Origin: Psilocybe cubensis
Taxonomy: Eukaryota
Direction of reading: 5' to 3'
DNA: 64,000 nucleotides
Assembly: GCA_017499595.2 (NCBI GenBank)
Contig: CM039007.1
Span: 434,001-498,000, forward strand
Each line of letters starts with the position of its first letter. Positions within the stretch are counted from its first letter, which is position 1. Below, in pieces: positions 1-64,000 of this stretch. Position numbers and translations under genes: made by a program. Below the pieces are notes generated by a model. The model did not search any database. It saw only the letters and a list, made by a program, of their open reading frames with translations, and was not told the origin of the DNA.

Positions 1-1400
1 CAGTTGATACATATTGAAGGGGGACCAAATGAGGGACGATGATGACGAGAAGAACTAGAAAGTTACTTCAGTTATGTGCTGGATGAAGTTACGCAAGTCA
101 TGAACTAACGCGGTGAGAAGCCAATTCCAAGTCCGAATGACAGCATAGCAGGAAGAGGCGTACCCGTGGAAGTTGGAGGGAGTGCAAGCCAGGCATAACA
201 CGCCAGTGTAAGGACAGAGGAGAGAAGCAGGAGGCGGTGGACGATAGAGCGCTTTTTTACCCGGTCTGTTATGTATCCACACTTTCAGAAGTCCCGGGAG
301 GAGTTCAAGTAAGGATATGATTGTTGATTAAGAGAAGGTGATGCTCACGATAGGATATAAGAATGCACTTCCCGCCAGTAGAAATGATGATTGCTCGGCT
401 GCCTTGCCCTCAGATAGGCCGTAACGGTGTTCAATAATGTTTCTTGATCGTTATGTCTTCAGTTTTTATAACCTTTCTGGGACACGGGCAGCGACACTCA
501 CGGAGCAAGATGGGGAAACGGGGTCCAGATGAATCCGCAGAATATGTTGATACCAATATATAGCCAGAATATATCCCCCATGCTTAGCAGATCTCTGAGT
601 TGTACCTTCCTCTTTGAGGTCACGTCATGCAATGCCTCTTGCTCTGAGAGTCGTCCCGAATTGTCTGCTTCAGCGCCGATTTCCCCAGCAATCCACTTTT
701 CATACCACAAGTACAATAGGTTAACGGTGAAAGAGAACCCTGCCAAGAATGTTGAGGCAAAGAATGGTGCGTGTGGGCTCCATTGGGAAAGAGGAAAAGA
801 GACGCGTGCCGATATGAATGATGCACTTTTGCCTGCTACCAGCCCAAGTGCAAGGGATAGCCCTAGCCCATGATCTTTAAAATAACGTACAATGATGGTT
901 TCTTGCACGACAGCGAGCGGGGAGATTCCCAATCCAAAGATAAACATCCCGAATACCATGGTCTTCACGGACCCGGAGAGTTCACCAAGCAACAGAATAA
1001 GCTGACCGGTGAGGATGATGGACGTTGCTATAATGCTACTAAGGGAAGTCCCAAGTCTTGCTGCGAACAGACCGCCAACTTTGGAAGCAAAAGCTGGTGG
1101 TGAGCGGGTAATCTTCTATATAAGCCGCCAACGAACCTAAGGGTGTCCATGTGCTGTTGAGCGCGAATGCTGCAATCAATAGCCCAAATTGGCCATTAGT
1201 AGTTCCCTTCTCCCTAGAGAGCTGTGATTTCAGAGGACCAAGTGTATTCTGCCCACTGAAAGGAATAAGAACAGTTAGCTCCATGAAGTCCTTACTGAAT
1301 CAGTAGACACTTACAAATGACTTCCAATACTCAACGAACACGCACACACCAATGCCAAACCTCTCAGCAGAGCAACTCTTCTAGAGCTGGGGGAAACCAT
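1..1400 (-). CDS. MFS transporter (MFSD1-like), 3' end outside window
   Basis: Spliced reading gives LRGLALVCACSLSIGSHF..NTLGPLKSQL..FGLLIAAFALNSTWTPLVGG..GMFIFGLGISPLAVVQETII..GLSLALGLVAGKSASF..YPICGYITDR, a typical MFS multi-TM pattern, with GT-AG introns. Start codon uncertain (in-frame ATG at 1400). Confidence 0.85.
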
Positions 1401-2835
1401 AGCCTCAACGTGTAGTTAAGCCCTACGGTTCCTCCCTTGATGTATCGGTGGCCAGTGGTACGTTGCCCCAGACAGCAAAATCTGTCATGAAGGGGCGAAG
1501 AAACGAACAGGAGACTAATTTGATCGTGGTCGGAACTTCCGCCCATCCTGTGCTCATGCCGGGGCTCGAGGCTTCCCGCAACATGCATGCCGTGATAGAT
1601 TAAACCCTGAAAGGACCAAATGTAAGTAACATGGTGGGAAAGGACTTGAAAAAGGTACTACCTCTAGCGTAAGTCTGCTGGCTGATCGTGGGAAGGTTTT
1701 TATGACCCGATTCCGGCATCTCGCCTTGATGATTGACCAAGATTGGGTATTTCTGCGTACATTGATACGTTCCACTCAGGTGAATGGTACTACTAAGATT
1801 AGCTGAAGGTAAAACTTAAGAAGACTCTCCAGTATCACAACGACTATATGCAGGCATATTCAGTTAAAAACCGTCCTCCCACGTCAGTGACTCCACCATA
1901 CTACCTGTTATCTGTTTTGGTACTTTAGAAGCTGAGGCCCGATCTCTAAGTAGATTAGTTTGACCAATAGTGATCTATTCCTATCACCTTTTGACCAGAA
2001 GCAATGGGAGTAAACCATTATTTGCATGGCGCAATATTGGAGCATCAGGTCTTTTGCCAAACATAGATCCACGTTGAACACGGTATTTTCACCCAATACT
2101 TCTAAAAAAACACATTTTCTCCTAATCTAATGCCACCTGTCTCCAGATAGAATATAAATAATCATTGAATTCTGACAAGTTTGGATCTGCCTGAACTTGA
2201 AACAACGTCAAAACCCCTTCGCGGGAGTCCGGTATAGCTAGTATATCCTGCCGAGAAAATCATACTACACTGAGTAGCTTCTGTAGAAAAAAGTCTCTGT
2301 ATGAGGTTGCATCTTTTAAGCCACTTCTCTACCAAATCATCAGTCATCTTGTTGTCAATGTAATATATAATTAATTATTGGGAATTGAATCTCTTAAGCG
2401 CCCGATCGATAATACTCATATGCAAATGAACGCATTGCATTTGAAGAGCTTCATCCGATCATTTCGTCGATGGTCTGTGTCAAGATGGTTTTAACCAACC
2501 ATTGCGGTTGCATGTATCATTTAATCCAGGTTCAGTAAAATTTATTTCGAGACCCAATTCATCCTTTGACTATTAGTGTTCGATCGTGTATACAAGTTCC
2601 ACTTTTTCAGGCAGTTATCTGATTTTCTCTGACTGTTGTGATCGTTGATAACGTCGTTTGAGATTGACAGGATTTTGTGCTAAAATAGTTCCCGAAGTAT
2701 TAAAATAGGTTCAGGCTATTCTTACCTGTGCTGCATTGCCTTGCGGAGGGGGTAAAACCATATAAAATATACAGTGTAAGGTTGCTCTGTCACCTCAAAT
2801 CAGACGCCCCGTTATCAAGTTTAGGAGGGTACATT

Positions 2836-4045
2836 ATGGCTCACATTCTGGTCAGCAATTCCACTTCTGTCAACACAGCGAATCTTCCAGTTCCCGATCA
2901 AAAAATAGCGTTCTTAATGGTCACAGCTATGTGCTCTGGGATGAGCATAATTACATGCGGGTTTGTGATCATAACGTAGGTTGCTCATAGTATCTGCATC
3001 CCATTTAAGGTGGATCATTTCTGTCATTCCCTATAGCCAAGGACCATCTCTGAAACTTACGTTCGACCGCGAGCGACAACGTTTCCTAGCTTTCGTCAGT
3101 TTATTGGCGGCTATTTTCGGCCTATTTGGGAATGGATTTCAGCTTAGCGACCACCCAAAATCTGCCGGGGAGTCAACTGCTTCTTTCTTTTTCAATTGGC
3201 TGGTCCAGGTAATAAACTTCCAAAGTTCGTTAAAGCATATTTTAATCTTCTTTATCCAGCTTGGGTTTGCTGGGATTGCACATAATAGCATCATCAGGCT
3301 TCTTACTGCCCGCGCAAAGTCCCCTGCTCCCGATTTGATAAAGCGCACTTCCAGGCTATGTTGTATCTTCTATCTCCTCACTTTGCCTGTGATGGCGCCT
3401 ACCTTTATATCCCTGATTCATCCTGCGCGCTCATCTGTCAAGGTCGTTGCACGGGATATGAACATTACCTACGTCTGCGTCGTCGAAGCTCTGGCAACAG
3501 TTGCTGATGTTACCTTGCTGTGGAGATTCACAAATAACAAGGAGCATGGACACGAGACTCGAAAGAAAATGATTCAAGACATGTGGATTGTTTACGCCTT
3601 TATTTGGTTCACAATCGGTGCCGATATCTTTGCAAAGGCCAGTGAATTTTTTACAACGTACAAGTCATGCAGTTGATCAGACGTCCGTACGCATGTGCAG
3701 ATTTTTCGCAATAAGACCGGTGACCTTGTATCGGATCTAGCAATCACGAACTTGACCCTGACGTTACGTGCAGTGGCTGCACTAATGTATGGATCGACGC
3801 TGAGAAATGCCCAAGAAATATATTCCTACCATTCGGGAGCTTTCGGTCATTCCCTTTCAAGAGCTCTGCCTACCGGTAATCCCTCAAGGAAGCATGTCAT
3901 GGATCATTCGCAAACTTTTATTGCTGATGGGTCAGAGAGAAATAGAGGAATCAACATGAATCATATCACCATAAGCAAAGAAACACACTCGGATCATGAC
4001 GGTGAGGTTTTCAACGCCACTGCCAAGGTATATGATGGAGCGTGA
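2836..4045 (+). CDS. Uncharacterised multi-pass (about 6-7 TM) membrane protein, GPCR-like topology
   Basis: ORFs 2728-2979, 2981-3676 and 3695-4045 join via short introns; several hydrophobic helices followed by a hydrophilic C-terminal tail. Confidence 0.6.
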
Positions 4046-4442
4046 TGTATGATGTATATAAAACCAGAATTACCTATTTCTTATCTTGTATTACAAAGAG
4101 TGCTTTAGTAGCAGTATAATCGAGAAAATCAAGAATACTTAAATTTGTTTATAACGACTGGGCGTAGGCCTTGGCGGAGTCATGAAGAAGTTTTCACTCA
4201 AAGCGTAGTGTGTGCCAATGGGTCGTGGGAGATGTCACGAGCGTTGTGGGAGTGCGTCTTCCTGAGTCGGGGGTAAATCATATTAGATAGTGTGTCCAAC
4301 ACAGTCAGGATGCAATATACAATGTATGATGCTCGGAAACCATGACACGTTGGACTCTCAAAAACGACTTCGAGATATATCTTAAACGTTCAATCCCACG
4401 ACATCCCATGAAGAGTGCTACTAGTACTACTAACGCATAACT

Positions 4443-4960
4443 TTACAAGTTGAGGTTAATGGGAGTGCACCCAAGAGAAACAAGTCCGTCTATATCAACT
4501 AGGTCAGCACCTGTATTTCAGATAATTGGATATCTGAACTCACTGAAGCTGTTGTCGGTGCAGCAGACAGGCTGAGTATTGCTGAGAAATGAATGATAAT
4601 GAATTAGATACAATATTAACACATGAATTAAAAACCAAGATTACCAGGAGTTTCCAACAACACCAACAACGGAGATGGGGCTGCAGTTGATGCCAACAAG
4701 GGCCGTAACATCACCGAGGACAATTCCGAGAGGGCCCAGGAGGGAAGTGGCACCACTACTATTAGCAGCTTGAACGCTGTTGCCTGCATTCATTGCGAGA
4801 GATTTTAATGGGGTACACAATTAAAAGACCCTGAATACGTACAGCATTGTAGCTCTCCTGTATTGCATTGACCGGTAGGTTCGTTTCTGGGAACCGGGTT
4901 GGCAGCTGCAAGGCTGGCCAACGACAGAGCAGAGATGATGACTCGGACGTTGATTTGCAT
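4443..4960 (-). CDS. Class I fungal hydrophobin
   Basis: Signal peptide [22 protein letters not shown], then the 8-Cys pattern over 4 exons: [52 protein letters not shown]. Confidence 0.95.
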
Positions 4961-6735
4961 GATGAGTATTATGCTTAAACGCTGTAAAGTGCTCAATGCA
5001 AGGAGTTTGAGTGAAGAAAAGTCGCTTCAAATGCCAACCTTTTATACGGTTTCTGAGGTCACTCACGTAGGAAGATTCGATGGACGGGATACGACCGACC
5101 ACATCGCCATCAAAATCTTATACAACATGCACGCATCGTATAGTGCATTGAAGAAGGTGGGGCGTCAGTCAATGAAAGTGGAGTTCGGGTGATCGAAAAA
5201 CGGCAAAAATTGGACCTGTCGGGTAAAGAGCCAAAATTTATATCTCAGATCAGGCGGCTGCACTCATGAAAGAGTATCGTAGCTCATTGAGGGGGGAACC
5301 TCTCCAAATTAAAATGTCCATGATTATCATGGCTGTTAGGCAATAGTCATCACCGTTTGATAAAACACCATTAGACAACATACGCTGGCTGTATGGTCTT
5401 AATTCCCAAGGCAATCTTGACCTCAGCTAAAATTTTTTTGTCCCAGGTCTGTCGATAATGAAATCATGTTCAATGATGGTGTTCATATCTATGACGCACC
5501 ATGGTTGCACACAACAAACTGGCACTGGAAGCGGCTATAACGAGGGATATTATTTCCCAGTACAATGCGTCAGGTTATCGATTCGTCGTTATAAAAACAA
5601 GTTCCGTCATGCATTCGACCATTATTTAGGATGCGGGGTTGCCTGATTTAAATGAAATACCTCATAATTACTGGATAGGCATCCACAAATCTCTATACGT
5701 CCATATTACTTGTACTAGCCTTTTCGGTACTGAGAGATTATGCATGAAGAGCGGTGCTTGGAAGGAGATAACCTACTAGAAGCACTTTGTAAGAGGGGGA
5801 TGAACACTACTATAGCAAGTGCAGCGGTGGCAAATATGAAGCGAATACTTGTTACCTTCCTCATTCCTCAAGGCTCACGGCTACATGTTCTTCCTGGTGT
5901 GATACAAAGCATGGGCAACTCCAACGTCTTCATTGACGGCCGAGCCTCATCGACATAGAGTTTAATCAATCACCATGCCTAATAGTCAGTTAAAAACGAG
6001 GATGGACCTATTTTTGTCACATTTATTTTTAGACAACTAACCTCAGTCGCTGGTTACAAGTATCTGTCTAGATTTTGAGATATTATCAATTCAGGTTTAA
6101 AGAGACATAAAGTCGAACTAGTGATTTTTGCTTCATCATATGTCGGTGTGTTGGGTTTCTTCATCACGAAGGATGTGTTTTAAGCGGAGCGGACATCTCT
6201 CGCTACCGCGGCGACTGGGTCGAAAGTCCACTAACACTTACCTTCGTTAACTATGATGTATAAAATTTTCATGATAAGCTATCGTTTGATCATGCAAGAT
6301 GACGGAAGGATTGTGTTGATAATGCGGGTCGATGGTAAGAAGCGAATTACGGGTTGTTAAGCTTTAAGTCCCGGTGAAAAGAAACATTCGCCTTGCCATT
6401 TTACATGCACATGGTACGAACGGGGTAGCCACCCGTCTACCATTGTAAGGTAGAAGATATCAGCCTGCATAATAGATATGGAATCGTTGTACTTTTTACC
6501 AAATCGCTTGCCGAGAACCAAAGACGTGGAAGAACATCAATAAAATAGAAGTGCCGCAATGAATGTAATCTGCAAAAAATACACCTTAAATAAATAAAAG
6601 TCTATGATCATGCGATATCAGAAATGCAGCAACAACATGCTGCCACGAGGAGAGCGACCAGGGTAAGTCCTCATGGAGCTTTGACAGACTCAAAAATGAT
6701 GTTATATGGATGCCCAAAAACCATCCAGTGCAGTT

Positions 6736-8322
6736 TTAAATGTATGGAGGACCAAGTGCTAGAATGCAGATGGTAAGATCACTGAATATGAGAGGTAAAA
6801 AATTTCACTCTACCGGTCCTAAAGATACCCAACGTAAACTCTACAACAAGGAGTAGAACGCCACCTCCTGGGGCGAGCCGAAGAACCTTGGGTATAAATC
6901 CTTTGTACAAAGCTCCCAGTCCTTCCTCGCGGGCAATTGTAGCTAAAGCAGGGTATGTCCAGTTATATTTTGGCACAACGCCGGGTATCTTTTCAGTTCC
7001 TTGAATGCGAGATTTGACGACCTAAAGGCTTAGGATAAGTATATGTCAGTGTACAATTGTATGACATTGTCCTACATCGAATCTATTTAATGTGATTAGT
7101 GGATATAAATAGGAAAACGGTTGAATGGACATACGGGGTATTGAGCACGGTTCCGGCGAAGCCACCAATTGCACCGGAGATGAAGTTGTTGAGGAGTTCA
7201 GCCTTTTGAGTCTGTAGGAACAAGTTACAGTCTAGGTCACGAGTTTGGATGGCACTAGGCCTACCTGAGGCTTGGGAAGGAGTGATTTGATTTGATAGAT
7301 AGATCCGAAGTATCCTCCGTTCCAGTAGACGTGCCTTCGATTAAGCACTTAACGGGGGTTGCATGGGTTTTGATGTTCTGACGTCATACCTCCAGAAGGT
7401 TGATTCCATTCCAACATATAGGCCAAGTAATCCGTTCTTCTGGACGACTTGCTTCACAACATCAATAGGTCCTTTGTAGGTGCTTTTCTTGTCCTGAAGT
7501 CTGCAGATATCATCAGAAAGACCTCAGTAAATCGAGAAGTCGAAATACACACTTGATTTTTACGAGTTCGAAAGGTACGACGACGAAACTTTCCTGTGAA
7601 GGCATGCTTTAGTAAAAGTGAGTGACATAGGTTTTCTTCTTACAGTAGCTCCCGCACTGCAACCAGTCAGGATAGATATGCTTTGGGTCATCTTAGATTC
7701 GCCAGACAGACCCAGAAAGGTCTTTCCCCAGAAATCATTGGCAGCGCTATAATTAGGGGGTCAGATCGCCGTGACTTCATAATAGTTCAGGACTCACAAT
7801 TTCACAGCACGCTTAGGTGCCTCCAACATCAAGGGAGGCACGAGTCCTAGGGGGCTTGAGGTTTCGTCGTGGCTTGAGAGGAAGAATTCTCACCTCGGTA
7901 AAGGCGACCTGCACTGTGGGGATGGATGAGCGTAGAAAGACGAAATTGAGGAGGAAAACGCACCCTTCTTCCCTGATGATATTCCTGAATGTCCCTACAA
8001 GACCAGCTGAGGTTTTACCAGTATCAAGCTGCATTCGGGTTTTGACCTAGCACACAATACACGGTTCATGCCTGGGAAGAATTCGATGCATTTCGTTGGA
8101 CATACGACATCTATCGCGAACTTCAGATGCGGAAATGGGGCCAGATTCAACTTTAAAGCTCACCAAGAGGATAGAAAGTCAAAATTTCTGAAATTCCAGC
8201 AATCGCTCCTGCCGCAAAGTTGGCAGCGAAGGGTAGAGCTATAATCACGATGTTATCGCGCGACGCGCCTCTTCAGCAGATATGTCGGGGAGCTTACGTT
8301 TGGGTTTGCGTTCAGTGGTCAT
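6736..8322 (-). CDS. ODC1: Mitochondrial carrier, 2-oxodicarboxylate transporter
   Basis: PLPFAANFAAGAIAGISEILTFYPLDVVKTRMQL, PKRAVKFAANDFWGK, PFELVKIKLQD, ALYKGFIPKVLRLAPGGGVLLLVVE: SLC25 signatures matching the ODC subfamily; many short introns. Confidence 0.92.
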
Positions 8323-8540
8323 TACAGCAAGTTTTACAAGAGAAATAGATCCAAAAGCGAGCAGAAGGAGGAACAATTCAAGGGAGAGTGAAGGTGAGGA
8401 AATAAACGGGCGGTGGTAAGTACTCGAACGGCGGACGGAGCTATAGACGGCTTTATCGGCCAGTCACAGTACCGTGACGAATTCTAAACTGTGTGCCGCA
8501 TGCGTGACGACAATGAGCTCGACGTCAACGTCGATGAGCT
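8323..8540. promoter_or_regulatory. Probable bidirectional promoter between ODC1 and SRP9/21
   Basis: Divergent start codons at 8322 (-) and 8541 (+), 218 bp apart. Confidence 0.55.
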
Positions 8541-9048
8541 ATGGTGTACATCCACTCCTGGCAAGAGTTCCAGGATGCTGCGGAATCCCTGTACCTGAAG
8601 GCACCTAATACTGTCAGTCTGCCTTTTGGTTGTGCCGTTCTTCCCTAACGGGATTCCCTCCCACCCTCTGCAGACTCGTTACTCTGTAAAGTGGAAATCG
8701 TCTGAAGGCAAACTGGTGCTGAAGATCACAGACAACACGACAGTACGTCGACATCTAACCAAGAGATTGTTTCTTTGGCTGATCCATATCGATCAGTGTA
8801 TTAAGTTCAAGACCAATTCGTCTATTTTCCTCAATCGATTCGAGTCGCTCAATCTATCCATCATGCAGAAAATGCAGAATCAACAGCGTCGCGAGGAAAC
8901 ACCAGCTGCTGCTCCCACCAGCGACGTGCATCCAGCAGCCGAAAATGATCGTGCTAGCCCTGTTCCTGCTCAAATATCAAATGCGATTCCTGTTCAGGTC
9001 CCGGCGACTGGTGGGGTAAAAAAGAAAAAGCCCAAAAAGAAGAAATAG
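8541..9048 (+). CDS. SRP21: Signal recognition particle subunit SRP9/SRP21
   Basis: MVYIHSWQEFQDAAESLY..NT|TRYSVKWKSSEGKLVLKITDNTT|CIKFKTNSSIFLNRFESLN, with a lysine-rich C-terminus; 2 introns. Confidence 0.92.
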
Positions 9049-12000
9049 AGCTGATACGTGAGATTTATTGCAATGATGTGTTGATAATTGGTGAAGGTTG
9101 TGCTGAGTTGGACGTTGGACATCCAATGGTGCGCCTGCTGCTCTTTTTTTCCAGCATTATCGCTCACCTCACTCGTTTTACTCAGGCACCTTGCTCTAAA
9201 TATACAGTATTATCTGCTTCAATGGTATTTCCTCGTTCACGTACGTGTGTACTCAAAACCAAAAACACAAAAAAGCGCATATATGAAGTTGGATCAACTC
9301 TGAATTTATCTTCCCCTGGGGTAGGAATACCTACCGCTCGTCAATCCGTCTCAGATTTATTTACACGCTGTCAAACGACACGCACCTTGTTCTGCCAATG
9401 GAGTCCACGGAGTTGTGTCACAGTCTACCTTGAAAGCTACATAAAAATAATGCTGCTGGTCATGATACGCAATATAATTGACACTTAGCCCTCACTCGGC
9501 CTCACACTCGCCAACCGACTTTTCTAGCCTTAAAAACCTTTGGTGAGAACCCACAAGGTCAAGGGTTTCGAAAATTATTGATTGAATTCCTCCAAGGCTT
9601 GTACAGACTCATCCGGATACCCCGACGTGATTTAACAGTTCCGGTAAGAGGATGCTATAGTACGACCCATGGGGTATGACCAAATGCAAGTCTAGAGCTT
9701 ACGTCGAAGAATTTCTACCCAAATGCGTACGACTCATGTGCATGGGAGGTATCAATAAGCAACGAAATCTTCAAAGTATTCCCTCCTTATTCCTCTTTCG
9801 CTAAATATGTAACCCAGGCCCGAACCCGCGTGAACTCATGGAACTCAAATCAAGGCATGTTTTATCGCTCATGCCTTAGAATGCTGTTTCTGCATGGAAT
9901 AGACGGCCTGCAATGCTTATACGCAGTTAAGCTTGCTGTGTACGTTCTTCGTTTAGATCTTTCTGCCAAGAAACCTCCCAGAACAACCATATGTTCTTTG
10001 AACGTCGCCGGCGGAAAGCATTCAAAAGATTCTCAATTCAAAACTTTATCCAATTTACCAAACGAAACGTCTCACATTTACTCATCTGCTCCATACGAAC
10101 TTTGGGAACCCACGGTTAAGGCTCACAATGATTTGTGCCCTGTTTGCACGTTCCGATCACTTTCTTTCTTTCTTTTTTCACTTAACCGCTTCCCATGGAA
10201 CTACCTTTAGGACATGCCGAAACTGTTGCGTTTTTCTTGGCGTTCACCGATGTTGAGGCCATAAATATCTCTACGACAATGACACTCAGTCTCCCTCGGC
10301 ATTTACGATGCCGACAGGTTCCTTCATGCTCGGTTGACGTATGGTCATCTCATGGATGAAAACATTATGATGGCTATGAGAGTCGAGCTGCGGATGCTTG
10401 ATAGCGCCACGAGAATGAATTGAACTTTCTTTGAAAAATCCATTACTGATTAACTCAATACACCAGCGCTGATATCTTTGTTTCTCAATGTCGGATATTT
10501 CGGATGTGAGTGCCCACAAGAACCAAACATATCATGTCTATTTTGCAGAACCTAACTCAAGCTTTCTTTATCAAAGACGGCAGGGCATTTTAAGAGATCA
10601 GGTGGAGATTCCATCGTACTACCTCAGGAACCAGGATCGACTGCCTGTAGGAATTCTTTGAGAAGTGACTTGGCAAGATAAACTACTGTGTCAATATCCT
10701 GTCTTTTTTGCTCGGCGTACAGGCTCAGCAACTGATCTGCTGAGGCCGGCTATGATTTCAGAAGCGCTCACACTTTGGACGCCGAAAAAAATTGAAAATC
10801 CATAAAAGTTATGGTGCAGAATTGTCTTGCTCAATTCCCCTTCACTTGGTCGTTGTTCTGCTCCGAATCTATATCTCGTCCCATGTCATGTCATCAAGCT
10901 TCATCCAGACGTCGGAAGCATACAGCATTACTCAGGATAAATGGAACCCTGATGAAACGATAAATTAGTCCAGATATCTGATAATCACCACATATCTGTG
11001 TGCTTTGAGGTCCATTCGGATCCAAACTAACCGCATAGAGAAGATCCAACATACTAACATTGCAGCTTCCAGGAGACTATAACTTTTTGAAGAGCTGGTG
11101 TAACAGGTGCTCGAGCAGTTGGATCCCGTACAGGATGGAATCCGAACGGTTCCATCCATCATTTCTACGGGCATCATCTCCTTGTCAATAACCACAAATA
11201 TCTGACAGTTTCTCTGGTCCCGGGACAAGGATTGAAAGCAATATTTTACCATCCATCCTTTCCGAAATTCTCAACTCATTCAGTAACTAAGGTACTACAA
11301 TGTTGAGTGTACGAATTTTATTTCTCGGCCAATTGATCCTTAAAAGTATGAGTCAGTCATGGATACTGACGAAGCTATAGCAGCTTCAACGTGCCATTTA
11401 TCTTTTAGACCGAGCACATGTTTTCGTAGGAACTGTAGAAGATCTCAAGGTGGAGCCTACAAATAACTGTTGGCAATGATTATCACTGCCCCGCATGTCT
11501 GGCTGTCATGATCTTTCAACATTGCTGTATGCAAAATATGCTAATCCCTTTACTCTTCTGATGGTACACATTGCAATGCATGCGCGTTGTCCTCTTCTCT
11601 GCTCATATGCAACTTTTCGCGTTTCACGTGGAATAAAAGACAGCGTTGTGAACGCGAATGTTCGAAGGTTCGATCCATTCTATTTTTAGCATCAACCGAC
11701 GTCGAAAAACAAAAATAAATGCCGCTTCGCCGACTTCCCAACCTTCCGACTGCGCTCTTCCGGTAATAACAATGCCGGGGTACTACTTGTGCAACGACGT
11801 AACGTACACTTCGACGATGGAAAAGTTGAAGATTTTTCTGTGATCGAGGCAAGCTGCGGATGCCTCGACAGGACAACATTTTCTCGATACCCCCATTGAT
11901 TATTTACGCAACGTTGTGACCTCGTTCGAAACAGGCGTTGATTTTTCCTGAGATGGAAGTGCATCAATCTCGTCCTCGATAACCGGATTGGTGAGCACTC

Positions 12001-13401
12001 ACAAGAATATACATTTCAAGCTTATTTCTCAAAGCGCAGCTCAGGAACAGTTTTTTTGCCTTTATCCTCCTGCCTTTATGGCATAGCTGCGGACTGCATC
12101 TGATTCTGGGCATTTCGCTCCTTCTTACGTATTGTGGACGACTACACCCGGACGATCTGCCACTTGGCAAAAGCAGTGATGTGTTGAGCGTACTGAAAAT
12201 TCTAACACGTCCGTCGCCTTTCTCTTCAAGGCGCAGTCGTCGGAATGGACTTCAAGCGTCCGACATAGCAATGGCCCTAATAATAAAGGCGCCAAGTGTG
12301 TTGGCAGGGGATGACGGGTATGTTCATCGTTAATCGGCAGGAGCGTTACTGGCAATAGTGTTGGGCTCTCATCCCCCTGCTGAAAGACAGCTTTCAAGAT
12401 AAAATTCTTGGAAAATTTGTCCCAGCCTCCCAGATGGCTCGTCAGGCACACACGCACAAGCGTCGCGCGAGCTCGGTATTTCTCTTGGAATGCGGGGTAA
12501 ATTCAACGTTAAATATCGTGGATGGCTCCACTTCTCCAACAACTAGGTACTTTCATTATACTGATTCGCGCGAGTTTGCAAGGCACAGATACTGTAATTA
12601 GAGTTGAGAAAATGGTGGTTTTGTTCAGATGGGGACGGAAAGCTGGTAGATATGTATTACAATTTACATTGTAATCAAGCAGAACAACGACACTTGGTCT
12701 TGACACTCCCATGGCCATGGTCAAAACAGGAGCGCAAAGCAAGAAATTCACGCGCAGGTTCCGGTGCTTTGCAAAGTTAAACAGTCCGCTCAATTGGATT
12801 TTGGAAGGTCAAAGTACAAACAGAGTCATTGATTCCCATAATTCTGTAAATTTAGGAAATTATCATTCCCATTCGCTTTTGAGGTATTACTATTGCGGTG
12901 CGCGTATTGGGGTAAGAATAGGTTTTTTGTTGGTTAAATGGGTGTATGTGCTGCCGAACACCGCGCAATTGCTTTGTGACGATATCCAATTGCGGCAGAA
13001 GAGATCATGCGTGTTTCCTGTGGGTTTTTACTGACTTTTGAGGACAACTTTGACCCCGCAGTGCGGAACTTACTGTACAGCATGGGAGATACTTGCAAGT
13101 TTGTGAGACTCTGGAGTATGGATGCTTGTCAAGTGTTTCTGACCATATCATGATGTTGACTGTGTAATGTACGTAGCGTGCAGTAATAGTAATACATAAT
13201 ACTTAGCAGTATCAATCTAGAGATGACATGAAGTACATGATCCTCGAGGGCCCAATGCGTTATGCATTTCATTTTGAAAGAGTTCCGATTTGAAACGGCT
13301 GAATGATCGAAAGAGCAGAGTTTAGTATCATGGACAATTTTTGAATTTTTATGGAATAAAATTACATGAAGTACGGGCATTAGGCGAAAGAACCCGTGAA
13401 G

Positions 13402-15135
13402 TTAATCTGAATCACTGTCCACGGGGTTACCATCCAAGTCATAAGCGGATCTACTCGACGCCCGTGATATTGGTCTAGGAATAATAGCTGGTGTAGACTG
13501 GAGCAAAGGCACACGTTCAGGCGGTGGAGCAGAATTAGAACGGGTGGTACCCACGGCATCCAAGGGATGAGAAGGTGGTGCAACACCAAATATTGGAGGC
13601 GGCATAGCGCCAGGGGGCAGGTTCGGGGGTGGAGAGGATACGGCAACGGGGAAAGGTGGAGGCGGAGGCATTAGCACCACTTCCTCTTCTGGAGGCGGCG
13701 GTATTGATGGTGGGATGTCCGCATATGAGCGTGTAGTGCGGGTGCCATTTAGATACGGACTTGACGTGAGCGACGAAAGCAATGTCGAGTTGTTGGCGTC
13801 GGTCGCTAGTGCAACAGTGTACGTTGGAGGCTCTGAAGGAATGACGGTGTCTGGGAAGAATCTCGGTACAAACGGAGCGGGCCCCGCCATGGGAGGTGAA
13901 TCGTCGGATCCATTGGTGTGGAGTGACTCGCTATCCAGACGATCCCTGGCTGCAGCAAGGCGCCTTCTTCGAATGATACTTATGGCCAAGCCGAGGGAGA
14001 AGATGGCAAGGATTCCAACACTTCCTCCTACAGCACCGGCGAAGGTAGCAACGTTTCGGTTCTTCTCACTTCTACAAAGGTGAAGAAGAAGTGATCAGAG
14101 TTCTGTGATAGAAAATGCCGCAAGAAGGCGCGCAAATCGCCGACAACGGTACGAATTCGATACTTACCGATCAACGGTCGGGCTTGGCGTAGTCTCAGCT
14201 AATGGTGTCGGTGACCCGGTATCAGTGGGGGTACTACTTGAGGCTTCGGTAGTGTATACGAGATAGTCAAAAATGAATGTTGAGTTCTCGCCGACATGCA
14301 CAACAAGTTGATGAGGCGAATCCTCTAGGCCCGTTTTTGAAAACACAGTAGCGTTCGCAAACGAACCAGAAGAACCGTCAGCGTCTGCGGAACCAGCATG
14401 TCGGAAGTCCCCAGCTGCCTCCCCGTCTAGCACAAACGAAAGATTCATGTTAGTGGGAGCGCCGTTGGGCATCTGCGAGACGAATCCTCTCGGTTGAAGG
14501 GCGAAGAGAGAAATTGCAGATCCTGGAAGATCGTTAGAATGAAGCACACAGAGCAGAGAAGTACTTACCAGTGAAATTGAATGAAAGTGTAATATTCATT
14601 CCATCGTCGTCAGGATCGCTTCTGGAAATGAAACGAAGACGAGGAACTCCACGACGAGTATTCCCAGATTTTTTCTTCTCTGTTGAGGATTTCTTGGACT
14701 TGTTTGTTGAATCGTTATCGTCATCATCATCATCGTTCTCCTGATCATCATCGTCGTCATCGCCATCGTTTCCTGGGTCTCCTTTGCCGTCAGTGGGAGG
14801 GTGTGTTGATGCTGGTTGGGCGGCCAATTGGGGGTCAGAAGGTTGAGGTAATGTAGGAGATGAGTGTGCCGTTGCTGACGGCGAAAGGGAAGTACTTGAT
14901 TGGACGTCATCGGCGTCGAATACATGAACAGCTTCGTGGTACGACAGCATCCCTCCCGGATTCAGACATGTTGAACATGATTGTGAATTGGAAAACCAGA
15001 ACTTTTGAGGCTGGTAAACTATGGAGGGATCTGTATCCTGTACCACCACGTCTGCCGCCGTTACAGAGTAGTGTGTTTGCAACCAGCAAGACAATATGAT
15101 AGTGAGGCGTAAAAGGGTCGTGCGCAGGTTAACAT
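13402..15135 (-). CDS. Single-pass type I membrane protein: beta-sandwich-like ectodomain with an acidic/Ser-Pro insert, TM helix, Pro-rich tail
   Basis: VVVQDTDPSIVYQP..W..CSTC..SYH, ITLSFNFTGSAISLF, FIFDYLVYT, FAGAVGGSVGILAIFSLGLAISIIRRRR. The 5' end is unclear because the ATG at 15135 is out of frame with the signal-peptide frame. Confidence 0.7.
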
Positions 15136-15795
15136 GATGATTTCTAATCCAACTTCAGCGTCAACAACTACTGCCACAGAATTCTTCATGACTCACGACA
15201 TAACGACGAGCAACTGAATTGTCGTAAACCTCAGTCACAAACCAGTAAAGTCCAGGGGATGAATAGACAAAAGGTAGGAGGGGAGGAGGGGCGTGAGAGG
15301 GGCTCAACATTTGGACCTAGCAGTTAATCTAGTTAAAGGGAGATCGCCCGAAATGCATTTGCCCACGAGTTAGATTTATCCGGTCCAGGTATCGCAGTAG
15401 TCTCGGGAAACAGATGAGAACTAGAGCCCGGGTGTTCGTGGAAGTTTGCACCTAAACGGCCATCGCAGATTGCCGGACACCACACCTTGGCCTTGGTATC
15501 CAACAGGATTCCCAGCTCTATGTTATATTCCTCCAGAGGCGGCGCAGCCAATCTGGATGACAAGTAACTAGTTGGGATCAAGGAGGTTGGAACATTCAAC
15601 TGAAGGATGACTGTAAGTGCCAAGGCAAGATTTGTTTTCAGAATTACAACACAGGCCGCGTGACTTATTTGTAACAGAATCTTATCGTCACCAGGCAATC
15701 TAATCAATGACTCTCTTGAACGCAGTGGTCAATGTCGTCCTGCGTTTGTCTCTTCGATAACAACCATCACCACTACGCCAGGTACCTCCGAAACA

Positions 15796-17818
15796 ATGGC
15801 TCTTCGACGGTACACAAAACAGGTGGATGGTACTATCCCCGTGCAAGCACTTCTCTATAATGACGAAGAGCTGTTGGCAAGTCAAGATGGTGTTGGGATA
15901 TACGATGGGTAAGTAATATGCGAATCGGTGGGTCTGTCACAGGGTCTCTTCCATACTAAAGTATTTCCACCTTTATTCATTGCATAAGTTCCCAGAAAGC
16001 ACCGGATCATCAGCTTGGGACGGTACATGTAACCAGCCACCGACTGTTCTTTCTAAATGCACACAAAGCACGGGCAAAGTCGTTTGAAATGCCTCTGTCG
16101 TCCATTGTGCAGACAGAGTACTATGCAGGACTTTTCAAGTCATCAGCCAAGATCACCTGTCATCTTTCTGGAAATCCCGTTGGTTTGGGTTCAAATGAAG
16201 ACGGAGCACATGCAGCCCAGTTTGACAGTTGGGAATGTGAAGTGTGCGCATATCGTAATCCACCTGGCTTCAGTCCAACTGCTGCACGCATTTGTGATCT
16301 ATGTGGTGTTCCTCGCACGACGGTTCCGACTCCCATTACTTCGGTGTCGTCACATCACCATTCTACTTCTCTCCCGACGTCCGCTTTATCCTCGTCTACA
16401 TCCTTACCTTCGGGGTCGCGTTCAGCTTCCTCGCATGGAACAAAGCTAGCATCCATTGCATGCCCCGCATGCACCTTCCTCAACCACCCATCCTTACTTT
16501 CATGTGAAATATGCGACACTGATCTTCCTCGACTCAGCACGGAACTTAAGTCGGCGCCTTCTTCTCGACCTCTCACACCCGACTCAGATGATGATGACGC
16601 TACACCATCAAAGTCGATCAAGATTAGTTTTCGCAAAGGAGGAGACAAACCCCTTTACGCAGTGCTAAAGCGTGCCTTGAAAACCAAATCCTGGGAGGTG
16701 GGTCCATTTATTTATGAACCATGACAGGAAAAGGGCGTACTTATTCCATGTTCTCGCCTTATACATCAGCAGAACGGCACGGAGTCCCTGATAAACGCGA
16801 ACGGTACTGATGCCGACCATCGAAATGCTACTGGAAGGTCAGGAATATGTGAGTGGTGCCTTGTTCTTTTTATATAACAGAGCATTCCTGTGAACGTTAA
16901 ACTTTTTTTGATTTCATCGTTTCGAAAAGCTGGTATTCTCAGGACGGTGGAAACTTCTGCTAAAGGACGAGAAACGCACATGAAGGATGCCTTACAGGAT
17001 CTGGAAGCTTTCATGGTGAAAGCGAAAGACATGGTAAAACTGGCTGCGGAGCTCAATGAAAAACTTACAGCAATTTCGGCCACGAACGGAAAGGACACTG
17101 GTGTGATGTCAACGTCCGGGGTAGCAGAGCCTGAGGAGGCGACGTTCATTCGGTCTTCGCTTTCTCAGCTGGGACTCAAAATGGAAAATACTCCTGTGAC
17201 GCTCGATATGATGAAAGACGAGCGAAGATGGATTGACGAGCTTGCCCGCGAGCTTGCACGAGTTTTACAGGGCTCATCATCTAGTACAGACCAAGCACGC
17301 GGTATGATGAAAGACCGCGGAATCATTGCTCTCGACGAGGTATGGGGAGGCTGGAATCGTGCGAGAGGCGTAGGTGAGCGACTCGCTCATCGTATATTTA
17401 TAGGCTATTCGCTAAGATATGACGGGTTCCCCTAATTCACTAAGCTCTCATCCCACCCTCGACACTCCTCCAAGTGGTGCCTCACCTTCCCGCGAATACC
17501 AACCCCACCATTTGCCACCGTACATTTTCCTCGGGACTCAATGTTCTGCACACCCCGCCGTACTCGCAAGCTGCCTTTGGGGCGAGGCTCTCGAGTTTCC
17601 TTATGATGGCCGGGCCGAAGACTACAGTGGAAATAGCCACGGCCGAAGACCTGACCGTTGCTCTGGTTTCTGAGATGATAGACGACGTGGAGAAAGATGG
17701 AGGTGTTGTACGAGATGACAGCACTGCTGCTATTACGGGCGGCGGAAGTGGGACTGGTGCAGAGGTGAGATGGTGGGGAAATGTATTCCAAGGGTATATT
17801 TGGGACGGTCAAGAATAA
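15796..17818 (+). CDS. VPS36: ESCRT-II subunit Vps36 (GLUE domain with two NZF zinc fingers, EAP30 winged helices)
   Basis: GTVHVTSHRLFF, WECEVCAYRN..CDLCG, IACPACTFLNHPSLLSCEICD, IKISFRKGGDK, ALQDLEAFMVKAKDMVKLA, WNRARGV, VRDD. Confidence 0.95.
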
Positions 17819-18465
17819 TAGAGTTTACATGGGTATTCACACCCCGCATTTGTGTTTTGTGGAGAGCTATGATTTTTTTGACCAGCGCAATCGATCCCAG
17901 GACCTACAAAACAAGTTCTTAGGCAGATACTGGTTTCCTCTTGGTAGTATCTGCAACCGCTTCATATTTTCCAAAGTTTTTGGTCTGGGATAGAGACGGA
18001 ACATACCTCACCGAATTTATCGGGTGAATAGACATTTGAAAAGAAGCTATGGTTTCTATTGGTTGCGATCGATTAGCTTCTCACTCACTTCTTTTTCCTA
18101 TAGAGACATTTCCCCAAAGTTTGATTCTGACATGAGTGGTCGGCAATAATACTGACTTTAACGCGCATCTTCAATTGGCTGCAATGGTATGTCGGAAAAC
18201 CTATCAGCGGAGACTTGTTTGTGCGGTAACGGTAATACGAAATCCACTTTGATGCGAATTCATTCCTCAATAGCCGTATGACATCGAAAACCGGTTACTG
18301 TCATATGGAGCCTGTTTAACTACCAATTAGAATTGATCAATAGATCGACAAATGGCCACTGGTGACTTGGGATGGAGTCCACATGTCCAATCAGGCCTTC
18401 CGCGTCCCAATTCGATGGATAAATCTCGCATTTTGTGATTGGATATTCATGGAATTTTGAGTGGA

Positions 18466-19591
18466 CTACGCGACTGAGCCACGAGGGGATAAAAGAGACC
18501 TTGATTCACGTCTATCGAGATCGATAGGAAGTCCTGCATTCTTCCATGCTTCATATCCTCCAATGATATCGGTCGCGTTCAGCATTCCCAATTGCTGGAG
18601 AGAATAGGCTGCAAGGCTGATGACATTATGAGCCATTGCATCATGCTTCAGACATTCAATCGTTAATTACCTCGAAGTATACCCTTCCTGGCAGAACACG
18701 ATGATTCGAAGGTCGTATCTGTCCGCAATGGCGAGGTGGGATGCACACCTCGGATCAAATCTCCATTCCAAAACGTTTCTCTCGATGATGAGGGAGCCGT
18801 GGATACCCCCTTCGAGCTCGCGTTGCGCCTGGGGTCGAATGTCAACCAGAAACGTGGGGGCTCCCACCTGCGTTTCTCGCAACTCATCATACGCCTGTGC
18901 AGCACTGACGCGTTGGAGCTTTGCACGTGCTAGGGAGAGGGTTTCGTCGATCCCGCGCGAGCCTGGGGGCGGGGTCAGCGGGTCCATCGGGCTTCGCGCG
19001 GCTTTGCGCACGACGTCCCACAAGGCTTCTTCATCGTAAGGAGACACGCCCAGGTCCATGACGTTAGCAATCCATCGGTCGTCCTCGTCGTTCGCGGCTA
19101 CTATCCTGCCGATGAACTTGGAGCTCGCGAGGAGGACTGCGCGCTGGACGTACTCCTGAGAAGAGCCTGAGATGATCAACGTGCTGGGAACGGACACTGC
19201 AGACTGCGCAATGGTCGCGACGACAAACAGATGGTTGCTTAGAGTTAGTTGGTGTTTTACATGGTCTGCAACCATTCTTAGGAAGTTCTCGTCTCCGCTT
19301 TTCGACATGACCATCCTAACACCGATTCTCACGCCTGGAACGAGGAAGATTAGTATCTCGTTCATTGAATGCTAATATCTCACCATCGAAAACTTGGAAT
19401 TTGGTGACTGTTTGGACGGCTATCTCTCGGGATACCTGCTCGCGGACATCAGCCAATGTACGACGTGGTAATGGACCACTGGGAACGAGAGCAGCCTGGT
19501 CGATTACAGATGCAGGAGTTGTAGAGTCGCTTTTGTTACTGTAATGTGCCACAGAGTCTCGTGGAGAGATCTCTGGCTCAAAGCCTATCAT
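18466..19591 (-). CDS. Rhodanese-like domain protein
   Basis: FLVDIRPQAQRELEGGIHGSLIIERNVLEWRFDP..IIVFCQEGYTSSLAAYSLQQLGMLNATDIIGGYEAWKNAGLP. Confidence 0.9.
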
Positions 19592-19959
19592 GACTCTTTA
19601 TGATGGATTCAGTTTAACACTTGTTTATAGAACAAGCTCTTTTGGAATTCAACGAAATATTGAAAGAGAGGGTTAGATATTGGAATTTTGTACCGCGCAC
19701 CTAAACCGGCTGACTTGATGCGCTTACATAAAATTTGGCTGTCCGTTAATTGCCATGTGACCGGTAGTATTACGTAAGTAAATAGCTCCTCACAGACGGT
19801 ACATGGCATCACGGCATCACGGCGATAAGCGAACCCCAGACGAACTTCGTGCATGGACACGCGTCCAAGAAAAAGTACGAAACAAAAAGGACTACACACT
19901 CGATCCAGGATAATAGTTACAAGCTACAACGCTTAATTCTGTCCTGAGGTTTGATTTTC

Positions 19960-20830
19960 TGATCCGAGAATTATAGTGAGCATATTTGGACTCTCTGAGG
20001 AAGGAAATCTAATTAAAATATAACAGTAAAAGAAGCATGGGGGTCCGGTATGGTGTCAACTCACTATTTTGAGTCATTTAACCCTCGCCTCATAGCTAAC
20101 CCCTGCAATCATGACGATACAGAAGCGGGCCAACATGTTAACAGGTTGCCACGGTCAAATTAATAGCCTACTGCTTGTGAACGTCAGCTGGTCCTGCAGG
20201 TTGGATATATGACTATCGAAATAAAAATACTTGCATTCCGAAAATGCAGACCTAGGAATGACTTGGGCATCCTCTATATTCCGGGAAAGGCAAATAAAAA
20301 AGACTGTAACAGGAAAAGAAGCCATGGCTTCGGTCTGCTATTTACTCCCTACTCTGAGTCATTTAACTCCCACCTCCCGGTTAACTCCCGAAATCATGAC
20401 ACCACGGAAGCGGGCCATGTACACAAACATAAACCCAGTATACATCACCTAACTATCCGATATTACCGACGACCGTCGAACTCATGGCTTACTGAACTTG
20501 ACCACTGCCTGGTCTTTCAGGATAAAATGCTAAATAGGAAAAAGAGTACTTGGATTCCGGAAATGAGGAGCGAATGACTTCTAGATCTTCTGCATTCCGA
20601 GAAAGGAAAATAACACAGATTGTAGAAGGAAAAGAAGCCTTGTGGTCGGGTCTGGTATTTACACCCTATCTTGAGTCATATAACTCGCAACTCCTGGTGA
20701 ACGTCCGAAATTATGGTGCCACAGAAGTGGGCCATATCCACAAACACAAGCCCGGTATGCATCACAGAAATTATCCAAGACTATGGGTCGAAGCCGTAGC
20801 TTGCTACGTGTCACACCAGCTGGTCCTGTG
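19960..20830. repeat. Three diverged tandem copies of a ~290-320 bp unit
   Basis: Shared core AAAAGAAGC..GGT..TGAGTCAT(T/A)TAAC..AATCATGAC/ATTATGGT..AC(A/G)GAAG(C/T)GGGCCA recurs near 20025-20132, 20310-20420 and 20625-20735. Confidence 0.8.
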
Positions 20831-20877
20831 AACCGAATAAAAAAACGTGTATCTTCGGGAAGTGCGAGCCTACGTAT

Positions 20878-21643
20878 TCAAAGCGCGGCCTTGTCATCTT
20901 CAGCTTGTGGTACGGCCACTGTCTGTGAGCTGGATCCCGGGGGTGCTTGTTCAGTATTTTCATTCTCCTGAGGTTTGGCCTTTGTTTCGTCATCTTTCTG
21001 AGATCCACCTGCTGTATTCTGAGCAGCTCCGTCTTTCAACCATTGTACAAGTTTTACGTTATCACGCTAAACATACGAAAAGATGTTTAGAATTGGTTAT
21101 CGAAGATGATACTAGTGCATTCTTCTCACCATCCGTTGACGGTGGAACAACCAGACAGGCGGCCGCGGAAGTCCTAAATACGTCTGGATGAAATAAATGC
21201 GCTTCGCCTCCTCGGGATGCTTCAAATGTTTCATTCTGGAGTTATCCGCGACCAGGAATACCGGAACTTCCACGTCCCCAATGGCAATATCTGCATACTC
21301 ACACTTGTAGTAGAATAGACAATCCATCATGTCCGAACATGCGGTAGACGCTTTATCCCAGTCCGACTTACCGACCTCCAGTTCGTTTTTCTCTGCAAAA
21401 CGTATGAAGTCGGACCACCGAAGTGGGAATCCAAGCACCCTGTAGGACACTTTGCCATTGGGAACCCATCGAGGTGGAAACGGTGGGAGGGTCCATCCCT
21501 CTGGAGGTTCTTTGAACTCTGCAGGATGCACAGGCCATTCTTCCATATCTGTGGCGCCTTCATACCATCTTCTCCGTCGTTAGTTAGCTTAATGAGAGAA
21601 TTTGAAGAAAGAGAATGACTAACGGGACAGTTTTCTTTACCAT
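20878..21643 (-). CDS. Hypothetical protein, inverted paralog A
   Basis: 3 exons: MVKKTVP|WYEGATDMEEWPVHPAEFKEPPEGWTLPPFPPRW..YRVLGFPLRWSDFIRFAE..RPPVWLFHRQRM|RDNVKL..; highly similar to 28062-28806 with the same intron positions. Confidence 0.75.
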
Positions 21644-21769
21644 TTGTCACAACCTGTAGCGTGTTGGGTAAGGGCAAGTGTACTCGCTGTCAAGGTCATT
21701 CAATTCAATTCAACTTAAATAGTGGCACGTGAAATATTTCACACGACACTGACTCATTGTTAATTGAAT

Positions 21770-22225
21770 CACGATGAAGATGAGGAAGAGGAAGACAACA
21801 AAGGCGCTGATCAGGGTAAGGAGAAGGAGCAGGGAGAGGCAGAGCAGGGAGAGGAGGCGAAGCAAGGAAAGGAAGGAGAGGGGAAGGACGGAGAGGAGGA
21901 CAAGGACGAGGAGTGAGAGGTCGAAGACGAGGGTGAGGAGAGAGAGGAGGATCACCAAAATGGCGCAAACAATATGCAAGAAGCCTTACGACTATTCTAC
22001 AGCAGTCCTGGAGATGAGTTAGTTGGCCCCATTACCGGTAACATATCCAACGCCATACCACGCAAAGAATGGAGAAAACCACTGTTGCTAGGTTATCTCG
22101 ATGGCATTGTCCCCGAAAATGCAGCCAGACAAGCAGCTCCAAAGGCAAAGAAAAAAGACGTTGGGGCAAATACGGCGTCTCACGAAATGCCTGACTCGCA
22201 AGAAAGTGTTGCAACGCATGATTAG
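21770..22225 (+). pseudogene. 3' relic of an acidic-tract protein gene
   Basis: Frame reads DEDEEEEDNKGADQG..DKDEE*EVEDEGEE..MQEALRLFYSSPGDELVGP..EWRKPLLLGYLDG; internal stop and no upstream exon space. Confidence 0.4.
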
Positions 22226-22529
22226 CATCATGTATGGCGTCAAGTAAATTTCATTTCATCTACCCAAGAACACCGTTCAAGCATCCTCAGATCATGAGGT
22301 GTAGCTTTCTCCAATTTGAAGAAGATCACTATCACGAAATAGACAAAGTTAGTTATGCGATATGGAATAGGTAGCGTACATACCACGTTGGCTACCGAAT
22401 CAGAAACTGTATTATTACATGAACCAATTACAAAGAAATGTGTGCACCCATATTTGAGTCCTTTGCAAAAAGTCTCCGTGGAGGCATCGTGTAATTTTGG
22501 TTTGGGCAGGGCGGGTGGACTTGCCCATG

Positions 22530-22680
22530 ACGGTAGGAAGACGACAATGCGGAGCTCTTCGCCTTACTTAGTGCGCCAGAACGGAGGCAGGCGTTACGAG
22601 CTCGCGATTGGGAACTCAGCGTCGTGGTCGCGGTCGCGGTCAGCGCGTGGGGCGACGGACAGGTGGGATGTACCCATGCA
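22530..22680 (-). pseudogene. Degenerate fragment paralogous to the 54399-55171 gene
   Basis: Minus frame reads DRDHDAEFPIASS*RLPPFWRTK*G versus HDHDAELPIASSQRL..PAFWRTKWG at ~54750-54845. Confidence 0.6.
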
Positions 22681-23526
22681 TCAGCTCTCGCTGCGGTCCG
22701 TGCGCATTATCGCACTCACTGAGAGGCGTAACATCATCGTCGACTTCAAGCGCTACGCGCTGCGCACCAAGAAGATTAATGGCGCGTTGGTCAACTACAA
22801 CGTCTGGTGAGCAGAATCCGCACTCCGCATTGAAATGAGCACTGAGGACGTGTGTTCAACAGGAATGGAGCACCATCCCACAAAGCACGCACACGCCCAC
22901 GCCCACCCGTCCACCTATGCGACCACACCCGCACCACCAGGCCGCGACGAGCCATTTCCATTTCCCCGGCGTGCATGGCACGAAAAATACTCCTATACTT
23001 ACCCAGCGGTTCGAATTCCTGTCAATATTGCAGGCGCTCAAATGCACCTTCCCATCCCTTCAGCTTCAGCTCCGGCTTTCCATGTATCAGGCACGTCAAG
23101 TCATCCAAATTCCAAATTTCAGATTCGAGTCAAAGTCCAAAGATGAGAATTCCATTGGGGACTGGGAAGGGGAGTTAGCTGGCAAAGAGTACGTCCCGAT
23201 ATAATCCAGATACACAGAGAAAATGCCCAGGTTCTTTAAACTTAAGGTCAAGGAGGTGAACACAAACCCAGCGGGGAGCCGTAGCCATATTAAAACGGTT
23301 GTGGAATGGACGAGACGGGTGATGTGAGCTGAGTTAGATCGGATGAGGGGTTGAGCTAATAGTAAGAGTGAATTTGTCTTTGTTTGCATCTGACGCTGCC
23401 ATGCGCATCATCAAATACGTGTTCAGACATCAACTTGCTGATCACTGCGACGAACGACGAGCACCAAGGTTTTCTTTGTCCAATTCAGCTTGATCCACAA
23501 GATTCTTTACCACTATCACAGCTGCG

Positions 23527-24151
23527 ATGTTCAATTCCTTCAAGAGGAAACTCGTAGGCAACGATCTCTTCATTGTTGGACTGCGAGAGCTGAAATGAAT
23601 GTGGTTCGCAATGCCACTTTGTTCTCGCATCTAGCCCGAGATATCAATCTTGTGCGTTCTGGGACATGAGATGCGGTATTGAAAGCAAATTAATATTTCT
23701 TCGATGGAATCGTAGCCATAAACCCTCCTCACCGCCTTCGCAAAAAGCGCTGGAGCTTTTGAAAGCGTCGCTATCTGCACCATACCCACCAGTGACCTCT
23801 TCATCATCCTCTTCGACCGAGAACGCAGGGAAACCACTTGACTTCAATCTCGAAGTCGTCGAGTCTCCACCAACGTCTGACCAGCTCCAGGTCATCCTCT
23901 CGTATCTACCTTCGCCTGCAGCAAACCCGTCTTTGGTGTTCCTCTCTGCACACCCGTCCAATGCACTGAGCGCGGCGGAGCAGCCGACGACGGTGAAGGG
24001 TATCGCAGAGCTGGCGCAGAAGAATCCAAATGCAATCAAGTGGCCGATTGTGGTTGATTGGCTGGATGGCAAGGCGAGTATCGGGAGTGTGGACGGTGTC
24101 AAGGGAATTTTGGAGCATTTGCGGAAGAAGAGGGATGGGGAGGTCGAGTGA
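23527..24151 (+). CDS. FMP46: Thioredoxin-like DUF1687/Fmp46 family mitochondrial redox protein
   Basis: MFNSFKRKL|PEISIF|HKPSSPPSQKALELL..LEVVESPPTSDQLQVILSYL..IKWPIVVDWLDGKASIG. Confidence 0.8.
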
Positions 24152-25004
24152 GCGGGGTGAGGGACAGAAAAGAGAGATAAAGGGTGTATGGCGGGACGTC
24201 GACTCAACTCTGAATGCAAACGCGCATATATTTATGCGAAGAGGTTGCCTGTGCATTTTTTATTGTATTTTCCTTATTTCATTGATATCCGGGGTTTTCC
24301 ACAGACCAATTGATGGCCAGCGCCCATATAATTAACCACGAATACTCCGATATACTAAGTGAGTATAGAGGCTAAAGCTGTTATTGACCTCAACAGGATT
24401 CGATCATTTCTTCGTGAGATTTCTTCCGAACTTTGGACTTTTATCACTTGATCTGTGGTGATCGCAAAGACTTACTTTTGCATGACAAAGGACCACAAGA
24501 AATTATGCATGCTTCACGCGTATAGGTGTGTTTTTTTCTTACTTTTTACTCACCTTGTAGTTGGCGACGGCGCCATACCATACGCGCAGGGCGTTTTGGG
24601 CGCCTGTATCTTCCGATAATATACTTTGCGAGTCTTAGAGTCCTTGTGCTTCATGCAGAATCCCGTATCGGCGTCTATGCAGCGCTTGAAGTATAGATGC
24701 TTGGAATCTCTATGACGGTCCTTAGTGGAGTCAAGGCGTGTGTGATTCGGCATCATTACCTGACTTTTATGACGGGATCTGCTGGTCGTTTCCAGTAGAC
24801 TGTCCAATTTCTTTTGCGCGTTTGACTTGAAAAATTTAGCTGATGAATTGTATCGCGATGGGTGTATATTTGAATCTGGCAGTACCTTCGTCGCCTCACT
24901 GTGCCTGCCAGGGGTGCTAGGCGTTGGATTCACGTGCCCCGCACCGATAACGAATCGCAATTGCAATTTTCGGGGCCATACCAACCTTCCCTCGCAACCT
25001 CATA

Positions 25005-25800
25005 ATGACCACACCCGGGCCAGGTTTTGCTGACTTTCGACAGGTCAGAAAGGCTTTGGTGCAATGTCAGACATGCTTCAAGTCCAGTAACACGGATGGT
25101 GTAACCCTATTCAAGTGCGCTGGCTGCAGAATGGCACTTTACTGCGTAAGTAATCCAATTCCCATGAAATGAAAAGCTAAAGTGCTGTCATTGCCAATAG
25201 AGTAAAGAGTGCCAAAAGGGAAACTGGAGAAACCATAAAGGAACTTGCTACAACCTTCAATTGCTGATCGCAGACTCCTCTTCGGCAGAGGACAAAATGG
25301 TGTGGGCGCTGGACCGGTACTGCAGCAAGAACCAACCACTACTCGCACAATACGGGGTGCGCGTTATGGATCTCGCTTCAGATATTACGCGCGGGAAACG
25401 TGATGTCTGTACTATTTTTCTGAAGTACGTGCCGGAGCTAGCAACGCGAGGAAAGCCGGAGCACGCGAAGTTCGTGGCAGTAGGAGTTGAAGTCAGGCCC
25501 ATTGAAAAATTTGGTGTACGACACAGGTTGCAGAGGTCTATCGACGCGTTCCATGGATATATAACGACCCGGCTCAGCAACGAGGGATTTATTGGTGGTT
25601 TTCTTGTCTTTCTCATGGTGGCAGGGACAAATGTAGCCAAATTATGCCCTATATCCTTCAAGGACGATATCTATCGGTTGGAGACTGGCCACGACTGGAC
25701 CAACACGATGCTCAGTGCGCTGAATGATGGAAAAAATGTAGCTGTAGTACCTCCAGAGTTGTACAGCTTGTGCACTCATATGCTACAATATTTAACATGA
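25005..25800 (+). CDS. MYND zinc-finger protein, paralog 1
   Basis: QCQTCFK..LFKCAGCRMALYC|SKECQKGNWRNHKGTC followed by a ~170 aa C-terminal domain. Confidence 0.88.
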
Positions 25801-25942
25801 TTGCTTCTGTCCGATTTGTGGGAAAGCCATCAAATCAGAGATTGCACACGATCATTTAAGCTTCAAGCCTCGGGTTTCTACTATTTCTAACACCATCCAA
25901 CGCCTCGCTCCTTTGTTACCTCAATATTTTGGGCCTGAATCC

Positions 25943-26678
25943 ATGCCTTTGGAGGAAAAAAGACTTCGAAAAGATCTTGTGCAATGTCAAGGTTGTTGGA
26001 AATCAGCAAATGATGGGGTCGCTCTCTTTAAGTGCGGAGGCTGTCAGGCATCATATTACTGTGTACGCCGTTATTAGTTTGATTATCTTAGGGGCACTAT
26101 GGACTGGGCATTTTTCTCACTTCTGAACGCAGAGCAAAGAGTGCCAAAAGGCTGTATGGCCACGTCATAAACCAGTATGTCAAGGCATCCGCAGCTTCAA
26201 AGGCGTGGGCAACCCTTCCATAAACGATCGACACAACTTGCTACGTGCGTACTGCATAAAGAAGCGCCCACTCATGATGTCCTACGGCTTGATGGCTCTC
26301 GATCTGCATCGAAACATGGCAAGATGGGAGAACGAGGTGTTTCACGTCATAGTGCACCCGTGGCCCGGAGAATCGAATCCCCGCCCAGATCAGACATTCC
26401 TTGCGATTGACGCGAAGCCGCGACGTATCGACGAGTTACACGAAGTACATGAACTGGGAATTCGTCAGGAGTTAGAGAAGCTTAAGGCTGAAGTGAAGGG
26501 AGACAAGCAACTGTGCGGTATGGTGGTCATAACGACGGACATCGAGAGCATGATATCTATAACGTGGCCAATTGCATTCACCGACGTGTTGCCCGCAATC
26601 CCTCCGGGAGTTGATGCGGACGACTGGAAAGAACCTCTACTTATCAAGTTAAATTTTGGTATGATACCCAAGGTTTGA
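25943..26678 (+). CDS. MYND zinc-finger protein, paralog 2
   Basis: QCQGCWK..LFKCGGCQASYYC|SKECQKAVWPRHKPVC plus a C-terminal domain ending WKEPLLIKLNFG. Confidence 0.88.
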
Positions 26679-26922
26679 TTTGGAATCGGATGGGAAATCA
26701 AATTATATTTATATCCGTCAAAATCACTTCTCTACCTTAGTATGCGTTCGCCTCCGGGCCTTTCTACTGAGCTTCCAACTTTAGCGCCCAACGTCAGTGT
26801 TACCAACCCATAAGATGTGGCTAGCTGGCCGGATCAATGATGTCTTATGCCGATCAAATTTCTGATCTGTACTAATTCTCCTTTGACAAGAACCACCATC
26901 ATCCCAAAACCAGCATAGGGAA

Positions 26923-27701
26923 ATGGACTTAGCCCCGGCGTCCACTGGACCGCTTCCTTATGGATGGCTCAGAAAAAGTATGATGCAGTGTATAAAATGT
27001 CGCAAGCAACCGCTCTGGGACGGCGTAACCCTCTCCAAGTGCGCCAGCTGCCAAACCACACATTATTGTGTACGTTAATTCTGCTCGAAGCCTTTGATCT
27101 GTATTCAGCTAACATCAGTTTACCTTTTGTGCACATCTAAATCTAGAGTAAAAGCTGCCAGAAAGCGGACTGGCCAGTGCATAAAACCACATGTTCGAAA
27201 TTTCGTGATATACTGCAAGCCGACGCCTCTGCGCCTGAAGACGCTAGGATACAGAAGGCACTGCATTTATTCGCCAATAAACACAAATCCGTTCTAGGGA
27301 CGTATGGGGTGATTGCTATGGATTTCCGATTCGATATCACGCGAGGACTGCGTGATGCTGTGGCCGTTTTCTTAAAGTACGTGCCGAACGAAAAGCGGAC
27401 AGACCAGGCGTTTAAAGCGATACACGCAGCGGTTGTACCCTTTGAACTCTTTGGGGTGGAAAGGGAAGAATATCTGCGCGAGGAGTCGCGCAAGCTTCAC
27501 GAAGAGGTGAAGGGAACACGGACAATTGGATGCGTTTTGGTCGTTTGTTTCACTGTTGACTCAGGGTTGATTCATGTGTCTCCTATGTCATTCGGGAGGG
27601 ACATGTTGACAACGGGAACGACCAGCGATTGGAGAACTTGCTTGATTAATGCTTTGAATACTGGTATCTCCGATGGCTTACATCCATTCTTATACGGATA
27701 G
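26923..27701 (+). CDS. MYND zinc-finger protein, paralog 3
   Basis: QCIKCRK..LSKCASCQTTHYC|SKSCQKADWPVHKTTC plus a C-terminal domain. Confidence 0.88.
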
Positions 27702-28061
27702 ATTATGGGTCAAAATATGTGTGGTGCATAACATCTGGATGTTATCCTCTCTACTTCAATCAGCTCGCGAGGTGGCTCATTTTGCAGGCTTCATTCTCAG
27801 GTCAAAATTTCCCACTACCCTCTAACACATCGCCATGAATCATCTCGAGGTTGAAAAATACCTGGCGCATGCAGTTGTGTCACGGGCGACAAGGGCAATT
27901 CTTGCCCTGCACCCGGCTCGAGGCTGATTAGCATCCATGAGTCCAAGGGTCGTGTCGTGTGAAATATTACACGTGGTGGTATTGTCACTATTTAAGTTGA
28001 CTTGAGTTAAATGACCGTGGCAGCACATTTCCCTTACACAACACACTACAGGTTTTGACAA

Positions 28062-28806
28062 ATGGCAAAGAAAACTGTTTCGTTAGTCATTCTCTTTCTT
28101 CAAGTCCTCTCATTAAGCTAACTAATGATGGTGAAGATGGCATGAAGACGCGAAAGATGTGGAAGACTCGCTTGTGCATCCTACGGCAGAGTTCAAAGAA
28201 CCTCCAGAGGGATGGACTCTCCCACCGTTCCCACCTCGATGGGTGCCTCGTGGCAATGTATCTTACAGGGTGCTTGGATTCCCACTTCGGTGGTCCGACT
28301 TCATACGATTTGCAGAGCAACACGAACTGGAGGTCGGTGAGCCGGAATGGGATAAAGCGTCCGCTGCATTTTCGGACATGATGGATTATCTCGTCGACTA
28401 CAAGTGTCAGTTTGCAGAGATTGCCATTGGGGACGCGGAAGTTCCGGTAATCTTGGTTGCGGATAACTCCAAAATGAAACATTTGAAGCATCCCAAGGAA
28501 GCGAAGCGCATTTATTTCGTCCAGACGTATTTGGGACTTAAGCGGCCGCCTGTCTGGTTGTTCCACCGTCAACGGATGGTGAGAAGAACGCATTATTATC
28601 ATCTTTGATAACCAATTCCAAGCATCTTTTCGTATGTTTAGCGTGATAACATAAAACTTGAGAAATGGTTTGATGAAGAAGACGTCGAAAATGAAGAACA
28701 TTCTCAACAAGATGGCAAAACTGACCACGCACTAGAGAAAATTGAAAACTCTGAGCAAGCCCCCCTTGGAATCAGCTCGCAGATTGACGATGACAAATCC
28801 AAGTGA
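28062..28806 (+). CDS. Hypothetical protein, inverted paralog B
   Basis: 3 exons: MAKKTVS|WHEDAKDVEDSLVHPTAEFKEPPEGWTLPPFPPRW..FHRQRM|RDNIKL..DDDKSK*; mirror of 20878-21643. Confidence 0.75.
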
Positions 28807-30495
28807 TTACGCTTCACGACCAAGACGTATATATAGAGAACTGTGAACGTATGTGTTGCCAAAGTTAACTTTCAAGAGACTATTCGGTTATCAGTAAACG
28901 TGTTTTGGTGAACTGGGCCAACGGTGAGGCTGTTTGCGTCCCCGTTTCCTCGAAAAAGAAATAAAAAGCAAAGAGCACAAAGTTACACAGAGCATAGATA
29001 ACAAAGCCAAGAAGAGAATAAAGCAAAAAAAATCCGCTTTTTATTCGATGGCTCTTTGGCGCCTCTATATGCGTGTGAGTGTAATACGTCGCTTGATGAT
29101 CGTTAAAGGGTCGACTGTCAATACGTTGGAGATCTGGGTTGGCATTGTGATTTTTATCGGTATGTTCGTCGTCCCGAAAAGCTGCCTCTGTATCTGTGGG
29201 CTCCACTGCGCTGCGCTTTTTTTGTGTGGCTGTATCCCTGTGTATCTGGCGTCTATCGAGTGTCTGCATGCTGGGTTTGGGGACTTGGCGACGTGGTCTT
29301 TCTTGTATTTCCTCTCCTATTGCGCTTCGTAATCTGGATGGCCTGACGCAGATGAAGGGGAAGGTAGGAACGCAAAGATGGAAGGTGAATTTAGGACTGC
29401 GCCTTGGCAACTTCCGGGCGCATATATTCACACATTTTCCACTACTTCGTCTGGGTGTGTGGGTGTGGGTGCTTCCAGGGCCAACCCAGGACATTAGCAT
29501 CGGACACACGTCCAGTGGCGTACCTGGTTGAATGAAGGGCCAGAGCTAGAGCTGCGGATGCGGAACTCTCAATCTGTACTACGTCCTCGTTTTTCTCTTT
29601 GTCGAGGTAAGTGCCTGAAGTGAGTGCGTGGAGTATTCATGATCTCACCGCTCTCTCTGGGTTGTCTGAATCCTGCATCTTTTCGAGAAGGATCATTGAT
29701 TGTATTCTGCGAACGGCGACGCTATGCCTATTTCTTTCTAGATGTGTGATCGTGTTTGATGTCTTTTTTTGAGTGGCCATTTTTCCAAGGTCAGAAGGGA
29801 ATAAGCGCGGCTATAACGCGCTGATTGCTACTTGTATATGTCTGGACTTGGCGCAGCTTACCGCACGCATGTGGCCTGGCTGCAGCTCAGGACAAGGTGT
29901 CTAATGATCTACGCTCGCTGATTAATCTTTTCTGATAATTGATAGCTTGAGATGTGACTGAGATTTTTTTACATCTTGGTCATCGATGTTGAGTACTGAA
30001 AGCAGCGAGTTGAACAATGAGGCGTTTGGGTGGTGTAGGTCCTGGGATAGGCTGGCCTACTGTCCTCAACTATCTTCATCATTGCCACTTGACTATTACC
30101 GATTTATGCGAGCTGATTATGACTGATCATGACACAGATAAAGACAGAAGACAACAATGTCCCGTCCATCTTCCAGTGTCGAAACTTCGTCGAACTTGAA
30201 ATTTTTGAAAAATTGGGATGTTGAGTGACACTGACAGTGAAAAGTTTTGGTTCTCTGACGAGGCGCGTTGATTTTGGAAGGCAATCAAGGTGTCTGCTGG
30301 ATAATAAACAGATACAAGAAAGAAGGTTGAACAACTTGAAAAAAAAAATAAGCGGCAGAGACCTCAGGCAATATAAATCGCATAATTTGCCACGATAATT
30401 TATGTCTAAGCGACGACGGTAACCGGTTGGCTAATAACCGGAACTTCAACCAGTCATCACACATTCTTTGATCGACTATATAAAACGAGGAGGAC

Positions 30496-31250
30496 ATGGT
30501 CAAATCTACGAGCGGCACGGTCAAAGAACCTTTACGAAAAGAGCTCACAACATGCCAAAATTGTGGGAAATCACGTCTTGAAGAGGGGATAGTTCTTTCG
30601 AAGTGTGCTGCCTGCAAAATAGCATTATACTGCGTGCGTAACGATATATATAACACTCAACGACACTGCATATCTGATGGACAAGCATGAATTGTTAGAG
30701 TAAAGATTGTCAAAAGGCGGCATGGCCTGCGCATAAGACGACCTGCAAACTCAACCAAAACACACAGGCGATGATAGCTGCCTTGGCGTCTCAGAGTCCA
30801 GCAGTGGCAGCTAAGGGGGATGTACTCAAGTCACTCCGTGCGTTCTGCAGCAAGCATCGACCCTCGTTGGCGGAGTATGGGATTCGGTCAATGGATCTGT
30901 CTCTCGATCCTACTCGGAGCTTGCGCGATGTCGTCCTTATCAAAGTCAAGAGCGTGCCGAATGCGAGGCGTGCAGAGACATCATTCAAGGCGGTGGACGC
31001 AGAAGTAGTTTCAACAGACACATTCGGGTTCGCGCAAGGGGAAGAACTTCGTGGTCAGCTCAAGGACTTCCATAATCAACAAAAACGAATCGGGAAGCTT
31101 GGTGGAATAATGGTGATGGTTCTTGACGTAGACACGAATACGTCCAATGTTTGTCCAGTGGGATTCGGGAAGGATGTCCTTAGATTGAAAGCAGGTCTGC
31201 CTTGGAAGGAGCCATTGATACGCACACTGAATAAGGGCATCGTTTACTGA
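30496..31250 (+). CDS. MYND zinc-finger protein, paralog 4
   Basis: TCQNCGK..LSKCAACKIALYC|SKDCQKAAWPAHKTTC plus a C-terminal domain ending WKEPLIRTLNKGIVY. Confidence 0.88.
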
Positions 31251-31880
31251 TTGGTTTGGTTCGATCTAGCAGCACATATGTATGACTGACGTTATGACTT
31301 TACGCCCAGTACTGATTCTGTACGAAATTTATTGTATCCATCAAACGAACAAATCCAATTACTAACACCCATTGCATTGTTATCTCGAGCACCTGTAATA
31401 TTTGAGATAGTCTGCGCGTATTCTCAGTCCTCAACATCATTGGAATCCACAACGGAAAATTCTTACAATACCGGCCTAATAAAGCTGAATAAAAACAAAA
31501 CTTGCATTGAGAAAAACATAATGAAGCAAGTACAGAGCTGAATGTATAATCGAACGACAAAGGTATGAGGTAGACTGAAGGTATCAAGTGGATAGAGTGA
31601 ATAAAAAGCATACATTCCAATGATATGAAGCACAGATCCGGGAGTAGAACAAAGATAGATAACAGCACAGGGGGGTTCGTTACAAGTCGTGAAGGTCGTC
31701 AAAAAGAAAGAGCGGAAGTAAGACAAATTCGTGAAGTAAAATGTGGAAAGGCATAAAGGTAAGAATAAATGTTGGTAGGGTAAACTGAAAGCAAGTCCTT
31801 GTACTAGAAACACTAGGCGGAGGTGTTAGTCCGTCGTAACAATCGGAATGCTGAAGTTATCACACCAATAGATGTCAGAT

Positions 31881-34800
31881 TTAGACTTCAGTGGAGGTAG
31901 ACGAAGCAACAATCAGGTCGGTGGCCTCAGCAGCATCTGCATGACCTTCTAAAAAAGGTTAGTTAATAAGTTCAAAATGTTGTCCAGGACGAAACTACAT
32001 ACCTTTGGGTTCATGTTGAGCGGACAGATCGACTTTCTCTGCATGTTGTTCGCCATCAATCACAACCACAGTGGTTTCGGGTCCAGCAGAAGGAACTGGA
32101 AAAGAGTCGCACAGTTAAAACGTAAGTTGTTGAATAAAATAGTGTGGTTTGACGGACCTTCGATAATTGATGGTTGAGCATCAACATGGACTTTGCCATT
32201 ACCAGATTCATCCGCCTCAGCAGCATTCTCAACAGGCGAGAGATCATCATGATCTATGAAAAAGGAGATCAGAGGCGGAATATCAAGATGAACAGATATA
32301 CACACCTTCTACAAGGTCTGAAACACTGGATTGCAACTCCAAATGGTGGCCATTACCATTGCCGTTGAGTACCTCCTCTTCTGCTTCCGATACCTTCGAG
32401 TCAACTTCCAGCGCAAGATCCTCTTCGTCTTCTCCAATGGATGAAATGACAGACTCGAGAGCGAACGGACCACTCGTGGCGAAAGATGCGTCGGGATCCA
32501 TGGTCGAAACATCTGTGATGGGGCTAACAAGATCTTCGAGTTCCTCTGGAGAAGTGGGATCAAGTGAATCTTCGTCGAAGAAGGCAGGCTCTGCAGCTAT
32601 GATCGAAATCACAGGCACTTGTTCAGTTTCGATAGCCGCCGGGTCTTCAGCTGGTGTGGAGTTGATGGTAATGTCAGCTTCTTCGACATCATCCTCAACC
32701 TTCAAGGCTTCAGGCACCTCAATGCTGGCTTCGACGAGAGGGTCAGTAGCGGCAGGTTCGACAGTGGCAGATTCGACAGCGGCAGATTTGACAGCCGGTT
32801 CGACAGCGGCAGATTCGCCAGCCGGTTCGACAACAGCCGGTTCTACGGCGCTTTCGGGCGTTGATAAAATGGCATCAACATCAGCAAATTCCTCTTTAGC
32901 TGGTTCTCCAGCTGAGGAAGATGCTACCACCTCAGATGAAGAAGTGGCCTCGCTGGCGACGGGAAGAGACATAGTTGGCTCTGGGACAGACTCAGAGGGT
33001 ATTGATGCTTCGACAACAGCTTGCTCAGTTTCGGGAGACGGTTCCGAAGACTCAGAGACAATGGCAGGAGATCCATTGGTAACTGGCTCAGACGCCAAGC
33101 TTTCAGAAACAAGCGTTTTGGGTTCAACAGCGGGTGTCAAATTCTCTGTTTCAATATTTTCCTGGTCGTGCTGGTTGTCAGAAGCAACGGTGAGGGCCTC
33201 TGTCGAAAGAACTTCTTGTGCTGCAGGTTCTTCGGGTGCTACAGCATCGATGTTAACGGGAGCTGAATCTACAGTGCTGAGTGTGGGAACTTCAGTCGAC
33301 TGAACGGGTTCCGCGACAGCAATCAAATGCGTAGAAGATTCAGCACTGGCTTCAGGTTCAGAGGACACATTCTCAACACGATCAAGGGAATGATGTTCCT
33401 CGGTTTCGGTCATTGCTGATTCCTGGGTGGCGGGTGGAGTAAGCTCGTCAGCTGCTAATTCAGACGATGAAGGTTCTTGCACAGAAACTAAAGGTTCGGT
33501 GCCAAGATCGGATGTTGCTGATTCCTCAACAGTGGGAATGATTTCGGCAATGTCATTCTGAGGCAGGGATGATTCGGATATGGGCTCCGAGATTACTGGA
33601 GGGACATCGATAGTTGAAACGCCCGTGTCAGTGTTAGATGTAGCATCCGTCGATTGAACAGTTGACTCATTAAGTTCATCGAGCGTGGAGGGTTGAGGGA
33701 GAGTTCCAGCGAAAGATGGAGTCTCTGGTTGAACAGCAGGCGAGGTGTCGTCAGATTCTTCAAGGACAACAGGAACGGGTTCCTCAGCAACAGTTTCTTC
33801 CGCCACAGGGTCAGGAACGGCTGGTTCGACAGCAGGAGCAGGAGGCTCAGGAGTGTGTTCAATAGTTCTTTCCACTGAATGTGATGTCACCACGTCTGAA
33901 ACCTCTGCGGGAGAATTAGCAACGTCGATGTCGGCAGTTGATACAACCTGGTCAACTTCAGATATGAGTGACACTTCTTCAATCACAGGAGGAGCTGATG
34001 TTTGGACTTCGAAGGCTTGAGCAGCCGGATTCGACTCGCTATCGACGACCGTATCATCTAGCGCATTTGCATGCGCAGGCTTGACCTCATGACTGGATTC
34101 GACTGTGGCGGGAGCTTCGACAACAATTTCAGCGCTTGGAGGCGTAACGTCGGTTGTCGACGTGTCAGTAGCTACAAGAGATTCGTCTGCTTTCTCAAGG
34201 GGTGTTTCTGCAGCGGCGGGGGAACTTCCTTCCTCGTTCAAGGTATTGTCGCCTACAGATTTTTCTTCTATCCATAGATATTCAGTATTACACGTTAAGA
34301 AAGCGTCAATAAACCATACCACCAATATTAACCACCTCAGCTGTTGATACGGCCTGCTCATCTTCACGTACTGAAACCATAGTTAGAATAATCACTTTAA
34401 CGAGTTAATTTGGGATATATCAAAAAGTTTCTGCTCACCATCATCGATACGCTCTCTAGAGTTCTCCACAGCATCCTTCAAGTCCGGCTCAGATATACTC
34501 AAGGCGACATGTGGGGCAGGAGTTGACCCAGAAAGAATGGTAGGATCTTGGACTAGATGACTCTCGTGATCATAAAGGGACGAACTTTCTTCGTGTACTA
34601 TCGGGAGCTCATTGATAGGAGCATCCTCGATGAGGATGGTAGTGTGAGTTGAGTCGTCGGGGACGACTGGGACCACGTTCACATCAACGAGTGGTACAGG
34701 GGGGAGATCGACCAATGCTTCTGTGCGTGAATCTTCCGGAACAATGATGGATTCTGTTGTGGGCACACTGGACACAATATTGAGAATTTCTGCTTGTCCT

Positions 34801-37800
34801 TCAGAGGGCTGAGCATCTCGAGCAATCGCTTCTGTAGGAGGATTATCTGAGTCTGTGAGATTTTGTTCAACAAAAAGAGAAGCATCTTGTGTGGCTTCTA
34901 CTGGATCCACGGGCAGCAGGTTGAGAGTAGGGTCATTCACGACATCATCGCTTTGTTCTTGTTCTTGGTGAGCAGGGAGCTCGGCTGTTTCCGGGGTGTT
35001 CTGTAACGACACTTCATGAATATCAGACGAATAACAGAAAATACTGAGCTGACCTCTACAGGACCTTTCGACTCCTCAATCTGTTCAACGACAGGCGTGC
35101 CTTCACTGGCTTCTGTGATGACTGGTGTCTCCAACACTGGTTTGCACTCAACGATACCAATCTCCTCAATGACAGGAGTTTCCTCGACGGCTAGGGTCTC
35201 CTCATTGGCTTCATCGATGCCAGATGTTTCTTCGACGGCAGACTTTTCTTCGAGAGCGGGAGTGACCTCAAGAACATTTCCTTCACCAATAGGCGTATTA
35301 TCAACAGCTTGCTCGATGACATGCTGCTCACCGACAGCAGGAGTATCCTCAAAAACAAGAGTTTTGTCAACAGTTTTGTGGACGGCAGAGGTATCTTCAG
35401 CGACAGTGGAATCTTCATTGGCAGGAGGCTCCTCGATGGGTGGCGTCTCCTCATTGGCTAGAGTTTCAGCACCTGGCGCCTCCTCAACAACTAACAGTTC
35501 TCCAATGGCAGGAGTTTCCTTGGCTAGCGTCTCAACCAATGGTGTCTCCCCGATAACTGTTGTCTCCTCGGTAGCAGGCGTCTCCTCAATGGCAGGAGTG
35601 TACTCAACCGCAGACATATCCGAGACGACAGGAGTCTCTTCGACGGCAGCAGGCATGTCCTCAATAGTAGAGCTCTCATCAACAGCTATCGTTTGCGCGA
35701 TGACGGGAGTCTCTTCAACAGCAGGAGGATCCGAGACTACAGCAGTGTCCTCAACAGCAGGCATATCCGAGGTGACAAATACCTCTTTCACGGCAGGGGC
35801 CTCCTCAACAACATGCGTATCTGAGACGGTAGGAGTGTCCTCAACAGTAGGTGGCATATCCAAGACGGCAGGTGTCTCCTGAACGGTAAGTGTCTCCTCA
35901 ATGGCGGGCGTCTCCTCAACAGCAGCGGTGTCCTCAACAGCAGGCATCTCCAGAACAGCAGGCATCTCTAGAACAACAGGCGTCTCCTCAACAGTAGGTG
36001 TTTCCTCCACAACAGACGTCTCCTCAGCAGCAGGCGTATCCGAGGCGGCAGATGTCTCCTCAACGTCAAGTGTCTCTTCAACTACAGGAATGTCCTCTGC
36101 AGGTGTTTCCTCAACGGCAGGTCTCTCATGGACTGCAGAGGTTTCTTCAACAGCAATTGTCTTTGCCTCCTCAACAGCAGGAGTCGGTGCGTCCTCAACA
36201 GCAGGCGTCTCCTCAGTAACAAGAGTCTCCTCGACGGTAGATATCTCCTCAACAGGAGGGGTCCCCTCGACAGTAAATGACTCCTCAGCAACATGCGTAT
36301 CCGACGCGGCAGATGTCTCTTCCACGGCAGGTGTCTCCTGGACTACAGGCGTTTCCTCAACGGCAATTGTCTCCTCGACTGCAGGCATCTCCTCGACTGC
36401 AGACTTCTCCTCAACTGTAGGTGTCTCCTCGATAGCAGGTTCCTCCTCAATGGCAGATGTCTCCTCAACAGCGGTTGTCTCCTCCACGGCGGGTGTCTCC
36501 TCCACTGCGGGTGTCTCCTCGACTGCAGACTTCTCCTCAACTGCAGGTGTCTCCTCGATAACAGGCTTCTCCTCAATGGCAGATGTCTCCTCAACAGCGG
36601 ATATTTCCTCCTCGGTGGATGTCTCCTCCACGGCAGGTGTCTCCTGGACTGCAGGCGTTTCCTCAACGGCATTTGTCTCCTCGACAGCAGGCATCTCCTC
36701 GACTGCAGACTTCTCCTCAACTGCAGGCATCTCCTCGACTGCAGACTTCTCCTCAACTGCAGGTGTCTCCTCGATAGCAGGCTCCTCCTCAATGGCAGAT
36801 GTCTCCTCAACGGCGGGTGTCTCCTCAACGGCGGGTGTCTCCTCAACGGCGGGTGTCTCCTCAACGGCGGGTGTGTCCTCAATGGCAGATGTCTCCTCCA
36901 CTGTGGGTGTCTCCTCAACTGCAGGTGTCTCCTCAATGGCGGATGTCTCCTCCACTGTGGGTGTCTCCTCAACTGCAGGTGTCTCCTCAACCGACTTCTC
37001 CTCAACTGCAGGTGTCTCCTCGATAACAGGCTCCTCCTCAATGACAGATGTCTCCTCAACGGCGGGTGTCTCCTCAACGGCGGGTGTCTCCTCAACGGCA
37101 GGTGTCTCCTGGACTGCAGGCGTTTCCTCAACGACATTTGTCTCCTCGACAGCAGGCATCTCCTCGACTGCAGACTTCTCCTCAACTGCAGGAGTTTGCT
37201 CGACAGCAGGCTTCTCCTCAATGGCAAATGTCTCTTCGACGGCAGAGGTCTCCTCGATGGTAAAGGTCTCCTCGACTGCAGGCGTTTCCTCGATTACGGG
37301 CGTATCGGTGGCGGCAGATATCTCCTCGACGGTAGAAGTCTCCTCAACGGCAAGAATTTCCTTAACTGCAGGTGTCTCTTCAAGTGCAGGCGTATCCTCA
37401 ACTCCATGCCTATCATCAACAGCAGGTGTATCATCAACAGCAGGTGGCGTATCCGAGGCGGCAGTTGTTTCCTCAATAGCAAGCCCAGAAACAGGAGTCT
37501 CCTCAACGGTAGATACATCCTTAACAGCAGGAGTCTCCTCAATTGCAAGGGTCTCCTCAACAACATGAGTCTCCTCAACAGTAGGTGTCTCCTCAACAGC
37601 AAGTGTCTCTTCAACTGCAGGTGTCTCAATAGCAGGAATCTCCTCGAGGGTAGCTCTCTCCTTAACATCAGAAGTCTCCTCGACTGTAGAGGCCTCCTCA
37701 ATGGCAGGGATGTCCTCAACCACAGGTGTCTCCTTAACTCCAGGCGTATCCTCAACTCCAGGCGTATCCAGAGCAGCAGATATCTCCTCAACTACAGGTA

Positions 37801-40800
37801 TCTCCTCAACAGCAGGCGTATTGGCAGGGGTGTCTTCAATAGCAGGTGCGTCCTCAACAGTAGGCGTCTCCTCAGCAACAAGAATCTCCTCGACGGTAGA
37901 CGCCTCCTCAACTGCAGGTGTTTCTTCAACAGCGGGCGCATCCTCAACAATATGCGTCTCCTCCACAGCAGGCGGAATGCCCTCAACAGAAGGTGTATCA
38001 GCGACGGTAGGTGTCTCCACAATGGCAGCTGTCTCCTTTTCCGCAGGTGTCTCCTCTTCAGCAGGCGTATCCTCAACAACAGCAGTTTCCGCAACAGAGG
38101 GCGTATCCACGACGGTAGGAATGTCCTCAACAACAGGAGCGAAAGGCGTTTCTGCAATAGTAGGAGTGTCTTCAACAGGAGGCGTATCCGAGACAACCGG
38201 GCAGTCCTCAACAGCTGGCGTATCAGCATAGGAAGATAACTCATCAACTGCAGGACTGCCCTCAACAGCAGGTGTATCCAAGACGGCAGGATTTTCTTCA
38301 AGGATGGGAGTCTCCTCGAAGGCAGGTGCCTTCTCGATAGCTGGCGTCTCTTCAATGGCTATTGTCGTATCCAATGGCATCTCCTCCAAGTCAACGGCCG
38401 GTGCCTCCTCGATGGCAAATGTTTCCTCAACAGCTGGTGCCTTTTCAATGGCTTCCTCAACAGCAGGTATCTCCTCAATGGCATGTGTATCATTAACGGC
38501 GGGAGTTTCTTCAGTGACCAGAGTCTCCTCCACGCCAGAACTCTCCTCGATGGCTGGCATGCCCTCGATAACAGGATTTTCCTGCTCAATCGGCGAAGTC
38601 TTTTCAATCAACAAGGTCTCTTCGATGGGTGACGTCTCTATGACTGTTGGAAAGTCTTCTGTAGGACCTGAAGCCTCCTTCGATATATATTCCGCTGACG
38701 GCCCAGGGAATGGAGTGACTTTCGCAACAGGAGTTGCAAATTCTTCTGACTGGACGACATCGACAACCAGGTCGGACTCCGCGATCGGAGCAACATGAGC
38801 TTCAGTTACATTGCCTTTGGAATGGACATTTTGGACAACCTCCGAAGCCTGTGAATCCTCCACAGGAGACACTTTAGCGATAGTTGGAAGCTATGCGCGG
38901 TGTTAGCTATGCGCAAAACACCATGAACAGAGAAAACTCACGTCGACATTTGATTCAGTAATTTCAGCAGAATCACTTCCTAAAATGTCTTCAACATTTG
39001 GAGTATCAGCAATGGCCTCCACAGCATTATCCTGAGGAACAATGAGATCAGAAGTAGCAGGTTCCTCGGCAGCGGCACCACTATCAGCCGCTATGCCTTG
39101 AGGCGGGAATTCTTCACTAGCTGTAGCATTGTTTACTGGTGCCTCCAAAGTTGGCGCTGAAACCTCCACGGCTGATAGCTGATCGTCATGAGTGGCGTCT
39201 TTGAATTGACTATCAGCAACTGGCTCTGAGACATCAGTAGTAAGTGCTTCATTATCCTGTATATAGTCGTCAATAATTGATATCGAAGATAATTCCACGA
39301 CGACAGGTACCTCGTCTTCCACTGCAGCCTCTTTCTTATCAACCACAATCGTCGCTTGCTCGGTGGCCAGGCTTTTCTCCTCGACAACAACATTTTCATC
39401 CTCAGCAACAGATATTTTCCCTTCGACAATAGGTGTTTCCTCCTCGACAACTGGCTCGCCCTTTTCGAAATGCAAAGTGTGGTCCAATTGTTCCTCCACA
39501 CGAGCTGGCTCGATATCTTCCTGCTCGACAGCAGCAACGTCCTCCTCGGCGCTCAGTTCATCCACATCAACAGCTGGCGTTTCCTCCACGAATGGTGATT
39601 CGTCTTTGGCAATTTGTTGCTCCTTCTCAGTAACTTGTGATACCTCAACATGTGTCTGCGATGACTCGATGACAGCGGGGGATGTTTCGGTAACGGAAGT
39701 TGGCGCTTCGAGAATACCTGCAGACACAAATGGTGTTGCATCTTCGGTATTCAAGGTTGCTTCGTCATTGGCCGCGGGTACTTCAACATGTGGTGTTTCG
39801 ACCTCATCTTGTCCCTCCACAACGTCTGTAAGATGTTCTTGTGCAACTGCCTCGTCGACAGGCTCTTTGGGCACTGCAGCAACAGATTCGTGTAGTGCTA
39901 CGATGGGGGGTATCACGGCTTCAGCGATTGGTTCTTGATCTTCGACGTTGCCGACAGGTTCTTCAGAGACTTGCTCGTGCACCTCGACAGCTGGTGATTC
40001 AACTTCCGCAATGAGTGTTTGGGGTTCGGCGACCGCAGAGGTATCTTGTGATTTAGTCTCCTCAACGGCACTAACATTCTGAAGTTCGCCATTAACGATA
40101 GGTGTTATTTCGGTAGCCGGAGGTTCAATCTGCTGTATAGAAACACTGGCTTCAGTAACTGACGCTCGCACTGAAGCTTTTGTGACTGATACCTCAGGTT
40201 CCGCGGCAGGAGCCTCAACGATAGGAGCCTGATAATCCGCTTTGAAGGGTTGTAATTCAACCCCATCGTCCTGGTGTTCAGCAACAGGGGGTTGGTCTGA
40301 TTCAGGGATATATTCAGTAGCTAGAGATCTATCCACTTGATCATCAAGTTCAGCTGTAACTGGAACATCAGAAATTGGAACCTGGGACAGGTTTTCAGGT
40401 TTAGAAGCATCCGAAACTTCGGCAACTGGGGTTAGGATATCTGTAGCTGGCACTTCGGGTTCGACAGCTTCCGAGACTGGAGAAGACGCCTCGACAGCAG
40501 GAGGAATTTCTGCATTTGAAGGGAGGTCGCCAACCTCAGCAACAGGAGCAGGGGTTGGAGCATCAGCATCTAAAGCTTGAGGTTCGGAAACTAAAATATC
40601 AGCAACAACGGTCGACTCCTTGGCCACCGTTACTGGTGTCTCAGCGGAGTACATAGACTGGCTGTCGACTGGAAGTGGGGGCACCTACGTGCAGAATTAA
40701 TACTATGAAAAATAATGTAATCGTGTAAACACTCACATCGTCAACATTTGGTTTAATATTTTCAGCAATCTCGGCATCCGATACCTCTTGTTGTTTATCT

Positions 40801-43800
40801 TCAACGTCGGGGACAACAGCATCCACTTGTACAGGCTCGGAAACAACATCCTCCCTGGTTTGGTCAAGTTGAATTGAAGTCGGTTCCTCCAGGGAGGGCG
40901 TTTCATCGGTCACATCGACTGCAACTTCCGACGGTACAGGGGCTGGTTCAGCCAAGAGATTGTGTTCTGCGACGTGATCAGGCTGAACTTCATCTCCAGA
41001 GTGATCAGCGGGATTGACTTCGAAGGATGATTCCTCCAGAATATCGGAGGATGCATGCTCCAGTACCTCCGCCTCTTCTGCATTGAGTTCGTCGTCGAGC
41101 GGAGGAATGGCATTCAAAACCTGAGAAGGAACAATCTCCTCAACCGGAATGACGACTTCTGTCGGCTCGGAATCTGCAGAAGCTTCGGGTTCGGTATCAG
41201 AGGCGATCTTGTCGATGGTGACCCACGAATCAGGCTCCGCAGATGGGGTCTCAGAAAGAGCTTGAGTAGCCTCGGGTTCATTTTGCTGAGCTATAGCTTG
41301 CTCAACGATGGGTGCGGCTTGAGCCTCGGCGATGGCTTCTTCCAACGTGACTGATTGAGATTCCTGTTCATGTTCAGAAACAGTTGAGGTGCCGATTTCG
41401 ACAGGAACCGAAGACGGGTCAGCGAGGGTTACAGAATCTTCCTCAGCAGTTTGAATAACGGTTGACAGTGTTAGAACATCCACCGTTTGAACAACCTCTG
41501 GTACCTCTACATCAGTGCCTGAAACTGAATGCTCCGCAACAGGCTCCTCAGCATGGGTTGCAAGAGGCTCGGCATCCTGGATGTGGTCCTCAATCACTGG
41601 TGTTGGTGGCGCCTCCACGATAGGAATATTCTCGATGACGGGCGCCATTTCTTCAACCACAGGGGTTTCTCTTTCCACAACGGCCGGTGTTTCCTCCAGA
41701 ACAACTGGTGAGTCCTCAATCACTGGTACTTTCTCTCCGGCAGCCGGAGTTTCCTCAACAACAGGTGATTCCTCGATGACTGGTGCAACCTCGTCAAGAG
41801 CTGATTTCTCCTCCACTGCAACAGAAATGACGGGCGCTTCTTCGACGACCGGTGCCTCCTCGACCAGTTGTGCTTCCTCGACCACTGATGCTTCCTCGAC
41901 TACTGCGGCTTCCTCGATTATTGGTGCTTTCTCAACAGCAGCCGGTGTTTCCTCAACGTCAACTACAGGTGTTTCTTCCTCCTTAACGTCTGGTTCCTTC
42001 TCAACTGCTGGCGCCTCCTCCACGACTACTGGTGCTTCCTCCTTGACCACTGGTGATTCCTCGACCACTGGTACTTCCTCAACCGCCAGTGTTTTCTCCT
42101 CGACGGCTGGTGTTCCCTCAACAACTGGCGCTTCCTCCTCGACGACAGGTGTGTCCTCCACAACAGCAGATTTCTCCTCTACTGCAACGGAACTTACCTC
42201 GTCAACAATCGCTTCTTCCTCTGCACGAACTGCCGCATGTTCATCAACAATCTCCCGCTCAACAACCGGTTCTTCTCCCACCACAACGTCCTCCTCAACG
42301 ACTGGCTGTGCTTCCTCGACAGCTGGGGGTTCAGGCGATGCTTGTTCGGTGACTTCTTGCTCCTTGTCCGTAACCCTTGGTTCTTCCTCAATGCTCTCCT
42401 GCGCGGCGTCAACATCAACTAAGGGAGTTTCGGTAATCGAGGTTGGCGCCTCGGTAAGATCTGCTGCCTCAACAGGCGCAAATTCTTCAACATTCGACGT
42501 GGCGACTTCGTCAATGACGGCAGCGGTTTCAGTTGTCGTAGATGGCAATTCGTCAACAGCGGCGGGCGCTTCAACAACGGGCGATTCGAGTTCGTTTGAT
42601 TCAACCACTACCTCTGCAACCTCGGCAGGGTGTTCTTCCACAGGTTCCTCAACGGCAGGTTTGTCCACAACGGTAGGAGCTGTGACAACAGGTTCTTCGG
42701 CCGCAGTAGCAGGCGGCGGCACAGACTCGACAATTGCACTGGCATGCTCTTCAGAGACTTGTTCAAGAAGCGGAACATCTGTTTCCACGTCTGTGATGAC
42801 TGGCGGTCCGGGCTCGACGACAACGAATTCATCTTGAGCTTCGGGCACGACAAGGTCAGCGTTTACAGCAGGAGCAATAGCTTCAGCTGTTGGAACTTGA
42901 GGCTCTGGTACAGATTCGTCCGCTTCAGCAGTAGCCACCGCCGATGGAGCTTCAGCAACTGCAACTTGAGATTCAGAAACCGGAACTTCAGTTACAGTTG
43001 CATTATCGTCAGTCGATGCATCCTGTGTAAGCACTTCTTCGACAACGGGGGCTTGAGGTTCCGTAGAAGTGAGTTCTGGTTCCACAGTTGTTTCCTGAGC
43101 CTCGGACACAGAGGACACATCCGTCGAAGGTAGCAGTTTGGAGACGGGGGCTTGGATCTCTTCAACTGCAGCTTCATGTTTAGCTTCAACGGGTGCTTCA
43201 AGAACAGGGGCCTCGACTTCCGTTGCAAGAACTTCGGGTTCAGAGATAGCAGGAGCCTCAGTGACAGGAGGAGAGACTTCTGCAGCTGGTGCTGCGGATT
43301 CTGCAACTGCAGCAGGAGTCTCGCTGACTGGTGCAGGCTCCTCAACAGCTGGTGCTGGTGCTTCGGATTCTGCAACGGCAGCAGGAGTCTCGCTGACGGT
43401 GGCAGGTTCCTCAACAGCTGGCGCTGGTGTCTCTGCCTGAGTTTCGACAGCTGGCTCCGGAACCTCAGCGGCAGGAGCAGCAGCTTTAGCAGCAGCAGCT
43501 CCAGCGATTGCAGCTGTAATCGCTGCTCCAGCCGCAATAGCAGCCGTCTCGAGGTCTGGCGTGTCGGTCGTATCAGCAGGCTGCTTCGCGGCCTCGACAG
43601 GTTTCTCGATAGGCTTCTGCGCCTTCTCCGCTTTGGACGACTTGGACTTGGACGGCGCAGCCTTCAGCTGCACAACCTCCTGCTTAGCCTGCTCGGCGGG
43701 CTCCTCGATAAGCTCGCCCATCTCGCCAACATTCAGCGCTCTCTCCTTCTTCTTGCCTTTCTGCGACGACTGTGACGAGCTCGATGCAGTGCGCGACATG

Positions 43801-46089
43801 CTCCAGAAGCTGAAGCGGTTTCTGCCCGACGTCGAGAGCGCAGGGGAGACGGGGCGCGCAGATTCCGGGCGCGGGACAGCTGACGGCGATGGTGGTGGCG
43901 CGGGCCGCACAGTGAATGCCTGTTCAAGAACAAGCCACTTGAGCGTCTTCTGCTTGCCGCCCTCTTGAACGGGGCCGTACAGAAGCTGCGGAACGAGGGT
44001 CGACTTGAACTTGCAGATGATAAAGGTCGGCCATGTCGCTGTGATAGGATCGAGCAGCGAGTCGCTCCAGAAATCGATGAACGCTTCGTCAAGCTCGATG
44101 ACTTCGAGCTTGGTAGCGCGGACGATGGCGGTCGCCTCCTTCTTGACAGGGTCTGCAGGCGGCGGGGGTGAGACGGGTGGCACAGGTTCGGCCGAAAAGT
44201 CGACGCTCTTCCTCGAAACGGCTTTGCCGCGCTTGCTCGACTTCCTCGAGAGCGTCGTGGTGACTGGAGTAGTCTTCTCCAGATCCGTGTCGAATAGCGT
44301 CGACACGAGCGGGGCCATTGCAGGCGTCGAGTCGAGGAAACCAGACGCTGAGAACTGCACCCAGTCACTGCCAATAGCAGACGTGGCTGGGGGCTCCGTG
44401 GCGGACTTGCTATGCTGATGCGACGGCCTGCTCTGCTCGCCAACAGAGAAGGAGTAGCCGCGAGACGGGGACGACACAGGTCTGTCGGTCTCGCCCACAG
44501 ACGCTGAGTGTCCGCGCGCAAGAGACGGCGAGAGCAGACTAAACACGGGCGATTTCGCCTCCTGTGCTTTCTCCGAGCCTTTGTCTGGGACGATGGAGAG
44601 GAACCGGATCGTCTCGTCGGCGAAGATGTTGCTGAGAGGCGATGGGTTGCTGCCTGTCTTCGACGCAGCTGTAATCTTCGCCCATAGCTCGGCGTATTCT
44701 CCACCTTCGACTTTAGTGGAAAACGCGTCGGCGAGAATGTTGAGAGGGTGGACCTTCAACTTAGGCTTGCGCCTCTCAGATGATAGTTCGACTTCAATGC
44801 GAACGTAAAGAGCGTCGTAGAGTCGGGTAGTGAAGTGTGGTGGGGATAAAAACTGTACATCCGTAGTAGGTGGTGAGAGTCCTTGGGTATATGGGTATCT
44901 TCGTACAAGTTCGAGTAGACGAACGGGCATGCGTTGGTCGGTAGATTCATCGCTGAGGAATCATGAGATAGGGGTCGTGCTGATAATAATAAAAAATGCA
45001 AACTCACCGAATTCGAGATAAGAACAAATGTTCGAGCATTCGACCCATGCGTTCCCATCTGGCATAGAAAGATTTCCAGTCATCTTTGTCCTCCACGCGT
45101 CTGGAGGTTAACAACCACAGACCGAAAATCTTCGAGAGTTTGCTGCCAGACGTGCTGTTGGCCTCGGAGTGTGCAGCAAGCGAGGAGAATATCTCCAAAG
45201 TAGCAACAAGGAGATCGAGATGCGCTTTTGGCAGGGCCGGAGCCAACTTCTCTGAAAAGGCTTTAGGGGGGTACTCCGCGGCTGCTTCTGCATCAAGGAA
45301 AGCCTTGTACCAGCCGTCGTCGGTCCCAAAGCTGTCGCCCTCCAGCTGGAGGTGACGGAGACCCCATCTGAGGACGGCCGCGACGTCATGGGGTGAACGG
45401 GTAGACTCGATCTCGGATTCAAAAGGTGACGAGACTAGCGCGGGAGTAAGTGAGATAGCGGTTAGCGGTGTTTTCGGTTCCATAGAATGTATGAATTGGG
45501 ATAGTAGTCTGCGTTGGACTTCCGGGGATGCGGAATACCAATGAGGGTGCATTACACCCAGTGTTTCGAGGCCTACATCGATAGTTAGAGACAAATCTAA
45601 ACTGATAATGAAAAAAACGTTACCTCTAGCTACAATAGCTTGAGAACAAGCCCTTATCAATACAAGAGCCTCAAGAGGATTTAAGCGACGTCGTCCAATA
45701 ATTGCATCGCTCAGAAGGATGTTGGCGTCGGGGTCGACCGATAAGAAAGATTCAAGTGTGCGCGACGAAGGCTCTCCATTCGACGTCGAAAAGTCGAGCG
45801 AAAGTTGGGGGAGAGGTATCGGGGCCTTGTACGAGACTTGCGGGGGGGACGGACGCGATTTGACTTTGAAAAGGGAGAATCGATTGTCCCTCTCCTTTTC
45901 CTTTTCCTTCCCATTCTCTCCCTCGGTCTTGGATCCCTCTAACTCAAGAAAATTGGCAGCACTGGGTGATACATTGGGTGAGATGGCTTCAAATTTACCA
46001 TCGAGCAGTTCTCCGGGGCGTAAAGTCGTGGGCGAAGTTTCCGCGTCCTTTTCCTTCCGTCCGAAGACTTTGGACAAAAACGAGTGCAT
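31881..46089 (-). CDS. Giant (~4,500 aa) Msb1/Mug8 (DUF1708, RhoGAP-like) domain protein with an enormous acidic E/V/A/P/T-rich repeat tail
   Basis: N-terminus MHSFLSKVFG..GLETLGVMHPHW..SPHDVAAVLRWGLRHL..LAAHSEANSTSGSKLSKIFG..LEHLFLSRIR, then ELDEAFIDFWSDSL..WLVLEQ; long minus-strand ORFs (1429, 593, 1311, 206, 694 aa) separated by short GT-AG introns; stop TAA at 31881. Confidence 0.85.
35100..38700 (-). repeat. Coding 18-nt minisatellite (GTTGAGGAGACACCTGCA-like, VEETPA)
   Basis: Long run of 6-aa units such as VEETPA/IEETPA/VEDTPA; most homogeneous at ~36300-37260. Confidence 0.95.
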
Positions 46090-47878
46090 CGCGTGTGCCT
46101 GCACATACAAAAAAAACAGATTGAGTAAGTGGAATTTCGCTTGGAAAAAAGGTGCGTGAACGTGTATCAGTGCACTTACAACCGTAATCCAAGGTCCTTG
46201 AGGCCTAGGACTGTTCCAATGGCTGGCCGGTAGGAGTCGTGGAGGAAAGGAAGGTTGCCTGCAGGCTGCCACGTGCCGTAACCGCGACTGACGGCGGACC
46301 TTGAAATCCCGGAGAAATCGGTGCGACCCTTGCTCGCTTAGCTGCTCCTTGGTTCGACCACTTCCAGGCCCAAGGGAACTTCCAGTGACACTAACAGCTC
46401 TCAAGGGTTTTTTCTCAGCACCGTATTGTCCATTTTCTCTCAATATCCTCTCTGGAATGTCCACTGTCAATATCTATCCGTCAAAAATATGTTTTGATTC
46501 TCGAACCATTTGTAATTTGGAACTTGTGCGTCCGAAAGGCACGACATCCCCTCGCAAACAATAAACCAACCATGCTGGGCTCTGGGTCCCATCTGCTTCC
46601 ATAGCGCCGTTCTCTAGCCGTTCAAATCACTTCGTGATCGAAGCATATGCCACTGTCAGACCTAATCCTGATAATGAACTCTGTGCGAAATGCTCTATTC
46701 GGGGGGCTGCATCACCGGTTCGGACCAGGCGAGCAGGCATTGGGGCTCGCGAGATAGCTATCAAGCAGTCCGAGTCGATGTCTGCTAACGGGACTGTATT
46801 CAATAAAGCTAGGCTCCAAAGTTTCATTGACCGTTTTCGAGTTTGTGTGACATGGTGCTTACCCTCGTCATATCCCGGGTCTACTACAGATCATTATAAG
46901 TAGCTGAATGATAATGTACGTCATTCTGTCCCCTGTAGAACAAACATTAACTTGATCTCTTCATAGACTTGTGTTGCTACCATTATATAATAGATTTCAA
47001 CCTTTCCAAAGCAATAAATTAATCATACCACCCACCGGGTATTGGCCATTCACCGAAATCATCCAATCTGCCACCATTCCTATCATATGTACGCTCAGCG
47101 ATGATATATTTTAACACAAAGCACCTCTAACTCCCCCTCGTCTGTCTACCATGACCCATTCCAACGGTGCACGTCCCTCCAATCCCAATCTTGGAACCAG
47201 ACCTCTCCCTCAAACCCACACAAGGCTTATTCTTCCACTACTTCAAACAAATTCAAACGTACCAGACATCGGCATACAACATATACATAGCTCAGACGTC
47301 ACAGTAAATAAGAACGGTCATCACCCAACCGAACACAACCCCGCTGATATCGACCTTATATCAGACGCTCACAGCCCAGCATTACCCTTCCCAGCATCAA
47401 CGACACCTGCCATACATAGACCTTCCCCGCCCACGCACGTCCTTTTAATCGATTTTTACCTTTCATCTATATTTTTCTCTGGGAATATCCTCTCCGCAAC
47501 AAAATTCCGTCCCCTCTCCTGATTAACAGCCTGATATCTCATCGAACGGTTCTCCTATCGACCCAACAAATACGGTGCAGTGCTCAATTATCATCACTCA
47601 TCAACACGGCAGCATACCTCGCAGCAAAGCACGCCAATCCCCTCTACGAATATAGCAACTTCCTCTCTCGCAAAGGCCTATAAAAAGCCCTCGTGCCGTC
47701 CACATCTATTTGCAGCATCTCTGACTTGATCTTGATGCCCTCCCGAAGCAGTCTGTCCAAATACCCTTTGGGTGGTGGGGAGGGAATGTAAACATGTATA
47801 ATACCAGGATACCCACCGTATGCCTGAACCCCCCCCTCCTTGACAACACACCATTTTCATGCACCCTCCCCCTGCAGA

Positions 47879-49675
47879 ATGGCCTTCCCGCAGTTCCCGC
47901 CGCTGACGCTCGTTCTCGCCGCCACCGCCGCCTTGCACGGTGCGCTCCTCGTCACCGCGCAGACCACTCACACGGTAAGCACAATACCCACGAAAATGAC
48001 TCCTGCTGCACGGTGATTCTACGCTAAGCTCTGTTTGGTATTGGTATCGGGATTGGAACTGTTTAGGTGAAAGTCGGCCTCCAGGGAAGCTTCTTCGATC
48101 CCGCAACCATATCCGCTGGGTTAAATGACACAATCACATTCATTTTCGCGGGATTGTAAGTGTGTACCTGATCCACGTCTCCCAGCCTCAGTTTGACTTT
48201 CCTATTCCTATTCCTTTTTCTTTTCCGCAGCTTTCATACTGTTACACAATCGAGCTTTGCCAACCCTTGCTCGCCCCTTCCGGGGGGCTTCAGCAGTGGT
48301 CCTGCTGGGACGCAGAATAACGACACGCAGCATCCTATGACATGGGATCTGCACATCACAAATGTCAGCGAACGTAAGTCCCACAGCAACCAAATTTCAG
48401 AATTCGCGAACCAGGACGACTAATGATTACCATCTGAATGTCTTTCTGTCGGTCTTACATAGCCATCTGGTTCTTCTGCGAGATGACACAGCCAACATCT
48501 CATTGCGCGGTTTCCGGCATGGTTGGGTAAGAAATGTCCACAGTATCTTGATGAATGCAAAGGAATTCATAGACGGTATATCAGCGTTATCAACCCCCCG
48601 AGCATTGCTGCGTACACAAGTTTCAGAGCAGCAGCACAGCAGGTGACAGGAACGCCCCAAGTAAGCGCAGACCCCTCCCAACACTAACCACCCAACCACA
48701 ACCACACCCACTAACAAACCAAAACCTCCCCAGCCTAACTTCCAAATAGCGCTGACAGGCATAGGCGCCTTTGCCACCCAAACACCCGCAATCCCATCCA
48801 CGCCCGTCTCCATCCCTCCCTCCACCCCAACCCCCTCCGACTCCTCCACCTCCTCCTCAACAACAAGCTCCTCCACCACCTCTCCCTCCGACACATCCAC
48901 CGCCGCCGCCGCCCACTCCTCCTCCTCCTCACACCTCGGCGCAATCGTCGGAGGCGCCGTAGGCGGCGCCGCCGTCCTCATCCTCGGCCTCATCCTCATC
49001 CTCTGGCTCCTGCGCGTCCAAAAATCGCGACGCACAGGCCCACCCGGCGCACCGGACTCGCCCACCTCGGACGACGCCAACTTCTTCCGGTACAACCCCG
49101 CGCCAGTACGCCGCAGGCCCAGCGAGGCGTTCGCCGAGGCGAAGCAGCTCGAAGCCGCGCGCAGCCTCAGCGCCACGCGCCAGGCAACACCCACGCCCGC
49201 CCCCGCGTCCGCCCCGTCGATGTCGATGTCGATGTCGATGTCGCCTAATAGACGCGGCGAGGTCGTGCAGCAGCCGCAGTTCCCCCCGGGTGTGCCGAGG
49301 ACGTTGATGGTCGAACCGCACATGCTGGACAGGCAGACGTCGTTCGGGTCCACTGCGATGTCCTTCACTGGTAACTCCAGCGCTGGGGCAGCGTCCGTGG
49401 ATCATCACCAGCAGATGCAGCAAACTGCGAACCTGAACATCCATGCGCTTGCGAGCGAGGTCGCTGGGATCCTGCGGCAGCCCGCGAACACAGCACCAGT
49501 AGCTGCGCACCCGACTCAAGAGGGCACCCCGCGGAGCATCCGCAAGCTCGCGTCGGACAGCAGCAGATTCGGCGCGGAGAGTATCCATCGCACCGAGAGC
49601 CCGCTCAGCCCGCCTGCGTATCGCACCACCGTCGTATCCCAACAGACGCTCCCTGACACACGTCCACATACCTGA
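47879..49675 (+). CDS. Cupredoxin-domain single-pass membrane protein (signal peptide, cupredoxin, S/T/P stalk, TM, cytoplasmic tail)
   Basis: MAFPQFPPLTLVLAATAAL..|VKVGLQGSFFDP..|FHTVTQSSFANPC..|IWFFCEMTQPTSHCAVSGMVG; TM GAIVGGAVGGAAVLILGLILILWLLRVQKSRR. Confidence 0.85.
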
Positions 49676-50997
49676 AAAACAACTCTGGATTTTTTTTATT
49701 TTTTGATATATATTATACATACATACAGAAATTGCCCTCTTTTTCTGTTTTTTTGACTTTTCTAGTCAGTCGCGCTCACGCTTTTGTGTGTGTGTGTGTT
49801 GCTTTTTTCGTTGCGTCTCTCATCTGATCTTGCTCTCATTTACTCTCATTATATTTCTTTATATTCACTTCACTTCCCCCTCACGATCCACTCACACTAT
49901 GTAGTAGTACCACCTCACCCCTCTACCCCCCTCACAAAACAGCAGGTAGCAAGTAAGTAACGCCAACCCGACACAAATATATCACTCCGCAGACGGACAT
50001 ACTTATAGACATGACGGCTGTAATGCAAAACACATTGACCATTATACAGTTCATCAATGTTTGACCCAGTAATAGATGCGAACTCTCCCATACACACAGG
50101 TAAAACCTGGTAGAGCCCCAAGGATTTCACAGCGTGCCGACGGAACAGATGCAGGTCTAGACTTCGAGGAAGATGTCAGAAGGCCGGGTATAGCGCTTTT
50201 CTATTGCGACATACAGTACCACCAGACGACAGATGCTGTGAGACGTTCTAGCAACAACCACAAGTCAGCGCGAATATGACTTGTGTCCGAGTAATTAAGA
50301 GGATCTGCATCGATACCGCCGACGAGATCTTCAGGGGGGTGTTGCGTTGCCGTCGATTAATCCATACCCAGTCTTCCACCCAACCACAGCAGCTGAATTT
50401 AGAATATCAGCGCACAAGGCAAAGGTCCATATATACCACACTGGGAACATCAATGTCAATTTTAAAAAAATAAACTCCCACCCAGAATTGAAACCACCCC
50501 AGCGGCGCTCCTTCAAGCTGAGGCGCAGTCTTTAGCCTGAGGTTCGCCTTATGATCTTCCACGACAAAAGATAAGTGAGATAGACGATAAGTCAAATATA
50601 CATTACACAATTTGAAGAGACAAGATACAAAAACAACAGATAGAGTTCCAACGGTAGCATGCAGCAGGTATTTTGGCGGAGTTGCTAGACGAGCCTCCCA
50701 TCCCATCCAGTCCAGTCCAAAGTAGCAGGCAGAGAAAACAGAAAATAAAAAAGAAATCTAGCTGTATAGAAGTATAATCAGCTATCAAATTAACCATTCG
50801 ACTTGGAAGCGCACAGAAAATGATAATGACAAGTCGACCAAAAAATCAAGCAAAACACATACCATAGTTCATGATCATCACACCAACGCCCGCTGTCCGC
50901 CCTTTCAACGTCCATCCGTCCATCTTTCACCGTCACCATCACCGTCACCATCACCAGTCACCGTCACCGTTCACCAGTCACACCCCAGCGCCCACGC

Positions 50998-51792
50998 TCA
51001 CGTCGACCCGCCAACGAGCTGTCCCACCGCATTCGCATCAGTCCCCGTCCCCACCGCCCCCGCCACAGCCGTCGCCGCCGACTCCGTAGGCCTCCCAATC
51101 ACACCCCCCTGCGTCGGCGTCGCGCCCTGCGACGGCCCCGGCTGCGGCTGCGGCGCGTTCGGGTCACCCACACCCTGCGACGCGCCCGTCCCCGCACTCG
51201 TGCTCGTGCTCGTCCCCGTCCCCGTCCCCGTCCCCGTTGTGCTGGAACTCGAGCCGTCCGAGGAAACCTGCGGCGGCGCCCCACTCCCATTACCATTCCC
51301 ACCATCATCCGGCCCAGTCGGCGCAACGACCGCATCGCTCCCATGCTTCTTCTTCGACCCGCCCACGCCCCCGCCCACCGCCGCCGCTATCACCACGACG
51401 AGTGCAATGACGATGATAACGATGCCCTTGCGTGTGCGGTAGAACGGCTGTCGCTGCTGCATTCTGTGGGCGTTGGCGGTTGTGTGCGTGGGGTTGGCGG
51501 TGGGTGGAAGGGCGGCTTCGAGGTCGGACCCTTGCTGTGTGGGCGTGCTCGGTTTTTCGACGAGGAGGTCCGGGTTGTATCCGCTCTGTGTGGAAATTCC
51601 ATATGGTTCGTGTGTTCAGCTTTCACGACGTAGAAAAGGAAACGGGAGCAAAAAAAACCGAAAGCAAACCAGAAGCTAAAAACAAAACAAAAAGAAAGAA
51701 AGGCTCACCTGAAGCTGCGCCTTGGTCGCCGCAGGCGCAGACGCCAACAGCGCCGCGTCATATTCCTGCTGATGTCCTCCATTAGACGCCAT
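50998..51792 (-). CDS. Small type II single-pass membrane protein
   Basis: MASNGGHQQEYDAALLASAPAATKAQLQ|SGYNPDLL..PFYRTRKGIVIIVIALVVVIAAAVGGGVGG followed by a G/S/T-rich tail. Confidence 0.75.
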
Positions 51793-54398
51793 CGTATGTT
51801 TTTCTTTTCTTTCTTCTCTTCTCTCTATCCCTTTATCACTTTATCTCTGCCCCGTCAAATATCAAGCCTGGTGTGCGATATCAGAACCGGCTCCTGGTCG
51901 GATCTAAAAGCCAAAGGTGAGAGCTGAGCGCCGAGCTGCTGAAGAACGGACAACGGACGAGGAGGTAGAGGAAGAGGAAGAGGAAGAAAACACGAAACGC
52001 CAGTCAAAGCCCAATCCAATCCAATACGGAGGGGATCAAAAAGCGAAGCGAATCAAAGGTACGTACAGCCTCACAGGATCAATTCCAAATTCAATTATGT
52101 CGCGGGAGGAGCGGGCGGCCAGCGCACGCCTGTCCTGTCCATCTGTCCGACCTGCTCGGCGGTATGTATAGTATAGTATAGTATGCGTGGGTGCAACAAG
52201 TAAGTGCACCTTGACAAATTTACAAAACCTATAATTATATGTGGCAAATCGTGATCATAAATATAAGCTATCGTATCATTCGCATTGGCCTTTTCCGTGT
52301 CCTTTGCTGCAGTACAGTATATCGCATTGTAAGAAGCATCCGAGGCATCCATCCATGATTCCATCCCAGACGCCCGAAGACAGAATCCGCAAATTAAGCA
52401 CGACGCACGAAGCACGCGCAGAGCGCTGAGAGTTGAGCGCTTGAATTTCTATAGCGCTAAAGCTTGAAAGCGACCCCAGTATTTATTTCTCTTTAGGAAA
52501 TCCGTCTCATTCAGCATGTCGTGTAGGTCCTTCTTTTTTGGCCTTGTCACATTCTTTATCATAATTCCCGTCGTCCCAAAATCAGCATTACGCTTCTGAA
52601 CTAACGAAAACGTATCTCTGCGCTGCTTTCTTATGCGTATTGGTAATTTTCCATTTTATTCCTCTCGTTCATTCTGCAATCACCATCGTTCATCGCCGTA
52701 ATGATATCAGAAGCGGGCGCATCCATACGGCCTAACAGCCCTGAACCGAGTATCATACTTTCACCTTCCTCCCTTGTTCCATCCGCACCTACTAGCATGT
52801 AGACAATACTATATACAAAACATGCATATATTTATATCTAGCGCCGATAGCCTTTTTCATATAAGCACCAAAAAATCGATATCAATATAACGACCACGAT
52901 GAAGTTGAACAACGACAAAGGTTAACCCTAAACATATACAACCCCCAAAAACCAAATACGAAGAGGAAAAAAAAAAAGACACTCAAAAAGCCCAACAAAA
53001 GACCCAAAAAAAAAAAAAGAATTCCCAAGAACCCAAACCCAAAGACCCAAAGCCCCCCAAAGAAACAAAACGAATCGCATAAAACAAAGTCATATGCCCA
53101 AAAGCCCAAAAGCCCAAAAAAGTGTATCTATGTAGAAATAGCAAGTACTCCAAATGAAGAAAAAAAAAGAGACGTATATAAGCACCCAAGCACCCAAAAG
53201 AGAAACATCTAAGCCCGTGTAAACCAAAGTGAAAATGAGAAGTGAAGCCGCAGTAAATCAGTACAACCCATACAAAAGCACAAGACCCAAACGCCAGGTG
53301 CTAGCGATCCCCGCATCGCACCGCCCTAGACCCTAATACCGCAATACTCGTCCAAATCAAAATAAAAAAGGGGAAGAACAGTCCTACTCCCGGTACCGGT
53401 ACCAGCCCCAGCCCCAGCCCAATCCTGCTCCTAGTCGCTCGCATAAGGTACAGATACAGACATAGATCATGGAAACGGATGTGGAGACAAATATGGATGC
53501 GGACAGGGATGCAGATGCGAATGTGGTAGGCAGGTACAAAAGCACTGCACCAGCGAAGTGAATGATCATCGTTATTTGCCGGTCGACACAAAGGCGATGA
53601 GGCAGCGAAGTGGATATTCATCATTATCTGCGTCGTGACACCGAAAATGTCCAGGAATATCTTGTGTAAGTCCCGCGGATAATGGTCAATGGATATGGAT
53701 ATAGACCGTCGGTTCTCGCAATCTCGCAGGCTCGCACCATTCAAAAAGCAGCATCAAGCATCGAAACGCAATAGGGGAGGGGGAGGGGGAGGGGGAGGGA
53801 AACAGGGAAGGCGAATGCACGAGGCACTGGTATCAAAAAACACCGGAGAGGGGTAGCATGGAAAACTGGCAAGGGGTGGGGGACACTGCAGAGGGCGGGG
53901 AGCGCACCAGGGAGTGGGGACAACGAGAGGGATAGTATATCAAGCATAGGAAGCAGTGATAGGGAGCAGAGTAGCGTAGCGGGTAGAAAATTCGTGTGTG
54001 TGCATGTCAGAGTGACGATGGAAGAGGGAAGACTTAGCCCGAGACTGGGAGTGAAAGGGAGGAGAGGGAGGGTGGATTCGTGTTTTCGAGAGGATGGATA
54101 TGTGTGTGATTTGTGTTTTATGATTTATGGATTGTAATTTTGATTTGTGATTTGTAGTTTTTGGTTTTTGACGCCGTGTGAGGGCGTCGGTGTGGGTGTG
54201 TGATGGATGGTGACGGTGAACAATGCAATGAAGGCGAAGAAGAAGGGTTGATGTGGCATTAACGATGACGGTGAAGGCAAAGGTGACGGTAAAAGTTAGC
54301 GTGAAAGGCGGCGTGGGCGTGGCTTGGCACAACAAAACACACGTAGTATAGTATACGTAGCGCGCAGTGCAGCGTGCGTGAACTAACCTTGTGAGCAC

Positions 54399-55171
54399 CT
54401 ACGACACAAGCGGCGCCGCATACGCATACCGCAACAGATTCCGACCCGGGGGATTGGGTATGGACGATGCCAGCGGCACCGTCGTCGCCGTCACAACGGC
54501 GTTCAGGCCCTTGATCGGATTCGCAGTCACAGCGGCCATAACGACCGTATGCGGGATCTCAGGGTTCTCCATCACATCCGTCGTCGACTGCGCTGGCATC
54601 ATCCCTGAGCTCACACCCGACGACGACGAAGACATAGTCGTATGCACACTCCCCGGATTCCTCGCCGGCTCATCATTACTCTTATTCCCCAGCACCCCGC
54701 CCACAATCCCGCCCACAACAGCAAGAAGCGCGACGACACCAAGCACATAGCCCCATTTCGTGCGCCAGAACGCGGGGAGCTGCGAAGTCACGACGAGGCG
54801 CTGGGAACTCGCGATCGGGAGCTCGGCGTCGTGGTCGTGGTCATGGTTGGGGGAAGAGCCTGCGCGCGGGGCGGCGGAGGCGATGGATCGTCGGGTGCGC
54901 GCGGGTGCTAGCGCGGGGGTGGGCGGGGACGTGGACGGGGGGTCCCGGTCTGTGCGCGCGTGCGCATTCGCATTCGAATCGCGATCGCTCAAGTCTGCCT
55001 GGGATAGACGCGTGATGAGTATACCGTCACCCAAATATAAAGCACACTAAATCCCTCCTCCCCACAGTGACAATGAAAGAAAAGCGAGCGAAGAACGGTG
55101 CGTACCTCGATATCTATGTACTCCGACGAGACCCCGTTGGCCTGGTGGGCCTGGGGTGCGGGAAGGGGCAT
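54399..55171 (-). CDS. Small type II single-pass membrane protein, similar in architecture to 50998-51792
   Basis: MPLPAPQAHQANGVSSEYIDIE|..PAFWRTKWGYVLGVVALLAVVGGIVGGVLGNK followed by an S/T-rich tail; ends uncertain. Confidence 0.6.
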
Positions 55172-58059
55172 CTCTCGCCCTTCCTTGATCCTTCCTTCCT
55201 CAGGCGGAGGGGATTTCAGATCCCAGACGATGACGGTGGTAGCAGACAAAGGGCTGAAGCAAGTTGAAACGGGCACACTGCGGCGTTGTCAGCTGCTTGG
55301 ACCAGTTGTCTCTGAATCTAGACCCCTTGATTGCTCGTCGTCTCTCTTTCAACAGCAATGCTAGCACCGTCAAAGGTCAACAAGCAGCACAGGACAACAC
55401 AAACGGACAGAACACAGCTCACCTCGACCCTACACACCCAACGCGTTAGTCTTCGTCGCCGTCGCAGGAAACCAGAACCAATTGCAAGAACCAACAAACC
55501 CGAATCGAGCCAACGCAACCCTGTCGAATTAAATTGACACTCAGCAAAAAACTCAGAACATGTCTAGCAGTCTTCCCGGTCCATGCTCGGTCCCTGTTCT
55601 GTCCTCTTCAGTCGTTCCATCTGCCCCCCTGCTTCTTCTTAGTGAACCCGAAACAGGTCCAGGGCAGATATGTACCTATATACATACGTGCGAGTGTAGA
55701 CGAGCGTGTCCTTTGATTGGTAACCCGTTAACCCCCTTCAACCTACGCACCGTCGAATTACAGACGACACCTACGGCATTTGTATTTTTAAGTCTCCAAT
55801 TGCAGCAATAAAAATAATAAATATCGTAAGAACATTCGCGAACGGTCGTGATCATGATTTCTCTTCATGATGAAGAAGGGAGAAGGGATATAGTCTGAGA
55901 GGCCCGGCAGGAGGACTAAGTTGAGATTCTAGGAACAGATTACAACATCAACCTCAACTTAACATATCACATCACCACATCTCGACTCGACCTATAGCAA
56001 CCATGATCTATACAATCGACCATACGATCCCTCCCTCCCGCTACAGCTTCAACACCTCGCAGTCAAAATATTAATAACAATACAGCTTACCTTACATTCC
56101 CTATCATATCTATACCACAAGTTCACAGCATCCTATCATCACCTAGAAATGGTATCAAAAACGCCTCAAAGCCCTCAAAGCCACAAGCCTTCCTCGTCTT
56201 TACCTGTCGTCAATGCAGCTCGAGGATTTCTTCAAATATCATACCTTACCTCGATCGATCTAGAATCTGGATCCCACATTGATCACGAAAATGATAAATG
56301 AGCAACTTATGAAAGGTTCGAAGTCCTTCAAAGTTTAATCACCAAATTTCAAGTGTCGCCCTGCCGTTCACAGCTCATGATCACATCTCACTTACCCAGG
56401 TACTCATACCTTGCATCGTCTACCACCTTATTTATTTATTACTATCAACGCGCCTCATGGGGAGAACAAGAACGAGCTGCAAAGGCCACTTTTGAGCTTT
56501 CAAGTTTTTCGATTTTCAATTTTCAGCTTTCAGTTTGAAGGCTAGACTGGCATTCGATACCCACACTGTCATTCGAGACGACTTTCATATTCAACATAAC
56601 CCTAATAACCATAGCCATGGGACATCGGGGACGCGGACATTGACGTTGACGTGGGTATGTAATCCAAAAACCGCACGCGATGTCTTGTCATCTTGTCTTC
56701 ATCTACGTCAGACACAACGCTCACAAAAAGTAGTGATAACTATAGTCAAATCCCAACAACAACAATAATAATGTTAAACACAAGTTGATGACAGTGGGCC
56801 CGCCTAGCTCAGGAGTAGGACTCACACCACTCCAAGTTTTCCGACACCTCAAGGCCACATTCGACTCCCTAGGTCCGAGTCTCGTCAGTATTCTCAGCAT
56901 TCAATCAAAGGGCGGAAGAGGATCAGTGATGTCCTCTGACCTATGCTATTTTCAAGGATCACTAGCCAGAGCGCGCGCAGAGCCGCTGCGCAGCGCAGGC
57001 AGGTATCCATACACATACATGCCACACTCCGCTTTTGATATCCAGGACAAGAAAGCAACAGGAAAGCAGACAGGACAAGCAACAGTCACACATCAAGAGA
57101 GACAAACAGAGTACCGTGGTTCACAGTGTGAAGCAAGAAATTCGACTTCAGAGCGAGGAAAGAAGAGGAGAGGAGAGAGGAGGAAACATAGACCTCCCTA
57201 CCCCCTACCCCCGATTCCCCAACACTCAGGCTCTCCTCTTGAGTGGACAAAGAGCAGAGAAGAGAAGAGAAGAACAAAAATTGCAACTCAAAGACTGAGA
57301 GTTCACAGTTCATAGGTATGCGCATAGCAGAAGAACGTGAAGCCGTGTCCGCGTCCCCAGGTTTGTCCCAGGCCCTAGCACCACACCCTTCCACTCGGAT
57401 AGAGTGACCACTGCACTGCATAATTTCAGGGACGTATACCAGACATCACACTCGCACTCGCACTCGCAGACCGCAACAAGTCAGACAAGGGAAATTTCCT
57501 AGCGTCTTTCCCAGAATAAGCACGAATGCGAATGCGATGTGAATGCAAATGCACATGTACGGATACAGATATATGCGCCAAGGACAAGGGGTTAACAACG
57601 CACGGACCCGAATTCGATTTTGCTATTTGATTTGATTTCACCTCGGGACAATTTCACCATCCGCAACGTGTCGGCCAGCTCCCAAACAAAGAACACTGCC
57701 AGAGGAGTTGATAGATACCAGATACACGGATAGATTCACTGCAGCAGACAGGCGCAGACAGGCGCCCGCTAACATGGCGTCCAGGAACCACCTTTCATCG
57801 AAATTGCCACCCATCAAGCCGATGACACCAAGGACAAACCCAGAGCTCCAAATCAATCCCAATCCCAGTACTCCAGCACAGTCAGTCCTTCATCAAACCG
57901 CATATAATGATACAGACGGAAAGTGGCATCTGAGTACAGTTTTTGTGGGTCTTTCGGGCTCTCGCGGTCTTTTTGTTTTTTGTATTCTGTTTTTTTTGGG
58001 CTGTATATGTCTAAGGTTAACATTTTTATTGTTTATCGTAGGAGTGGAGGGAACAAGGA

Positions 58060-58345
58060 GACCCCCGTGGCATTCCTTGGGGGTAGGTCACAGACGTTCT
58101 GTGACCTACCGCACAAATTTGGCCCTGGGTCACAGAGCTGGGTGACTTTCACTGAGGCATTCAGTGAGCATCGCGACCTGCACCGGACAACTGCGGGTAT
58201 GTGCCGCCATTGATTTTTGTCTGTGGCCTCTAGTGGCACTGGCCAATATGCGCACAACACCGGTCAAACTCATGAGTGCCATTCAACGTGAAATGACCGG
58301 TTATTTTCTTTTGGTGAGTGTCCATTCTCCATCGCTCCAGTGGCC
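58060..58345. repeat. Cluster of inverted repeats, candidate element terminus / recombinase binding region
   Basis: GGTAGGTCACAGA-cgt-TCTGTGACCTACC (58082-58110, perfect 13-bp arms); GTCAC..GTGAC (58129-58146); TCACTGA-ggcat-TCAGTGA (58149-58167); ACCGGTCA..TGACCGGT (58259-58301); ACCCCC..GGGGGT (58061-58084). Confidence 0.75.
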
Positions 58346-58445
58346 CATCGTTGAAATCACCTAGTACAACATAATAAAAGAATGTACTCTATAAGATGTC
58401 TTATGAATATACATTTTCCCCCACCAAATTTTTCTGAGTAAACCA

Positions 58446-61400
58446 ATGCAGTCTCGCATACTATCTCGCACCGAGTCTTCTGAGCAAGCTCAACATGCTG
58501 AAATTATGATCCCTACGACCGACGCCAATGGTATTATCAACATATCCCGCGCTCAGTACATGTCTAGGCTAGCTGCTATACGACGGAAAGAGCCACTTCG
58601 CGAAGCATGTATTGATGCTAATTTGGCACCACCTAAGAGTGCAAATTTAGAGCGTCTTCGAACGATGTTGACGGACTACTGGTATGTGGCACACTTTATA
58701 CACTCTTATTTCTATATGCTTAGTGTGTTTTTTGGGTCGCGTTAACAGGTATCCTCCAATTGTCATGGAGGAATCAATTTCTAATGAAGTTTCTGAGCTA
58801 CAATCTTCTAGCTCGCAACATGCTAGCACATCAGTTTCCGTGTTGAGAGATAATAACGACGAAATCCTTGTTCAAGAATTTGGGGTTGAAGGTGCTGCTG
58901 CTGAAGAGGTTCTTGGGTACGATGATGATAGTGATAGTGACCCTGAGGATGAATTTCGAGAGGTTCTTGAGATCAACGATGAGCTCCTAGACCACACAGC
59001 CCTCGAAGACGACGATGAATCTGACTTGGAGACTCAAATGCAAGGTGGACCATTTCCAGGCGAAAGTTACACCAAATTTCAAACTCGGATCCGGCTCGAG
59101 GAGACAAGACGTGCAGAGAATAATCGACGAGCAGGTGGAGTTAAGACTCAAAGTGCGGTTATCAAAGATTGGAAGGTCATTCATTGGCTGTCTCTATGTA
59201 TACACATTCCAAATCTAACTTGAATATCTTTCAGATCTTTTGTGGTCATGCCTTGAAGACGGGTCAAATCAAAGATGAAATTGTTGATGCCCACCATCTA
59301 TTATTGTATATTCGGTACTGTTCCGAGCGACCAAAGCGAACACGCAAAGGCATTGACATACCTGGTACATTTATTGGCGCGGTAAGTCCTGATATTAGTG
59401 TATCAGATGACGTATAAAACTTACATTGATTCTCAGTCACACATTAAGAAACTATATTTTGGTGCTCTTCGTATCCGTAAAGAGCAAGAAGCCAAAGACC
59501 CCAGTCTTTCCCAGCGGCGCCCAGCAACCAATGTCCATGTTTGGGATGCACTTAAAGGTCGTATGAATGAAGCTCTTCGACGGGCTCGAGAGTCTGTTTC
59601 TTTTTAATCTGCTACACTGATTATAAGTTGCTAATTCCATGTCATCAGAGGCCTCATACCCGAAGAGGACGCGCCGGACATTGTGGCCAATACATTTCTC
59701 TCCGGAATCACAGAAGCGCAGATGAACAGTGTTGGAAAAGGCTTTCTTATGCATCGAGAGTGTGAGTAACTTTTTGAATACTTTGGTGTAATAATTTGAC
59801 AATGTTTTCTAGTACGTTCGGTTATCAATGGTCATTTGAGCTGGACTGCACAAAATGCATCAGGAAACCGTGGGGATGATTTCCGAGCGCTTCGACTGGC
59901 TGAGCTGCAGCCATATGTCTTTCTTCATCCAAATAAAGAGACGGCCATTCCGTGTGTTCTCGGATGTCAAGGAGAGGAGAAGGCAGGTGCTAGCAGAGGA
60001 ATGAGAACGGTAAATTTAAGCTCTCAATTCACTTGTTCCTATCTGATATATTATCTACACTATTCAGAAAGTTAATCCGGTGTATAGTGTATTTATTGCC
60101 CACCTGGATCCAGTTAAATGCCCACTGGGAGCATTTGCTTTTTATCATCATTTCCTTCACGACGTCATTGATATCACCTCAGCATTAGATATCAACTGGT
60201 CGATCAATAAAACCTGGCGACAAGTACGTGTTCTACATGGCAAAAAGTCATATGCGACTCCATACCATGAGCAAAGCCTGTACAATCTCTATGTTAAGGC
60301 ATTTTCCTCTGCTGCATTCACATCACATTTGAAAGCACATCTACCACGTCATATCCTTGGATATAATCAAGAGCGCATGGGGTAAGCTCAAATGTATTTA
60401 GTTAAATGCTTAATGACTTATTTCAATTCAGTGTTGATCCCTCTGTAACATCTCGGATGGGATGGGTACGAGGAGAGACTTATTATGATACCTATGCACC
60501 GGCACTTCCAAAAGAGGTAAACTTTCCCCTTCATTATCCCAAAACCTACTAACTGACTGTGCACGTATTAGGCTGTACTCGGTGCACATGGATATAAATC
60601 TCATGAGGTGTATGACCCCATTTGGCGTCATGTTCACATCCCCGAGGTATTTCTGTGTCTTGTATGCCCAATGGCTGAAACAATCTATTCAGATGTTGTT
60701 GGACGACAAAATCTGTCTGGTGCCGCAAACTACTGGTCAATGGTTATGGAGCTACGTCCCTATCTGTTCCAGGTAAGAACTTTGTTAATTGTACAGTGTT
60801 GTATTAATGTTATACTTTAGTGTGGTGCTGCCATCTTTCAAGAAGTACCAGAATCAGCATTATTTCGGCTTCCGGCCTTTGCTCATCAAGATGTCCAGAA
60901 TTGGATGAAGCACCAGTTTCCAAACGATTTTTCTTTGTTGAAAGCGAGTGCAGGAAGCAGGGTTGATCTCCAGCGGATCCAGAATCAGCTCCTTCAGCTT
61001 GCCCTTGAAGAAACCCGATCATTACTTGCATCACAAAGTGTTCAATTAGCTGAAGTTGCTCGAATTCAGAAGATAGTTGAGCAGCGTACTCAAGTGTTAT
61101 CACCGGCAAAGGGATATTCAGCAGTCCACTACTCGTCTAGAGTGTCTACAGCATCATCGGGTGTGTCACATAGCTGTTTCATGTCGTGTTTAATATTTAT
61201 TGACCTCTTTTCTTAGCTGCAGTTCATGAGCCACTTCCTGCTCTGCAGCTCACAACAGCCAATCATGACACATTTGAAAGTGCTAACTGTGAAAACGACG
61301 ACACCGGTGTGTATATGGCTGAAAATGGGGATTTCCGAGCATTTGCAAATGGATCTCCAAAAACCCCAACACATACCATTCGCCGGAAGCGTTCACAGGT

Positions 61401-62146
61401 TGATTTAGTGCTACCGAGTGCGTCTGCTTTCACAGAACAGGGTAGGTTATCACCTTTACCATATATATGTTTGCTAAATACAAATTTGTGAATACAGGTC
61501 AGCCACAATTCTTTTGGCCTCCGGTCTTTGGACAGAAATCTGTGACATGGGACCAAGTATTTGCTCTTATCAAGCAACCCGAGCATTTATGGGACTGCTG
61601 GAAGCCATCAAAGACACTTGATAAATATGATCTTCACGATCAATGGGCGTGCTGGAGTGTTGGTGAGGGGGTAAATGATGCAGATGGTAATCAGACATCT
61701 GTCAAGCCGCCTCTACGTGAGGTGGAACGTCATTTCGGATCATTCAATCCGGAGGGTAAGCATCTCAAAAGTTGGCGAAGCGGAATTTCATCCAAAGTAA
61801 GGAAATTTGACATTTATATCAATTCAAGGACTTACAGAAAGCATAGGACCGCAAATTCTGGCAGCGGTTTCGAGAAATTCCTGAGTTTATTGACTCAGAA
61901 GCTCATAACCGCAAGGTCTCTCCACTCTCAATTATTGATGAACTTGAGATTCTAGGCCAGCAAGACAGACGATTAAAGGGACTTTCAGCACTTACAAAGC
62001 ATATCAAATTAAAACGAGAGGCTGTATCTCCACAAGCAGAGACGGAAGCTCCACAGGTAGAAGCGGAAGCCTCTCAACCAACCAAGCGGAAAAAAGCCGT
62101 AGCTCCTCGTCGTCCTTCAAAAAAGGCAAAGCAGGATGAATTATGA
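58446..62146 (+). CDS. Tyrosine recombinase (NDC10-II/Crypton-type) with C-terminal GCR1_C DNA-binding domain, ~1,010 aa, 13 exons
   Basis: Open spliced frame: SGNRGDDFRALRLAEL, GEEKAG, HLDPVKCPLGAFAFY, KAHLPRH, SRMGW..YYDTYAPALP, ELRPYLFQ; GCR1_C-like DQWACWSVG..PPLREVERHFG..SWRS..DRKFWQRFREI; basic NLS-like C-terminus. Confidence 0.88.
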
Positions 62147-62400
62147 CTATTAATTGGTATTTTTGACGCTCTTCCTTATGTACTTGACTGTACTAGTTTA
62201 TCTTTCATAGTTTGTGTATATTTATGCAGACAGAGTAGCCGCAGACAACCATGATTGTAAAGTTTCAAATAACAAGATAATAATGAATACTTAATGCCGC
62301 AGCAGCTATGCAACTTGCTTTCGTTTAAACTCTCCTTTAACTCGTCTTGATTTCAAACACACATCTTGCAATCCAACACAACAATTGCTGCATTTTCAAC

Positions 62401-64000
62401 ATGGGAATAAATGGACTTTCAAAGGTGCGTACAACGGAATAATGTTAGGTATAGTCTTACAGTGTCAAGATAGGCGATTAAACCCATTGAGGAAAGAGCA
62501 TCTCTATACGAGAGTGCCTCTAAGGTTTCTATGGTGGTCCTCTACGAATTCTTTTCATGAAGCTGTGTTACTTTTTAAAGTATCCTGCTATCATGGTCTT
62601 TGTGTACGATGGACCGGGACGTCCAGCACTCAAGCGTGGTCGTCGTGTCCAAAATTCTCCACCATTCTGGACAGCTCCCTCTATGGACATAGTACAAGCG
62701 TTTGGATATTATGTCCACCAGGTATGCCATAATTTATTCTATTGAATAACACTAGTAGCTAAGTTTTGACGTTGCCTTGTTTAGGCACCCGGTGAGGCTG
62801 AGGCCGAGCTTGCTATGCTCAATCAACACGGCCTCCTTGATGCAGTCATCACAAGTGACAGTGATGTTTTTGTGTTTGGAGCGACTACAGTCTATCGCAC
62901 GTATGTAGACAATGTTATCAAATTGATTGAATTGGGATTGAAATCATGATAATAGCATCCCGGCCAAAACAAGACGTTTTGAAGATGAAATTGCTGTATA
63001 CACGGCTGAAAACATATCAAATGTTATAGGACTAACAAAGAAAGGTCTCATTTTAGTGGCACTACTTTGTGGAGGAGACTATGACGCAGTAGGACTCGAC
63101 GGATGCGGTCCAGCTACTGCTCTTGGCCTCGCAAAATGCGGATACGGTGAAAGTCTGATTCAAATAGTTCAAACTTTTCACGGAGAGCGATTGACTGCTG
63201 CCATTGCTCAATGGCGTTTGGACCTTCAAAAGGAACTTTTCTCAAACTCCAGTGGACATCTGAGAGGAAAGGAGCGATCACTGGCCAAAAGCATTCCTGA
63301 TTCTTTTCCCAGCCTTGATACACTCTCACTCTACTTGGAACCTGTAGTATCTGCCGGTGCTTCGTCCCATCTTGCTCCTGTTTATGACTTTAGGCACAGA
63401 GAACCATCTTTGAATCGTCTTGTTATGGTGTCATCGACTCATCTGGGGTGGAATACAGAAGAAATTATAAAGGACAAGTTCAAGAGAAATGTATGGGAAG
63501 GTGTCTTTCTGCAGATGCTATACTCGGTGAGTTGTCTATACTACGTTTAAATGCAATCGTAGCTGTTATTCATTGATCTGGCATATTACAGAAGTTTATT
63601 CTTTACGACCACACCCAGCAGATCCTTGCCACACCCAATATTCAAGCACGTTTATTCAACCGTAAAATTGCTAATCGAGCTGGTCGTATGGCACCAAATA
63701 CTTCTAGATACCAAGCCAGATTATTGGTATCGGCACAAAACTTCATCGCATTGATGAACCCCTCATTTCAGTCGTCTACTAATTCGGACACATTTCGAGC
63801 TTGGGTCCATATAGATGCCTTACCGGAAAGATTGCTTCAAGGTTAGTTTTGAGACAAATGGTATTTTCAGCGCTTACATTGACCTCTAGAGCTATCTGGG
63901 GATACTAAAACCACACAAAAAGCTGACAAGTCTCGGGTCATGTTTGTTGAAGGATCTTCTGGAGATAGCAGCCAACAAGCAGCTGCATTTCCAGAGCCAA
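62401..64000 (+). CDS. XPG/Rad2-family PIN-like nuclease (GEN1/Yen1-like), N-domain apparently damaged, runs off window
   Basis: MGINGLSK|AIKPIEERASL, LRILFMKL..VFVYDGPGRPALKRG, HQ|APGEAEAELAML..DAVITSDSDVFVFGA, H3TH LVALLCGGDYDAVGLDGCGPATALGLA. Confidence 0.85.

Follow-up and report, generated by a model that had tools for sequence, protein, structure and literature searches.

Among the DNA transposons of eukaryotes, Cryptons are the least understood class, and their ends are hard to define. We know of no case in which Crypton excision or integration has been reconstituted. The CryptonF group (Crypton-Cn1 and its relatives) was reportedly described by Goodwin et al. in 2003, and its members are recognized by short direct repeats of 4-6 bp at each terminus and by the lack of TIRs and LTRs. 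According to the available text of Kojima and Jurka (2011, PMC3212892), CryptonF elements normally encode one protein, and neither 'XPG' nor 'nuclease' occurs in that text. The same text describes an additional C48 (Ulp1) peptidase in the oomycete elements CryptonF-2_PS and CryptonS, which provides a precedent for a Crypton with a second protein function. A further point of comparison is the Starships of the Pezizomycotina, for which the available part of a 2024 survey in NAR (PMC11162782) reports no bounded example in Basidiomycetes.

Here we describe a locus in a 64-kb stretch of Psilocybe cubensis DNA (the window) that is probably the left part of a two-gene, CryptonF-type DNA transposon, in which both genes belong to the element. 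The element has recently been mobile, its left end is exact, and it carries a recombinase gene and a conserved partner gene. Like CryptonF elements it has a tyrosine recombinase, with a putative GCR1_C-type tail, resides in a fungal host, and is multi-copy and mobile; its left junction has a short shared core, and its ends are probably likewise without long terminal or inverted repeats. In contrast to CryptonF, it has a second conserved gene, which is predicted to encode a GEN1-like nuclease, and a size of at least 6.8 kb. The oomycete elements also differ, as theirs is a peptidase rather than a DNA-structure nuclease and their hosts are stramenopiles.

The preliminary description of this DNA had placed the left boundary near 58035; reads and contigs now locate it at 58051-58057. 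Four sequencing runs contain the flank up to 58057 followed by unrelated DNA, which is the empty site (one contig each from X1, X5 and X8, and 28 reads from X11). Element contigs fit the window from 58051 inward and are joined to other flanks, the sequence differing upstream of 58051 in two X1 contigs and upstream of 58047 in X5. The 7 nt GAACAAG (58051..58057) are common to the empty site and the left end of the element and mark the crossover, of which they are presumed to be the core or target. X8 and X11 show a read depth of 0 from 58311 onward, with the exception of a small fragment at about 60.4-61.3 kb in X11.

One X1 element contig (record 7) is a separate unit of 6786 nt at other flanks, with one end exactly at the left terminus. 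It spans both genes and a further 676 nt past the window end, with 27/4474 and 7/1478 letters mismatched against the window (approximately 99-99.5% identity). The X5 copy, as judged from a loose-end consensus, is still recognisably similar just past 62297. In addition, P. cubensis has at least nine gene models of the recombinase family, in three 90% clusters. The insertion is real and polymorphic between strains, and near-identical two-gene copies occur at other flanks.

The first gene inside the boundary encodes a tyrosine recombinase (58446..62146, stop included, forward strand). Its ATG at 58446 is 395 nt inside the boundary, which bears out the inward-pointing, open 13-exon gene that had been noted about 400 bp from the end. 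The exons are 58446-58681, 58749-59175, 59235-59381, 59437-59591, 59649-59761, 59813-60009, 60068-60381, 60432-60516, 60572-60772, 60821-61160, 61217-61441, 61498-61796 and 61847-62146, separated by 12 GT..AG introns of 48-67 nt. The spliced product of 1012 aa is free of stops and is identical, letter for letter, to a database protein (P0001) that corresponds to both JR316_0010482 and JR316_0010486 of P. cubensis.

The catalytic region of this protein is matched by NDC10_II at aa 378-650 (59866..60895), with 40.4 bits against a cutoff of 26.3. Based on conservation in 26 homologues, the candidate active-site codons are R379 (59869-59871), H516 (60338-60340), R519 (60347-60349), W541 (60463-60465) and Y551 (60493-60495), which we take to be the R-H-R-W-Y pentad; H516 and R519 are invariant and the other three are at least 90% conserved. 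The top Foldseek matches of the predicted fold are to Ndc10 (4aco, 6gyp and 3sqi are the best), then to Flp and Cre. Judged from its sequence, the recombinase is intact; its fold is that of Ndc10/Crypton proteins, and the catalytic R, H-x-x-R, W and Y are conserved. Although the best Pfam family and fold matches are those of the kinetochore protein Ndc10/Cbf2, Ndc10 is a single-copy host gene without a catalytic site (available text of PMC3212892), whereas the Psilocybe recombinase keeps the full catalytic set and its gene moves.

Aligned with its homologues, the C-terminal part of the recombinase (aa 857-950, 61626..61957, split by intron 12) is a GCR1_C-like, putatively DNA-binding region. 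Among the Pfam families named in the preliminary description, NDC10_II was recovered as above, and GCR1_C is seen in homologues, with no match in P0001 itself at E <= 0.1. Of the 26 aligned homologues 9 match GCR1_C at E <= 0.01, and in P0055, which scores 25.8 bits against a cutoff of 23 for this family, the domain at residues 895-977 is collinear with 857-950 of P0001. DUF3435 has no match in the recombinase at E <= 0.1, NDC10_II being the only family reported by Pfam, and in the atlas DUF3435 clusters come no earlier than rank 16, with a score of 0.90.

Between the core and the recombinase gene lies a conserved left subterminal region (58058..58140, forward strand), delimited by palindrome search, motif counts and an alignment of 11 termini. 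It consists of GAGACCCCC...GG.ATTCC, a palindrome and a third GGTCAC at 58128. The inverted-repeat cluster reported earlier inside the boundary is a perfect 13-nt palindrome (58082-58094 / 58098-58110), built on GGTCAC/GTGACC and accompanied by further partial copies. The window holds 19 copies of GGTCAC on both strands, three of them within the 48 nt of 58086-58133, and the positions of the motif are kept in 10 other loci. These repeats are presumed to be binding sites of the recombinase or of its putative GCR1_C domain.

In 10 other loci, all from metagenomes, GAACAAG or a GAMCAKG variant is found at the limit of homology. The alignment of the 11 termini has 25 invariant columns from the core inward and none in the flanks, which are unalike. 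A regular expression for the terminal motif gives 11 matches in 303,716 nt, all at homology boundaries and all upstream of a recombinase gene on the same strand. In contrast to CryptonF, the 7-nt core and the subterminal sequence are conserved here across recombinases just 34-56% identical to the Psilocybe one. Within the window the motif occurs once, at the left end, when up to 2 mismatches are allowed; as had been observed before, it is not repeated between the two genes.

The two genes are separated by a spacer of 254 nt (62147..62400) that lacks the terminal motif. The second gene (62401..64000, forward strand) begins with an ATG at 62401, as the earlier observation of a second DNA-processing gene 254 nt further on the same strand would have it, and is cut by the window end; annotated nuclease models extend 30 aa (P0068) or 64 aa (P0081) past this point. 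It matches XPG_I with an E-value of 4.4e-15, and among solved structures its best relative is 5cnq/5co8 (E 7.1e-39, compared with 1.1e-16 for Rad2). The code 5CO8 appears in the available text of PMC4695337, which describes a GEN1 crystal structure. By sequence comparison the product is closest to the Holliday-junction resolvase GEN1 (GEN1/Yen1, of the Rad2/XPG family); it has the acidic motifs VFVYDG, APGEAEAE, SDSD and GGDYD.

Resolvases of the GEN1/Yen1 type combine an XPG_N and XPG_I core, with its full set of acidic metal-binding residues, with the ability to cut four-way junctions symmetrically. There are also differences from GEN1/Yen1, since the Psilocybe nuclease is transposon-borne and multi-copy, and its GEN1-like activity is a prediction from sequence. 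Pfam detects neither XPG_N nor GEN1_C in the element-borne nuclease proteins, whereas more distant fungal relatives have XPG_N, XPG_I and GEN1_C. Likewise, the chromodomain-like C-terminal domain of GEN1 (PF18380) is absent from the precomputed Pfam annotation of P0068 and of hits at least 39% identical to P0069, and is common among less similar hits to P0069. The window copy is further distinguished by the absence of approximately 158-160 nt at 62523/62524, which removes the 'GVDxS' segment with the first Asp and shifts the frame; its match to 5cnq/5co8 starts only at chain residue 74. The deletion is seen as a gap in alignments with P0004, P0069 and P0070, and X1 record 7 has 158 extra letters at the same position. 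The segment is kept in the paralogue P0004 and the relative P0069. As the segment with the first catalytic Asp is lost, the window copy of the nuclease is probably inactive.

The pairing of the two genes extends well beyond this locus. NDC10_II is followed by XPG_I in 11 of 16 scanned proteins, nine of them above the XPG_I cutoff, with P0014 and P0015 at E-values of about 0.05. Fused recombinase-nuclease models are found in four genera of Agaricales (Psilocybe, Gymnopilus, Mycena and Favolaschia), and all nine of those tested are collinear with the window. Among soil-metagenome loci with at least 0.9 kb of sequence downstream of the recombinase, which we call informative, 7/12 have a nuclease gene downstream on the same strand, and the nuclease-bearing loci are scattered over the whole recombinase tree. 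From these comparisons gene 2 is a conserved partner gene rather than cargo. That said, the downstream same-strand nuclease gene is absent in the other five informative loci (L006, L007, L008, L023 and L041), so not every member of the family has the nuclease, and it may not be essential. Between L006 and L007, homology is lost about 200-300 nt past the end of the recombinase gene. Outside the element, L006 and L023 carry nuclease genes that face the other way, and locus tags 13355-13358 are four recombinase models in a row with no nuclease model between them.

The right end of the Psilocybe copy lies beyond 64000; neither a second terminal motif nor the right flank of the empty site was found within the window, and the X1 contig sets a lower bound of about 6.8 kb on the size of the element. 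Two metagenome relatives are bounded, as L031 (964-7701) and L027 (3857-13521) have both ends in common and unrelated flanks. L031 is 6.7 kb with two genes only, and L027 is 9.7 kb with about 2 kb of extra DNA between its two genes. The ORFs tested in and around this pair, including the extra DNA, gave no Pfam match to further genes, and across six loci neither Pfam nor tblastx revealed a conserved third gene downstream of the nuclease gene. Of the left core GAMCAKG, only GA.C recurs at the right end, ...TATAGAAC, of these two elements.

Could the two genes be only the front part of a far larger element, Starship-like or composite, with further genes? The preliminary description had proposed a larger multi-gene element captained by a CryptonF-type recombinase; its left end, its mobility, the intact inward-pointing CryptonF/Ndc10-type recombinase and the presence of more than one gene are upheld. 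Starships also have a tyrosine recombinase as first, inward-pointing gene and vary in presence between strains. With the right end outside the window, the empty site shows just the absence of the whole inserted block in other strains. Furthermore, JR316_0010482 and JR316_0010486, with their identical recombinase, are four tags apart, each is followed two accessions on by a 1436- or 1448-aa recombinase+nuclease model, and by accession order one further gene lies between the two blocks. A candidate unit would be the recombinase-nuclease pair, a second diverged pair, one further gene and then a repeat. However, we consider this unlikely. The X1 unit ends exactly at the left terminus at other flanks, the bounded L031 holds just the two genes, the extra DNA of L027 is without Pfam match, and in six loci neither Pfam nor tblastx shows a conserved third gene after the nuclease. 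Site-specific integration into a core that is regenerated each time is expected to yield tandem arrays as a by-product, and the order of accessions suggests that more Crypton copies follow in tandem shortly after 64000. Starships measure tens to hundreds of kb, in contrast to the 6.7 and 9.7 kb of the relatives without cargo, and place variable accessory genes between a DUF3435 captain and the far end, whereas the Psilocybe recombinase is of the NDC10_II/Crypton kind. The 'cargo' adjoins the same recombinase family across genera and metagenome loci. A giant cargo carrier is unsupported at this locus, and so is the Starship analogy.

The opposite reading, that gene 2 belongs to the host or to a neighbouring element and stands beside a single-gene Crypton ending in 62147-62400, would agree with the one-protein CryptonF elements of PMC3212892 (available text), with the related loci that appear single-gene, and with the oppositely oriented nuclease genes of L006 and L023. 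It is largely refuted and we regard it as very improbable. The X1 contig runs unbroken through the spacer and gene 2 at about 99.5% identity, with copies at other flanks, so the homology between copies does not end at the recombinase stop at 62146, an outcome the preliminary description had allowed for; the X5 similarity also reaches into a spacer that is free of the terminal motif, and order and strand are the same in four genera and 7 metagenome loci. The same description had allowed for a single-copy, syntenic gene domesticated by the host, like yeast Ndc10/Cbf2 or Gcr1, and the best Pfam and fold matches are indeed to Ndc10, a domesticated Crypton relative. This we find scarcely credible for a family that is multi-copy in the species and keeps its catalytic residues, and a domesticated gene fixed at the locus is refuted by the presence/absence polymorphism, with the site empty in other strains and copies elsewhere.

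How would a two-gene Crypton move? A Holliday junction is an obligatory intermediate of tyrosine recombination. In line with the accepted Crypton model, the recombinase would excise the element as a circle, with the subterminal GGTCAC repeats as its binding sites, and re-integration would proceed by site-specific exchange within GAAC/GAACAAG, a short core that the circle junction shares with the target. Integration would regenerate the core at both ends, which would explain the tandem copies suggested by database gene order. The nuclease may act on a branched intermediate, either a Holliday junction or a flap, and in the least certain step it might resolve the junction that remains once a single pair of strands has been exchanged. 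A two-enzyme transposition, in which the recombinase performs only the first pair of strand exchanges and the element's own GEN1-like nuclease resolves the Holliday junction or handles the branched intermediate in some other way, is a tentative idea that we think rather less probable than its negation. The damaged window copy would have to rely on other copies, provided that the nuclease is required in the first place.

The Psilocybe family offers a precisely defined left end, at which the core and the subterminal repeats are conserved, a live presence/absence polymorphism in a culturable species, and a second, conserved gene related most closely to enzymes that cut Holliday junctions. These handles make the chemistry of Crypton transposition directly testable. 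If the two-enzyme idea is true, this would be a eukaryotic transposon equipped with a junction resolvase of its own, in a pairing that would be ancient across Agaricomycete Cryptons. At the locus studied here, our results temper the idea of Starship-like cargo carriers in mushrooms. A two-gene Crypton would also account for part of the 'PIN domain-like / XPG-I', 'Ndc10 domain' and fused 'Flap endonuclease GEN-like' models in annotations of Agaricales.

The element that carries the recombinase and nuclease genes is not a fixed feature of its locus. We compared positions 55000–64000 with four public sequencing runs (X1, X5, X8 and X11) at 90% likeness. In all four the host flank is covered and departs after 58057 into one common, unrelated sequence, the empty site, which is supported by a single contig from each of X1, X5 and X8 and by 28 reads in X11. 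From 58311 onward the depth is 0 in X8 and X11, save for a low-depth fragment at ~60.4–61.3 kb in X11, and the right flank of the empty site (20 nt) has no match in the window at up to three mismatches. Element contigs behind other flanks are present in X1 (two contigs, fitting from 58051) and in X5 (one contig, fitting from 58047); the other sequence before 58051 places the element elsewhere in those strains. Fitted from both sides, GAACAAG at 58051–58057 is the junction core. A preliminary description of this DNA, which had read from the sequence a host boundary, an inverted-repeat cluster, an open 13-exon recombinase gene and a second gene behind it, was correct in every item, with all of them seen near the positions it gave. 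Its boundary at ~58035 marks roughly where host DNA ends, but the position moves by about 16–22 nt.

The copies differ in how closely they follow the window. One X1 contig (record 7, 6786 nt) has one end that coincides with the left terminus of the element, shows 27 differences from the window in 4474 letters and 7 in 1478, and spans the spacer, the nuclease gene and a further 676 nt past the window end; it sets a lower bound of ~6.8 kb on the size of the element. The X5 copy is ~8% diverged (292 of 3511 letters) and fits from 58051 to 62297, past which similar, more diverged sequence is still recognisable. By blastn and tblastn, 57.9–64 kb has no second copy within the window. X11, which is without the element, shows a depth of ~0.2–3.6 per bin over 60418–61320, inside the recombinase gene, and a loose end lies at 60703; these reads come from a fragment, or a diverged relic, at another place in the X11 genome.

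The recombinase gene occupies 58446–62146 on the forward strand. In our hand-curated splice model it has 13 exons, 12 GT..AG introns of 48–67 nt and an open frame of 1012 codons. Its product is identical at every residue to a database protein (P0001) that NCBI has entered under two Psilocybe cubensis loci, JR316_0010482 and JR316_0010486. Pfam detects NDC10_II in the whole protein (40.4 bits against a cutoff of 26.3) and in exon 7 by itself (27.8 bits), and does not find DUF3435 in P0001. Among 26 aligned homologues H516-L-P-R519 is invariant, and R379 (within GNRGDD), W541 and Y551 are kept in at least 90%; we take these residues to be the R / H-x-x-R / W / Y set of tyrosine recombinases. Comparison of the P0001 sequence with solved structures gave chance-level matches only (E ≥ 0.45), so a fold search was needed. 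With the AlphaFold model of the product (mean pLDDT 69), Ndc10 structures (4aco, 6gyp and 3sqi) came out on top, followed by Flp and Cre.

GCR1_C is absent in an exon-by-exon Pfam search, and P0001 falls below every GCR1_C threshold. The domain is found at E ≤ 0.01 in 9 of the 26 homologues, e.g. in a Trametes protein (P0055; 25.8 bits against a cutoff of 23) whose GCR1_C domain at 895–977 is collinear with residues 857–950 of P0001. In the protein atlas the closest clusters are NDC10_II/GCR1_C proteins from Basidiomycota, Ascomycota, oomycetes and diatoms, and DUF3435 clusters are reached only at a score of 0.90. Judged by its sequence, the product is best classed as a CryptonF-type recombinase and not as a Starship captain. 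In exon 1 (58446–58681) a stretch at residues ~40–78 keeps R-K-x-P-L-x-x-A-C...P-K-S-A-N-L-E-R-L-R across the 26 homologues, and a helix is predicted here with pLDDT 77–88. Nothing in Pfam matches this stretch, which by eye we take to resemble a SAP-type DNA-binding motif.

The nuclease gene starts at 62401 on the same strand, 254 nt past the recombinase stop, and exits the window end; its annotated model (P0081, 486 aa) continues for another 64 aa. Pfam detects XPG_I in the exon 62785–62946 (E 4.4e-15). The best solved matches of P0081 are 5cnq/5co8 and 6grb (E 7.1e-39), with Rad2 (E 1.1e-16) and XPG/FEN1 far behind 5cnq/5co8. A paper containing the code 5CO8 reports a GEN1 crystal structure (PMC4695337). 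The P0081 match to 5cnq/5co8 starts at chain residue 74, and in alignment the window gene is without the ‘G[VI]D.S’ first-Asp segment present in P0004, P0069 and the host-type P0070. The X1 contig has 158 extra letters at 62523/62524, precisely where the window gene has a gap, and a gap here fits the frame break between the 62474 and 62524 frames. The window copy of the nuclease gene thus has an internal deletion that other copies do not share. The later acidic motifs (VFVYDG, APGEAEAE, SDSD and GGDYD) are preserved. Relatives of this gene are multi-copy ‘PIN domain-like’ proteins of Pholiota, Flammula and other Agaricales, and more distant ones combine XPG_N, XPG_I and GEN1_C.

The pairing of the two genes recurs across the family. 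An exon 7 search returned 67 homologues in Agaricomycetes, and NDC10_II is followed by XPG_I in 11 of 16 scanned proteins, from the genera Psilocybe, Gymnopilus, Mycena and Favolaschia; nine exceed the cutoff for XPG_I, a domain that P0014 and P0015 match only at E ~0.05. A weak GCR1_C lies between the two domains in seven of the 11, and collinearity with both window genes holds for all nine of the paired proteins tested. Scanning metagenome contigs gave 46 recombinase loci, 12 of which extend 0.9 kb or more past the 3' end of the recombinase gene. A same-strand nuclease gene lies downstream in seven of the 12 (L001, L009, L011, L017, L027, L029 and L031) and an opposite-strand one in L006; none was found in the other four (L007, L008, L023 and L041). 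Counted by groups of related copies, about five have a nuclease gene and three do not. The recombinase tree, a midpoint-rooted FastTree of 80 rows, was built from sequences projected from BLAST segments and is for descriptive use only; loci and proteins with less than 70% coverage of residues 186–730 were left out, which kept 23 of the 46 loci. Nuclease-bearing loci are scattered through the whole of this tree, with nuclease-free loci nested among them.

No conserved third gene was found: 71 ORFs scanned with Pfam yielded only host-type domains (AMP-binding, PhzF, prolyl oligopeptidase and TPPC8), whose distances varied, and tblastx similarity beyond the nuclease gene is seen only within the pairs L027/L031 and L001/L017, each made up of related copies. 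L006 and L007 (97% alike) lose their similarity 200–300 nt past the recombinase gene, which makes it probable that there are single-gene relatives as well. Nuclease genes of this family lie on the opposite strand in L006 (3501–4226) and L023 (4–817), immediately beyond the bounded recombinase element, which suggests that elements cluster or insert side by side in both orientations.

A perfect 13-nt palindrome at 58082–58110 lies between T-rich host DNA and the recombinase gene, accompanied by more partial copies. GGTCAC occurs 19 times in the 64-kb window, three of these inside 58086–58133, and the terminal motif has a single occurrence. Across 303,716 nt the left-terminus pattern has 11 matches, one in the window and the others in 10 loci, each of them upstream of the recombinase gene, on the same strand and at the start of similarity between copies. 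When the termini are aligned the flanks are dissimilar and conservation runs from GGAACAAG-GAGACCCC inward; GTCAC, GTGAC and GGTCACA positions are kept further inward, and 25 columns are invariant. The core is exactly GAACAAG in seven termini, and GACCATG, GAACATG or GAACAGG in the L027 group.

Right ends can be seen in L014, L027 and L031, where GGTCAC repeats are followed by ...TATAGAAC; L027 and L031 share the end ...GGGTCACCGGGAGCCCGCTATAGAACC, beyond which their flanks diverge. Thus bounded, L031 is 6.7 kb long, with a shortened recombinase gene and a nuclease gene, and L027 is 9.7 kb, with ~2 kb extra between the two genes plus an internal duplication. In neither element was another gene recognised, and host-type genes lie outside. 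The two ends of L027/L031 have only GA.C in common, which would fit the ‘4- or 6-bp direct repeats’ described for Cryptons (PMC3212892). L014 (29–2243) holds a recombinase fragment (aa 323–586, 68% identical) and then three GGTCAC repeats, and ends ...TGTATAGAAC ~1.2 kb after the fragment, with no nuclease gene there. It is an internally deleted copy and may be a non-autonomous derivative.

These results bear on what kind of locus this is. A domesticated gene, fixed and syntenic, is contradicted by the empty site in four runs and by copies at other flanks. The recombinase, the mobility and the lack of long terminal repeats are those of a Crypton. Since X1 record 7 spans the spacer and the nuclease gene, the homology of the copies continues past the recombinase stop codon and through the second gene, and the element is not an ordinary single-gene Crypton. 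As for the Starship-like layout suggested in the preliminary description, the element lacks the DUF3435 captain of Starships: its recombinase has no DUF3435 match in Pfam. The likeliest reading is a two-gene, Crypton-type element. A precedent for a second gene in Cryptons is the C48 peptidase of oomycete elements (PMC3212892), and the supplementary Crypton element lists of that paper might include two-gene elements of the present kind. In the literature searched, with supplements and subscription journals outside the search, we found no link of Cryptons with XPG or flap-endonuclease nucleases or, among the matches listed, with those of the GEN1 type; searches for Ndc10 with XPG in Agaricomycete transposable elements found nothing, and those for Cryptons in Psilocybe nothing relevant.

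In the accepted Crypton model (PMC3212892) the element is excised as a circle and then integrates through recombination between short sequences that circle and target have in common. By analogy, the recombinase, aided by a GCR1_C-like tail, would bind the GGTCAC repeats and, inside GAAC(AAG), swap strands of the circle junction with those of a matching target. With every integration the core would re-form at both ends and so invite tandem insertions. Tyrosine recombination proceeds via a Holliday junction. The simplest role for the GEN1-like nuclease, and the least certain step, would be to cut this junction or a related flap, a suggestion that we make tentatively and consider rather doubtful; such cutting might serve when the second strand exchange is inefficient. 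The damaged nuclease gene of the window and the likely single-gene relatives indicate that the nuclease is not always kept.

Accession numbers and locus tags hint at tandem arrays. The two P0001 entries are KAH9476570 and KAH9476574, and two recombinase+nuclease models on the same 3.08-Mb contig, KAH9476572 (1436 aa) and KAH9476576 (1448 aa), belong to a diverged subfamily with 78% identity in exon 7. Should accession numbering follow gene order, the layout would be pair A, pair B and one further gene, then pairs A and B again, as inferred from the numbering and not from DNA. No B-type copy lies upstream in the window, so the window copy would be the first unit of an array continuing past 64000. 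On a 2.30-Mb contig the consecutive tags JR316_0013355–13358 (P0002, P0073, P0075 and P0076; 1063, 281, 730 and 1053 aa) are recombinase models of one 90% cluster and suggest a second tandem array, in which no nuclease gene is annotated between copies.

Upstream of ~58 kb the host genes SRP9, Vps36/EAP30 and DUF1687 are joined by a giant low-complexity gene that encodes an Msb1 domain. This gene lies at 34940–46473 on the reverse strand, as long open frames of 1317, 593, 1439 and 489 aa with LED-repeat, Spt5-CTD-like and Msb1/Mug8 matches. The repeat-rich flank at 56854–57469 is length-polymorphic: X5 and X8 contigs replace 57047–57469 (421 nt) by 38 letters, and an X1 contig omits 56854–57089. 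Raw X11 reads leave the window at two places in 55464–55472 (11 and 15 reads, with loose ends that are mutually reverse complementary), in what looks like another TIR transposon with an 8–9-bp target duplication, inserted in X11 and absent from the window.
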